In this document: piece after piece, positions 1-64,000 of the stretch
Layout of the letters: each line of letters opens with the position of its first letter
Numbering within the stretch: the stretch's first letter is position 1
Assembly (NCBI GenBank): GCA_904063045.1
Contig: CAJFCJ010000007.1
Span: 3,541,404-3,605,403 of the forward strand
Direction: 5' to 3'
Origin: Dimorphilus gyrociliatus
Lineage: Eukaryota > Animalia > Annelida
DNA: 64,000 nt
Translations under genes and position numbers: made by a program
The notes under the pieces: generated by a model
The model's database searches: none
The model's input: the letters and a program-made list of their open reading frames with translations, nothing else
What the model was told of the DNA's origin: nothing

Positions 1-89
1 TTTTTATCATCCTTCTTATATCTACTTCCTGCCCTTCCTTCCATTTTTTAAATAGGTCTTTTCTTAATGTTTATAACGTTTTTGTCCAG

Positions 90-2879
90 CATCCAAAGGA
101 TGATAAAGAGGTAACCAATTCGTTAAGCACAATTAATACATATGCGTTGTACTAGTTCGTTATTATTTTATATTTATATGTACATTTGTTTAAGCAGATA
201 TTTTCCCATTTATTTTTGTTTTATAACTCTGAAAGCATATTCACTTTTCCTCTATCAATCCCTTCTCTTTCTTCCCCCCTGCCCCTCCTCTTCCCCTTCC
301 TCCACCCCTTCTGCCTAATATATTTCTACAGTTAGATATTATACATGCATATATACTGTATATATAAATATCTCACATTGTTTAAAGAAACCCCATATAA
401 TAATCAACTATTTATGTACTGTATCATTCTTATTACTTCTATATTAATTTTAAACAGTCGCAAAGTCAGGAATATCGTGATCAAAAGCTCCAACTGAAGT
501 GTGCGTGTTGTACAGCTTTGGCTGAGATATCAAAGACCGATTCATGCGCTTATAAAATTGTTCAATCGAATGGAATTTATATTATATCATCTCTACTTTT
601 CTTAACTGATACTTCACATTCCGAACGATTTAATTTAATGAAAAGTGTCTTCCGGGCTCTTAGATTTTTATTTTCATTAGATCGGAATAGACGTTATTTT
701 AAACGCCTATTTCCGCCGAAGTTGCTTGAACCTTTTCTAGATGTTGGACATTACAATCACGATTTACAGGTAATCTAATCAAACATTTCCACTTATCATC
801 AGATATTATTATATAATTGGTTTCTATTTAGGCCTACGAGTGTCTAGTAAAAACGTTTGACGATCTCGATTCGGACAATTATTTATTAATTAAGGATGCG
901 GTTGCCCAAGTGAATTTAAATGCTGAACCAATGAAACAAGTCGAAGATTACTCGGTACTTGAACATTTAGGATCGGGTTCGTTTGGTAGTGTTTATAGAG
1001 TTAAAAAAATTGGTGGACAAACACAACTAGCGTTAAAAGAGATAAATACAATGCAAGCAAACTTTGGAAAAAATTCAAAAGAAAGGCAAAAAAGCGTTGG
1101 CGATTTAAATAACGAATTAAATATAATTAAAGAAGAATTACAACATCCAAATATAGTAAAATATTATAGAACTTTTGTTGATAGTAAGTGCATTAAATCG
1201 GCCTTTTGTATATATAGATATATTTATAACCTTAAAATCTTCCTTGTAATAGATAATAAGTTTTGTATTGTTATGGAATTAATTGAAGGAGCAGCTTTAC
1301 AAGAACATATATCCAGTTTAAAAGAGAGAAATGAAGGATTTGGAGAAGAACGAATTTGGGGGATATTTGTCCAAATAGTTAGAGCATTAAACTATTTGCA
1401 TAAAGAAAAGAAGATCATTCATAGAGATTTAAGCGCCAATAATATAATGCTGTCGGATACTGATAAAGTAACTATAAGTAAGGGGATTTTTTCATTCGTT
1501 ATTCACGCTTTTTTTCTTTATAGTTATTGTTAATTTTTCTAGCTGATTTTGGCCTAGCTAAAAGAAAGGCTCCCGATGTAAGCCGATTACAAACAACTGT
1601 TGGTACCATAATATATTGTTGGTAAGCACGATTTGTTCAATATTTCTTTCTTTAAATCATTAAAAAGTTTAAGCCTATTCTTATCATTTCCTCAGCCCGG
1701 AAATGGTTCAATCGGAAAAGTATACGGAGAAGGCTGATGTTTGGTCTGTTGGTTGTCTACTATATCAAATGTGTACATTAAAGCCGCCATTTTACTCGCA
1801 AAACATGCTTCATTTAGCAAAAATGGTTTTGTATTTTATAAAGAATCTTTCTTTGATCTCTATTGATTGATTGTTATTTTTAGATTGTTGAAGCAAAATA
1901 CGAGCCAATTTCACCAGATTATTCCGAAACCATGCGCTCGACAATAAATATATGCTTAACGCCCGATCCCGATAAGAGAGCTGATATCGTCCAGGTTGCT
2001 GCTCATATCGCTCATATATTACTTGAACGTATGGATAAAATGGAAGTTTCTCTACAAAAGCAATCGAAACTCCTTGAGGCAGAACAAATACGGAGTGTTG
2101 GGCCGTATAGACTAGCTTCTCAGGAAAGTCGATGGTCGAGTAGTTGCGGTGGTGCTACTAGTCTTAGCTACGAAACGGATACTTCCGAGGATAATAGAGT
2201 TTTGTTAAGAAACGCCAGCGTACCCGAAGAGAATGGGGCCAGTGACGACGAGTCGTCTGTAAATGACAGTACTGGGCTTCCACCGCGACCACCAGGACAT
2301 AAACAACCGGCAAGTAGTCTTAGGAGAAAACAACGAAGTGCTGAAAGACTAAGAGATCTGGATAGAGAAAATATGGACAATGACTCTACTGTTCGAGCAG
2401 GTTCAGCAGGTAAAAAATCAAGACCTCTTTCGGCCGGTTCTAGTTTATCAATATCACATAAAAATATCCGACAAATAATTGATCCTGTCTCTTCAATACT
2501 GTGCGAAGTTCACAAAGTTCTCTACGCTTGCCAGTTGAATCCTCCCAATTCAAAGGCATGCGCGAGAAGAAGATTAATTGAAAGATTTAAAAGATTGCTA
2601 TCGCACCGTTCATCAGATGTAGCTCTACTCAAAGAGAATTTAACAAAATTGGAAAAAGGAAGCAAAGAATTTGTGGATCTTGGAGATAGCTCGAATAACT
2701 TATGCTTGGAGGCTTTGATTGAATGGGCGGAGAAGAGTGGTGAAATGTTGGATAAGAACTTTGTTGGAATAACTTACGAACAACTACGAACAATTATTGA
2801 CAGTTACGTTATTGAGAACGATTACGAAGTGAACCAAAAATATTATAGAACATTTAGTCAACCATCCGCTAGTCGTTGA
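90..2879 (+). CDS. NEK10: Serine/threonine kinase NEK10, 5'-truncated by the window edge. Inferred exons: 90-110 (tentative), 458-769, 832-1183, 1253-1477, 1543-1621, 1696-1824, 1884-2879
   Basis: The spliced translation contains FRALRFLFSLDRNRRYFKRLFP...DVGHY, which matches the NEK10 armadillo region as I recall it. Kinase motifs follow: LGSGSFGSVY, ALKE, HPNIVKYY, HRDLSANN, DFGLA and GTIIYCCPE. The introns are GT-AG, 59-74 nt for the five downstream ones, and keep the frame. Confidence 0.93.
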
Positions 2880-3667
2880 AGACCATATTGTCAATAAAAT
2901 TCTGTCTTTGTTCCTCTCATCGTAGGAGAAAAAGGTGCAAGAATGAAATAGACATCTAACCTTAATCTCTTCAAATTTACTATTAATCTATAGAGTAGCG
3001 TGTTAAAATGGAAGTGAAAACAACTATACTGCAAAATGAAATCGATACTGCAATAAATACGTATCTTATTATTTCTTGTATCTCATCTTTTCTTACGTGC
3101 TTTTTTCTCCATAATAATCTTAGCACCTCTGCTGAAATAACATATAACGGTTCTTATAATACGCTGTTTGTCATAGTATTTCTGGGATGAATTAGATGAA
3201 TACAAAGTATGCTAGTCCTTGTTTTTGTGACCAATATAATTTTAAGTATTTCTTTCAAATCTCCTCATATATAATAAGATAAAAACTGTCTTATTATCAT
3301 TATATAGTATAAGTAAACAACATTTCTTTAAACTTACATTAAATACATATTTCAAATAGTAGAAATACTTGTACAACTCTACAACCTTGCCGAATTTTCA
3401 GGCAGGCTTAATAAATATTGCAAAAACGAGACTTGTTTTATTATATTATTATAATTTATGCAAATGATGTAAATCTAGATTGAAAACATCTACTAATAAC
3501 GAATCTTTGTCGAACTTTCTCCACTCTATTTTCGGTTTTTTGAAAGATTCTTAAAGAAAACTGGTAATTCAGTTTTGTTGCAACACACGTATGGATTCGT
3601 TATTTATTTTAAAACAAGTTATTAGATCAGTTTTGTAGTATTTTATTTTATAAATGACTACAAAACA

Positions 3668-5722
3668 ATGAATTCGGAAGATATCTTATCCAAGTTTCAG
3701 TTGAAGCCTATTCGCGTTAATAAATTTGAAGGTCGAGACAAATACATGAGCGATAATAGAACTTATTTAATGATGCAATTACAGGGGACGACGGTGATTT
3801 GATTTCAAATAGTCTAATTCTGACGCCAAGTTCACAATACCTTGAATTGTTAGTTAATAAATTCACTTCGGATAAAAATTTCGGACAAAGTGTCTTAAAA
3901 TGTAAATATAATGGGAAAAAGTTTTCTATTTTTCTTTTCAACGTTTGTTGAGTTAATAGGGTTAAAAGAAGAATTTCGACATCCAAAGAATAGGAGTTCA
4001 GCAATAGAAAGACTCAAAGATGAATTCGACGCTGCCCTACAATCAATAGTTTGTAAAGCAGTAATAAAACTATCGGAAGTAAGTATGATATTCGTAATAA
4101 TTTCAGTTCTTAGTTATTTGAACTATACTGAATTACGTAGAATTTCGATGATTCTGTACAAAAAAACCTACATAATTTACCAACTCAATCACCACCAAAG
4201 TAAGTTTTAACAGTAATAGATTAAATAAATATCATATAAGTTTTAAAAAATGTTACAAATAATAATAACAGAATATTTACGAGTATTGACGTAACTGAAT
4301 TATCGGAAAGTGATAGATTCCATAAAGAATTTACGGAACGGGAAAAAATTGGTAAAGGAGGCTACGGAGCGGTTTACAAGGTAGAATATTTATTATCATT
4401 TAATTACTTAATACGTTCCTTTAATCATACATTAAAAATGATACATGCTCCATTTTCTTTCCATTTTTTAGGCTTGTCATCGTCTCGATAAAAAATCCTA
4501 CGCTATCAAATGTATTCCTCTTAACTCTAATTATCATAACTCAGCCGCTCAGGTATTCATATATATATATATATGCAGTTTTTCTCTATTGTTGTAGCTT
4601 TCTTGTTTTATGAATATATATCCTATTTCTCACAATAGGCCCTAAGGGAAGTTAAACAATTAGCTAGCCTCCAACACCCGAATATCGTTAGATATCATAC
4701 AGCTTGGTTGGAATGCGACGCAGTTAAACCTCCTAATTATTCCCGCCAACTATGTATGTTATAATATTTTTAATAAATTTTAATTATTCCTTTTTAATGA
4801 TCTATTAAAAATAATAATAAACAACATAATAGCTATACCGTCGAATAGTAGCGACTCGGATGAAGAAAATATCTCAGAGAGTTTGGTAATTGAATTTAAT
4901 TCGAGTAAAAATTCACTTGATGACAAAGAGAAAAATCAATTGGAACCATATTATTCTCCTCATCAAAGTATTAATTTTATCTTCCGTGTTAAGTTATGTA
5001 TTCAAATGGAATTGTGCGAAACAACATTGGAACGATGGTTGCAGAAGAGAAATGAGCTCAACAATTTTAGTATTGTTAATGGGGAAAAGGAAATTAATAT
5101 TATACGCCAAGTATTATTAGCTTTGTCTTACATACATGAAAAAGGGATAATGCATAGAGACGTTAATCCGAAAAATATTTTCTTAAAAGATATTTCAAAC
5201 GATATTTTAGTTCAACTAGGAGATTTTGGGTTGGCAAGGGAGCTTTCTGACGAAGACTGTGATTGTACAATGAGTTCATTTACAACCTCAGGATATACTG
5301 ACGGCGTTGGAACGAAATCATACGCTGCACCCGAGCAATTTGCCAGGAGAGAATACGATAACAAAGTTGATATGTACAGTGTAGGTTTAATATTAATTGA
5401 ACTATTTTATGTTATTAAGACTGGAATGGAAAGAGACTATATATTCAGAGAAGCGAAACGAGAAGAAGTTAGTCTTCCAAATGAACTCTATACAAATTTC
5501 CCAGTGATAGCTCGTTACGTAAAAAAACTATTAAATCTCGATCCTAAAGCAAGACCTACCGCCGATCAGATATTATCGTGCGAATATTTCTCAAAAACAA
5601 CTATAAATATAAATAATTTAATGGAAACGATTGACAATCAACAAAAATTGATTGACCAATTAAGATCTCAATTACTAAATGTAAAATCAAATTGTAAATG
5701 TGGTATATCTTTTAATATTTAA
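3668..5722 (+). CDS. EIF2AK1: eIF2-alpha kinase, HRI/EIF2AK1-like. Multi-exon; ATG at 3668, last exon 4831-5722
   Basis: Spliced sequence reads [35 protein letters not shown]-...[25 protein letters not shown] Ser/acidic kinase insert follows, then [33 protein letters not shown] and DMYSVG. There is a C-terminal coiled coil. The N-terminal domain is short, unlike PERK, GCN2 or PKR. Confidence 0.8.
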
Positions 5723-6179
5723 CAAAAAGAAAAAAAAAAGAGAATAATTTTATAAAACAAGGAATAAATATTAATTAAAAAAAGATAAATTATTTTTCTT
5801 TTTAAAAAAAAAATTATTATTTTTTTTTTTCTTTTTTCTTTTTATTTCTCGGCGCGAAATAAAACAATAAAATTTGATGCTGGCACATTCTGATCGCTGT
5901 CGACAGACATTAATACAATTGAAAAAAAAAAAGAAAAAAAAAAACCTAAAGCACTGCAGTGAATTCGATAAAATTAAAAACAAAAATAAATAAATATTAA
6001 TAAATATAGTGGATATAAAGTATTTTCTATTATATATAAATATATATATACATATATATATATTATATATGTATATATATATATCTATATATTGACTGGG
6101 CGTATGATATACTTAAAAATTTTTTACATGTACCTAATAAACATTTATATGCTTCTTTTTTTTGTTGTAATATATAATG

Positions 6180-6199
6180 TATATATATATATATATAAA

Positions 6200-6234
<35 letters not shown>
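6180..6234. repeat. (TA)n microsatellite between the convergent EIF2AK1-like and SNRK genes
   Basis: Direct reading; interrupted TA run. Confidence 0.9.
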
Positions 6235-6237
<3 letters not shown>

Positions 6238-6410
6238 CATACAAATATTTGACGTTTATATTAATCATAAACGCTGCACAAACACTTAATTTCGCGCCTA
6301 GTAGGAAAAGTGTGAACCAGCCACACTCGGGCTCTTATTCTTTCTTTCTTTCTTTTTCTTTCTCTCTCTCCCTCTCTTTCTCTCTCTCTCTCCCTCATTC
6401 TCTCTTCCTC

Positions 6411-9400
6411 TCACACTGCACACTCAGCTAACATCACTTTATCAGATTTCGATCTCTTCCTTTGCTTCGTTACTCTGCTTTCCTTAGCCGATGGGCTATT
6501 ATCAAAATGGTTAACTAAATGTGTAAATTCTTTAGATCGAACACGAATCATTGACTTGTCGACATCGCGTATTATCGAATTTAAATCCATTGCGGCCAAC
6601 CTATCCGAACAATTGTTCTCATCTTTCTCTCGGCTGGAATTCGAATTTCGCGAATTTACGTCCCCTTGGCTATTCTTGGAAACAGGAGAACTAGTCTCCG
6701 AATTTGACTTCTTATCGACATCAGCGAGTGGTCTGAGTCGATAAGGAGGTGGTCCATCGTTATCTGACGAATGGTCGCTGGAGTCTTTACGTAGTGGTTT
6801 GGGTGGCTTGCAACAGGATGGAGCCTGTCGACGACGTATATCTGGAGGGTTGTCATCCGTATCCGAAGCATCGGAAGATGAACAGGATCTCTGAGGATTA
6901 ACACGTCTCCTGTTGCAACGGCGTGGTGGTAGGGTCCTTGGTGCTGCGCCTAATGGCGTCATTTTACCGGGAGGTGGGCCATCTTGGTCCTCCCTCTCCT
7001 CGTGAATTTGATTGAGTACTAATTGCGGTGACGAGTGAACGAGATGCAGACCACGGCTGGAAGGCCTATTAGAGGATGGAGGTAGAGAACACGCAATATC
7101 ACCATCTTCGACGTCCGAACTTTCTTCATTGATAAGTGAACATCTTTTTTCAAAGACTCCACACTCTGCAGCCCCAACTCCAGTGGATAAGCGTAATATA
7201 CTAGGCGGTGAAACAAACGATTGTCGCACGTCACTGTCCTTTCCCAATTCACCTGATTTGGCCCTGTTAAAAGAAAAGAATTTTTGTTTAAATTGAATAT
7301 CGAGAGAAAGTAAAAAAAGCCCATAAAAAATAATTAAACTATTATTAATCTCTTTTCACCGATTGAACAAATAAAGCCGAACCATAAGTACAATAGAAAT
7401 TCTTTACTATTCAGAAAGAACATAACTCTAGTTAGAAGCACCCGTCAAACGTAAGAAAAATAGAAAAGCATGCAAAAAAGAAATATATACTGTTTATAAA
7501 TATATAATTTATATATATATATAGTATATATATATAGATATAAAGTAATAAAAAAATATTTAATACGTAAATTACCACCCCCATGTCTACCTATCTCTCT
7601 TTATTTATATATACATATATATATATAAATTGGATCTATTAAAAACACCAACATTCGCCAACAAGGCTTCTTATTCTACTCCTTGCTGTCCTTCGGTTTC
7701 GGCTAATTTATGATTTTATATACATTATTTATGTATGTAATGGTTGAACATCAATAAATTACTACTAAATATACATATTTATATATATTAATATATATAT
7801 ATATATATAAATGTATAATAAAAATATTTGGCTTCCTATTTATATCCTTTTAAATGAAAATACAGGAAAACAAGAAGAAGCTATAAATAGATATAAAAAA
7901 AAATAAACATCATTATCATCCATTAATGCCCACGAGTATTCTCTATCTTTCTATATATATATATATATATAATATATTTTACTTTCTTACACACTCTATA
8001 TTTGAATGCAGATCGATATTAATCGAAATATAGAAAAAATAATCAAGTTAACGTTTTTAATGACTTAAGGAGGATAAAAAAAAAGGAGAATAAAGGAAGA
8101 AAATACATTACTAAAATTGATTTATCGTTAAAACGATGAAGAGAAAAAAACAAGAATACATTAAAACTATACTATATGTTTAATGAGATAAAAGCAAACA
8201 ACTAAATCGCTGAAATATACAACAGTTAGGGCGATATAAAATGTTCGCCATACCATTCGTTAAAATGACCTCCTTCTACGCCTTTTACTTCTTCGAAGGA
8301 CCTTTTAATTGTTGTATTCTTTTATCAATTATTTAAAGAATTAATAAAATATTTTTTAAACATTCTATTATTCTATTACAAACACACAAACACACACTTT
8401 TAATTAGATATTTTTAAGACATATTATGTAGACATTTATTCTATTTAACCGCAAATGATTAACAACATTTTATTATAGATTATGACAAATTAGTTTGATA
8501 ACTATCTATAATAAATTATACATACCTTGGTGATAAGGCTAGTGAAGCGATATCGCTTGATTTTTTTACATTAGAGTCATCCAAAGACGTTTTGGATGTT
8601 GTTGACGAAGCTTTTGAAGAATCGGCTGATGAACGTTTTAAACGTCTCTCAGCTAATAAATAATAAGTCGCAGTAATACTGTTATATTCATCTTGTTCTA
8701 TTGCTCTGTTCATATTCAAAAATATAGTTAGTTAACACTAATTAATAAATAGATATATACATTTCATTTATATTTATATTCCATTAAATATACCTAATAA
8801 TATCTTCCTTAGGTGCCAGGTTACCTTCTACCATTTTCTTTATTATCTCGACATGATCATTTTCACTTATCATTGATCGAGAAATGACAGGTACTCGAGG
8901 TAGAGGTTTTCCTGAGTTGACCCAAGGATCTTCACAAATCTCACGAAGTGTAGGTCTATCTTTGGGCTCTCTCACTAGCATTCTTGTTATGAGACTATAA
9001 TGTTGATTAATAATCGAAATTAATAATAATTTAATTACGTAAGGAATAGATTAGATTAGAGAAAACGAAGAAGAAGAACGTACTTTTGGCAAGAGTTTGA
9101 AACGTGCGCAGGGATCCTATATTTACAATCCATAATCATAGTTAACGTTTCACTGTCATTTGCTTCATGAAAAGGCGGTGTTCCACAAACTAGCATATAT
9201 AAAATTACACCCAAACTCCAGACGTCTGTTAAAACATTAAATTTTTGTATAATCAATTTATCCTCAGTCAAATTTAAACAATATAAAATTACTAACCAAC
9301 TGCTGGTGGATCGTAGCTATCTCCTAATAGAATTTCTGGAGCTGAATACGCAAGAGAACCGCAGGCGGTATCCAGATGCCTTCCTGGTACGTACATGTTA

Positions 9401-9891
9401 CTAAATCCGAAATCAGTCAATTTTAAGACGCCGAGTTGTTCAAAGAACACGACATTTTCCGGCTTTAGATCGCGATGAACTACATGCATATCGTGACAGT
9501 ATGAGATGGCTTCAACAATTTGGCGGAAATAGGAGCAAGCCTGTTCCTCTGATAGCCCTTTTTCATAGCGATTTATGTATTCATACATGTCGCCACCATC
9601 GCCATATTCGAGTATCAGAAAAAGCTTAGTTTGAGTGTCAATAACCTCATATAAGCGAATTACATGAGGGTGTTGAACTAATTTCATACAATTGACCTCT
9701 TGAAAAAGATGATTTCGTGATATTTCATCCAATTTGGTCTTGTCGATTACTTTTACAGCTACTTTTGCTCCTGTAAAGACGTGTCGAGCTAACCTGACAA
9801 CTGCGAAATGACCGCGACCGATCGTCTCACCCAGATCATACATTCCGGCTATCTGGCCTTCGTAATTACCTTTATTCATCTTGATTCGCAT
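6411..9891 (-). CDS. SNRK: SNF-related serine/threonine kinase (AMPK family, with UBA domain). Exons approx. 9891-9297, 9225-9084, 8994-8794, ~8702-8527, short exon(s) near 8300 and 7700, 7263-6411
   Basis: [50 protein letters not shown] and [18 protein letters not shown] are SNRK-typical. The UBA end [14 protein letters not shown] and C-terminal LNQIHEE and CSLINEE segments are also present. Confidence 0.95.
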
Positions 9892-10011
9892 TCTACATAA
9901 CTAAATCCTATTTCAAGTACCCAATATGTTAATAATCAACTCCTCATAGTATGATGCGCCACTTTTATCGTCTTCGCTTTGCCTACACTTCCACTTTTTC
10001 AATAGCCTAAG

Positions 10012-10022
10012 TGCGCATGCGC
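10012..10022. promoter_or_regulatory. NRF1-type palindrome TGCGCATGCGC in the divergent SNRK/eIF6 intergenic region
   Basis: Matches the NRF1 consensus YGCGCAYGCGC in a CpG-enriched patch about 120 nt upstream of the SNRK ATG. An ETS-like CCGGAAAT lies near 10585, upstream of eIF6. Confidence 0.45.
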
Positions 10023-10696
10023 TAGACTAATTTTTGCATTTCCGAAAACTGGTAAAAACGCTTTCACTAACGCATATTTCGCTAACGTCACCGTTTATTG
10101 CGCTCCTCGTGCAACTCGTTGTGAAATAGCTTTTGTGCAATTTGCTCGCCTTTGACCATTACCATTTGAGTTTTGGCCTTATCGAATAGCACTAAGGGAA
10201 TTAGTGAGTTTTCATCGATATCTCTTTAATATATATTTGAGAATTTAATTTCTGAAATTAGCTAGTTTCATTCTATACAAATAAGTATGAAAATGGGGCA
10301 GTACCTGTTTACGAAATGTATTAGTGAAAAGCGTACTAATTTTTTTAATTAGAAAAATTCTTATATAAAATAAGCAGTTAAAGGGCATAAGAGCTTTTTT
10401 TGATTGATTGATGTACAAAAGAAGAGAAAAATCAGCGGATATTAAGAGCGTAATTAGGATGACTAGCGTGTTCGCGAGTTAAAAATTAATGTTTGGAAAA
10501 CTCAATAAATCACGAATGATTATAGATGTAGATTTGTTCTAAATGTTATGCAATGAGTTATATTAAAAAAAAAAGAACTTGAAACCGGAAATGTTGATCA
10601 AAAAATTAACAACAGTTAGGCGTAACGCTTGATTTCCAGAAGAAGATATTTGTACTAACTATATTCTACTATTATAGTTACTATCGAATTATACAA

Positions 10697-11810
10697 ATGG
10701 CTGTGAGAGCACAATTCGAGGGAAACAACGAAATCGGAGTTTTCTCCAAATTAACTAATGCCTATTGCCTCGTGGCTATTGGTGGAGCTGAAAACTTCTA
10801 TAGGTAGGAAATCTTTGATTACATCATAAATTCTATGAAGTAAAAGCTTTATGCCTTTCTTTCTTCTTATTTCTTCTATAGTATTTTCGAGGGAGAATTG
10901 TCAGAGCAGATTCCCGTTATACATACTTCTATTGGTGGATGCAGAATTATTGGACGTCTTTGCGTAGGTACGTTATGGTTCAATTATTTTACTCTAATAA
11001 GTAGCTTATGTTACTTATTTTTCCTTCATCATTTATTAATAGGTAACCGTCACGGTTTACTATTGCCTAATACTACAACCGATCAAGAATTACAACATAT
11101 AAGAAACAGTTTACCAGATTCGGTTGTAATACAGAGAGTAGAAGAGAGATTATCAGCACTTGGTAATGTTATTGCCACAAATGATTACGTTGCCCTCGTC
11201 CATCCAGATTTAGACAAGGTAACTGGCTGATAATTTCGTGAAACCAAATATATGTGCTTAAATACAATTATGTCGTTTTTCATTGAAATCTAGGAAACTG
11301 AAGAACTACTTGCTGATGTACTTAAGGTCGAAGTGTTTCGACAAACTGTTGCAAGCAACGTTTTAGTAGGGAGTTATTGCGTACTATCAAATCAAGGCGG
11401 CTTACTTCATCCAAAATGTACCGTTGACGAGCAAGACGAGTTGTCTTCACTATTGCAAGTACCACTGGTGGTAAATAGTCTCATTTCTAACGCTACAACG
11501 CTTTTTAATGCTTGATGGAACAGTAAGAAAATTAATATTTTTTTCTATTTCGATTCTAGGCAGGAACAGTGAACAGAGGAAGCGATGTACTCGCTGCAGG
11601 TCTTGTTGTAAATGATTGGTCAGGATTCTGCGGTTTGGACACTACGAGTACGGAACTATCAGTTGTTGACAGTGTATTTAAACTGGCTGACGCTCAGCCA
11701 ACGACTATCCAGTCAACTATGAGAGATAGTTTGATAGACAGGTTTGCATTCAATTACTACTAAAAATGTGTTCCCATAATTACTCTTTTAATTTTACAGC
11801 CTTTCTTAGC
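10697..11810 (+). CDS. EIF6: Eukaryotic translation initiation factor 6 (6 coding exons)
   Basis: [97 protein letters not shown] and TTSTELSV; the protein ends RDSLIDSLS*. Confidence 0.98.
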
Positions 11811-11966
11811 TGAGAGACGTCGTAAACAAGCTGTACTTAGTGTATGATAATCTCCTGAACTTAATACATTTGCCTGTTACTGAATACCGCATATATAGCG
11901 AAATTAATATAAACCGATCAACGCGACACCTGTACATGTTTTTTCCATTTTAAGCGCGTTTGTGAG

Positions 11967-12608
11967 ATGAAAAAGTACGAGTTGTTTCTCCTCATCTCTT
12001 TTCTCTTCGGTTCGTATGTAGTATTTCTATAGGCTATTATTTTCCCATCTTGGCGACTAGTGAATTAAACGAGAGTAACTTGGTACTATTCGAGTACTGC
12101 AATTATTTGACCTCTCCCATTCCCCATACCCACAGATCCCTTTATGTTCTTGCTTTTTGAAATGTTACTCTTTAACAGACTTTAGCTATTCGTTAAAATG
12201 CTGGAAATGCATTGGTTCAGAATGTGATAATCTGAAATCTTACTATAAGATAAAAACGCAAGATTGCTCTCCCGGAGAATCCTGTCAGAAAGTAGTATAC
12301 AAGACAAGGGTGAATGAAAATATTACGTCTTATGTACGAAGCTGCTCCATGGGTGTATGCACTTCGTCGGTAGATTCTTCAAATTGTAAATAATTTTATA
12401 AGTCTTATCATAAATTCTCTTATTAATCTCTTCTCATTTTCTCCTCTGTATATTAAATATAGGTTCGAAGATTGATCATGACCTTAGACTGACTGGGTGT
12501 TATACTAGATATTGTTGTGAACAAGAATTATGTAATGAAATTAATATTAATCGTTTTAACTGGCTCTTCAATTCAGCATGTCTGCTATTTGTTGCCGTAA
12601 TAAAATAA
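11967..12608 (+). CDS. Ly6/uPAR (three-finger, LU domain) protein, probably GPI-anchored, quiver/sleepless-like. Exons 11967-12009, 12179-12385, 12463-12608
   Basis: Signal peptide MKKYELFLLISFLF on a phase-1 exon, then LKCWKC...C...C...C...RSC...C...C...GC..YCCEQELCN (12 Cys). The hydrophobic C-terminus WLFNSACLLFVAVIK is consistent with a GPI signal. Confidence 0.85.
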
Positions 12609-13205
12609 TACTGTCCTCTGAAACTTTGTAAATTGAGTTTGTCAGCAAAATCTTTCTGGTATACGTTTACGTTTATTAGTCTTAAAGTTGAGTTGTTTGT
12701 CTTGTTTTGTTTCAGTTATTTTCATTTATTTTCCCTGAAATTGTTTCTATTTCAATCTGTCTTACTCTCAGCACTGTAACAAACAGCTGCCAGACACGAA
12801 ACTGCAAAGTAGAAGAGACGGGGGAGAAAAACGCGTTACGCGTTAGCTTGTAATTAGATTGGCGTCGGATGAAATTAACTTCCGTCCGCGTGCGTTAATT
12901 ACACTACCACCACATAACGAAACTGCCAGTCTTCTTTCTCAACTATCCTAGCGACATCTATTGCATAGGTAAAAAAAAAAAGCAGCGTATACCTTTTAAA
13001 GGTGAAGGTGAAATTTTATTCTACAATAATACGTAAATTATAATCACAAGTGCATTGGTCTTCGACACGTCAAAAACGCCTACAAAGACAATTATTCCAA
13101 AGGTTTGTAGTATAAAAAATTCTAGAATATTTTCTAGATGACCCAATATAAAAAAAAAAGAAATTTTTAACAAATCATTTTCTTGAACAGTTGTAGACTG
13201 AACAT

Positions 13206-14461
13206 ATGCATATTGTCGCTCAGATGGAGGATTTCTTAAAGTCAGACAATTCTCTTCTCAACCAATTTCTGCTTACATTAATTCTATTAAGATTATTGTA
13301 CTTTTTGGCTTCTTTCGTTCTTGCAAGAAATCCCAAGCCGAATGATGACAAACTTCCAGATGATGTAAAAGTTCTCTTTTTTCAGTTCAGAAAGAGGTGG
13401 GTGATGAATAATTGAAGCATTTCAAATGATATCGCAACTTTATAGCTGTCATTAATGGACTTTTTTCTATATAGAGTAGCGCCAATTTTCTTCTTTATGT
13501 TCCTAAGCACGATCTGGTTTGCTTGGACAGCCTATGCAAGCTTTTGTAGAGACGGAAAGACTACTGGATACACTCACTCTCTATTGGAACGAGTCCTACA
13601 CCCGAAGCGTTCAGCTTCAGTTGATACAACTTCGATTTTTCTTGCCTACTTTCTCTTCTTTATGCATGTGACTAGACGGCTGAACGAAGGTCTCCGAGTT
13701 AGCATTTTCTCTCATAGACAAGTGATGTCTTTCCCTGCTATGATTGTACAGTACATCATAGGCCTTGCTATAGCTATCTCTATCCTTGCCGATGGGCCTA
13801 ATCTTGAGGAAGCAATAGAAGGACGTAAGTTGTATTCTTTTTTTGGATATAAATTGAAAGAAGGACAAGTAGTTCAAGTCTCGCGTCGAAAGTAGCGCCA
13901 TCTCTATGCGATATGGATACTTGTACGAATAATACTATTATACTTTAATGACACATTTTTATACAGGTTGCTTCGGAATCGATCATCTTCTTAATTACAA
14001 GACGATTGTTGCCATAGTTATGTTTACGACAGCTTCGATAATTCAAAATCACTGCTTTAAAAATTTTGTGCAGCTGAGAAAGAATAAATCAGGTATAGAT
14101 GAGATTCCCCAATTATAATACTTATATCGCATACATAATTCATCAAATGGTACACTCACATCCGTTTATTCTAACTTACATTTTTCCCTCATTTATTTTC
14201 CCAGGCCACTGTGTGACAACTGGCTATAAACTACCAAAGGGAGGATTTTTCGACTACATATCGTCTCCCCAGCTGCTCGCCGAACTCGTTATTTATATTT
14301 CGATAGGTTTGATTTTGAACGGACCAACGTGGTGGTTAGTGGTAGCTGGAGTAGCAATTAAAGAGTATGACGCGGCTTATCACTGTCATGAATATTATAA
14401 ATCTAAATTCGCTAAGGATATGCCTAGCAGTCGTAAAGCTTTCATACCATTCCTCACTTAA
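13206..14461 (+). CDS. SRD5A3: Polyprenal/polyprenol reductase (steroid 5-alpha reductase family), multi-exon
   Basis: Multi-pass membrane protein containing HVTRRLNE. The C-terminus LPKGGFFDYISSPQLLAELVIY...TWWLVV...HEYYKSKF...RKAFIPFL closely parallels SRD5A3/DFG10. Confidence 0.85.
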
Positions 14462-14828
14462 AAATAATCAATTGATTTCCTTTCTCTCTCTTTTAAAAAA
14501 TTCACAGCATAAAGGAGAAAAAAAAAATTGAGTAGTTTCAGATTAGAATTCTCTTTTTTTTCATTTCTTTCAAAATTTAATAAAAACAAAAAAGAACTTG
14601 TAAAACATTGAAACGAATTGCTTTTGTTTCTTTTCAATAAATAATTAGAAATAAATAAATTAGGCAAAAGAGGTTTCTTTTAGAGGTAAACAGTTTTTTT
14701 TGTGTGTAACAGTTTTTTTCGTTGTGCGTGTCTCCCAATTGGCACACGAGGGTCTTTTATTTTTTGAACACTAGTCTTCTCCATCTCCAATTTATCTAGA
14801 AGTTTTTTTTAAATATAAAAATAATTTA

Positions 14829-17441
14829 CTAAAGCTGTTTAACGCAATTGGCAACATAATCCGTTAGAGTAGTCGGTAATCCTCCTTTATTAACTCTATA
14901 AAAGTCGACTAATTGTATTATATCTTGAAACTTAGTTGTTCCGTGATCAATCGAATAATGATATTTTCCGTCATTTTCCACCTATTTATGGGACAGAAAA
15001 TATAAATAAACTATCCGAAAGCTGGGTTAAAATAAAGTTTCATTCTACTTACCAAATGAATTTTACAGTGCTTAACTTGACCTTTAAAAACAAAGGATAT
15101 GACGTGAACATCTGGAATGCTCATGCTTTCTCTGATTAAGAAGAACCCATCAATTCCAGCCCCATTTGATAATAAAAGGCTTTCTGCGTCCTCCCTGGTT
15201 ATATTATGATAAAACCAAGACTGTGTCAGATGCAAATTAGAAGCCATATGTGCATTTGAAGGTGGCATCAATGAGGCAGGAGAGGTAAGAGGAGATCTAG
15301 AAGAGTATGATGGTGACGAACGAGGCATATTCACTCGGCCTCTCCGTCTCCAGGCAGCCGCTTCTTCAATTGCAACGCCGAATGCTTCGAAGGGGTCGTC
15401 AATAACTCGCCCCCCGGATGAGCCGGTAAAGTCCATAGCTACCATATCAGTGTTGGCCCTGCCGTAGGAAGGTTTTGATTGAATTTTACCTTCTCGAACA
15501 ACTGCTGCCTCGTAGTCGTCGTTCAACTGTTTTCCATATTTGACAAGCCGCAAGGCCATATGCCACTTTTGCCTGGAGCTTTCCTCCTCAGCACAAAGTT
15601 GTAGCCACTGGCCAATATCATTATCACTACGTTTTTTTAAGACGAGGCAGTAATCATTGTGAGAATCGAGAGTTTTTTTAGCATTGTTTGCCATATGAAT
15701 TTCATATTCGCTTAAATTTACTAAAACCAAGTGCCTTGGTTCTTTGGAATTGCTTTTCATGGAATAGTATAGGCCTGATGGTCTCAGCACGAAAAAATAC
15801 TTTTTCCACTTTGACCGCCCATTCTTAAAGTACAAGTAACCTTGTATATCAGGCATATTTGGTGCTGCATTTAGCAGAGATTGGCTGACCTTGGTTTTCT
15901 CGGCCTCTGCTAAATCAGAGAAATTTGCCGTTGGTTGGGCGTGGCCGACCGTGAAACGCATATCAAGCATAGAATCTGGGAAGTATGTAACACCTTGTTG
16001 GAAGAGAGCGTATCTCCTAGGATCCTTTTTAAATAAAAATTTATTATTTTCCGACTTTGACCAAGACGATCTGACTTTACAGAGATTTTCATGATCCTCC
16101 AAAGGTCGTTCAAGATTAAAGGCGCAATTTTTTTCAACAACACACCAGTCCCTGGTATACGAGACTTTCTCCTCCTGAGATAATTCCAATGTAGCGTCGA
16201 TAGCTAACATGCTATCTGCAACGACTAAATACGCAGGTGTTGACTCCCTTTGCGCATTATGAAAACTATAGCGTCTAGTTGGTAGTTGATCGAAAGAGCT
16301 TGACGATGTAGGCATGGCATTGCTTTTAGCCATTCTAAACATTAGCGAATTGTTTGATATGTGGTGAGAGAAGGTGGATGAACGAGGAATACGGCGACCT
16401 ATTAAAAAAGAATAACAGTATTTAACGAACATTTAGAGTACTATTAAATAAAAACGTTTTTACAATAATATCAACATAACAAAGAGACAAATAATAACAA
16501 TATCATAGAAAAAAAAATATTTATATTAGTGGAGAGAAAGCTAGTCAACGCTTTAAAAAACAAAACAATAGAGATTTACCAAAATAGAACTAATATACCG
16601 ACATAAACAAAGCATTCTAGTTATCTTTTCTTTATACATTTATATAGTTATGCGTAAAAGTTTTGTTTATAAAGAAGATTAGATCCTTAAAAGAAACAAT
16701 GTGTTACCCCCGCCCCCCACTATTCCTTTCAATTTTCGACATCAGTTTATGAATAGCTATAAAAATGCTAAACCGGGTAGCAATCTGGCACACCCGAATA
16801 CGGGACACTGAATATAGGTTGTTTTTTTATTTTTTAGTCTATTTCCTCCTTCCCATACCATTCACTAATATGCAAAACGTTATGAATCTGTTTGTGTGTT
16901 TGTTTCTTTCTTTCTCTCTCTCTCTAAATATATATATATATATATAATCATATATAATTTATGGAAAACGCAGTAAACTAATTTCTGTTACTTGTTTTTT
17001 CCCTTATTTCGTATAAAGAAATAGACGAATCAATATATTTTTGTTCAGTTCATTTCAACGTTAAAAGATATTTATCTATTTCTAGTTAAAATTTGAAATT
17101 AGATAAAAAAATTTATAGTGTTATACTTTATTGATTAAATTGATAAGAAAATATTCGTCATACACCTATCCCATTCTCCTTCTTCCTCCCCTACCCCCGC
17201 CCCCTCTCTCTCTCTCTTCTACTCCCTTACTCACTTTATATATCTTATTATAAATAAGCCAATTACTTTAATTAACGCTTCTTTAAGAATAAATATAATA
17301 AAAGTATATAAGGATAAAAAATAGAATTGATTAATAATTAACATAATTCATTTAATAGGACGATATATTGTTTATATACAGTAATAGTTTGTTTTATAGT
17401 TTTATAGTTTTTTATTGTTTGTTTGTTGATTTTTTTGATTT

Positions 17442-17474
<33 letters not shown>

Positions 17475-18695
17475 TTCTTTCTTTGTTTTATTCTATTAAA
17501 AGTATAGAGAGGAGAGTAATAGACTAACAAAAAAAACAGATTAAATTAAAATAGAAAGAAAAACAAGATCGTACCTGAATATTTTGTTCTAACCGGCAAA
17601 AACACGTTACGTAACTGAATTGTTTAGTAATTTGTTAGGTTTTTTTCTTATTATTATTATTTATTGTATTTATTTATAACTTCCTATATTTAATTATTCG
17701 GAAGGATATACTATTTTTTAGATGGTTTGTACGCACACGTGATTATAACAGATATCGGACATCGAAGGTGAATAGCGTACGTGTTTGTATGTATGTGTGT
17801 ATGTGTGTATGTGTATGTGTACAATACATGAAAATGCGTCTGTCTGTCTGTCTGTCTGTCTGTCTGGGAATAATAAAAACGGTCGATAGACTGTAACAGT
17901 TGGCGATAAGCTTACCTAAACTGTTCGATTGGTAAGAAGACTTTTCGGTTTCCTGACAGGAACAAGAACATCTCAAGTTTCTTTGGGAGGATTCTCCTAT
18001 TTTTATCGTAAAAAAAAAATAAACAATTGAAATAAGATACTGTTAGACTATTACATAAATACTTAAAAAATGGCTAACGCCTACATTAATTTACGCGGTC
18101 TTATTCAAAAATTCGAATTTTCTATCAATTTCCCGCCATTTCTATACATTTTTTTGAAATATTATTACATCTGTTCGTAACCGAAAATAACCGGCTTGTT
18201 TATAATAGCGTTCTTGCAGAATAAAAAAATGATGATTCAGCTACAAGTGTACGCAACGTGTATAAAAATAAATTATTCATTCGTTTTTTATAACGGACAC
18301 CATCAATAAATAGCAAGAGCCTGCATAGGCCTAAACGCACCGACGTTTGGTGCCAAGTTACTTTATCTGAACACGTCATTTTGTCTAGGAAGATAAAATA
18401 TAGGACAAAACAAAATAAGAATAGTGTTTTCTTCTAGTCCCGAAAGTATAGAAATATCTATTCGTATCAGTTACAAGGCGGTTTATTGTCCTAATTCCTT
18501 TTAAACATTCTTAAAAATTTAATAATTTCTTTATTTTAACGGTTTTTAAAGAATTAGAACAATATAAACTGTGTTTTAGACATAGGTAAATTATTAATTA
18601 AACTTACCATTGAATGTTGATTGTTCTTCGAAATCGACAACATCGTACGTATCGAACTGTCGAAAGGGCGTATAGTTCTTCTCCACTTTGATCAT
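14829..18695 (-). CDS. GRB7/10/14-family adaptor (RA-PH-BPS-SH2). Exons: 18695-18608 (putative first), 17996-17916 (symmetric 81-nt exon), 16398-~15053, ~14975-14829
   Basis: RA domain ([20 protein letters not shown]), PH domain (QGYLYFK...[16 protein letters not shown]), BPS motif ([35 protein letters not shown]) and SH2 domain ([12 protein letters not shown]...FLIRES...[20 protein letters not shown]). Splice phases are compatible. The 5' exons are less certain. Confidence 0.88.
17838..17866. repeat. (GTCT)n tetranucleotide microsatellite, next to a (TG/TA) tract at about 17785-17820
   Basis: Direct reading. Confidence 0.9.
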
Positions 18696-19088
18696 TCTCC
18701 GTTTCTGACGAGGCTGTTGCTCGGCGCATAAACAAATAACTATGGCGCTGAGCTATGAGTACTAAAATCTGTATCGCTTTACTGTTTTTATACCCGACTT
18801 AGTTCGCTCTGGTATAACTTAACGCCAGAGTAAACTAATAGTGCAACGTACACTCGGTCGTGTTAGTCGACTTTGTACCTTAAAAACATAGTTTCTACAA
18901 TACTTTGAGGCAAATATAGGTATATCTTACTATTTTCAACGTAAAAATCTAGGATGCTTTTTTTTCTAGAAAACCATAAAAAAAGAACAATTTTATATTT
19001 ATTTAGCGATAAATCAGACAATTACACGACCTTTAAAACGAATAAAAACTATAATAAGTCTTTTGAACAGCAGTTTTAAAAATATTAT

Positions 19089-20351
19089 TTATTTCGTTGT
19101 CGTTTTCTTTCGTTTATATTTACTATCATCATTTACGCAGTCTTCGTAAGATGGCGATTTCTCCTGAACAATCCAGGACATTGCTAATTCATAGGGTGGA
19201 GGTTGTACATCTTCCGAATTGGATGCGTCCTGTGTAATTTAATATATATATAGAAGATGTAATCTATAATCTACCCTCTTTTTTGTCTCTCTATCCTATT
19301 CCCTTTAATTTTCTATTAAAAGTAACAGGCGATAATTGAACGAAAACAAAACAAAACAAAAAAAAAGAGACTTTCACCTAAAGTTCAATAACACCAAAAA
19401 ATTCGAAAACAAATAAGTTGAATATACATAACGTATTTCTCATCGTATTACAAAGAAGATAACTAACTACTCTGTCAATTCGAAAATCTTCTTATTATAC
19501 ATTCTTGTTTAAATATAAACGTCAAAATTCTATTTTTAATATTCTTTAAGTTTCTTTATAGATTATCGTGACGTAATTATTATATTTTTTTTTTTTGCAC
19601 GTGGTAATTCTTATAAAGAATTCTATTATTTCCTAAATTAACATTTTATTTTCTTCTATTTATAGAAAGATTATTACATTTTTCCAATAAATTCAAAAAT
19701 TACTTAAATAGTCCTTAATAGAATAGTATTCTTTTATTATTATATCTTTGCTCTTCTATTTCGACTTCCTTCCTTCCTGTCCTCTATTTTTTTTTTTTTT
19801 TGTACTTTATTGAGGGCAATTACCGTTCATTATATTTATTTCCTTAAATGAGGAAATTTTCAAGTGCAATGCTCTATTTTCTTCTACGCCATTGTTATTT
19901 TGGACACGTTCAGAGACCCGTACACTAATTTTTTTTTGTTTATCGCTATTTTTAGACACAGTCGATTACTCTAAGGTTAATCGAAGCAATCTTTAGAATT
20001 AGATAAGTTTATAATTTGCATATTAATCAAATAAAAGCTTGTTATTTATGTAGAATGAAGGAGTAGTAAATAATTGATTACCAAAGATTGATACAGAGGG
20101 GGTGGAGGTCTATCGGTGCATGACAACGACCGTTGTGCTGATCTTTCGTTCAATGAATGAAAAGTTGGCGGCTCTCTAGAATTGGTGCCATAAACCACGA
20201 AACCGTCATCTTCTGCTACGTTTAATCTTTCGTGTGATATCTCAGTGACTCTTGGTGGCGTTGGCGGGGCAGATAGAGATCGAATTATTTGCGCAGTAGC
20301 AGCAGTGCTCTTCCTTTTCACTTCGTTTATTATTTTCTTGAAGTCACTCAT
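19089..20351 (-). CDS. Uncharacterised ~136-aa proline-rich protein with PY motifs. Exons 20351-20082 and 19229-19089
   Basis: Exon 1 starts with ATG and ends at a GTAATC donor in phase 0. A CAG acceptor at 19229 continues the frame (DASNSEDVQPPPYELAMSWIVQEKSPSYEDC...*). Both exons are GC-elevated relative to their flanks. Confidence 0.6.
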
Positions 20352-20944
20352 TTATTATATTAATTTTATTTGGTATTCATTTCTTGTTTATCAAAAAATG
20401 GTCACCTATTTCAATATTTATGTTAGGCTCGCATTTAATAAATATGGTATCCGATTCCAACGTTTAAAAAATTTGGAAATTTATGTAAGCGGAAAGAGCA
20501 CCCGTCAACTGTATTGCGGGACTTTTAAATTTTCGTCAATAGTCGTTGATATAGTCAATTTATGGAAGAAAAAAGACACCAGTCGATATGAAAATGTTAA
20601 GCTTGCTCCTATATTCATAATTAAGCAGTTCAATTTTAACATAATAGTTAGCCAGCATTCTATGGTAACAGAAGATATCGATAAAAGTGTATACAGTGGT
20701 GTGTAGTGTGCTTTTACTCTACCGAATTCGTTTGAGGCTGAAGTTGCGGCGCTAAAGTTGACTAAGCCTCTGCAAAATTCTTTACAGTTCTACAGCGCCT
20801 GCTGCAAACCTGGAATACATGTACATATGAGCAAGAGAAGGTATTAAATATATATTCGTTTTTTATAATATTCATTGATGATTTTCATAAAAATGTCGAC
20901 TATTCGACCAACTTGTCATTGAATGTCAGAGTGAGAAGAGCAAT

Positions 20945-21363
20945 ATGGCTAGCGGGAAACGAAAAATATCAACGTTTTCGGAAGGTAAAATAGAAACGAT
21001 ATATAAACATATATGTCGATATTATTACTTTCTTCTACCAATATATTTATTGTCGTCTTACACGTATAATACAACTTATTGATCAGTTAACGTATCAAGA
21101 ACTATAGGCAAACAAGCATGAATTGGAAAGATTCATTTATGTCTACACTTTCTTCTCAAACTACATCTGATGTTAGTTTTACATCTATACTTACCCTTTC
21201 AGAGTCTAGACGAACGTCGGTATACGTTAACGGTTTGTAGAGTTATCTACTTTAATCCATTGTCTTGTTATTTTCATTTTTAACTCTTTTTCTCTCTTTC
21301 TCTCTGTCTCTTTTGTTCATTCATTCATTCATTCTTTCTTTTTGTGTATACAACTTGTTATAT

Positions 21364-21405
<42 letters not shown>

Positions 21406-22436
21406 AATAATATATTTTGGTTGAAAATGACACATGTTAACTAATAATAGATATGTTAACATAATTTCTAACCGTTTATTCGTATACAGAGGCCCTCCTA
21501 CCAAAAAATGGATTATTAAGAAAAGCTCATTTAGCTAAAGCGAAATCGTCTGGATTTTCGCAGTTTGCCCACAGACTATTCATATTGCTGTATTGCGGCT
21601 CAAGTATGAAAGGAATAATAAGCGAAAAATTATTATTCAATTGTTTTCTTTCTTTCTTTCATACCAAAAATTCTTCTTATGTCTTATATTGTTCCTCAAT
21701 AAATAATTGCAGTTGTACAAAGCTTCGTTACTGCCCTTCTCTTCGTTTTTCCAATGTCTATGCTATTATTAGGTATGATTTTAATTTAGTTATTTCTATA
21801 TTACCATTTTATTCAATATCATTAATACGTTACACTAGGAATTGTCTACTTTAAACACTGCCCTCGACAACATTACATACCAATTTATTTATTCGTTATG
21901 GGAAGTTTTGGAGTAGTAAAGGCGCTATTTAACACAGTTAGACAAGTAAGGAGGAAGAGGGACGAAGAGGAAGACGAGATGGAAAGATGCAAACCAAATC
22001 CAGCTTCGATTCTTATTAATTGTTTTCTATTCGCATGGTTTTGCACAGGTAATAAATTGATTAATAGTTTATAATCTATCTATAATAATATTTATATATC
22101 TTAGGTGCTTATTATTTAAATTAATGACTAATAGTCAATAAGAAATGTCAACTATGATAAGTTATCCTAATTACTACAGGGAGTCACTGGGTTTTTGAAA
22201 TGTACTACGATTATAATTCAACAAATGTTAATGATGATAAATATTGCAGTGAGAAATTGTATAAATTCGCCTTTTGGATTACCGTTGCTGGTTGGATTGT
22301 TCTTGTTCTTGTTATTCTCTCCTATTTTATTCTTCTGGTTATTTTCCACGTTAAAATTGGTTCTTCTTTTATTGAAACTGATGTTAGATCAATTGAGAAG
22401 AGAGATAGGAGAGAATCTCAAGCAGCCTCTGTTTAG
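20945..22436 (+). CDS. TMEM272: TMEM272-like four-pass membrane protein, with two candidate first coding exons (20945-20984 and 21118-21232)
   Basis: Spliced sequence FPMSMLLLGIVYFKHCPRQHYIPIYLFVMGSFG...NCFLFAWFCTGSHWVF...YCSEKLYKFAFWIT follows the recalled TMEM272 pattern (CP.Q..IPIYL..G..G; F...WF..G..WV; YC...LY.FAFW). Confidence 0.75.
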
Positions 22437-22590
22437 TTTAGTTATTTATATCTTTATGGATGTAAATACAGAAAATATTCAAAGAATAAAAAAATATTAT
22501 CTAAATATCAATCTAATTTATCTAACACGCCGCATATATAATACAGTATATGTCTATATGACATGTAGAATAAATTAAAAGAATTCTTTT

Positions 22591-22598
22591 TTTCCCGC
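22591..22598 (+). promoter_or_regulatory. E2F-type site TTTCCCGC upstream of TRDMT1
   Basis: Matches the E2F consensus TTTSSCGC about 60 nt before the ATG, in otherwise very AT-rich DNA. It could occur by chance. Confidence 0.3.
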
Positions 22599-22658
22599 CC
22601 TTTCTGGACTATATTAAAAAATACAATTCCAATTTGTATTTTAATAGTTTATTTCGTA

Positions 22659-23750
22659 ATGAAATTAAAAGTTTTAGAATTATTTAGTGGTATTGGGGGC
22701 TTCCATTTTGCCCTAAAATCTACAGGTATACCGTACGACGACCTTATTGCAATGGACATTAATACAGTTGCTAACGAAGTGTACAAATCCAATTTTAACC
22801 CATCATCGCTCAAGCAAAGAAGTATAGATTCATTATCTATTGCCGAACTCGACAAGTACAAACCGAATTTAATATGGATGAGTCCACCGTGTCAGCCATT
22901 TACTCGCCAAGGCCTACAAAAAGACGACGAGGATTCACGATCGAAAGCTTTTTTACACTTATTAAACATAATTCCTAATTTAGTCTCTTTACCCGAAATT
23001 ATCATGTTGGAAAATGTTAAGGGCTTCGAAGTATCTCGATGTCGAAGCGCCTTGAAAGATTGTTTAATCTCTAAAGGTTATCGAATACAGGAGTTTTTAC
23101 TGTCGCCTTTGCAGTTTGGCATTCCAAATTCACGATTACGCTATTTCTTTATAGCAAAATTAGAAGATTTTAACTTTGAAACAAAAAGCTCTATATGGGA
23201 AACTATACCGGATTGTATGTCGGATTACCTCGTTCATTTGCAATATAAGGGTCTACCTGATCAGGTAGTCATTAAACCCGATACTAAAAATCACAGGGAT
23301 GAGCTGATGTATACAACTAGATGCAAGCCTATTTGCGAATTTTTAGAAGAGAACGTTGACCTTACTAAATTCGGGTTAGAGGAGAATCGTTTTAAATTGT
23401 TTGGCGCAATGGATATGAGGAAAAGAGAATCGAAGAATACTTGTTGTTTTACTAAACGTTATTCGCAATATATCGACGGAACTGGATCCCTACTCGTTGA
23501 AGGTGATTTGGCCGAAGAAGAATTTAATTATCTACGTTCCCGGCAGGACTTTACAGACGATAAAAGTATAGAGCTAATTAGAAGACTACAAATTCGATTT
23601 TTCACACCGAGAGAAGTGGCTAATCTTATGTGCTTTCCTTCATCTTTTACTTTTGAAGAAACAATTACAACTCAACAAATGTATAGATTACTAGGTAATT
23701 CTTTAAACGTACACGTAGTATCTATTTTAATCCGACTAGCTTTACTATGA
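22659..23750 (+). CDS. TRDMT1: tRNA (cytosine-38-C5) methyltransferase DNMT2, intronless, 363 aa
   Basis: All C5-methyltransferase motifs are present: LELFSGIGG, SPPCQPF, LENVKGF, PNSRLRYF and LLGNSLNV. The DNMT2-specific CFTK.Y..YI.GTGS target-recognition motif is also present. Confidence 0.97.
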   Translation: MKLKVLELFSGIGGFHFALKSTGIPYDDLIAMDINTVANEVYKSNFNPSSLKQRSIDSLSIAELDKYKPNLIWMSPPCQPFTRQGLQKDDEDSRSKAFLHLLNIIPNLVSLPEIIMLENVKGFEVSRCRSALKDCLISKGYRIQEFLLSPLQFGIPNSRLRYFFIAKLEDFNFETKSSIWETIPDCMSDYLVHLQYKGLPDQVVIKPDTKNHRDELMYTTRCKPICEFLEENVDLTKFGLEENRFKLFGAMDMRKRESKNTCCFTKRYSQYIDGTGSLLVEGDLAEEEFNYLRSRQDFTDDKSIELIRRLQIRFFTPREVANLMCFPSSFTFEETITTQQMYRLLGNSLNVHVVSILIRLALL

Positions 23751-23960
23751 CCTTTAAAGAATGAAGATAATTATCATAAAAATCTTTTCCTCCAATTAGT
23801 AAACTTTAAAATATACGATGCACGTCGAGTTTGTTAATTCTGTTCCTTTTATGCGGATTTATTATAAAAAATGAATACAAAGTAAATATACAAGAACTGT
23901 ACAAATGTAAAGACATAAATAAATAATATATATATATAAAGACAGTAATACCAAAAACAG

Positions 23961-26900
23961 CTAACTCTCCGTTTCGGCCTTTAATCCCTGACTTTTATGG
24001 AGTTCGTAGTAAAGTCCTTTGGCATTCATGAGTTGATGATGAGTGCCAGCTTCGGCAACTGAACCTCTATCGATTACGGCAATTTTATCAGCATTTTGTA
24101 CTGTTGAGAGTCTATGGGCAATTATAATGCAGGTTCTACCCTCTCTGGCCTTGTCAAGAGCATCTTGGACAACCTTTTCGCTCTCTGTGTCTAAAGCTGA
24201 CGTAGCTTCGTCAAGAAGTAATACTGTTTTTTAATGGGATAAAGAACAAAAACCGATTAAGGTACAAAACGCTATGGGAAGATTGATGGTAAACAGACCT
24301 GTTGGCTTTCGGATTAAGGCCCTAGCTATTGCTATTCGTTGTTTTTGGCCACCACTCAATTGGGTTCCTTTCTGACCAACGTTAGTCTCGTATTTTTCCG
24401 GCAACGATTCTATAAAATCGTGGATATTCGCTTGCTTTGCTGCTTCGATAATTAGCTCTTCTGATACATCTTTTTCTGACAATCCGTATTTAATATTCTC
24501 AGCAATAGACCGTCCAAATAGAATGGGCTCTTGCGTGACTATTGCCATTTTTGAGCGGACGTCGGAGACGCTTAGGTTTTTCATATTCTCTCCGTCAATT
24601 GCCTATGACAAGTAATAAAGATTTAGGGTAAATTTTCCTTATACTCATTTATCGTTATTTGATTTATATAAACTCACTATTAATCCTTTCTCTATTTCAT
24701 AAAACCTTTCGAGCAGTACTGTTATAGTTGATTTGCCAGCACCGGAACTGCCAACAAGGGCGATTGTAGTTCCAGGCGATATTTCTAGATTAAAATCTCG
24801 TAGAATTTTACTCTTGCTTCTCATTGGATAAGCAAAATCTATGCCTTTAAATGAGATTGCACCCCTAAAATTTTCCTACGGGTAGAGAGTACAACAACGT
24901 TTCATTAGTATATACAGTATTGTATACTTAGTTTACTTACCAGTTGTTTTCCAGCATTTTCCGAAACACCATCAATTAAGGGCACTCTATCTAACATTCT
25001 AAAGATCTTTTTCGCCGAAGTTTTAGCCTTTTTATATTCTATACTCATACCAGCAGACCTTCCAAGGGATGTTGCGCATACAGTAATTGTTATAGCTACC
25101 CTAAATATATCACCAAATTCTTGATCACCTATTTGAGATTGAAGAAATAAAATATATTGAATAAAAGTGGAAAATGATGATTCTTACCTATTTTAACAAG
25201 GTATGAGCCTATTGCAATAAGTCCACCAAAGCAAAAGTATTGTGCGCTAGTTGAAACTCCGTAAACAATACCAAACATAAGTGCTGTACGTTTCTCTTTT
25301 GTGTAGTCGCTTGTTACACCATCTTTAAATTTCTTTAAGAAATAACGTTCTTGCGATAACATTACTACAGTTTTTATCTGATTTAGAACTTCCGTTGCAA
25401 TCTGATTATATTGGAGAAGAAAAAGAAAAAGTTTGTAATTTTATCAGGGAAGGTGATGAGTACGGAATAGTAATATAATTAACCCTTTTGCAGTATAATT
25501 TAGAGAAGGTAATTAGGGGGAAAAAAACCTATTTTAATTATCTTTACTCACCGATTGAAGAGATTTAACAAAATCTTTCTTATGACGTTTATGCTTTGCA
25601 AAATTTGAACGTGACATGTACGTTTGTAATACGCCGGAAGATAGACTTAATGGTGCAAAAAGAAGAGCGAAAAGCGCTAATCTCCAACTATAATAAAATG
25701 CAATAGAGAGGGCGCACACTACCGTAGATACTGTGTATAGAAGTGTTCGAATATAATCGCCAAGTGCCTGTTCAATAAAATTGTGTTGCTATAAATATTG
25801 GAATTATTCGACCTAAAGACCTACTTTATGAACGTTGCCTGCCTCAGCAGCTAGCAGAGCGGTCAATGCACCAATACTATTGGTTGGTCTGTCGAACCAT
25901 CCAACTTCTTGCCTTAAGATACTCCTAAAAGTTAACTTTCTTAGACGTTCCGTAAGTCTTTCACCAGCAATTCCGAGCAAATAGACCTAAAGAGAATTAA
26001 TTTCATTAACGATCATTAAAACTATTCATTTTTTTACTAACAGCAAGCCAAGTGAACACTCCGTGAAGTAAAGCAATTAGCGCGAAAGCTAATGACAATC
26101 TTAGAGATTGTTCCTTCCTTTCATCCTTATCCAAAGTATCAAAATTCTGTTAATGGGATAATCGTATTAATTTTCGCTAAAACTTCATAATATTATTATC
26201 AATACTTACTGAAATTTGCTGACTAAGAGCAAGTGAGAAAACTGGCATAATGCATCCGTCAACAAGCGAAAAAAATCCTCCAAAACACAAATAGATAATC
26301 TCCGGTGAATTCAATTTCAGAAGTCTTAAAAATAATGATTTTCTCTTTTTTATAACCACTCCTGTATCGGTTTGACTACTATTTTCCGATATTTCCTCTA
26401 TGTCATCTTCGTCATCGGAATCATCAAGCTCTTGTAATTTTACATCATTTTCATGTATCATATCATCGTTAGTTAAATTCGTATCTACTACTGAATGGGT
26501 ATCCAGTTGATTTTTAATCAGTTGAGCGTATGCGCCGTCCTTCTCTAATAGTTCTTCGTGTGTGCCGTATTCGCATACTGAACCTTCATCTACTACATAA
26601 ATTCTATCGGCATTCCTAATAGTTGATAATCTATGAGCTATAACAATAGTTGTTCTATTCTTTGAAGCTCTATCAAGAGCCTCTTGAACAATTGCTTCAC
26701 TTTTGGCGTCTAGTGCCGAAGTTGCCTCGTCGAGGAGGAGAATTTCGGGCTTTCTAATTAAAGCTCTAGCAAGAGCGATTCTCTGTTTTTGACCACCCGA
26801 TAATTGAGTACCACTTTCACCGACCAACGTTTCATAACCATCAGGAAGGTTTGATACAAATTGATGAGCGTTAGCTAATCTTGCCGCTTCGATTATCTCA

Positions 26901-28653
26901 GATTCTGAGGCATCCGGTTTGCCCAGTGCAATATTCTCCATAATTGTTGTAGAAAACAACATAGGTTCCTGGGAAACGATACTTATTTGCTTCCTTAAAG
27001 ATTCAATATTGAGACTCTTAATACTTTTACTATCAATTCTAATATCACCACTTTTAAAGTTGTATAGTTTCATTAAAAGTTGTACAGTTGTACTCTTACC
27101 AGATCCACTTCGACCAACTAGAGCAACGGTTTGCTGAGGTTTAACGTGTATATTGAAATCCTTTAAAATTGGAATATCAGGTCTAGAAGGATATGAGAAA
27201 TGTACACCTTCTATTTCAATATTTCCATTAATATTCGTTAGTTTACTTCCGCTTGGATCGGCGTAATCAATTTCAGTTTCTTGGTCAATAATTTCAAATA
27301 CATTCGCCGCCGCTGCTTGAGCAATGGATATTTGCTGTAGGGATGGTAGACCATTTCCAAGGGCAATTACACCGACTAATATGCCAAATATGGTTGAGAT
27401 CATTTGTCCACCGTCAATAGTTCCATCATCGACCAGTTTATTACCATACCAAAATGGGAAAGCCATTGAACCCAGTGTTATTGTAAATTGTATACCCATG
27501 CCTAAACCGTTAACGAAAGCTTTTCTAATAGCTGTAGTCTTGGCAACAGATAATTTCTCTTCGTATTCATCGGAATGTTTTTTCTCTGCACCGAAAGCGA
27601 AAACAATACGAATTGCTCCAAAAGTTTCCGAAGCAATTGAACCAGCATGTCCATAGGCCTTTAACTCTTTTTGCGACATTTTCTTCATTGTCGACATAAG
27701 GACGACAATACTTGCCGCAATAATCGGAGACATAGCTAATACTATTAAACTCAATCGCCAACTTTGAGTAAAACCAATAACTAAACCGGTAGTAATTTGA
27801 GAAAAGGCTTGTAACAATGAACCAAGTTTGTGACCAACCGCGTCGGAAATTTCATCAATTTCCCTATAAAATAGAATTTATATGTTTATATAAGAAAATT
27901 CTAATAGGAATTAAAAAGAATACCCGAATAGTTTGGATGTAATTTCTCCAGTTTTATTATGATCGTACCATCCTTGATGCATTCTCATTAATTTATCAAA
28001 AGTTGCCATTCTAAGCTTTCTCTTTTGTTTTGCAGAGGTCAATTGCCAGAAGAACATTTGCATAAAACCAAGAAATAAGCATGTACAGGCAATTATCATT
28101 GAATAAGGTACAAGTGTCGTAACGATTTCATCGTGTATATCAAATCCAGAATCCGATGTATAATTAACGAATTTATTAATAGTTTGACTGTAGATAAGTA
28201 CATTTGCTGGAATGGCAACACCAACTGATAAACTTCCAAAAACTGCTAATAATACTAGCAATAGTTCACGACCAGTTAAATAGCGAAACTGCAAAGAGAG
28301 AACAGAGTTCAAAAAGTGTAACTAGTTCCTAGAAAACGGTATTGAAATCACTACATACAAGTTTAAAAAATGATACAGATTTCTTCGTCTTCTCTTTCCT
28401 ATCATCTTCGTTTTCAATTGGTTTATTAACCGAAAAAGATCTGTTTATATTTGAATGGAAAAAAGACAACAATTACATCAATTAAACCAAAGATAGAATT
28501 GATAGAATATATAAGGATAGAAAAGGATATATACACATTTTTAATACATTTAAATGAATCTTATAGATTGAATTTCGTATAGATTCTATATATTGTTCTA
28601 AGAGAAATAATAGAAATATCAATTTTTACGACTTACTTTCTCTTTGACTTCAT
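23961..28653 (-). CDS. ABCB1: Full-length ABCB (MDR/P-glycoprotein) transporter, TMD-NBD-TMD-NBD
   Basis: Two NBDs: GRSGSGKST and GSSGAGKST, both with [10 protein letters not shown] and [11 protein letters not shown]. Two transmembrane halves (GWYD and GWFD motifs) are joined by an acidic linker. Exons can be traced in frame from ATG 28653 to stop 23961. The exact vertebrate paralog cannot be assigned. Confidence 0.92.
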
Positions 28654-29534
28654 CGCCCTAAATGTTCTGGTTCTCGTTAGCTATGGGGTTAATATTGAGA
28701 TCATACGCACTGTATACTGTAGGTGGCAGTATTTTCCTATATATTCCTTAGTGACGTAGAGACAGAACTGAATGAAAATTTTTACTATTTTATAATATAT
28801 TCCATAAATTGCGCAATACATACTTCCATATGGGTAAACTGTTCTAGATTTTCGTTTTTGTAGGTTAGATTATTTCAATTTTTATACTCGTAATAAAAAA
28901 GCATCGCTTGGCCTATTTATCTTGAAAATCGTAAATTATATAGATTTATTTTTGAGGTCAAAGTTACGAAAATGCTAACAATTCAACAGAAGAGGTTAAT
29001 TACTTTCAACAATAGTTATATAGTGTATAATATATCTTTATATATATGTACAGTATGTATAACATATTCATAGGGCAATGAGCTACAACAACTAACATGT
29101 AGAGACATCTGTAATCTATTTCTAGCTTTTTCAAATTTGGCCTATTTTCAAATAATTTATTCCTTCTCCCCTGCCCTCAATGCGACAACAGCGACATCTA
29201 TATTTTAAAATGGACAACAGTTACAACAAGTTCGATTTAATTTATTCAGTGCCAAATAATAGAACTATTATTCCATTCTTCTCTTAAAAATAAATAAGTT
29301 ACACCATTTTAATATACTTTAACACATAGAAGATATTGAAATATTCTAATATATTCAATTTGATGAGGATCAATAGAAAGTTGATATAAAAAAGGAATGG
29401 TCTAAGAAATTTAAGCTACCAATTAGTTATTTTAGAATTTTAACATTATTGTTAAAAACTATATATGAATAAATTAAATAAAGATATTAAAAAGATCTTA
29501 ATATAGATTAGGAGAAGCTTAGGTCAGCAAAAAA

Positions 29535-29537
<3 letters not shown>

Positions 29538-29565
<28 letters not shown>
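29538..29565. repeat. (GA)n microsatellite
   Basis: Direct reading. Similar GA/CT runs occur near 17441, 36836 and 39495. Confidence 0.9.
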
Positions 29566-29570
<5 letters not shown>

Positions 29571-30311
29571 ATGTTAAATTATTAAATTTTACTTTAATAT
29601 TTACCATTTAAAAAGAAGAAAAAGAATAAAATAAAAAGTTGACATATTTTATTTAAACTAAGATTTCATTTTAATACTTTATTCTATATTTATTGAATTA
29701 TTGCATTAAATATATATATATATATATAAATATCTTCCCCACCATAGTCTTTTCTTTCTTTCTTCTTGCTTTTTAAGCCAATTTTTATATTGTTAAAGTA
29801 ATATTATTCAGAAAGTTTCTAATAATATCATTATCCAGTATTAAAAGTAAATTAATACCTGATTGACATACTTTTTTTCTCTCTTTCTCTCTCTCGTACC
29901 CTTTGTTAATAAAAAAATAAAGGGAAAAAGAATGAGGATATTACTATGATTATTCATTCTTAATCTGTAAATAAAATTCCTTAGCAATGACAAATCTACA
30001 AGGATGTTTTTGTTACTTATTTTGTGGTCATTGTATGAAGTTTTACTGTATTATTAATCGTATTTTTGTATATTGTTTATGATTAATGCCACTATTGTAA
30101 CTATTTCATTGTTAAAATAGGAAATAGTATATGCTAAATTTTCTATAGATATTTAGATCCGTGTTCTATGGTGAAATTATGAATACGGAAGCGGCTTTTA
30201 GAATATTGGAATTTTGGGCGGGAACTATTTTCGTATCCGTAAATACGAAAATAGAAGCGGAAATCATCATCCGGCCGATCGTTACCCTTTTGTCGTAAAA
30301 TTCAAGTCAAA

Positions 30312-31482
30312 ATGTCAAAGAAAGTATTAGTTATGAGCGTCAAAGACGCCAAACAACAAATTCACGATTCAATCGACTCAAAATCGGAAACAGAGTGAGT
30401 TTCAATCAATTTAAAGTCGAAAATTTTCGCAATATTATTTCGGACAATTAAACTTCAATCTTTGTTGTAAACAAACTTAATGAATTATATATTAGTTTAT
30501 TTCTTCGAGAAATGGTCCTTTAATTTTATCCCATTCACGATCCTTATTGATCAATACAATATTTATAAATTGAGGTTATGAAAATGCATGAATTTTATCA
30601 CAAATTTTCAAGTGATTGTAAGCTTTAGGCACAATCCTAACCAAACCTTTAAATGACGGAATTAATGATATGAACAGATATTGGGATCTAATGAGGAGCT
30701 GGTTTAGAGGTCAAATTGATAAGAAGAAGCTCGATTCGGAAGCAAAGCGTTTATTACCCAAAGATAGTGGAATTCGTTTGCATAATAATTTTATATTATC
30801 GCTTTTGGCAAAAGTAGCCGGAAACAATGGTTCGGAATCGACTCCGTCAATTTATCAAACAAATCAACCTGCAATCCTTCCTGAATCGGATTTGGAATTA
30901 CAAGCTATCTCTTCATTTACTCCAATTGATCCTCTTCTAGGTGCACCAATCCTTCATACAAGGGCACCTCATATTGATCAACAATCGCCCGCCTTTATTC
31001 ATAGACAATACGTTCTCCCAGACGATACCCAAATACACGGAAGAATGTTGGTATCTGCCTGGGAGTACGGTTTAGACGAAGTGAGCGAAGATGCAGTTCA
31101 ATTGCTAGTTAAAGCCATTGAAGAATATCTAAAAAATATACTAATAGTTATTTTAGGACGTCTAGCCGGTTGTGTGACGTCCAGTTCGCCGTTCAAATGT
31201 AATCCATTAGGAATTACTGGTGGTAAACCAGGAAGATTATCTCCCGTCGATTCGAATTTATACGACGAAATGGAAGACAAAGAGCTAGAAGACGTTACTA
31301 GACACGTTAGGGCAAGATTACATTTCGGTATTAAAGTTGTTAGTCTGTTCGACGTTTTAGACGGTTTACAATCTCATCCTGAAGTTATACAATCAAGAAC
31401 ATGCTTAGCGACAAATTTACAGAGAATTATCTCTAAACTATGGTATAGCGAACCTATAGATATGCAACAAGACTACGATTGA
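30312..31482 (+). CDS. TADA1: Transcriptional adapter 1 (SAGA subunit ADA1). Exons 30312-~30393 and ~30688-31482
   Basis: YWDLMRSWFRGQIDKKKLDSEAKRLL...LHNNFILSLL (SAGA-Tad1 N-terminus) and the histone fold LPDDTQIHGRMLVSAWEYGLDEVSEDAVQLLVKAIEEYLKNIL. Confidence 0.92.
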
Positions 31483-32628
31483 TAATCTAATAGAGAAGAG
31501 ACAATAGTGAAAGTGTACTCTTTATATTGTTTTCTTTGTTTTTTTTTTAATAAATATGCACTTAAAAAAAAAGGACAGCCCTTGTTTACTTGCAGTTAAT
31601 CACTCCCTTTATGATCTATTAGTCTTCTTCTCCCTTTGTTTTTATATTACGTTACAAAATTAACTTTGGACATAAAAAACGCTTGATTTATTGATAGTTG
31701 GCGCCATTCTTTCCTTTTTTTTTCTTTATTTCTCTCCTCTCTCTCTCTTTCTTTCTTTCAAGGTCCTTTATCTAAGTATTTATTACTATAGACTGAAAAC
31801 ATTAAATGATTAAATATTACGAGATTTGTCCTAATCAAATATTACATTACGAAAACAAATTGAATAGGTTAAATTAAAATATTATTTATATAGAATCTTA
31901 TATAAAAATATTAGCATTATTAAACATTATTCATTAATATAGTCCTATATTAGTTTAATTAAGGAACAACACTAAGAAAGTAGATAATTCTTAGTGGATT
32001 TATAATGTAATTTAATATACTCGATTACAACGTAAGGGAAATATTTAGTTAGTTTAAATTTATATTGCCAACTTTTTTTTATCTCTTTTCTTTCTTTCTT
32101 TCTTTCATTCTTAGCTAACATATTTCTAGTCTAAAAACTAGGACATTATATATATATATATATATCTTTCAATTAATTATATAATACAATAAAAGAAAGA
32201 AAGAAGACGTAGAGTTATTCTATTATTTTTCCTTTTTTTTTTATTCTTTTTTTTTTTTTACATTCAATGAATTGAAAATATTTTTTCAGAGAATTTTTCA
32301 AGAAAATCTCTTTAAAGAGAATTCAGAGAAAGAGAGAATAAAAGTTAAGTATGAAAACGTCAATTGTGATTTTCTTTTTTTGAACTGTTGCGAGCTTACG
32401 TGACTGACTATTGAATAAAAAAGCTAGTTTTATTCTAACAAATGGTGTTATTGTTGAAGACTTATAAAAAAAAGTCGTCTCTTTATGATCTGTAGAAAAA
32501 TAAATAATAAAAGTATGAAGAGAAGAAGGATAAGAGTGTTAAAATTTTAGGCATTTACCAACACTTGACTCCTTTTCTATCTATCTATCTATCAATCTAT
32601 CTAGCTCTCTTCTATGCTTTTATATATT

Positions 32629-32922
32629 TTATTCACTTTCTTGTCTGGATAGTGGAAAACCATTTGCATTAACTAAAATTCTCTTAGCACTTCTTTCGTC
32701 CTGACTTAAAAAATTACAATCATCGTTTAGTACTCTGTCTTTTTTCCATGTTTTTGGGAAATTGATACTAGCGAATGCCGGATCGCAACCAGTTCTATCT
32801 ATAAATCTAGTTGTAACATTCAAATACGACAGCAATGATCTATCAAATCTAGCTAACATTTTCTCCGGTTGGCAACATACAATTCTATCTTTTGAAATCG
32901 ATATAAAAAATGATCGTTTCAT
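32629..32922 (-). CDS. Hypothetical 97-aa single-exon protein
   Basis: ATG-started open frame with ordinary amino-acid composition, less AT-rich than the surrounding low-complexity DNA. No family recognised. Confidence 0.35.
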   Translation of the reverse strand: MKRSFFISISKDRIVCCQPEKMLARFDRSLLSYLNVTTRFIDRTGCDPAFASINFPKTWKKDRVLNDDCNFLSQDERSAKRILVNANGFPLSRQESE

Positions 32923-33754
32923 TATTTAAAAAAAGATAATAGTTCACTTACTAGACGTTGTCCAATAACTCTTAAGATTTCTATTTGATAGACTATTTGA
33001 TTTGTTCATAATTTCTTCATATTTATCTCTTATTTATTAAAAATAAAACATATATATACGTATATGTTTTAAAATTGTTACATCATCATAAAGTGACGAC
33101 GATAGGCAATAAACGAAGATATAGAAAAAGCGAAAAATATAATGAAAAGAAAAAACAAATGGAAAGGAATAATGCAGGTGAACAATAAGAGGAGGAGGAG
33201 GAGGAGGAAAAGAAGAGAGAACAAACAACAAATTTATAAAATAACTTGGAGGTAGACTATTAAATATTATATATCTCTTATCAATTTACTAAAGAAAAAA
33301 AATACAAAAATGATCTATTTTTCTTCTTCTTTTTATAATAATATAGCACCGAAAGAGAGGATAATAAAAAAAAATTCATTGCACATAAATCGGCATGCAG
33401 TCTTTCTCTTTTTTATATATGGAACATGAAAAAAGAATGAATGATAGAAAAGAGAAAGAAGTAGAAGAATAAAAGAGAAAGACAGAAAGAAAGAGAGAGA
33501 GAGAAAGAAAGAGAGAGAAAGAGAGACAGGAGAGATATGCATACAAAAAAATGAAAAAATTTCAGTTTGATTTTCTCCATTTTCTTTCCCTCTTTCTTTT
33601 TTTCTACTATTCAAATTTGTCTTCTCTCTCAATATGAATCTTATCTACTTGCAATATAGTCTCTTCCATATCTTCAAAGATACATTTATAAATATTGGGA
33701 TATATACTGTTGTTTCTTTTAAATGATTTATGTATCTAGTTTATAGTTTATTAG

Positions 33755-36700
33755 TTACAAAAATGATTTTTGAGCATTCGGATTTGTGCTTTCCGTTTCC
33801 CAAACTCTTCTTAATTGCGACACGCTAGGCATTGAAAATGTCCGATTAACGTTCTCGTCTGCTTCCTGAACTTCGTCACGATAATTATTATTTATAGTTT
33901 CGTTTATAGGCTTATTATTAATCGGAGGCGCCGGCGCCACCGCAGTTCTATCAACAGTTTTTTGAACTTTGGTGATTTTTTTATCTGTATACTCGTTTGA
34001 CGGATGGACGGGTCTTATCCAGGTTTTTCTATTCTTATTCGTATTGCTATTATTATTGTAATCATTTGACATTTTTTGTTGAGTGTATCGTTTTTGTTCA
34101 ATAACGGCCTTTTCCTCGTCACCATACTTTTTTGATAATTCAGCGTGCCAAGGCCTATCTTTCATTGATCTCTTCAGGGGTTCCGCCTGCTGCTCTGATA
34201 ATAGTTTTTCATAGTATTTTTGTTGAATGATCATTCTCAATTGGCATTCTGACCATCGGCAAGAATCGCTTTTTGATCTGTTTACACCTCGTCCCGATCT
34301 ACAACTTTTACTCTGTACATCGGATTTACTATGTTCTCTCGATATTTCTCGAAATTTACGAGATTTCGTCTTCAAACTTGAATTTGAACTCGATGATGCG
34401 TTTGAAGCCGACCTAGAAACGGATCTAGATTTTCTCTCCCTCATTTCCTTTTCGTAAATTGCGTCACTCTGGGCTTTTAGAGCCCTTGCTCTGTCGCTTC
34501 TTCGTTTCTGTTCTACTCGCAATCGATCTTGTTCTTCTTCCAATACCTTTTGCCTTTTGATTGCTTCGTCGTAGGTTGGAGGCTTTTTAGGCCTTGTTGA
34601 GGTGCTTTCGTCAAAGTTCAGATCTACGGTTGTCAATTTGGCAGTATTCCGTCGATGTAGGGCCAAATCGGCACCGCTACATGTCATACCACGTTTGAGA
34701 AGTATTTTTGGGGGTGGTGATTTTGTTTTAGGGTTTGAACGATTAAATGGTTGAACAATCATAATTTCAGTGGGTGATTCAAGGTCTAAAGCATCCGATC
34801 TCTGTAAATGCGGTTTATCATCGCTAAAACCGGAATCTTCTTTTTGACTTAGCTTTTCCGGTTTTCTCGATCGTCTTGCAGGTTTAATAGGAGCGATTTT
34901 TTGTTCGTCGTCCACACCGCAAGCCATACTCTCGCAAGTTGACAAACCTGAATCTCTAGATAGACTAGACGGTGAAACTGGTGCAGGCCTATTCGTTTCT
35001 AGATCTAAACTATCCAAAGACGCTTCATCCGTTTGTTGTCTGACTAATGATTCTTCCCTTCTGGACGTATCTGGAGTTGTAACATGTATATTAATATTGC
35101 ACGAATTTTCATCTAGTAGATTGACGACGGAAGATCCGAATATATCGGTTGAATATTCAATCAAAGTTTCCACAACGGCGTTCCAATCTAACATTTTCTC
35201 AATTTCTTCCATTGTGGCTAAATCAAACTCAGATCGACTAAGAGACGGCGCAATTGCCGTTGCAACGTTTTTTGTTATCATTTGATTAATATTTGAATTA
35301 TTGCAAACGTGATGAAAGAAACAAATTAAATGTTTGAGAAGGACGGCGTGACCGATGGGAAGGTCATCGACCAATATTTTAAGTTTGTACAATTTCTTTT
35401 CTAAACAAGGCTCTTTGTTCGCTTCTTCCCATTGTCCTCTTTCTTCAGTTGGCACGACGCAAGAGGGCAATTGTTTTAAATACTCTTTGAGAACAGTTAC
35501 AAGAATATGAGTATTCGTTTCCTGTTCCCAATCGACAATTCTCCCTTTATCTAAACATCCAACCAATCTTTTACATTCGCCAACATTTCCGCATTTTCTA
35601 ACAATTCCCTCAGTTTCGGTTCTCTTCGAGAGTTCGTGTAATAGACTATAGATAACGGGATTGAGGATACCGCCCTCATTAACAACTGTTAGCGGTTGAC
35701 CAAACAATTTCCCGCACTTCCTATCTCTAGACTTTGAACGAGACCTTTCCTTTTTGGAATTAGGCGATTGATAACTATCGAACGATCTATCCTCCCTTCC
35801 AAAAATATTCCAAGGTTGTCTAATTAACGATTTCCATTTACGTTTCTTTAATTGTTGTTCTCCGTTTCCGATTAATTTTGAACGACTCTCTGAATGATGA
35901 GAAAAAAATCTTGTTTTAGTCCTATAATTATGACATTGAGCCAATCCGACACGATTAAGTATTTTCGAAACTTTACCCATTCAAGAAAAATATAAGTAAT
36001 ATACAATTCATAAATATTTAACTTATATCATATTTATATTCGGTTTTTTTTAAAATTTAAATCAAATTCTTCTTATGAATCTTTTATTGACCAAAGATTA
36101 GGCCTAGTGTCTTGTTTAATAATATATAATTTCTATCATTCTTTTTCTTACCTCGATGACTCTTCATGATAAATTCAATTTCTTGATTTACATCTACGAT
36201 CCCCGATGACCTTTGTTCGTAGTGTCTTTTTATAGCGAAAGGCCTTTCGTGCCCAATTAAGGGATAGACAACTTTTTCTTCCGCTTTATCGACAACCCAA
36301 AGGGAGTATTGTTCAGGATCTTCAGTGTCCTATTTGAATAAAGGATATAGAGTAAAAAGAAAGTTTGATACACTGCAGGATATATATATCTCATTCGGTA
36401 TACACTATATATATATATATAGCATTTGCACGTGTATATAAGTTAGTTTAGCTAGTTTTATGGGCGTATTGAAGATCTTTTTATGATGAAAAATTATACA
36501 TACATCTCCATATATATACAGTATATATATATATAAGAATATTATGAATATTCATAAAATTATAACTTACCTTTATGTGAAAATGACTTAAACAGCGTTG
36601 AATAACTTGCTGTGCTGTATCCTTAGGCTGAATACTGATTATTCGGCTCTGCAGAACAGAATTCTTTTTCACCAAAGGAATCAAATATATATATACACAC

Positions 36701-36835
36701 ACACACATATACTGTATATACATACATAGACAAAACACGTGGTGGGGTTTTCTTTTTATTATTCTCTCTTAGTTATATTATATAACAATAATAGAACACC
36801 ACATAGGAGAGGAATAAAAGAGAGAATAAGATTGA

Positions 36836-36874
<39 letters not shown>

Positions 36875-39485
36875 AAAGATTAACTACATAATATAATCGG
36901 TAGTCTCCTTATTCTATTCTCTTTGAATTTTAATCAAATTCTGCCTTGTGTATATGTCTATTATACTCATTTCGGTTGTACATATAAGTTTAAGTTGTGT
37001 CCATTAAAAAAAATATAAAACATATAAAAAAAGAGCCATATATAAAGAGTTCGAAAGAAGGCAAACCAATAAACAAAAATCACTCAATTCGTTTAAATAG
37101 TCTTAGTAGTTTTTGTTTAGTGAAAGTACTACTTTCTTCTCTCGCTTTTTTTTGTTATTATTATACATTTTACATTGTTTAAGCCTATTGTACTTTATAT
37201 ACTGATATAGCCTTAAAAAATGGAAAAATAACCATATATAGTAAAACTTACAGAACTTTCGACACCAGGAAAACGTTGCGATAAACTGCGGTTTGTAACT
37301 CGTATTTCGGCCGTTTCGTGCTCTTCAGCGTGCCTTGCTATATCCATGTGACTATGTAGGTGACAAAAAACAAGGAGAATTGTATTATAGATATGAAAAT
37401 ATTAAATAGATTAGACAATTAAAAATTTGCTGATAAATGTTAATATTTTGTTCTATAAATAACAAAATGTTACGTAATAATAATAATGATATAAATAGTT
37501 ATTGAATAATAAACTTACTCTGTTATATGAGCCCACCACTTTTCTCTAATTTGAGGATATTTGAAAGTTATAACAAAATTAATTGTCGGCCATCCGATAA
37601 CAAACGATAAGTAGCGTTTGCATAAGCTTGAATCGCATACTTCGTTTATTGATTCCCCTATCCAGATAAAGTTTAGCGGAATTTGTTGTTTTATCCTTAA
37701 CCTAAAGCACAGTACGTTTATATAAAAATTTAGTACGTATCAATATATTTTTATAAGATTATTACTAAAAAAGATCCTAATTAATATTCATAAACCACTA
37801 TAAGCAGTCTATTTAAATATCGGAGAGTTGAGTGAAAAGAGATAGTGAGAGATTTTTATAGAGAAAAGATAACTACTGTTCAATTTTTATAGACCTATAG
37901 GGTTAGAGAAAGTACTCAATAACCTTTCCATAACGTTTATGTTTGCATATTAGTATACAGTATATGGAAGATACACGATTTTAAGTTAAAACCTTACTAT
38001 TTATATATTAATACTAATATATAGCTTTTGATTGAAATTGACTAAACACTTATGAATTTTTTGAACGAAACTAGTACTTACCTATTTTTATCTGCTTTCG
38101 CTACTATTAACATGTCATTGAAAAGGCCGATATGCCTTTCTTTAGTTTGCATACCCTGTGCGTTTTGTGAACAGTTCTTTTAAATAAGAATTGATAAATT
38201 AAGATTCTTTTAATAAATAAGAGAAAATAAAATAGCATAGTATGTTTATACTTACACTCGAAACAAGTACTTCTCCCTGTTCTAGTACAAGTTGCCTTTT
38301 TGAATTTTCCGGTTTAATTTGATCGGCGTTCTTCTTTAGGGTCAGTTGATAGCTTTTTGAATTTAGTGACGTTGTACTATTTGTAGTACTTGGTGGGGCT
38401 GATTTACGTCTATGCGTAATGACTTTTCTATTAAGTTTTCCATTATCAGAATGACGAGTTTCAACCTCTCCCGATCTCGTATCGACAACAGTGCTTAGCA
38501 TCTAAAATATAATTAACACAAAATTATTAATTCTTTTACGATTATCCTTAAGATAAGGGAAGGATAATAAAAAACTCACATCAGATAAAAATCTTTTGGA
38601 GACGGCTAAATCTTCATATTCTTTGCAGTTTGTAGGCGTATTATCCAACAATCGTCCGACAACTTCTTCGTATTCGGCAGCTCTTTGTATCTATTTTAAA
38701 GTCAAGCGATAACGTAACAAAATAAAACTAGTTTCTAATTAATATCATTTAAAAATACTGATTATCTAATAAAATACGAATAACATCCAACCTCTATAGG
38801 CTTATACACACACACACATATATATATATATAATATAGATAGATAGATAGATAATTTATATATGATATATATATATAAGTATTTATGAATATATTCAACC
38901 CTTCATTCAGTATACAATATACAGAAAATGTGGCACGTTTAGCCGAGTGTTAGGCAAACACGTTCGCCAAAAAGAATAATATAAAAATAATAACAATAAC
39001 ACTCTTTCCATTGAAGTATGAAGAAAAAATCTGGGTCATTAATTATACTAATCGTTCTCTTACGCATTCCATTCTAATCTTATTAAACTGTGCTATATTT
39101 TATGCAATACATAATAAATTATTGCATTAAGATGAATTATAATTAGATTAAAAAAACTAATTAATTATTCAAAAAGTTATTTCTAAATATGCAAATTAGT
39201 TAAATTTAATTTAAATATTTTAAAAAAAGGTAAAATAAAAAAAACAACCAACTTTTACTGACGAAGACCTAGGTAACGTTACTGCAGAACCCATTCAATT
39301 AAAATAAAGAGAGAGGTAAGGGGAGAAAAATGAAAAAAAGTCAGCGTTTATGTCTAATTTACTCCATTCATTGAAATCGTAAAAAAGTTTGCTTAAAGGC
39401 TCTCGACCTGAGATTTTTACAGGCCTCTATCTGTTTACACATAATGACGTATGTCCACATTGAGAAAAGAAAAAAAAATCATGTA

Positions 39486-39518
<33 letters not shown>

Positions 39519-41153
39519 CAGAGGTATGAATGGCGTGTGTGTGTAAGAGAGAGAGAGAGAGAGAGAGGGAGAAAGAAAGACAGATAGATAAGCAATCAAA
39601 GAATAATGCAGTATCACACCGTATTTATTTGTATACTAATATATATATATAAATTTTACCACTACGTCTCAAAATCTACTATATTTCTTACGTAATTGAG
39701 TATAGTCTTCTTTGTTTATTTTTCAACTTGATCGATTAATCTCCCATGAAATTGTTCATACAAAGATCGATTATATACCTAAATTAGTCATTTGTAAATA
39801 ATTGAGTCTCTGTTGTTAAGCCATAAGTAAAAAAATGTTTTATAACTTAATCTTAAAAAGGTTGCTAATCACTTTTTTTAAACTGATAAGCTAAAAATAT
39901 TTAAATATTAGCTTTATATATCCTTTATACAGTACGGAGATAATAGATAATCACCGGTTATCTCTGTCTTTTTTTTAACTATTAAATATTCATTTTTTTT
40001 CAGACCAAAACAGACAAGCGTGTTATCATCTTATCAAAGAATTTATACTCACTGGAAGGTATATAAGATAGGCGAATGAATATCCCTGAGATTTTTGTAA
40101 AGTTCTGCAAAAATTAACGAATTCTACGTCCTTCAGAGAATTTCTATAGTAGATCCTTTAAGACACAAAGCAATTAATTATAGTTTATTAAATAGATAAG
40201 GTTCAATTTACCTTTGAACGGATGGATATCTTTGAAAGTAGATTGAATACGCTTCTTGAATATCGTTGAGGAATAACTGAGCGACTTTTGTTGATGCGGT
40301 ATCGTAGAACGAAACGAATAGCTCGATCTGTGTGAGAGTTTAGTATTATTTGTTACGTAGGCCTTAGAATATTCTGTTATTAAATAGGGTCTTTTTTAGT
40401 TTGTTGTATAACGACGTAAGGGAGACAAGTATTGCTTATATTGTTGTCAAAGATTATAATTAAAAGAATACCGTCTTTATTACATTGCGGTACTTATTGA
40501 CTAATTCCAAACAGCTTTTTGTATATACTTATAAAGAAATTCCAGTATTGATTTTATATATATATGATATCAATTTTTCTATACAACCATGAGAAAATTG
40601 AAAATTAGTAAATAATGAAAATTATACACCTGTATGACGCCATCTAGTTGATAATGGTCTTAAAACTTGTATGGTATGCATGTATAACAATAGGCTATAT
40701 ATACAATTCCCTATGTGCGTATAAACAACTTTGTTTACAAAGATATTAGTAGATTTATTTACCTTTCGAATCAATCTTTCACTTAGGGATAATAAAGGGT
40801 CAATTCCGGCACATAATTCGAGATAATCTTCTCTTGGCATGGAAGAAAATTTCCTTAGCGGTTCAGCGTAATATTCCTTAAATATATGTAATTCATCCAA
40901 GTATTCCTTTTCGGACGTAAATAGATCGATAAGAATATTCTTATTTGACCATACTTTATCTATTATACAGAAGAATAAGGGGAGGAGGAGAAGAGGGGAA
41001 GATAGAAAAAAAGAAAAAATTTTAGACCCTTTTAAAACTCATCTTTGAATGTTAAAGAATAGAAAAAAACATTATACCTTTGACAGGTAAACAATCGTCG
41101 ACCTCTTTTCTAACCGTCGTAAAACTTTTCGATTTACGAAGTTTTGTCTTCAT
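33755..41153 (-). CDS. ARHGAP20: ARHGAP20-like Rho GTPase-activating protein with an N-terminal DH (RhoGEF) domain: DH-PH-RA-RhoGAP. Exons include 41153-41078, 40959-40763, 40327-40212, 40143-40053, 38690-38580, ~38501-38253, ~38168-38082, ~37691-37520, ~37351-37252, ~36650-36571, ~36329-36152, 35889-33755
   Basis: The PH domain (KERHIGLFNDMLIVAK...SFVIGWPTINFVITF) and RA domain (YSLWV...YPLIGHERPFAIK) match ARHGAP20 as I recall it. The RhoGAP domain is LFGQPL...EGIVRK...VLKEYLKQLP...NQMITKNVATAIAPSL. All listed exons join in frame through GT-AG sites. Confidence 0.85.
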
Positions 41154-42030
41154 TGTATAACTTTCTACTCTCTTTTCTCTTCTCTCATTCACAATATTAT
41201 CTTCTCTTTACCGTCTTCTTCGTCTTTTTTCAATGTTATCAGTTTTATAATCCAATAAAAAAATACCGAGTGGAAAAGGTGAAAAATGAGTAGATGATTA
41301 CGATGATTGGTTGTGAGCAGACGAAGAGCACAAAGTCAAATAACAATATCAAAATAGGATAGTAGTGTAGTAGTAGAAAAATATCCTGAATTGAAATGCA
41401 AAATAAGAGAAACTTTCACTCTCTGTTGTTCTCTATCACACTGTCTCTGTATATATAACTATCCGTCACTGTCTCCCTCTATTTTTAATACTATTAATGT
41501 AGCCTTTAGCGTTTTAATTAGTATCGTAATTGAAGCAGCTGAATCAGTCGTATCAGAGAAATACTGTTAACGTACAACAATATAAGGCGATTCTCCATCA
41601 CCATTCATGCGGCACGATTCCAAGCGTTCAAATGATTCACTTACCAATTCTATTTTCCCTTCAAACAAGTTTTTTTTTCTTCTATTTTTTTTTGTTAAAG
41701 TTTATATCGATTGTTCAAGCCGAGGTGCTTTTGTCATTTAAAATATTCAGCCGATTGGTCTATTCAAAAGAGATGCATTGTAAAAATTTCTCAGCATTTA
41801 AACAATACTGACAATACGGTTTTAAAGTCATACTATTCTTTCCATGAATAGGTGTTTGATACTGAATGGATAGTGTCAAACTGTTTGAACAATAGAAAGA
41901 GAACCCTTCAAATTTCTTGCTAATGCGTTTAGCTATTCTTTTGTTCTTGTAGCTATTGGCTTATCCAAAAATTAAATATTCATGTTTATTAATTAGTCAC
42001 TAATGAATAATTCATCATTATAACTGAATG

Positions 42031-42067
<37 letters not shown>

Positions 42068-42160
42068 TATATAAATTTATCTTGTAAACATATGATTAAC
42101 GCATTGTTATAAATAAGTCTTATTATTGTAGAACAAAGGGGGCGGAAGTGGATTATATTT

Positions 42161-45100
42161 TTAAGGCCTTTCACTTCTAGGTCTCTTCACCTCAACTGTA
42201 ACACCGTCCATTTCTACTTTTTTACTCTTCTGTTCGCGATCTTCCCCTACAATTCTCTGCTTGTGCTCATCTTCCCATCGTTTCTGTTCCATTCTAACGC
42301 TCTTCTTTTGCTTTTCGGACATTTCTGTCCTTCTCTCGTCCAAAAGATGATTCACAATATCGTATATATCGTCTAATTTAGCGTCTCTTTCGTCAATGTC
42401 TACTTTAGTTAGAGCCATTGCTCGATTAATGGGGAAAAAATCAAAATTACCTCCCGATATCTAATTAAAAAGTGTTTTTAATGACAGAAATTTATTAATT
42501 TAGCGACTTAGAAATCAATTACAAACCTGATTATAAACATATAATTCCGTGTTTGTTAGATCGTTTTCGTCCGTTTCTCTAAGATGTATAAAATAGAATA
42601 TATAGGCCCACAGGTTATGCTCCTCTTTAACGTGATGTTCAAAAGTTGTAGAAGAGTTAGCAAACTCGTAACTCTGTCTACCGCAAATAAAGCAAAATGT
42701 TCTCATGTCTTGTTCCGCTTTCCACTAGTAGAGAAAATTAATTAATCAATTAATTAATTAATTAGACAGTTAGTTTATTGAATACCTTTAAATCCCTTAG
42801 TTCAGAAAATGTGTCGAGTATTATACCAAATATTATATTTAGCCCTATGGTTGTTATGATAATGTGAAAGATAATATGATAAGCGAATGTTGGACCGGCA
42901 GTTTGTATGTTAATTTCATCGGCATGTCTTGGTCTGAGATGTTCAGTTAATTCACCAATAAAACCAAATCTAATTATCGACAGTGTACATTGAGCTAAAT
43001 TTCGGCAGAAAAGATTTATGTCGCTATTTGGACTCATTTGCGATCTTAAGAATGCAAAGGCAACCAATGCAAACATATACATAATAAATATACCCAACAA
43101 GGCAACCAATAGCAGGGATCGACCTAAAGAAAATTAAGTGAATTATATAGGATATATTAATACAAATAACTATAATAACTGTTAAGAATAGATTAAAAAT
43201 AAAATGGCCAACAATGTATGAATGATTAGAAATAAAGGTGTTTCAAGGGGCGGGAGAAAAAGGGGGTGGAATCTTTAGATATTATTATTTATTGTTGTTG
43301 TTATAAATATCCTATTTTTCTTTTAAATCTCCCTATTTTGAAAGGGTGTGGTGTTTTCGTAGAAGTAAAAAAGAGCAAGCTATTATTTACCATTTCTAGT
43401 AACTGCTTCAATAACTCTCTGTAGCAATGGATTCCATAGTACTATATTAACTAGATGAAAGGCGAAAAAATAACCGTAGAATACAGTTCCGCATATTGAA
43501 AATGCCAAAAATGCTGTATAATATACTAGTTTAAAGCTGAATATATCGACTTCTAACAGAGATTGATGGGGTGGTTTCTCTTTTCTGTTATGTAACCTAT
43601 TTGTTAAGACAAAACAAACATTAAAATGATTGTTAAGATAGGAATAAATGTCCATTTTGTATAGTTTAATTACCCAATTTGGTACTTTAATCCGGCTACA
43701 GTTGGTAAACGTATTTGGTTGGATAGAAAGAAGGAGACAAAGACGAGTAAAGATAATAGATTGTGCACTCCTCCTAAAGCGTATATAACTATTTCAACCC
43801 ATTTGTCACGTACAGGAACAGGACTATATAAGTATATTTAATTAATAAAATCACTGATAAAAACTATAAGGTCAAGTATTCAAGTACTACTTACTCTGAT
43901 ATACCAATTGGTAGAGGTAAAGTTGGATCTGTTTCGTCATAGCTATTTCCAAGGAAACCTGCTGCTTTCCAAGTACTCAGCATAATAACGTTAATTATCA
44001 ATGAAACCAGTACACATAATTTATTCCAAACGAACCAGTTATTTATCAAAAAGGATGCAAAAGAAAAAGATTGCATCTTTCGTTGATAATAGATATCGTT
44101 TATTATATCCTTTGACCAATCCATTAACTCCCTGATTTTGTTCGATTGTGTATCTCTATTGATGTTCCATTTCAATTTCTCTTGCACCTCTTCCCTAAGG
44201 ACATTCTGTCAAATAGTAAAGAAAAATAAGGGTATTATTAAATGATAAGATATTTTAATTATAGCTCCAACCCTGTCTTTAACTCGAAATCTCGCTTTCT
44301 GTAAATTATCATCTTTAAGTATCTCAATACTTTCCGATTCTTTTGAATAAACTTGCCAAGCATCTTTCTTATAAGGAATTTGAATTTCCCTTTGAATTGC
44401 TAAACAAAAACATTGTTAAAGTATTAATTCTTCAATAAATATCTGCTAGATGGAATCTTGTTACCTTTAATTCTAAGGATTTCTTCAATTCTTTGAACGA
44501 TAAAGTAATATTTAAATCCGACTTCCAAATGTTCCTCCTTTTCATCCTGAGTCATTTTCTTCTTTTTCACTTTAACCTTACCAACCTCTTCGTCCAGAAT
44601 ACCTTTCTATTTTTTCGGAAAGAACAACACGGTTATTATTAAATATTATAATTCAAAGGTAATGAAAGATACTAACAGATGCTCTATATGAACAAACGGC
44701 GACTACTTCCAGTATCTCTTTATCCAGAGTTTCAGCAATTTCCTAAAAAGTAAGATATATTATACAAGACAAAGATAGAGATAGAGATTTTGAGATTATA
44801 ATCATCGTCTTCTCATTGAAACATACCTTAACTAACTCCTTTGTCGTTTCATGATTCTCTTCAATCATAGACATGATTAACTCTCCAATAATAGTTCTTA
44901 TAGCAATCGTTCTCTTATGGCCAAATTCTTTATATTTACCAGAACGTAATATATGATTTACAAAATCAACTATATTATTCGAATATATTACGTGATGGTT
45001 ATGTTCGTTACCCTATTGAAGTAATTTACGAATAATTGTAATTCATTAACTAATTAATTAATTAATTTATGCAAATATATTTCATTTTTTTTGTTGCTTA

Positions 45101-48100
45101 TTTACCGATGAGAATTCATTTAGGGTTGAGAAACACTGAATAATTAGGTCGATATTATTTTCATCAATAGCCGAATAAAGCATATTTAAAAAACTTGTAG
45201 TTTGAGCAATAAGATTAGCTGATTTAATGTTATCTTCTTGTTCTCTTAAGTAATTCTATTTAAATATTGAATTAATATTTATCATTTTAATATTCAATAA
45301 TGGTATTTTGTTAAAATTAATTAATTACTTGTAAAACTCTATTCTGTCCATCGCACATCCAAGCTAGCACCCTTAGCACCAATTCAATGTGTCCATCGTC
45401 TTTAATTTCAATATTTGTAACCTCACTTATAAGTTCGTGGTCAGCCTGTTCAGCGTCAAGGCTATCTGTATCATTCGTTGGTTTCTAACCAAATCGAATA
45501 AGCGCAAAATTAAAAATTCTCTTTATTCAAATAAATCATTAAATGAATAAATTGTAAAGAGATGTGCAGTGTTTATAGAAGCCAAGCAGTCATTTCAATA
45601 TAGAACAGCCATATTTTAGAAACAGAATTTGTAGATCAATTATTACCCATCTATTCTTTTGATAATCTTCGTCAGAGATTTCAAATATATCTAGAGTAGA
45701 TTGATAGACTTCCGGTTCCTCTATAGGAGCTGGACCAACTTTACTCAATCGTTTTTTTATCGAAGAGAAGCGTATCATTTCGAAATGATTACTTCCTTCG
45801 TTTGTAGTATCATTGCTCTCCCTTAACTTTTTTAGTATTTTAGGAATGAAATAAAGAAAAGATTGTTAATTGAAGCGTTAGATTTACAGTATATTAGTAC
45901 AGCGACTTTTTTAAATAAACTTACAGTCGTAATCTGTGTTTTTTGAAAGAAAATGATAAGTGAAATATACGTTGGAGAAGAGGGGTGGGAAGTGGGAAAA
46001 GGAAGAAGAAGAAGAAGAAGATTATATAACTAATAAAGAGGAAAAAGGCTTTGACATACCCCTGGTAATTCTTTCAGTTTTTGGGTACCCATCTTCAATG
46101 TTGTTGCTGTTTTCTTTTGTTCCCTGAGTTTCTCTTCACATTGGGCAGCCAATAGACGTCTAGATATAAGTTTCGTTAATCACATGTTCGTATGATAACA
46201 CTTAATAATTACCTTTCCCTAATTGTTATCATAGACTTTTGAATTTTATCTTTAATACAAAAAAAGAAAATCTCTTCTCTCGTATTCAAGAAATTATCTT
46301 CAAAAGCTGCTTGAGTAGATGGTGAACCGCTAAACAATAAGACAGATAAAAAGCACAAGTATTCTCTGCTAAGATCTTCATTTGATCTTTCCAAATGTTT
46401 GAGAGTCTTTGTTAAAGCACCTAATTTATTCAATTCATATTGAGTTTTGAAAATAATATCCAATTGATCTTTATGCTTTAATGGATTATCTTTCCAATTC
46501 TCTGGTAATTTTCTCTCTTCATTATGAATAATTCCTCTTAAGATTTGTAGGGCCCTTAAATCTAATCTTTCGATTTCGGGTTGAGACCTTTCCGAAGCTT
46601 TCATTTTATTCGCAGAAATACTGTTTATAATTTAACAATCGGATTAAATAAATTAATTCCCACTAATCCTGATTAATCTCTACACTACTTACAATAAATG
46701 ATCGATGAGCTTTGAAGTTCTTGAAAATTTCAATGACCAATCACTGGTAGAGTTATCAATGAAACAATGAATTAACAACTGAAATTCTTCGCCAAGAGGC
46801 AATTCTTCATCTCCGGCCACGGTAGTGTATTCTAAAGATTATATTAATACAACTTATAGTTATATTAGAAAATAGTAAGACGTAATGGAAAAGAGGATTC
46901 AACCTCTATTGGATGGATAGTCTAGTTGGTTTTCAACAGTGTTCTTTCCTTCCGTTAACTTTTTACAATTTAGAGCAAAAGCGTTTAACAACTTGTTCGT
47001 CTCTTGTTCATCTCTGTAATGTCTTCTATAAAGCTACAAATAGATATTCCGTTTACTTTCGTAATTAATACTTTAGAAAGGATATTATTGAACCTCTCTA
47101 GAGTCGTTTGATGCCATTTGCACTTCATCTACCATTCTTTTGTCCATAAAAGCGGCCAGTTGCTAATGTATAGTTTAATATAATTAATTATAGATAATCT
47201 CTTATTAAAAAGTCAAATTAGTTACTTCATTAGGTGCTTGAGATTTTTCAAAAACTGTTGCCAAACAACTCAATAAAACATCTCTATGATTCTTATTTGA
47301 CAAACAATCGTATATCGCATCGGTAAACTTCTATTTAATTCGTAATAGAGGAGATAAATTATCATTAATTAGAATATTACATGGTATAAAACTAGGTTAA
47401 AAGATAAAAAATAACGAACCAATAGTCCTTGGGTTAACTCATTTACAAGATTTATAGATATTCTCCTCTCAGCCGAGTAGATTTCGGAAAAGTAGATCTA
47501 TTAGTTAAAGTAAAATAAATGAATAAAAGAATTCCTTATAAATTAATAATTTACCTTCAAAAATGTCAGTACACCGTCAAAGAGATAATGACAACTTGCA
47601 TAGGCATAGTTATACTGGGGATCACCACCTTCCGGAAGTGCGCTAATCATTTTATATAAATACTTAGTATCAAAAAAATAATAGTAATAATTATAATAAA
47701 CGAAACAGACATAGAGAATAGCACTTCAAAACAAAATGAAACTAGTTTTATAACTAATTTATGATGTAATACTCATGCATAAAAACAAACAAACAAACAA
47801 TAAAAACTATAGAAAAGAGAGCGTCTTCTATATAGATTTTTATTCTTTTTTAGTGAACTTTAAACCATAAAAAGGCTAAGGTCCAAATTATAAAAGAGTA
47901 TAAGTGAATAAAATACTAATTAATCAAGGTAAAAAAAAGAGGGAATAGGTAAAAAAAAAGATGATAACCCAGTGGAAAAACAAACAAATTCATTTTAAAG
48001 ATAATAATCATAATCATCATAATCATCATCATCGTCGTCATCATCGTCGTCATTATTATTAAGCATAAATCTATAATCTTTATAACATTGACTTGATTGA

Positions 48101-48236
48101 TTTGATTGATTAATTTGATTGATTGATTTGTGGTTTATTTTTGAATAAATTAGACCTACTCTAACTAACCTTGTTAGAACTGCGCTGTTTTATTTTAAGG
48201 GTTTTTTTTTGTTTTTTTAAAAAAAAAATTAGTTTT

Positions 48237-48274
<38 letters not shown>

Positions 48275-51200
48275 TTTGTTTGTTTATATAAATCGAAAAC
48301 AATATGAGAGGATTTAAATGCTAAAGAGGCCTATTTACCTTGTTGATGGCGCCTTCTTTAGTAATTGTTTAGTAGAATTCTTATTAGATGAAACGTATGG
48401 AATAAGTCTTGTCATGGTACTTATAATGCTTCTGAACCATTCTTCTCTGTAGAATTAGATAGAAAATTGGAAATGGAAATAATATTTAAAAGAAAATTAC
48501 ATTTCTCCATCGTAGTCTCCCGAGGCAAATTCAGTTTCCGAGAAGGAACCGCCAGTATTTAGATATGCCCATAGAAGATAACGTACAAATGGTCTTTTTA
48601 AGTTAGTATCCACCTGTTCGTTGGTAACAACTGAAATTAACTCCCTAAATGGTAGGATGGTTTGACATAAGGATTCAATAAAACGGTTTTCTCCTTCACA
48701 ACAGGTGGCTAAAATGTCGACGAGGCTCATTAAATAGCTCAAATGTTGTTTGCCCATCTTTCCCATTAAAATTTGTAACCTTTCAGATTCTTCGTATTTA
48801 TCAAAAACGTAAGCGGCTCTTGAAAATCTTTGATTAAGATACTTGACAACATAATCTTGATTTCTTTTCAAAGGTAAATTCAATTCTTCAATTTTAATGA
48901 TTGCGGATAAAGCGTCTAAATATTCGGCGGCTTTCTCTTGATATTTCGCAGTCAAATCAACTATCTTTTGTATATGTAGTGGGTTGACCTTTAGGCAAGT
49001 AGTTTGATTTCCAACAAAAACTTCAGTAAGTGCCTCTGCAAGTTCCTTTTCGACACCTTTGATACGTAGCATAAAATCTAATCTTTGGAATATGAACGCT
49101 TGACCTTCTTCGTTTCCTTTAATCATAGCCTTTAATAACTTTAGAGCCCATCGGAAAACATCTCTTAAAGCTCCGTGATGATTCTCCTCCATTTGAACGT
49201 TATGTTGTAATATTTTAAGTACAATATCCATTACACCTAAGAGGGAAAGTGTACAATGTGTAATAGGAAATACTTAATTAATAAGAATAGTATGGTTCGA
49301 ACCGTTATTAGCTAAAATAATTTGATTCATAGTGTGGTGTTCTTCACAATCATTGACTAAATGGCACATACTGTTGTAAAAGAGCAAAGGTAAGAAAACA
49401 AAACTATACATTATGTATACATTTTAAACTTACTCGATTAATTGTTTTATTATTGCAACTGACTCGTCGGCCTGTTCATTACTCATCTTTGATCCGGCAT
49501 TCCTTCTTAATTTGGGTAGAATACCATCGATAATCTGATTTATCTGTATCGAATCATCTGTAAGTAAAACTTGAGCTTTTACAGCCTTTTCAAACAGATC
49601 GGCTTTCGCGGTGAAGAATTTGGTTAGCAGATGCATAGATTTTGTAATCATATCATCGTATTCGTACTTGGATAAATCAAGCATTATATCTCTAAAATCT
49701 TCCTTATCAAATACAGTTGTACTCTCCATAATCCTTTCAATCTCTTCCAAAATATCCGCTTTTAGGCTTAAAATGGAATTTACTGTAGTTTGTTAACTTT
49801 TTCAAAGTTCTATTTTAAACTTACTGCTGATCTTTTCTATTAATTCGTTTACTTTCCAACATTGAACTAAGTCTATTAGATTTTTGCTTTTTTAGACGCC
49901 TAAATAAGGCTATAAACTTTTCTAATCGAATGCTAAATTGAAAGGTTAGAAGAACGTCTACAACGTCCATTGCCGCTAATTTTGCTTGAACAATAGCATT
50001 CGTTTGAGCGCAAGGTTTATATCTCTCTTGCTTTTGATAGGCAAGTTTAGCTTCTTTATCTTTACCAACTATTGAATTAAATATAGGGTTAGAAAGTTAA
50101 TTAATGAATTCTAAGAATTTTCCATCACACCTGATTTAGGTGGACGATCATTTGTACCATCCATAAGGTCCATTAAACCCTCCCTTAACTTTTTTATGTC
50201 GCTAGCATCGTAAAATCCAAATTTTATTAAGTATTTAACAAGCTCCAAAACCTTTTTGAACGAAATAAAAAGTATCTATTTACTATTGATTTTAATAGAA
50301 GTATTAAATCCGTACCTGTTCAATGAGATTATTGCCACCAATATCGTCGAATGACATGCTACCATGTTCCTTAAGGAAACTCGCAATCCATCCTTGAAGA
50401 GATTGAATAATCTGTCTTTCATTATCCGATAGTCTTTCCAACTAAATTTAAATATTTATAAATAGATATAAAGTCTTATTAAGTAATGTTAACTTACGTT
50501 ATCCAGGTATTTCTTCATAATATCAGCACTATCGGAGACAACTTCATTGTAGACAAAAGTTAGTTTTGTTTGTTCAACAACCGAAGTATTATTGCCAACA
50601 TCGACAAATAACTTAATAATAAGATTGCAGTATTTCGCCCGAAGTTCAGCAGGCATTGCGGGATCTGTAAGACAAACGAAAGCCTCCTCCCAAGTTAGGA
50701 AGCGTCTTGATTTCGTTATAACTTCAATAGCGTGATGATTTCTTCCTTCGCACAATTTACCGAATAGTTCCAATTGTTTCTCAAGAAACATGTATTGATT
50801 ACTATCGTGAGTTACCTAGATAGAATAGATAGGAATAGTTGTAATAAGTAATAAATTAAATCTAACCTTAACAAAATCGGATAATTTCACCCAATCTTTA
50901 GCTTCACCAGTTTTCACGTAGACGATATTCTCGTTCTTCTTACTTGGTATATTAGTGGCAAGTTCTGTAAGAAATACGCCATCTTCGTTTTGAAGCCATT
51001 GATCTACAATAAATGATTGGTTTTCCGGAAGTGGAATACCATCACAAACGCTAATAACATTAAGATATTCAAGATAACGATAATTCTTAGTTGCTTGAAC
51101 TTTGTCAACAATTTCGCAAATCGTCTCTTTTGATATCCTCTCAACAATCTTTCTATTATCTCGAATTAGTTCGGCAATCATATCTAATGCATTATTACTT

Positions 51201-51992
51201 ATATTTCTATCGATTTGTCCATTTTCCAAATTTTCAAAGAACATTATATATTTAGCGAAATACAATTCATTCTTTCTACTATCGCCCTTTAAATAGTAGA
51301 GGAGAACTTCTAACATGGAACTCAAAACATCATTTATCTTCTTTTCATTAATCCTATATAAATGAATGAAGGTTGGTTTAAAAATCATTTGGAAAAAGTA
51401 TACAATCAAATCCAAAAGGTGTAAATTTCTCATTAATTTTTGTCTCTTTTTATCGGGAAGAGCGTTAACAATCATAAAATTTTTCATTTGAATAAGCGTC
51501 TAAAAGAGACAATTGAAATAATTAAAAAAAAATTCAAATAGACGCCTTTACTTTATTCGCCTTACCTGTTTTATATCATAAATTATAGCTACTGGAATAT
51601 TGGTTTGTGGATGCTGAGAAATCTATAATAAATTCATTATAGATATTGTAATGAATATTCAAATATTCAAAAAACCGTTTCAATGAAGGAAATTAAAACT
51701 GGGGCAAAACCACTGGCAATGTTAAAATCCTTTTTAGATGAATCAGAAACTTTTTGAAGAGTGAATGCGTCATCGTCCATTCTGACTTGCTCTACTCCCA
51801 ACTGTATAATAACAACAGTATTTCTTTTCATTCCTTCTTAACTAGAAACATATGACAAACTTCAAACTTACCTTTCTTAGATCGGCTCCGTCCCATTGTA
51901 ATTTACCTATTTCGTCTACAGCTAGTTTATCTTCGGGTTTGATAAATTTATCTATTTATAGAATAACGTTGTTAATATACAATAAATAATAA

Positions 51993-52027
<35 letters not shown>

Positions 52028-54189
52028 ATTGTACAGTATATAAAGGTTAATTACCTTTAAGAGCGTGTAACCACTTCCCAGAAACAGCATGTTTTATCCT
52101 AGCGTAGCTTTCAAATTCCGCTTCGTCCTTTTCCTGTATTATTAGAGGGGAGAGTAGTTTCATTAGTCGTAAACAATAGCTCTTCGTCTATATACCTGAG
52201 TAACCGGATAAAGAATAAAGACTGTTGAAGGAGTTGGAGATGGAACTAGAATCAATCCATTAAATAAATTATCCAAAGCCAAGTACATTTTCGTTGGTAG
52301 ATGACGGAATCTTATTGAATGTTCCCAAAGAATTTCACTGCCTATAATAATTGCATAAGTGTAATTATAGCGTCTCTGTATTTTGTTCTTTCTCTCCCCC
52401 TCTCTCTCTTCCCTAATTTATTCTCATACCGTATTGTAAGCCATTCTTGTGTTCAACTTGCCAATAAGTTATAGCCGATGTTGACGGAAACATTGTCTTT
52501 GGTTTGCTATTATCGATTGGCCTTAGTCTCATATGAACTTGAAGAAGAAGAAGAAGAAGGGTTTTTATAAAACTAATTCGAATATTCAATTATTCAATTA
52601 ATTAATTAATTACCCTGGTCAGGCTTCGAACCAGGAATAGGATTCATGTACAATCCATCGGAAACGACGTATGCTTCTAACTCTTTATGGAATAATCTCA
52701 CAAGGGAACCACCCTTATAAAAAAAAAAGGAATTCAGTTTTGACTGCAATTAAGATAAGATAATAAAGTTAATTTACCGTAATAACCGAAGAATTATTAT
52801 CGGAAGGTCGTTTAAATAAACCAATTACAAAACCGGTTTTACTCACTCCCAGATTAATTTCGCAACTGAGAAAAAAAAGATCATTTGGATAGAAAGAAGG
52901 AAAAAATAATTATAAAATGAATGAAATTTTAATATTCAAGTGAAAAATTTGAATAAATTATAAATACATTTTTGATCTGATAAAAGTATCTTGAAAAGCT
53001 GTGCTAGCGTGTAAAAATTGACCAGGAGATTTAACACTCTCCAATAAAACTTGATCAGAATCTTGTATAAGATCACCTTCGGATTTAACTTTAAATCTTG
53101 GCAAAATTTTAAATTGGGCATGTTTGTCATCAAAACCATATAACATTACCTATGGAAAAGAAGGGAGAATTATTGAAATTATTCAGAATGCATTATAATT
53201 AATTATCTATATATAATTAGTAAAATTAATAAGTTAGTTTACGAAAATGAGGGTCAAAATTATCAAATAAGCTGTTTTTTTGTTTTTTACGTACTTGCAT
53301 ACAATTTTTATCCCTTAAACTTGTTTTCGAGGTACTAATATGAACATAATTGTCGGTAAATATATGTTTTAACTGTATTATCTGCCCATATCTCAAACGC
53401 TGTCCATGAGCTCTCTGCTTTTCCTTTTCGTTATCTCTAGTCTCTGATAAGGCATCCGATCTTAATTTCTCAATGCTAACACCATCAGCCAATCTTTTCT
53501 TGCTCGACTGGGTTTGTCTATAGATTTTGTTTAGTTTGTATCGGTTTCTAGGACATATTTCGAACGTTATCGCTACAAAAGAAAAACATAGTAAACTTTA
53601 TTTTTATATTAAATATTGATATTTAAATCTCTAAATAATTAAGGCCTATATAAGAGGTTGAAGTAACTTTTACGACTTAAATAGACATCTTTCAATATAC
53701 TGCCATTTTTATCCGCGTTGGGTGTATTTACATTAGCCTATTGCCTATGTTGTTCATTCCGAGTATACCTTCGCCACAGGCATTCACCTATTTAATGAAT
53801 GAATAAGGGCAGGAAGAAATTATAATATTTCTCTTTTATAGGCCTATTTAGATAAACTAAGACTTTTACTATAAATACATTCTAGTTGTTCAATAAACGA
53901 ATATTGTTTCAATATTTTGAAATATAAATAAATTATGATGAAATTTTTACCTTGAGAATCGGGTATATCTTTAATATCGATGTAATCTTCCTTCTTTTGT
54001 TGATAGAACGTTTGAAGAGAATTATGAGCATTGCTTTATTTTTTATTAAAACAAACAAAACAGTTTTATAAATGAAACTCTAAGTAGTGATAGTTAAAAT
54101 GTATACCTGGAGGAAAAATTGAAGACGAAACCTGACCTATCCTCGCAAAAGAGATGAACAATATCCCCGTAACAAATATAACGAGCCAT
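42161..54189 (-). CDS. ITPR: Inositol 1,4,5-trisphosphate receptor-family Ca2+ channel, divergent; many exons
   Basis: N-terminal YICYGDIVHLF, LRYGQIIQLKH, FKILPRFKVKSEGD, GGSLVRLFH and RFRHLPT (trefoil/MIR domains); RQKLMR; RIH/armadillo blocks; a six-TM region; TTIGLNIIFGIILDTFSELR; the CFICG...HVKEEHNLW zinc finger; and a coiled-coil tail. I traced the N-terminal exons and several internal ones, but not every junction. Confidence 0.93.
48003..48130. repeat. Compound intronic repeat: (TCA/TCG)n followed by (TTGA)n
   Basis: Direct reading within an ITPR intron. Confidence 0.75.
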
Positions 54190-55583
54190 TTCTTTAGATT
54201 AAATAGATTAAACGAGCCAATCCTCTAAAGCTATCAACCGACCTGTGTATAAGTGATATATTTTCCTAATATTTATTTAGGGTGGTTGATAGAATGAGAC
54301 TCTAGATCTATACATAGAACTCTTTAAAAGAGTATAAGATAGTTTACAGCGTACAACTCTTTTGATTCATTAAATTCTACTAAATATATTCGATATTTCT
54401 ATATAAAATAGGACTATATAAGTCATTATCTATTATAATAATCAATGCTTTTTTTAGCTCTTAAAAAGATTTACTTAATACACTCTTCTTTTAACAGATA
54501 AGGATATAAGACAATAAATCAAAGATTCCTTTACCTCGCTTTATAGTTTTCTTCTATTTTATTACTGTTTAATAGATCAATTCATCTACTATCAGGAAAT
54601 ATTCTGCAATTATTAAAAATGATTCAAATTACACGATGTAATTTTAATATATTAGATATACTGTATATATATATATACAGTATATATATTAATATATAAT
54701 ATTGATTTTTTTCTATTCTTCTCTATATCTTTCCATATTCCTTCTAGTAAAGTTTGTTAGAATACGATTAAAGACGGTTGAAAAAAGTTCAAACTAATAA
54801 ATGCTATTTTCATTTTTACGTATAGAATTATATAAATATGTTAAACGTAGTTAGATACTTACCAGAAACTCGTTGGAAAGTGACAAAAGTAGAGAAAAAT
54901 AATAAAAAAATAGTTGCCAACCTAAGCCGAAAAGTTTTAAGGCCTAGGAACTAACACTATTCAGCAAATTCCTCTATATAGTAGAACTTCTATTATTATC
55001 ATTCGAATAAATAGGCCTAACGAAAAGATTCATAGTAAGTTTCACATACTTTAAGAAATAGTTATAAAGGGTAGCTTGAGATTTTTCCTACATTTTCTTT
55101 TAGTAATAGAAAGAAACATTTTCGAATAGTTCTTTATCTACTTTTAGTTCCCCTCCCACCCTTCCTTATGTATCTTTATATATCAACATTTAGAGGGCCT
55201 TTCATACCTCTTCTTTCATTTATTAAGAATGCAAAATTCATATTTATATTAGTTTATATACTATAAAGTAGCTCTAATGGAATTTTTTTCACTTTGTAAT
55301 ATAGAATATAATTCATCATTTTAACCTATACAAAAGCTCAAACGAGCAATATTTCTTTATCGGATAGTTCCTTTGGTCAGCTCCACCTGGAAGTAATGGA
55401 AGCGACTACATCTTCTTACATGTATACTGTATATATATATATATATTTAACGTCTGTACCTTGCATTCATTTCCGTGAATTTATCCTGTATTGTACTCAT
55501 AAAGGTTATACAAGTGACAGCTGGTCTAAAGAAGGATAATTTAGGAATTGTATGAGGAAATTTATGAATGATTTCCGTCTATC

Positions 55584-57147
55584 ATGAGTATTTTAAATGA
55601 AATTCGACGCTTTGGCGTTGAAATTGTTAGCTTTATATATTTTTTCTCATGGCATTTAATTTATACATCTTCACAAACTTATTTAAATACTGTAACTGGA
55701 GATCTACAAGAAATTAACGCCTGCAAAAGTAATTTAACGTCAAAGGAAATATATCATAAGGAGAGGGATACGGTTATTCTTTCTATGAAATTATCCTTAG
55801 CGGAACTTTTGCCAGTTATTCCCGTGACAATTTTCTTTGCGATTAGAAGTGATTTAGATAAAAGGAGAAGACTACTGATTTGGCTACCTTTTGTTGGTAA
55901 CGCTCTATTTTGTTTCTTCTATATCATACACTTCTACCAACGAAAGTATCTGTTCCTTCTCTACTTTGGTAATCTTTGTATGGCCTTTTGCGGTCATATG
56001 TATATGTTCCAGGCGGGCGTTCATTCGAGAATAGGAGATCATTTTCAATCGAATCAGAGGCTACTTCAAATGGCTACTCAAGAATCTTTTATCCAATTGG
56101 CAATGGGTCTAGGTATATTGGTTGGTGGAATATGGGATCAATACCTTGGTTTTCTTAGTTCATACTTTATTGGACTAGTCATATCTTCAATTGCAGTTCC
56201 TCTCACTTTTCTTCTAGTTGTAGAAGACAAACTTAACACGGAAAATTCCTACGAAGAGATTGATGTGAAATCGTGGAGACATATCTTTTGCGAAGCTAGA
56301 TATTGGCTAATATTCTTAAGTTTTCAGTTATTTATATTTGTTCACAACGGAGAAGAAAGAATACGTATACTCTATTTTAAGAATAAACCGCTTTGTTTCA
56401 CTTCTCTAACCATTGGGCTAACATGCTTTGTACTAGGCCTAGTTGCCTCAATTGGTACAGTAGGTAGTGTCTATATATTTTCAAGGATGGGTTTAAAGCC
56501 ACTTTGGATAGGAGTTGTTGGATTTGGATCAAAAATTGTTGGTAGTATATTTTTAGCTGTAGCAAACAGTCTAGCGTTAGCCATGCTAGGTAAGAAAGTT
56601 TGTCCATTCAAAGATAACGATTGTTCATCCTTCCAATTTCTTTTCATTCAAACACAGCTCAAGTAACAATGATCTTCTACGCAGTTCCATTTTCAGTTGC
56701 TAGATCATTTATATCGGAAATAGCTGGTGAAGGAAAACAAGGTAAAAACAGAAACGATTTAACGATTTACTAAATGGAATAGAAAGAATTTAAAACTCTT
56801 TGATGTTTATATATCTTTTTTATTGTTATATATAGGAGTTGCACAAGCGATTTTGCATAGTGGTTTAGCGATTAATGCCGCAATAGAGCCACCTATACTT
56901 GATTCAATATATGCGGCTACTTTAGATACCGTTTATGGAATGACGTTTTATTGCTGTGCAATAGTACTAATCGTATCAGCTGTATTATTGATGTAAGATT
57001 TGATTTTATTACCATTTTGAATATTCAATAGATTTCATTTTCTTCTTTCTTTTTAGAATTGGCGATAAGATGCAAAAGTTTAATAGATCTTGCTACAATG
57101 AAGAAAGTATTCCACTAGATGGCGATAAAGTTGATCAAAATGTTTAA
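55584..57147 (+). CDS. MFS transporter, SLC46 (PCFT/HCP1)-like. Exons approx. 55584-56588, 56659-56741, 56837-56992, 57057-57147
   Basis: About 12 hydrophobic segments. The first loop carries a Cys (NACKS), and the motifs RSDLDKRRRLLIWLPFVG and RSFISEIAGEGKQG are present, with YFKNKPLCF after TM7. The C-terminus is a polar tail. Confidence 0.75.
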
Positions 57148-57304
57148 GAGCTCAAAAACTGATAATTATTATTATATCTTTAGTCGAATGTTAAGTAGCA
57201 ATAAACCGTTTAATTGAATATAAGAGCTGAAATCTTTATTGTTTAAATCGGATGTAGAATATAGCATCTATTTGGACGTTTGAACGAAAAACAATATTGT
57301 TCTC

Positions 57305-57307
<3 letters not shown>

Positions 57308-57341
<34 letters not shown>
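57308..57341. repeat. (CT)n microsatellite
   Basis: Direct reading. Confidence 0.9.
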
Positions 57342-57344
<3 letters not shown>

Positions 57345-57761
57345 AAAGAGGAGAGGTTAATCTTTCTAAAATAAAAAATCTATTATATCTTGGCAGAATG
57401 AAATAGAGAACTTTTTCTCTAGTTCTATTTTCTTAGGCCTATATTTGTGATTATTTTCTTCCTTTAAAAGTACATACGTATAGGGTTGGATTGTTCTAAA
57501 TATTTGGCCTAATTCCACAACTCGCCTGAACGCGACGGGTAAAAGTTGACTTAAGAATTGAATTCGCTCTTCTGTCTTAAACCTTGTTCAAACTTTACAA
57601 ATACGGCCTAGAACGACAGATGGCCTGAGAAGATAAAATAAGCGCCACCTACAAGTGGAAATTATAAATATTTTCTCTTTATTTCATTATTCTTTCCCGA
57701 ACTCGGTTAGAGAACATTAAACGGAAAGACGGAAAGATAGAAAAACGATGAAAGTTGTGAT

Positions 57762-60700
57762 ATGAGTTTATCCTCGGTGATAACGCTAATCCTGCTTCTC
57801 TCTTCGGTTACAAGAACTTTTGGAACGGGTAAGCAAGCAAGAAAGTAAAAAGAGAAAACAAACTAAACCAATGAGAAATACGCTAAGAGCATAAAAAAGT
57901 TATAAACTAATAATGACCTATTTGCATATTAATTATTATAAAATAAACAAAAGGGAACTTGAAAATATCTTTTTTTAAAAAAAACTGAATAATAAAGAAC
58001 ATATTTTCTTTTCTCATCCAGTACAGAATTGCTGCCAATTATTGGATAGGCCTTACGCCTGTAAGAAGTTTTGCAACGAGGTTAGTCCCTTTTATACAGA
58101 GATCTGGTTTAAAGTAAATAGTAAATGTAAAGAGGAAAGGACATAAAACCCTTGTTATCTGTATACTGTAAAGTTTTTTAAACTACCGTTCGCATCATTG
58201 TAAATGATTATTCGAATGATAAGGATCTCCATGACTACTACACTCGAGCCGGTAATAATAAGGTTTTTTACGACCTCCTAGCCCTTTTATCTCTGTTTGC
58301 ATTCTGTCTTATCATATTTCCTTGTTTGTCTATTGAATATATTCATTACTTTATATAAGTTCGCCGACGCGGCGGGCCACCACCTGTACACAACTTGTTA
58401 TCACAGTAAACTCTTCCCGTACTGGAAATCATTTACCGAAAATTCTTTATCCAGAAGGAAAGGGGGTTGAAAGATAAATCTCCTTCTCCTCATCCTCCTC
58501 CTCTCTCTACAGCGTTCTTTTTTATTCATCTTTTAATCTTCCTCAATCCGTTTAATCCGCAGTAAATCAAACACTTGTTCTTTATCCAAGAAAATTGAAA
58601 CATTCTATGTTCCTCTTTCTGAGGGTTATCGGCTTTTTAACTCGGCCTCATTAATCACCGAGTTAACCGGTTTCGCACGCGAATTTCTCCTTTGAGGCTG
58701 CCTTATTTTGGTCAAATATCTATATACTAATAACTTTTACAATCATCTTAACCAGGTTACCATACTATTTTTACAAACAACCTTTAATTAATTATTCATT
58801 TACCGCTTTGTTATTCTTGTTTTAATTATTCTCTTTTTTACACATTTTTAGCTTGAGGGAAGAGGATCAGCTCCCCAATTGATTGAAGAAATTACCAAAG
58901 TTTGCCCGCCCTTTTCGGTAAATATTACATTATAATATATATATATATATATATATAATTTATATTTATATATCTATATATATATATATATATAGCCTTT
59001 AAAAAGCTCGCGGCATTTTATTGAACAAAAAACAGGGAACATCAAAAGCGTTCGATTAAAATGTTTTCTACGCCTTTTGTGCCTTATTTTTATATCCACA
59101 ATTCTCTTTCTTTCTCCCTTTTTATTTTTCTCCTTCAAACGTTTTGCCGACCGACCGGCCCAACCAGCCGCCGATTTATCATTATCTTCTACAGCAAAAT
59201 GTCGGATCGCACGTGACCCGTGTTCAATTGCAGTTGCACGCGTCAATACCCAGAGGTATTTCTCGTTTTCCTCACATAGGCCTATTTCGTTTACCTTTCG
59301 GTTTTTCGTTTTCTCAGTCGGACACAACAACTTTCCCCTTATCTTTTTTGGAAATTTTTTCAAATGTGCAATAGATGGCGCCTTATATGTTTAATTTTTT
59401 TTTTTTTGGAAACTACCTACTAATACATTATTGCTTTATTTATTTATTTATATGATAATAAATCTTTATTATCTTATTTTTCGTTGATACAGAAACTAAG
59501 GATATGCCTGAATTCAACGAAAATAGGTGAGGAAGTTTTTCGAATTCTTAATCCTTTTCTTGTGTGTTCAAACCTATTCATAAAAATCGATTATCCAACC
59601 ATTCCAAACTCTTTCCCCCACTCCCCCCTCTCTTTCTCTCTCCTCCCCCCTTCCTTCTTTTTCGTCAATTAGACAAAGTCTTTTATCAAGTACAATAACG
59701 CCCCTTTCCCGCCCTTTCCTCTTAGTCAAATTATATATTAAAACCACTATCCAGGTGGGTGGCGATAGCAATTGTTACAAATTTCAACGAACCGTTAAGA
59801 AATACTGACGGAGAACAAAAAAAATAACAAAATAATAAAGCAAACAAGGGGAAAAAACGTTTTTTTCTCTCTTTTCAAACGACTGGCTCAAAGTGAAGAA
59901 GCGAACCGTTAAGCAAAAAAAGGTCATGGTGTCGGATACGCGCAGCTTGAATCCCGAGATAATCGAGGCAAAAAAGCGAAGAGCGTTTTGTTTACCGTAG
60001 AAGATTTCTTTCGACCGCATCACGATAATCATTCTCGGTAAAAAACATCCGTTTTCCTTTGAGTTTAGAAACAAGGTTATAAAGTATAGAAAATCAATGT
60101 AAAAAGTATTGAAAAATGATCGTTAAGTTATATATACGAATGCTGAGATACAAAGAGGATAGATAGCTTAAGAAAAAGAAGAATATCTTTAGAGCGTATG
60201 GGGAATTAACGCCTCGTCGATATTTGTTATGCGAAAGACGTGTTAAATGTCTAGAAGGAGGGTTAGGTAATTTGTCGTTTTAGCTTGAATTAATCAATAA
60301 AACAAATAAAAAGTTATATATGCCTAAATGGTAGGGAATTTTTATACATAAATATGATTATATATATATGTTTACAGTGAGATATGTAATAGCTATATCG
60401 TGTGTTTTTCATGCCTTTAGAAAACTGATATGCAATAGTTGACAAAGGACAAATCGTAGCTCGCATTACTTATGAGATTTCCATATGTACCCTACTATAT
60501 ATAAATATATATGTGTATAATCTTTTATATATATACAACATAACAATTAATATAATCCTATAACAGCTATTATTGCTAGAAAAGTAGTTTTAGCTTTCAA
60601 TTAATACTATTATTCTATAATTATGACCTTCTTCAATTGTTAATTAAGATTGTTAGAGTTTCTATACTTTCACTTTAATAAAAAGCTTTCTTTCTCCAGT

Positions 60701-62613
60701 TTGTCTTATTCAATTTTAGTCTTCTTTTTTTTATAATATTCTACCCAATCACAATACCCTTAGCCTCTAGTTTTTTTCACTCTATCCACAAATCTACTCC
60801 CCTTTCCCCCCCTCCCCCCTCCCTCGTCTTTTCCCCAAATTTTTCTTCCCTTCTCCCTCTAGTCCCTCTCTTTCTCTTATTTTAAACAGTTGCGCCGTCT
60901 AGCGGCACCGATTTCTCGACAGTCTTACGAGGCCATCCGGCCAATTTAATCGGATATAACTTTTTTTTGCCATTTACAAATTTGTGTTGTTTAAAGAGAT
61001 ATTTGGAAATTCATTTTTTTGGGTTATAAATCTTATTGGTTAATCCAAAAAGAGAGAGAGAAATAAGCTGAAAAATAGACGCCTAGAGTGATTATAGCTA
61101 TTTAGTAAAAAGAAAAAGGAAACAATAAACGAATCGAGAACTTGGAACGATTCAATTCACGCTTTCCGCCAGTCACGCTCCGTCGATATGTTCCTGTTTG
61201 TATATCGGAATATTGACGACGCCGGCGACGCCTTTTGAAAACGGAGCGTTTTTTTTTTTAGTTACAAATTAACAAGAGAAGCGTCGCTGGTATGCGTATG
61301 CTTTATATATTACTACTACTTTCAAGCCTGATAGGTAAGAGAAGTTTTCTGAAGGATTAGGGATAAAAAAGGAAATAGGGCAGTTGTAAATCGAGAGTTA
61401 TTCCTTTAAACCTTTAAATAAAAGATAGATAGACAGAATAAAAGAAGGAAAAAAAAAGCTTTGCCTCTTTATTTTTTCGTTTTATTGTCCAACTCGTTAT
61501 TTGTTTATTGCCTTCGGGATTGTTATCAGTCTCTATTTTACTCTTTATGTTTATACAGTGGTTTCGGATGGAGCTCTGTGGTCTGGACGCAAATGTTGTG
61601 AGCTATTCATTAGCAAATCATGCAGAAGATCTTGCGAGCAGGTAAGAGAATTTGTTATTACTTTTTTTTTTTTTTAAAGAAAAAGGTAGCTGAAAAAGAG
61701 TGGGGGGAGTAGTGAGAGGGAATTAGAACTTTTACTTGTACAAATAGTATTAGAAGGCGCGCGTTTATCGATCGTTTTGTTCGTTTAAGGTGGGAAAAAA
61801 AAGGGGGGGAAGTGGGTTGGCCGATTGACAGTAAGAGAGAAAGAAATAGAAAGAGAGAGAAAATAGAAGATTAAAGACATGAAAAGGATAGGATAGGTTA
61901 GATTGATAGGAAGGAGGAGGAAGGGAGGAAGGAAGGAAGGGAGGGGGTAGGGGCTATTTTTTTATAGGGAAAAATATGAACATAATATAGGTAGAAAATT
62001 CATCAAATATGATTAGAAATCGATAAAAACAAAGTATATTTAGAAGTAATAATTTACAGATAATAATAATAAAATATATAAATAAAAAAGTAAGAGTAAT
62101 ATGTTTGCGAGACGCACTATGGAAGTGAGAGATAACAGACCGACTTTACTTCATTAGCCAGGAAATGGCAGCCCTAAATTCTGTTATGTATCAACTATGC
62201 TTTTATCAAGGGCTATTTAGTCGTAAAAAGTTCAACACAGCCAAGTTTGATTTATGAAACTTGTTCAAAGTATTTGACTATCATTTCTCTTGTCGGTTTT
62301 GTCTCCTTCTTACTTTATTTTTTAATAATTAATAACGTTGATTTTCAAATATTGTTATCAATCTTGATAATCAATTTAACATAGGCTAACAAATTACACC
62401 AGACCACCCAGACAACATTTTTCTACCCCTTAGAACCTTCCAAATCTAGCTTTTTTTCTGTTTTTCTTTCTTTTCTACAGTATCCGACATGTTGAACGAT
62501 ATGTAAAGACATACACAGCTGCTATCATAACAGACGAACGTACGCGAGTCCCTTGTTCATACAAGTTCTGTTTAACTAAGATCGATGAGCGTTTTTCACT
62601 CATTCGCCCCTTT

Positions 62614-62650
<37 letters not shown>

Positions 62651-62967
62651 GTGGACACCTTAAATTTCTGTTTCGGTTTCTTATTACTTATTATTCTGTA
62701 AATTCTTTTCCTTATTAGATTCTTAATGTTTCCTAATTCTATATGTATAATCGACGTAATCGATTTCGTAATCCAAACATACATGTATACACAGCTTTTG
62801 TTTCTAATATGTACCTATGTGAATTTAGGCCTTTGTGCCCTTTCTCATTGTGCCCTATATTATACTTTATATAGGTATATAGATTATACTTTTCGTACCC
62901 ATTTTCCATTTCTATCCATTAGCAAATGCCTCTATCTGTCTCTCTCACTCTTTCGCTATTCCTCCAC

Positions 62968-63005
<38 letters not shown>

Positions 63006-64000
63006 CTCCCCTCTCTTTCTCTCCCCCTCTCTCTCTCTCTCTCTCTCTCGCTCTCAGTCACATACATATATACACACACGCACTACCAAATATTTAATCG
63101 CTACAAACAAGATACTTTCCAAGGCAAACATCCAAAACACGTTTAGTAGCTAGTTAAACTTTTATTATGAAAATGTAAATAATTTTTGAACAGAAAAGAA
63201 AAAGTGTATTTTTTTTTTAATAAAAAAATAATATGTCAAGTTAATTTTATACTTTTGTTTGATAGGCAAAATCCAGATTGAATATAGATCCCAAGTGCTT
63301 TCGCGACGAGGATTACAAGCCTTTCGAAGATTGTTTAAAAAGAGGCGAAGGTAAATTATCAGGGGTTGTATGAAAAAATAAATAAAAAAAGAGGGCTAAA
63401 TACGGAGGGAAGAAGAAATATATATATTGGGTTTTTGGGATAGTAGGTGTTTTCTTTAAGAATAATAATATAATGGACTTGGCAAATAGGATCAAAAAAA
63501 TGCTGTAATCAGAGAAGCATCCGAAGAAAATGTAAGCAGATTTGTAAGAGAACGTTCGTCACCCAATATCCGTCCGCTGAAGAACTACTGCAAGTTCAAT
63601 CGTCTTGCGAAGAGAACGTCTCCGATTGCGTCGATCGATTCTTTGTAAACGGACCAAAGCCTATCCAGAATTCGAATTGTAAGTATAAAAATAGCAGAGA
63701 GATATAATTTAGGATATGTAATGGTAGGAAGAGAAGAATAAAAAAAAAGGTGGCAAAAGAGTGAATAAATTGAGATGAGGATATAAGAAAGGCTGATGAA
63801 AGCCTATAAATAAATAATCGTTTTTTATTACCATTATTATTATTAATAATAATAATGTTTTTTATTTATTTAAGGCATTTATTTATTTAATTTTTTACGG
63901 CAGTTAGCGCCTGCTGCGATGAGGGAGAATCGGTCGAATGCCAGCTAAGTTGCAGACGAATTCTATCGACAGTTAACAATCACGAATTAGCCCTGGAAAG
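57762..64000 (+). CDS. RECK: RECK (reversion-inducing cysteine-rich protein with Kazal motifs), 3'-truncated. Exons 57762-57828, 58022-58080, 58852-58917, 59493-59526, 61559-61641, 63266-63350, 63490-63678, 63904->64000
   Basis: Not visible in the ORF track; assembled by hand. A signal peptide is followed by four CC-type cysteine-knot repeats: NCCQLLDRPYACKKFCNE...VCP...ICL; SDGALWSGRKCCELFISKSCRRSCEQ...KC...DCL; KKCCNQ...CKQIC...SC...DCV; ACCDEGESVECQLSCRRIL. These are colinear with RECK CK1-CK4, and all splice phases match. Confidence 0.92.
62969..63055. repeat. Compound (GTCT)n-(CT)n microsatellite in a RECK intron
   Basis: Direct reading. Confidence 0.9.

What the first reader, a model, noticed from the sequence alone, without database searches (positions are those of the whole stretch)
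42900..43050. IP3-receptor-family channel without the GGGVGD selectivity filter
Seen: inside one exon, the pore region reads FCRNLAQCTLSIIRFGFIGELTEHLRP. Established: canonical ITPRs read [23 protein letters not shown] and RyRs have GVRAGGGIGDE, so the GGG[VI]GD filter is nearly invariant. Aligning on the Cys, the Gly at +8 and the closing LR, this loop is 2 residues shorter and reads GFIGELTE. The luminal loop before it is also very short. S6 (LNIIFGIILDTFSELR) and the zinc finger are intact, which argues against a pseudogene. Inference: this is a non-canonical ITPR paralog, possibly of the divergent second 'IP3R-B-like' clade I recall from unicellular holozoans and some invertebrates, and its conductance or selectivity may differ.
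Basis: partly seen in the sequence, partly recalled or inferred. Interest (0 to 1): 0.8.

Follow-up and report, generated by a model that had tools for sequence, protein, structure and literature searches.

The report
IP3R-B type channel, short pore filter
This gene of the tiny marine worm Dimorphilus gyrociliatus encodes an intact, expressed member of the little-studied "IP3R-B" branch of calcium-release channels, and its unusual short pore filter is a conserved hallmark of that whole invertebrate branch, not a defect of this one gene.

Summary
On the minus strand, one exon (43123-42786) reads FCRNLAQCTLSIIRFGFIGELTEHLRP. HMMER aligns GFI--GELTE to GLRNGGGVGD of human ITPR3, a 2-residue deletion. 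S6 and the zinc finger are intact.

The window is Dimorphilus gyrociliatus (a neighbouring gene is 100% DgyrCDS6502). I modelled the gene as 40 exons and 2518 aa, colinear end to end with ITPR-like proteins.

- It is transcribed and spliced, and an RNA contig from another sample covers the whole pore loop.
- A sister-species contig keeps the motif, with dN/dS about 0.06.
- No alternative GGGxGD exon exists in the window.

The motif is a clade trait. Of 364 family sequences, 96 share GxxG[DE]xx[DE] and 148 share GGGxG[DE]. Trees place the gene (100/99) inside a spiralian subclade of a GGG-less clade of Placozoa and Bilateria. That clade groups with Capsaspora CAOG_04510 and stands apart from canonical ITPRs (AU p = 7.5e-9). 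This matches the published IP3R-B family, which vertebrates, flies and nematodes lack and whose physiology is unknown.

The IP3 pocket and the Ca2+ sensor also carry family-wide substitutions. Conductance is untested. This is a new member of a known but uncharacterised family. The scan also noted another ITPR-sized gene 2 Mb upstream, not examined.

The parts
42161..54189 (-). Whole gene: 40 coding exons, 2518 aa, an IP3R-B-type channel of Dimorphilus gyrociliatus
   Evidence: The model was built by homolog-guided dynamic programming plus RNA joints, and the N-terminus was corrected by hand. It is colinear over its full length with Owenia P0166 (40% identity), Lingula P0163 (38%), DgyrCDS5116 (37%) and Trichoplax P0271 (35%). 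Pfam domains on its exons: Ins145_P3_rec, MIR, RIH twice, RIH_assoc, Ion_trans.
42786..43123 (-). Pore exon (exon 38, aa 2241-2353): S5, short luminal loop, pore helix, filter, S6
   Evidence: Pfam Ion_trans 9e-8. Best PDB sequence match ITPR3 6e-9, RyR about 1e-3. AlphaFold2 model mean pLDDT 88.6. Foldseek top matches are the human IP3R3 and RyR1 pore domains, TM 0.70-0.75. The 3' splice donor at 42786 is inferred from homolog alignment, not from RNA.
43050..43118 (-). S5 helix (exon residues 2-24)
   Evidence: DSSP helix 2-24 in the model. Aligns to ITPR3 residues 2187-2215.
42999..43049 (-). Very short S5-to-pore-helix luminal loop (about 17 residues, against about 60 in human ITPR3)
   Evidence: The same short loop is present in all non-canonical relatives: their channel segments are about 277 aa, against 315-360 aa in canonical metazoan ITPRs.
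42960..42998 (-). Pore helix NLAQCTLSIIRFG(F)
   Evidence: DSSP helix 42-54, pLDDT about 93. C39, C45 and G53 are invariant in the 78-sequence alignment A1.
42942..42965 (-). Filter motif GFIGELTE (aa 2294-2301), standing in place of GLRxGGG[VI]GD
   Evidence: Alignments. 96 of 364 family sequences share GxxG[DE]xx[DE]. The motif is identical in the sister-species contig L001 and is covered by RNA contig X1.
42789..42908 (-). S6 helix with the gate-region motif TTIGLNIIFGIILDTFSELRDLK
   Evidence: DSSP helix 72-111. G99, D103, F105 and R109 are invariant across the family. Alignment.
42527..42724 (-). Exon 39: linker with the C2H2 zinc finger CFICG...FEHHVKEEHN
   Evidence: Translation. Aligned to canonical CFICG...FEEH..EHN. 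81% identical in L001.
42161..42460 (-). Exon 40: C-terminal charged, coiled-coil-like tail and stop codon
   Evidence: Homolog HSPs reach 42245-42215. 67% identical in L001.
45341..45358 (-). First Ca2+-sensor motif: MCDGQN in place of LCENHN (Glu to Asp)
   Evidence: Alignment. MCDGQ[NH] is shared by the metazoan B-type sequences aligned. Capsaspora and Salpingoeca keep CEG.
45106..45123 (-). Second Ca2+-sensor motif: LNEFSS(G) in place of LTEYCQG (Glu kept), inside RIH_assoc
   Evidence: Pfam RIH_assoc 1.5e-12 on this exon.
52509..52535 (-). IP3-pocket beta-trefoil strand: HMRLRPIDN in place of VFLRTTGRQ
   Evidence: MAFFT with ITPR1 N-termini that carry RTTGR at 265. R265 is kept; T266, T267, G268 and R269 read P, I, D and N. 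The B-family consensus is VH[LM]R[IV]RxVDQ.
51269..51445 (-). IP3-pocket ARM1 residues: KKRQKLMR (R504K; R506, K508 and R511 kept) and DSRKN (Y567S; R568 and K569 kept)
   Evidence: phmmer alignment to mouse/rat ITPR1 structures 5xa0 and 3jav, residues 497-658.
45925..45933 (-). 9-nt micro-exon (ITT) used in one of two main-isoform contigs
   Evidence: table 5c: the letters AGTCGTAAT lie between the joint sides 45484 and 46060. The gene-model programme found the same exon independently.
45647..45826 (-). Alternative cassette exon (60 aa, linker before ARM3)
   Evidence: Joint 45484|45647 in one X2 contig (depth 145), against the skipping joint 45484|46060 (depth 647). Open frame.
44206..48338 (-). 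Stretch holding the 11 introns confirmed by spliced contigs, all GT..AG on the minus strand
   Evidence: Joints: 48339|47642, 47555|47497, 47420|47330, 47226|47162, 47094|47033, 46904|46831, 46693|46620, 46213|46159, 46060|45933, 45925|45484, 44272|44205.

Best explanation
The window holds a real, expressed and selectively constrained gene of the annelid Dimorphilus gyrociliatus. It encodes a 2518-aa member of the IP3R/RyR superfamily. The protein belongs to the IP3R-B family (spiralian subclade 'B1'), not to the canonical IP3 receptors.

The shortened pore loop (pore helix, then F-I-G-E-L-T-E) is this clade's own conserved filter design. It has two acidic positions three residues apart, G-[DE]-x-x-[DE], in place of the GGG[VI]GD glycine ladder.

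Shown here: gene identity, intactness, expression, purifying selection, clade-wide conservation of the motif, and an IP3R/RyR-like fold of S5, pore helix and S6.

Inferred: it assembles as a tetrameric ER cation channel. The S6 gate region, the zinc-finger linker and most of the Ca2+ sensor (Asp and Glu) are kept. The two rings of carboxylates probably still attract and pass cations including Ca2+, with conductance and selectivity that differ from ITPR and RyR.

Also inferred: it is probably not gated by IP3 in the canonical way, because half of the IP3 pocket is replaced by a different, family-conserved motif. Activation by Ca2+ or an unknown ligand is more likely.
For: Identity and organism:
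- The GRB14-like ORF in the window is 100% identical to DgyrCDS6502.
- Domains are Ins145_P3_rec, MIR, two RIH, RIH_assoc and Ion_trans.
- The model is colinear over its full length with ITPR-like proteins.

A working gene:
- 11 GT..AG introns are confirmed by spliced contigs, and an RNA contig covers the pore loop.
- Against sister-species contig L001: 349 codons, dN 0.098, dS 1.66, ratio 0.06, filter identical.

A clade trait:
- The census is 96 GxxG[DE]xx[DE], 148 GGGxG[DE] and 120 other short forms.

Placement:
- B1 subclade 100/100* and 100/99*; GGG-less metazoan clade 100/99*; canonical clade 100/100 excludes the gene. AU p = 7.5e-9.
- Literature on the IP3RB family: 10.1101/2020.08.17.254631.

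Fold:
- pLDDT 88.6; helices at residues 2-24, 42-54 and 72-111, with only 3 non-helical residues before a short helical turn after the pore helix. Top Foldseek hits are IP3R3 and RyR1 pores.

Gate, zinc finger and Ca2+ sensor are aligned, and the IP3 pocket.

Single substitutions in GGGXGDX change conductance in IP3R and RyR (PMC2995152). A rebuilt loop should therefore matter.
Against: - No functional data exist for any metazoan IP3R-B, so conduction, selectivity, ligand and location are all inference.
- The monomer model cannot show pore radius or which side chains face the axis.
- R265, K508, R511, R568 and K569 are retained, so weak or altered inositol-phosphate binding is not excluded.
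- This paralog sits on a long branch (1.12 against a median of 0.43). It also differs from the B1 consensus (GLIGD[LM]FE) at several filter positions, so it may behave differently from its relatives.
- The equation of Capsaspora CAOG_04510 with the published CO.IP3R-B, and the report that CO.IP3R-B does not bind IP3, rest on my memory of Alzayady et al. 2015. That paper was not held.
- Its annotated protein did not appear in the protein searches, although two paralogs did.
Confidence: 0.72

Rival explanations
1. It is a functionally ordinary IP3-gated Ca2+ release channel. The filter variant is tolerated and changes little.
For: - The full ITPR domain set is present.
- R265, R506, K508, R511, R568 and K569 of the IP3 pocket are kept.
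- One Ca2+-sensor Glu is kept and the other is Asp.
- The S6 gate region and zinc finger are conserved.
- The terminal acid of the filter is kept.
Against: - K249, T266, T267, G268, R269 and Y567 are replaced, and by a different motif conserved across the whole B family. That points to another specificity, not to drift.
- The filter is 2 residues shorter with no glycine ladder, whereas even single substitutions in GGGXGDX change conductance (PMC2995152).
- The same genome is reported to hold a separate IP3 receptor gene, which I take to be canonical (note s1-080423, not verified here).
- From memory, Capsaspora IP3R-B neither bound IP3 nor released Ca2+ (Alzayady 2015).
Confidence: 0.13
2. It is a non-conducting or modulatory subunit. 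It would be a scaffold, or a partner that co-assembles with the other B-type paralogs and tunes their pore.
For: - D. gyrociliatus has at least two more B-type genes, DgyrCDS5116 and DgyrCDS2578, and another ITPR-sized gene 2 Mb upstream (note s1-082899).
- This copy is the fastest-evolving one.
Against: - The pore helix, filter and S6 are the best conserved part against the sister species (93% identity).
- The family-invariant S6 residues are kept.
- Such constraint on pore-lining residues is what a conducting pore would show.
Confidence: 0.1
3. It is a decaying pseudogene or a relic copy.
For: - It sits on a long branch.
- Its annotated protein was not retrieved in two protein searches.
Against: - 40 exons give an uninterrupted 2518-aa frame.
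- Spliced transcripts exist.
- dN/dS is 0.06 with near-saturated synonymous sites.
- The only RNA-against-genome change in the pore exon is synonymous.
Confidence: 0.03
4. It is an artefact: a local mis-assembly, or a missed alternative exon that restores GGGVGD.
For: The IP3 receptor gene of this genome is reported to use either/or exons, including a pore-lining helix (note s1-080423, unchecked).
Against: - The same sequence is seen in an independent RNA library and in a sister species' genomic contig.
- The flanking introns are only 267 and 61 nt.
- No frame of the window encodes a pore-like GGGxG[DE], and canonical pore queries hit only this exon.
- About a hundred relatives have the same loop length.
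Confidence: 0.02

Closest known systems
IP3R-B (IP3RB) family of intracellular channels (Alzayady et al. 2015, Mol Biol Evol 32:2236, from memory; Heath-Heckman et al., bioRxiv 10.1101/2020.08.17.254631, read)
   Same: - The gene groups with B-type proteins of Lottia, Saccoglossus, annelids, Trichoplax and Capsaspora CAOG_04510.
- It has ITPR size and domain set.
- The family is absent from vertebrates, Drosophila and C. elegans according to the paper, and no such sequence is among the listed hits.
- Lophotrochozoans have two subclades (B1, B2), matching the two IP3RB genes of leech.
   Different: - This is an extra, fast-evolving B1-type copy in D. gyrociliatus, beside DgyrCDS5116.
- Its filter reads GFIGELTE where the B1 consensus is GLIGD[LM]FE.
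- I found no description of the family's filter motif in the papers I could read.
Canonical IP3 receptors (ITPR1-3, invertebrate itpr; the IP3R-A family)
   Same: - Overall architecture is shared: suppressor and IP3-binding region, two RIH, RIH_assoc, 6-TM channel and C2H2 zinc finger.
- The pore-domain fold is shared (TM 0.71-0.75 to human IP3R3).
- The S6 motif LN.IFG.I.DTF..LR is shared.
   Different: - No GGG[VI]GD; the pore loop is 2 residues shorter.
- The luminal loop is about 17 residues against about 60.
- K249, T266, T267, G268, R269 and Y567 of the IP3 pocket are replaced.
- LCENHN becomes MCDGQN.
- The clade is separate (AU p = 7.5e-9).
Ryanodine receptors
   Same: - Same superfamily and same pore fold (TM 0.70-0.74).
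- In the trees the one RyR-sized sequence (P0045) and the B group lie together on the non-canonical side (94/77; the split of this side from the canonical and kinetoplastid sequences has 100/98).
   Different: - About 2500 aa against about 5000.
- The model is colinear with about 2500-aa ITPR-like proteins, which leaves no room for the extra RyR-specific modules. I did not scan the middle exons specifically for SPRY or RyR repeats.
- RyR keeps GGGIG[DE].
- The pore exon scores 1e-3 to RyR against 6e-9 to ITPR3.

Membership tests
IP3R/RyR superfamily | N-terminal Ins145_P3_rec and MIR beta-trefoils, two RIH domains and RIH_assoc | tested here: met
   Pfam: Ins145_P3_rec 2.8e-11 and 4.9e-6; MIR weak, below its cut-off (3.7e-4 and 2e-3); RIH 1.8e-21 and 8.1e-9; RIH_assoc 1.5e-12.
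IP3R/RyR superfamily | C-terminal 6-TM channel with pore helix and S6 motif, followed by a C2H2 zinc finger | tested here: met
   Ion_trans 9e-8. PDB sequence hits are only ITPR and RyR. The model matches IP3R3 and RyR1 pores. CFICG...HH..EH is aligned.
Canonical ITPR (IP3R-A) | GGG[VI]GD selectivity-filter motif after the pore helix | tested here: not met
   The gene reads GFIGELTE with a 2-residue deletion. There is no alternative exon with the motif.
Canonical ITPR (IP3R-A) | Full set of IP3-coordinating residues (R265, T266, T267, G268, R269, R504, K508, R511, Y567, R568, K569) | tested here: not met
   Kept: R265, K508, R511, R568, K569 (R504 becomes K). Replaced: T266P, T267I, G268D, R269N, Y567S, and also K249A. 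The residue list is from established ITPR1 literature (own knowledge).
Canonical ITPR (IP3R-A) | Phylogenetic placement inside the clade of animal ITPRs | tested here: not met
   The canonical clade (100/100) excludes the gene. The constrained tree is 91 log-likelihood units worse, p-AU 7.5e-9. The canonical sequences used were C-terminal fragments only.
IP3R-B | Groups with the non-vertebrate ITPR-like clade that includes the Capsaspora, Lottia and Saccoglossus B-type proteins | tested here: met
   B1 subclade 100/100*; 30-row metazoan clade 100/99*; 47-row clade with Capsaspora CAOG_04510 100/98*. B1 and the 30-row clade are recovered without the filter columns. Caveat: I could not check the published accession numbers, because Alzayady 2015 was not held.
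IP3R-B | Family absent from vertebrates, Drosophila and C. elegans | tested here: met
   The 120 best relatives of the Lingula B-type channel domain are molluscs, annelids, nemerteans, brachiopods, flatworms, hemichordates, an acoel, Trichoplax, sponges, choanoflagellates and a few unnamed environmental sequences. None is from those groups. Only the best 120 of 162 were listed.
IP3R-B | No IP3 binding and no IP3-evoked Ca2+ release (reported for Capsaspora IP3R-B) | not testable with these tools
   Sequence only. The pocket is half replaced. The published result is recalled from memory.
Ryanodine receptor | About 5000 aa with SPRY and RyR-repeat insertions, and a GGGIGDE filter | tested here: not met
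   The protein is 2518 aa and colinear with about 2500-aa ITPR-like proteins. Only about 1000 residues align to the RyR-sized P0045, at 24% identity. The filter differs. The middle exons were not each scanned against Pfam for SPRY or RyR repeats.

The most novel reading that the evidence does not exclude
IP3R-B proteins may not be IP3 receptors with a blemish. They may be a third, functionally distinct class of giant intracellular channel. It would have its own filter design (a short loop with two stacked acidic rings, G-[DE]-x-x-[DE]) and its own conserved ligand pocket (VH[LM]R[IV]RxVDQ in place of FLRTTGRQ). It would be gated by Ca2+ or an unidentified messenger, and its selectivity or conductance would differ from both ITPR and RyR. 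D. gyrociliatus, with three or more such genes in a 74-Mb genome, would be a compact system to find out what they do.
Probability: 0.3. Interest if true: 0.75.

Novelty: new member of a known kind. Interest (0 to 1): 0.42.

Why it matters
Public annotation calls about a hundred invertebrate proteins of this clade "inositol 1,4,5-trisphosphate receptor type 1/2/3-like". All of them lack the filter motif that defines ITPR and RyR permeation, and half of the IP3 pocket is replaced in the relatives I aligned. Anyone who transfers ITPR function to them, in molluscs, annelids, hemichordates or placozoans, may be wrong.

The family is old, probably pre-metazoan. It was lost in vertebrates, flies and nematodes, and no physiology is known for it. 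One member marks touch neurons in leech.

The conserved G-[DE]-x-x-[DE] loop gives a concrete, testable handle: filter swaps, electrophysiology and structure. These could show how this superfamily builds a pore without the glycine ladder. For this particular gene the result is mostly a correct filing, not a discovery.

Tried and rejected
- Literature. Alzayady et al. 2015 is not held, and my first guess at its PMC id was another paper. Searches for 'IP3R-B' mostly hit 'IP3R-binding protein'. No readable paper describes the IP3R-B filter.
- Organism. I first suspected a placozoan, from GC 32%, a compact genome and the coral sample. Trichoplax TRIADDRAFT_55241 is only 35-45% identical, so I rejected that. 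The organism was settled as D. gyrociliatus.
- Gene model. The first automatic models contained false exons inside the 696-nt intron, a read-through at the pore exon's donor, and a missed exon 2. I corrected them with RNA joints and homolog alignment. The tail of exon 32 (..SKSLSLSLS) may still run a few codons into a TC repeat. Two joints reported at 47644 and 44401 were 2 nt off because of AG ambiguity. One search was an empty script.
- The gene's own annotated protein was not found. It was absent, so I could not pass a full-length reference to the tools and worked exon by exon.
- A tetramer pore model is not possible with the single-chain tool. Only the monomer of the pore exon was folded.
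- Foldseek E-values are weak (2.7e-3) because the query is 112 residues of helix. TM-scores and the identity of the hits carry the argument.
- Deep order among the sponge, choanoflagellate and Capsaspora groups is unresolved. One ancient loss of GGG (2 state changes) against several losses (3 changes) cannot be decided.
Full report
**1. What is at the site**

The gene lies on the minus strand. The stop-free frame 43133-42765 reads ...GRSLLLVALLGIFIMYMFALVAFAFLRSQMSPNSDINLFCRNLAQCTLSIIRFGFIGELTEHLRPRHADEINIQTAGPTFAYHIIFHIIITTIGLNIIFGIILDTFSELRDLK....

phmmer against all PDB sequences finds only IP3 receptors and ryanodine receptors: ITPR3 at 6e-9, ITPR2 at 3.5e-7, ITPR1 at 2.7e-4 and RyR at about 1e-3. 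It aligns 'siirfgfi..geltehlrp' to 'TVMNHGLRngGGVGDILRK' of human ITPR3. So:
- The loop is two residues shorter.
- The glycine ladder is gone.
- Only the last acidic residue is kept, as Glu.
- The S5-to-pore-helix loop is about 17 residues where ITPR3 has about 60.

The S6 motif and the CFICG...HH..EH zinc finger are intact.

**2. The gene and the organism**

A neighbouring GRB14-like ORF (15014-16432, minus strand) is 100% identical to DgyrCDS6502 of Dimorphilus gyrociliatus, on a 4.62-Mb scaffold. Earlier scan note s1-080423 had named that species, and this confirms it. The compact 73.8-Mb genome is described in PMC7854359, and the window's 40-90-nt introns fit it.

I built a gene model with a homolog-guided dynamic programme and corrected it with RNA evidence and by hand. 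The result is 40 exons, 54189-42161, 2518 aa, with no internal stop.

The model is colinear end to end with:
- Owenia P0166 (40% identity)
- Lingula P0163 (38%)
- DgyrCDS2578 (38%)
- DgyrCDS5116 (37%)
- Trichoplax TRIADDRAFT_55241 (35%)
- Capsaspora CAOG_04510 (29%)

Only about 1000 residues align to a RyR-sized protein, at 24%. Pfam finds Ins145_P3_rec, MIR (weak), RIH twice, RIH_assoc and Ion_trans on the exons.

**3. Is it a live gene, and could the site be an artefact?**

Expression:
- Contigs of run X2 (kind not on record; 'organism A') skip ten intervals, all with GT..AG ends on the minus strand. They include a 9-nt micro-exon and an alternative 180-nt cassette exon. X2 is therefore a transcriptome.
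- Run X1, a coral metatranscriptome from another study, adds a spliced joint at 44272|44205. It also has a 152-nt contig over 42864-43015, with no indel and one changed letter.
- That contig covers exon residues 37-85, which is the whole pore helix and filter. The change (42894) is a synonymous GGT to GGC.

Constraint:
- A genomic contig of a related species (L001, Logan ERR14224706) carries the orthologous last four exons.
- Over 349 codons, dN = 0.098 and dS = 1.66, a ratio of about 0.06.
- IIRFGFIGELTEHLRPRH is identical in both species, although synonymous sites are nearly saturated.

Alternative exon:
- The introns flanking the pore exon are 267 and 61 nt.
- No frame of the window encodes a pore-like GGGxG[DE].
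- Canonical ITPR and RyR pore queries hit only this exon.

The pseudogene, mis-assembly and missed-exon explanations are therefore very unlikely.

**4. The motif is a clade trait**

An exhaustive HMMER search with the pore exon gave 912 relatives at E <= 1e-3. Many of the best ones read RYGLIGDLFE, RYGLVGDYDE, RFGFIGELFE or RYGAVGELTE at the same place, with the same loop length.

A word search with the channel domain of the Lingula relative returned about 110 named proteins. They come from molluscs, annelids, nemerteans, brachiopods, the flatworm Macrostomum, hemichordates, an acoel, Trichoplax, sponges and choanoflagellates. Nearly all are annotated as 'ITPR type 1/2/3-like'. Their filters fall into groups:

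| Group | Filter reading |
|---|---|
| B1 | [VI]IRYGLIGD[LM]FE |
| B2 | IHHG[FL]V[DE]xxYTTFE |
| Hemichordates | VRFGLIDGLQE |
| Trichoplax | IRVGFLSGFHE |
| Capsaspora | NFGLENGLAS |
| Oscarella and choanoflagellates | GLLSGGGLGEAL (GGG kept) |

A census of 364 family sequences gives 148 GGGxG[DE], 96 GxxG[DE]xx[DE] (this gene's type) and 120 other short forms.

**5. Phylogeny**

I fetched canonical channel-domain fragments with a Sphaeroforma query. They come from vertebrates, insects, a spider, a coral, an annelid, a cuttlefish and a rotifer.

An IQ-TREE analysis (LG+C20) of 66 channel domains and 271 columns shows:
- A canonical ITPR clade at 100/100.
- On the other side, the one RyR-sized sequence, plus a 47-row clade (100/98*) holding Corallochytrium, sponges, choanoflagellates and Capsaspora CAOG_04510.
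- Within that clade, a 30-row clade of Placozoa and Bilateria without GGG (100/99*).
- Within that, the lophotrochozoan subclades B2 and B1. The window's protein sits inside B1 (100/100*).

Removing the filter columns changes none of this. Forcing the protein into the canonical clade costs 91 log-likelihood units (p-AU 7.5e-9).

The presence of GGG changes state 2 or 3 times on these trees. That means one loss at or before the base of the placozoan-bilaterian clade. Whether Capsaspora and Amphimedon share that loss is unresolved.

This topology, the member taxa and the missing taxa match the IP3RB family. Heath-Heckman et al. describe it, citing Alzayady et al. 2015:
- It was lost in vertebrates and is absent from Drosophila and C. 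elegans.
- Leech has two copies.
- Its physiology is unknown.
- One copy is enriched in touch neurons.

D. gyrociliatus thus has at least this gene, DgyrCDS5116 (B1) and DgyrCDS2578 (B2). According to unchecked scan notes it also has another ITPR-sized gene 2 Mb upstream, an IP3 receptor gene that I take to be canonical, and a RyR. This copy has the longest branch in B1 (1.12 against a median of 0.43). Whether it is an old B1 paralog or a fast dinophilid duplicate is open.

**6. How it probably works**

Shown by modelling:
- AlphaFold2 on the pore exon with a 78-sequence alignment gives pLDDT 88.6. The model has S5 (residues 2-24), a pore helix (42-54) and S6 (72-111).
- After the pore helix come only three non-helical residues (I-G-E) and then a short helical turn.
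- The best structural matches are the pore domains of human IP3R3 (TM 0.71-0.75) and RyR1.
- The family-invariant residues are all present: C39, C45, G53, and the S6 residues G99, D103, F105 and R109.

Inferred about the pore:
- Across B1 the loop keeps two acidic positions three apart, G-[DE]-x-x-[DE]. Here they are E2298 and E2301.
- In a tetramer that would give two rings of carboxylates at the luminal mouth. I infer a cation-conducting, probably Ca2+-permeable pore built differently from the GGG[VI]GD filter.
- Even single substitutions in that motif change conductance in IP3R and RyR (PMC2995152). Different conductance or selectivity is therefore likely, but untested.

Inferred about gating:
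- The Ca2+-sensor motifs read MCDGQN (Glu to Asp, in all metazoan B-type sequences aligned) and LNEFSSG (Glu kept). Ca2+ regulation is therefore plausible.
- In the IP3 pocket, R265, R506, K508, R511, R568 and K569 are kept.
- K249, T266, T267, G268, R269 and Y567 are replaced.
- The replacement on the beta-trefoil side is itself a conserved B-family motif, VH[LM]R[IV]RxVDQ. It is present even in the sponge and choanoflagellate members that keep GGG.
- This argues for a different or absent ligand, not for decay. It agrees with my recollection that Capsaspora IP3R-B did not bind IP3.

**7. Comparison and verdict**

The gene meets the defining features of the IP3R/RyR superfamily. It fails three defining features of canonical ITPRs (filter, IP3 residue set, clade) and lacks the size and filter of RyRs. 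It passes the phylogenetic and taxonomic tests for IP3R-B.

It is a new member of a known but functionally uncharacterised family.

I found no readable paper that describes the family's filter motif. I could not read the founding paper, so I do not claim the motif as new. Interest is moderate. It lies less in this gene than in the fact that a large, widely mis-labelled invertebrate channel family has a different pore and pocket and no known function.

Noticed in passing
window 45484-46060: Alternative splicing occurs in the linker before ARM3. The main form joins 46060 to 45484 directly or through a 9-nt micro-exon (45925-45933, encoding ITT). A minor form includes a 180-nt cassette exon (45647-45826), and one contig runs unspliced from 45647 to 45987.
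   Followed up: partly
window 47643-48338: One intron is far longer (696 nt) than its 40-90-nt neighbours. It holds a low-complexity Asp/Asn-rich open frame. A separate X2 contig lies over 47615-48000 (depth 38), with loose ends at 47925 and 47959 that match nothing in the gene region. This may be intron retention or an unrelated transcript.
   Followed up: no
window 42161-54189 (whole gene): The gene's own annotated protein did not turn up in the exhaustive representative search or the word search. Two paralogs of the same genome did (DgyrCDS5116, DgyrCDS2578). The public annotation of this locus may be missing, split or outside the length limits.
   Followed up: partly
L001:1-1809 (Logan ERR14224706): A genomic contig of a close relative of D. 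gyrociliatus (75-87% DNA identity) carries the last four exons of the ortholog, with introns at the same places. A GRB14-like protein 85% identical to the window's (P0400, Logan) also points to a sequenced relative.
   Followed up: partly
window 14832-16432 (minus): A GRB7/10/14-type adaptor gene (RA, PH, BPS, SH2), identical to DgyrCDS6502. Nearly all of it is in one 473-codon exon.
   Followed up: partly
window 23964-28321 (minus): A multi-exon ABCB-type (P-glycoprotein-like) full transporter with two nucleotide-binding domains. It was seen only in the open-frame listing.
   Followed up: no
window 8519-9900 (minus): A protein kinase gene with an AMPK/SIK/MARK-like catalytic domain, followed by a long Ser/Pro-rich exon (6414-7355). 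It was seen only in the open-frame listing.
   Followed up: no
(proteins P0222-P0270): The second lophotrochozoan subclade (B2) has yet another conserved pore loop, IHHG[FL]V[DE]xxYTTFE, with a His-His pair at the end of the pore helix. The family therefore explored at least two filter designs after losing GGG.
   Followed up: partly
window 57239-57432, 62478-63082 and elsewhere: Frequent (GA)n/(TC)n microsatellites lie in intergenic and intronic DNA. They read as ERERER or SLSLSL in open frames. One probably inflates the 3' end of my exon 32 (about 44766-44800).
   Followed up: no

Follow-up and report, generated by a model that had tools for sequence, protein, structure and literature searches.

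The window, a 64,000-nucleotide stretch of the genome of the annelid Dimorphilus gyrociliatus, contains a gene for an intracellular channel of the IP3R/RyR type that is a member of the IP3R-B subfamily. Its altered ligand-binding pocket, which the original prediction called half-eroded, is a known hallmark of this already named and little-studied subfamily, and the gene itself is an ordinary member: the substitutions represent the IP3R-B consensus, and at five loop positions they are common to the other seven B-type paralogues of the same genome. The best explanation overall, which we consider rather probable, is an intact IP3R-B channel with a conserved B-type pocket that would serve as a site for an anion other than IP3.

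The gene and the parts of its ligand-binding region are located as follows (positions in the window; residues of the deduced protein, with equivalents in ITPR1 numbering; basis of each assignment in parentheses).

42209..54244, minus strand: multi-exon IP3R-B-type channel gene, ATG at 54189 (Pfam, colinearity, spliced contigs)
52614..52712, minus strand: exon E6, GSLVRLFHKELEAYVV..., upstream boundary possibly one base further right (splice joints, translation)
52430..52537, minus strand: exon E7, beta-trefoil ligand loop, (V)HMRLRPIDNSKPKTMFPSTSAITYWQVE (translation, splice joints)
52515..52529, minus strand: R275-L276-R277-P278-I279, equivalent to R265-T266-T267-G268-R269 of ITPR1 (profile alignment, codons, family counts)
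52497..52511, minus strand: N281-K285, an insertion of about five residues that ITPR1 lacks (profile alignment, family counts)
about 51566..52341, minus strand: exons E8-E12, the rest of the linker from beta-trefoil-2 to ARM1 (splice joints, translations): E8 52196-52341, E9 52055-52133, E10 51872-51951, E11 51676-51801, E12 51566-51622
50867..51499, minus strand: exon E13, first armadillo/RIH segment with both alpha-side motifs (Pfam, PDB alignment, splicing)
51428-51457, minus strand: PDKKRQKLMR, residues 485-494, in E13 (translation)
51428..51451, minus strand: K487...K491..R494, equivalent to R504, K508 and R511, with R489 equivalent to R506 (PDB and profile alignments, codons)
51269-51286, minus strand: GDSRKN, residues 542-547, in E13 (translation)
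51272..51280, minus strand: S544-R545-K546, equivalent to Y567-R568-K569 (PDB and profile alignments, codons)

The single exons match Pfam domains in the order Ins145_P3_rec, MIR (with matches below Pfam's cut-off), RIH (1.8e-21 in exon E13), a second RIH and a C-terminal Ion_trans, and the gene is colinear with the long open reading frames of its paralogue C6 down to the C-terminus at 42209, over about 12 kb. The gene is intact and transcribed. Contigs from two public runs, X1 and X2, were aligned to positions 50400-54300; a 4302-nt contig of run X2 has all 14 introns of this region spliced out, and three contigs of RNA run X1, a coral metatranscriptome, have several of them removed. All joints read CT..AC on the plus strand, that is, GT..AG for a minus-strand gene, and with exons taken from the spliced contigs the reading frame stays open from the ATG at 54189 through E14. 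Within this frame V272, preceding HMR, is encoded by a split codon (G from E6 and TT from E7), and E6 contributes R244, the retained equivalent of R241, and A252, at the place of the lost K249. The peptides quoted in the original prediction, including VHMRLRPIDNSKPKTMFPSTSAITYWQVE in E7, are all present on the minus strand where it had put them.

Several side observations concern the gene and its surroundings. The contigs of run X1 are 95-100% identical to it over window positions 50400-53574, and the sampled coral therefore seems to have harbored a worm resembling Dimorphilus. The intron between E9 and E10 contains a (TA)n microsatellite at 51980-52035, and several of the remaining introns hold TC/GA-rich tracts. 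Neighboring genes encode an ABC-B (P-glycoprotein-like) transporter (25000-28320, minus strand), a large RhoGAP-type protein with a 741-aa exon (33758-35980, minus strand), and a multi-pass membrane protein with a 360-aa open reading frame (55584-56666, plus strand).

Assignment to IP3R-B rests on several agreeing lines. An exhaustive search with exon E13 against a 50% library yielded 215 relatives, the best at 45% identity. The closest are B-type proteins, among them those of Patella, Elysia, Macrostomum, Saccoglossus, and Capsaspora; the named relatives include molluscs (Patella, Elysia, Pomacea, and Sinanodonta), other bilaterians (Macrostomum, Tubulanus, Intoshia, Plectus, and Saccoglossus), and, beyond Bilateria, Trichoplax, three choanoflagellates, and Capsaspora (CAOG_04510). 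In a maximum-likelihood tree of the E13 region (78 rows), the window protein falls into a 98/87 clade of spiralian B-type proteins, nested in a 45-row B clade that also contains Capsaspora and the choanoflagellates (88/84); deep support is moderate because the tree rests on this single exon. The A-type sequences that bear RTTGR form a separate clade (100/99), and RyR is an outlier. Clade placement, domain order and size, pocket signature, and the presence of separate IP3R-A and RyR genes all coincide with what characterizes IP3R-B, from which the window gene does not differ at the pocket. The subfamily has an IP3R-like size of about 2,400-2,600 aa. Ryanodine receptors belong to the same superfamily and share the N-terminal fold with IP3R-B, but they lack the basic pocket residues, are about twice as long (about 5,000 aa), and carry SPRY and RyR repeats; the length of the window gene, the preference of the B-type profile for ITPR1 over RyR2, and the separate RyR gene of this genome all speak against such an identity. 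Neither does the window gene carry the 11 contact residues of canonical IP3R-A. We know of no report of IP3 binding for either RyR or IP3R-B.

The IP3R-B subfamily is that of Alzayady et al. (2015, Mol Biol Evol 32:2236). The bilaterian ancestor possessed IP3R-B, which was lost in vertebrates, Drosophila, and C. elegans (PMC7992859), and the same paper on the leech Helobdella gives the function of IP3RB as undetermined; our literature search on IP3R-B function found nothing beyond it. In the nematode Plectus sambesii, a B-type protein (UniRef A0A914XA54) carries the complete pocket signature, and therefore the loss of IP3R-B within nematodes is not ancestral. According to later papers citing Alzayady 2015, IP3R-B could not bind IP3, as reported for the Capsaspora protein (PMC9113742), and is the sister lineage of RyR (PMC9113742, PMC7016017).

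The residues of the pocket were compared with those of solved IP3 receptors by searches with the exons one by one. Exon E13 matched human ITPR3 in PDB (E about 9e-7), aligning PDKKRQKLMR with PNRERQKLMR and GDSRKN with EDYRKN. The loop exon E7, searched alone, gave no match in PDB or Pfam; it is too short and divergent, and therefore a family profile was needed. The profile, built from an alignment of 22 B-type relatives (A1), matched mouse ITPR1 with an E-value of 5.9e-90 (305 bits) and RyR2 with 131 bits. The 22 proteins come from organisms as far apart as Capsaspora, choanoflagellates, molluscs, a hemichordate, and a nematode. The resulting equivalences, with counts over the 22 B-type rows where a site was scored, are given below.

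ITPR1 R265: R in the family (R in 20/22)
ITPR1 T266: hydrophobic
ITPR1 T267: R (R in 19/22)
ITPR1 G268: variable
ITPR1 R269: V or I
After ITPR1 S271: insertion of five residues
ITPR1 R504: K (K in 16/22, R in 5/22)
ITPR1 R506: R in 20/22
ITPR1 K508: K (K in 22/22)
ITPR1 R511: R (R in 21/22)
ITPR1 Y567: S (S in 20/22)
ITPR1 R568: R (R in 17/22)
ITPR1 K569: K (K in 22/22)

The original prediction had stated that the R265 equivalent is kept while T267 becomes R and R269 becomes I, and the profile alignment agrees, at a HMMER posterior of about 0.4-0.5 at 267-269, where the register is the best one rather than a certain one because these sites adjoin the indel. None of the registers brings back T-T-G-R at its canonical positions. 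On the armadillo side, the predicted retention of K508, R511, R568, and K569 and the changes of R504 to K and Y567 to S are confirmed by both the PDB and the profile alignments.

In IP3R-A, IP3 is coordinated by R265, T266, T267, G268, R269, R504, K508, R511, Y567, R568, and K569, among which R265, K508, and R511 are the most critical in ITPR1 by mutagenesis. Five of these 11 contacts are identical in the window gene, one is conservatively changed (R504K), and five are replaced. Canonical IP3R-A proteins (vertebrate ITPR1-3; PDB entries 1N4K, 3UJ0, 5GUG, and 6DQJ) share with the window gene R241, R265, R506, K508, R511, R568, and K569, and Lys stands in for R504, whereas T266, T267, G268, R269, K249, and Y567 are replaced and five residues are inserted after the loop. 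The original prediction had left out T266 to L, G268 to P, K249 to A, and the insertion. The pocket nevertheless contains seven basic residues (R275, R277, K487, K491, R494, R545, and K546), the same count as in ITPR1, and in B-type pockets the basic charge at 269 has in effect been shifted to 267. The original description of a pocket still basic yet remodeled therefore holds, with the beta-trefoil side changed and the armadillo side kept.

The pocket substitutions, whose conservation across orthologs had been proposed as a check, proved to be conserved among the 22 B-type proteins from Capsaspora onward. The B consensus can be written as R-hydrophobic-R-x-hydrophobic followed by the five-residue insertion, K-x3-K-x2-R, and S-R-K, and the window gene has the consensus residue or class at all 11 IP3-contact sites. 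The insertion itself has a pattern, with Pro in 16 of the 22 proteins, then K, R, or H in 17. Capsaspora CAOG_04510 carries the same residue or class at every pocket site. Mean column identity in alignment A1 is 35%, and only 11 of the 487 columns scored in the N-terminal region are invariant; these include the equivalents of K508 and K569, the R511 equivalent is among the top 21 columns, and R265, R506, and S567 are among the top 40. In the RyR of the same genome, by an hmmsearch alignment that is weak but recognizable, D and Q take the places of K508 and R511, and E and N those of R568 and K569. The invariance of K508 and K569, together with their loss in this RyR, argues that the pocket is selected, and the conservation pattern shows strong purifying selection on both its armadillo and its beta-trefoil halves.

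The 77.9-Mb genome encodes one canonical IP3R-A, which was absent from the account given in the original prediction, one RyR, and at least eight IP3R-B-type genes.

C20:1267-1275k: canonical IP3R-A gene with RTTGR and QSYRKN
C19:3703-3715k: RyR gene
C7:3590-3596k (the window gene), C3:2849k, C1:606k, C6:3656k, C2:3760k, C8:924k, C23:617k, and C7:1540k: B-type genes

In the table of sites obtained by tblastn, the A-type loop is off by two residues and RyR is not alignable there, so the A-type loop sites were read directly and those of RyR were taken from hmmsearch. All eight B-type paralogues have the VH-x-R-x-R... loop with its YWQ[VI]E ending and R-hydrophobic-R at the positions of 265-267. 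G-x-S-[RK]-[KQ]-N is found in seven of the eight, the exception being the second C7 gene; likewise seven can be aligned at the armadillo positions, all with the equivalents of K508, R511, and S567 in place, while one of these paralogues has G at R504 and Q at K569 and another has K at R568. Compared with two B genes in the leech Helobdella (ip3rb1/2, PMC7992859), this lineage, with its eight or more, looks like a case of lineage-specific IP3R-B expansion.

Individual members of this set show features of their own. The paralogue on C6 (L017/L011, C6:3649800-3658100, minus strand) has hardly any introns, its open frames measuring 576, 1108, and 837 aa, in contrast to the 14 introns in the first 2.1 kb of coding sequence of the window gene, which suggests massive intron loss or origin as a retro-copy. 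The most divergent paralogue (L023, C7:1535500-1545499, minus strand) has the loop VHLRVRECDMFDSKSLYQSTRCFSYWQIE and the motif PYHRKAQKLLRE and is devoid of the S-R-K-N motif; it consists of many short exons with in-frame stops nearby and may be degenerating. In the IP3R-A of this genome (L022:3857-4489, C20), all 11 IP3 contacts are canonical, and the sequence RERPKLLRE has Pro at ITPR1 Q507.

The structure of the region was modeled with AF2 on the N-terminal open reading frame of paralogue C6 (L017:2021-3628, minus strand, 536 aa), with A1 as the alignment; this protein, 39% identical to the window gene in E13, stands in for the window protein. The model has a mean pLDDT of 81. In it the strand stops at the T266 equivalent and is followed by a confident loop and a short helix formed from the insertion. 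Foldseek, which compares global similarity only, ranked IP3R1 and IP3R3 best (TM 0.67-0.69) and RyRs next (0.63-0.66), with about 21-23% identity to IP3R in the structural alignment. The model thus shows a predicted ligand-binding core with the IP3R fold.

Three other readings of the altered pocket were weighed. A decaying IP3R copy, its pocket eroding after duplication, might be suspected from the long branch of the window E13 (1.11) and from the scope for relaxed selection that eight paralogues provide. Such decay is hardly credible: identity to the three closest paralogues (C3, C6, and C1) is 51-67% for the loop exon, compared with 39-48% for E13, and all 11 sites represent an ancient family consensus. 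Together with the frame intact over 14 exons and the spliced transcripts, this consensus contradicts the view that the window gene is a pseudogene or is being eroded. The rearranged pocket could, on the other hand, belong to a low-affinity receptor that binds IP3 weakly or with an altered isomer preference and keeps the channel IP3-gated. All seven basic residues, including the equivalents of R265, K508, and R511, would fit this, as would a family profile nearer to ITPR1 than to RyR; yet the P4 cradle (T266, T267, G268, and R269) and Y567 are replaced throughout the family, a canonical IP3R-A is present in the same genome, and PMC9113742, citing Alzayady 2015, describes IP3R-B as not binding IP3, all of which makes IP3 gating of the window channel quite unlikely in our judgment.

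We also judge it unlikely, if worth keeping in mind, that no small ligand is involved and that the basic residues form an intramolecular clamp or contact a partner protein, with gating by Ca2+ or protein as in RyR. The sister relationship of IP3R-B to RyR (Alzayady 2015, as cited in PMC9113742 and PMC7016017), the cell-type-restricted leech ip3rb2 (PMC7992859), and the fact that no ligand is known for IP3R-B are in keeping with it. RyR, however, needs no such ligand and has lost the equivalents of K508, R511, R568, and K569, whereas IP3R-B has held them for roughly a billion years, and the only role known for these residues in IP3R-A is to contact the ligand. Conservation of the contacts, transfer of the charge from 269 to 267, and the loss in RyR argue together for a retained ligand site.

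We therefore return to an intact IP3R-B channel with a site for another anion. The armadillo half of the pocket is kept and the beta-trefoil half rearranged, and the conservation of the B signature from Capsaspora to worm leads us to infer that the cleft is a still working anion-binding site under selection. The cradle for the P4 phosphate (T266, T267, G268, R269, and Y567) is missing from the B-type cleft, so that canonical IP3 affinity is probably absent and IP3 binding of that strength by the window channel appears unlikely. The original suggestion of weak or no IP3 binding, or of another anionic ligand, is a fair inference from the sequence and accords with PMC9113742, citing Alzayady 2015. 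The candidate ligand may be a different anionic molecule, phosphorylated or polyanionic, which we regard as quite possible, if somewhat short of an even chance. Such a ligand would close the clamp between beta-trefoil and ARM, as IP3 does in IP3R-A, and ordinary IP3 signaling would be left to the canonical IP3R-A gene elsewhere in the genome. More tentatively, and with some doubt on our part, the IP3R-B cleft could be a dedicated receptor site for an anionic messenger other than IP3; candidates include inositol pyrophosphates, inositol phosphates other than IP3, the head groups of phosphoinositides, and messengers derived from nucleotides.

The conservation of the former IP3 contacts, which rank near the top among B-family residues, sharpens the question of what gates IP3R-B, and the conserved pocket positions suggest a handful of targets for mutagenesis. 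With one IP3R-A, one RyR, and eight IP3R-B genes in 78 Mb, this worm would be a compact system for addressing IP3R-B gating. If the cleft is indeed a dedicated messenger site, IP3R-B would constitute a third ligand class of ER Ca2+-release channel, and the eight-gene expansion in a miniature worm could reflect a diversified, cell-type-specific use of these channels.
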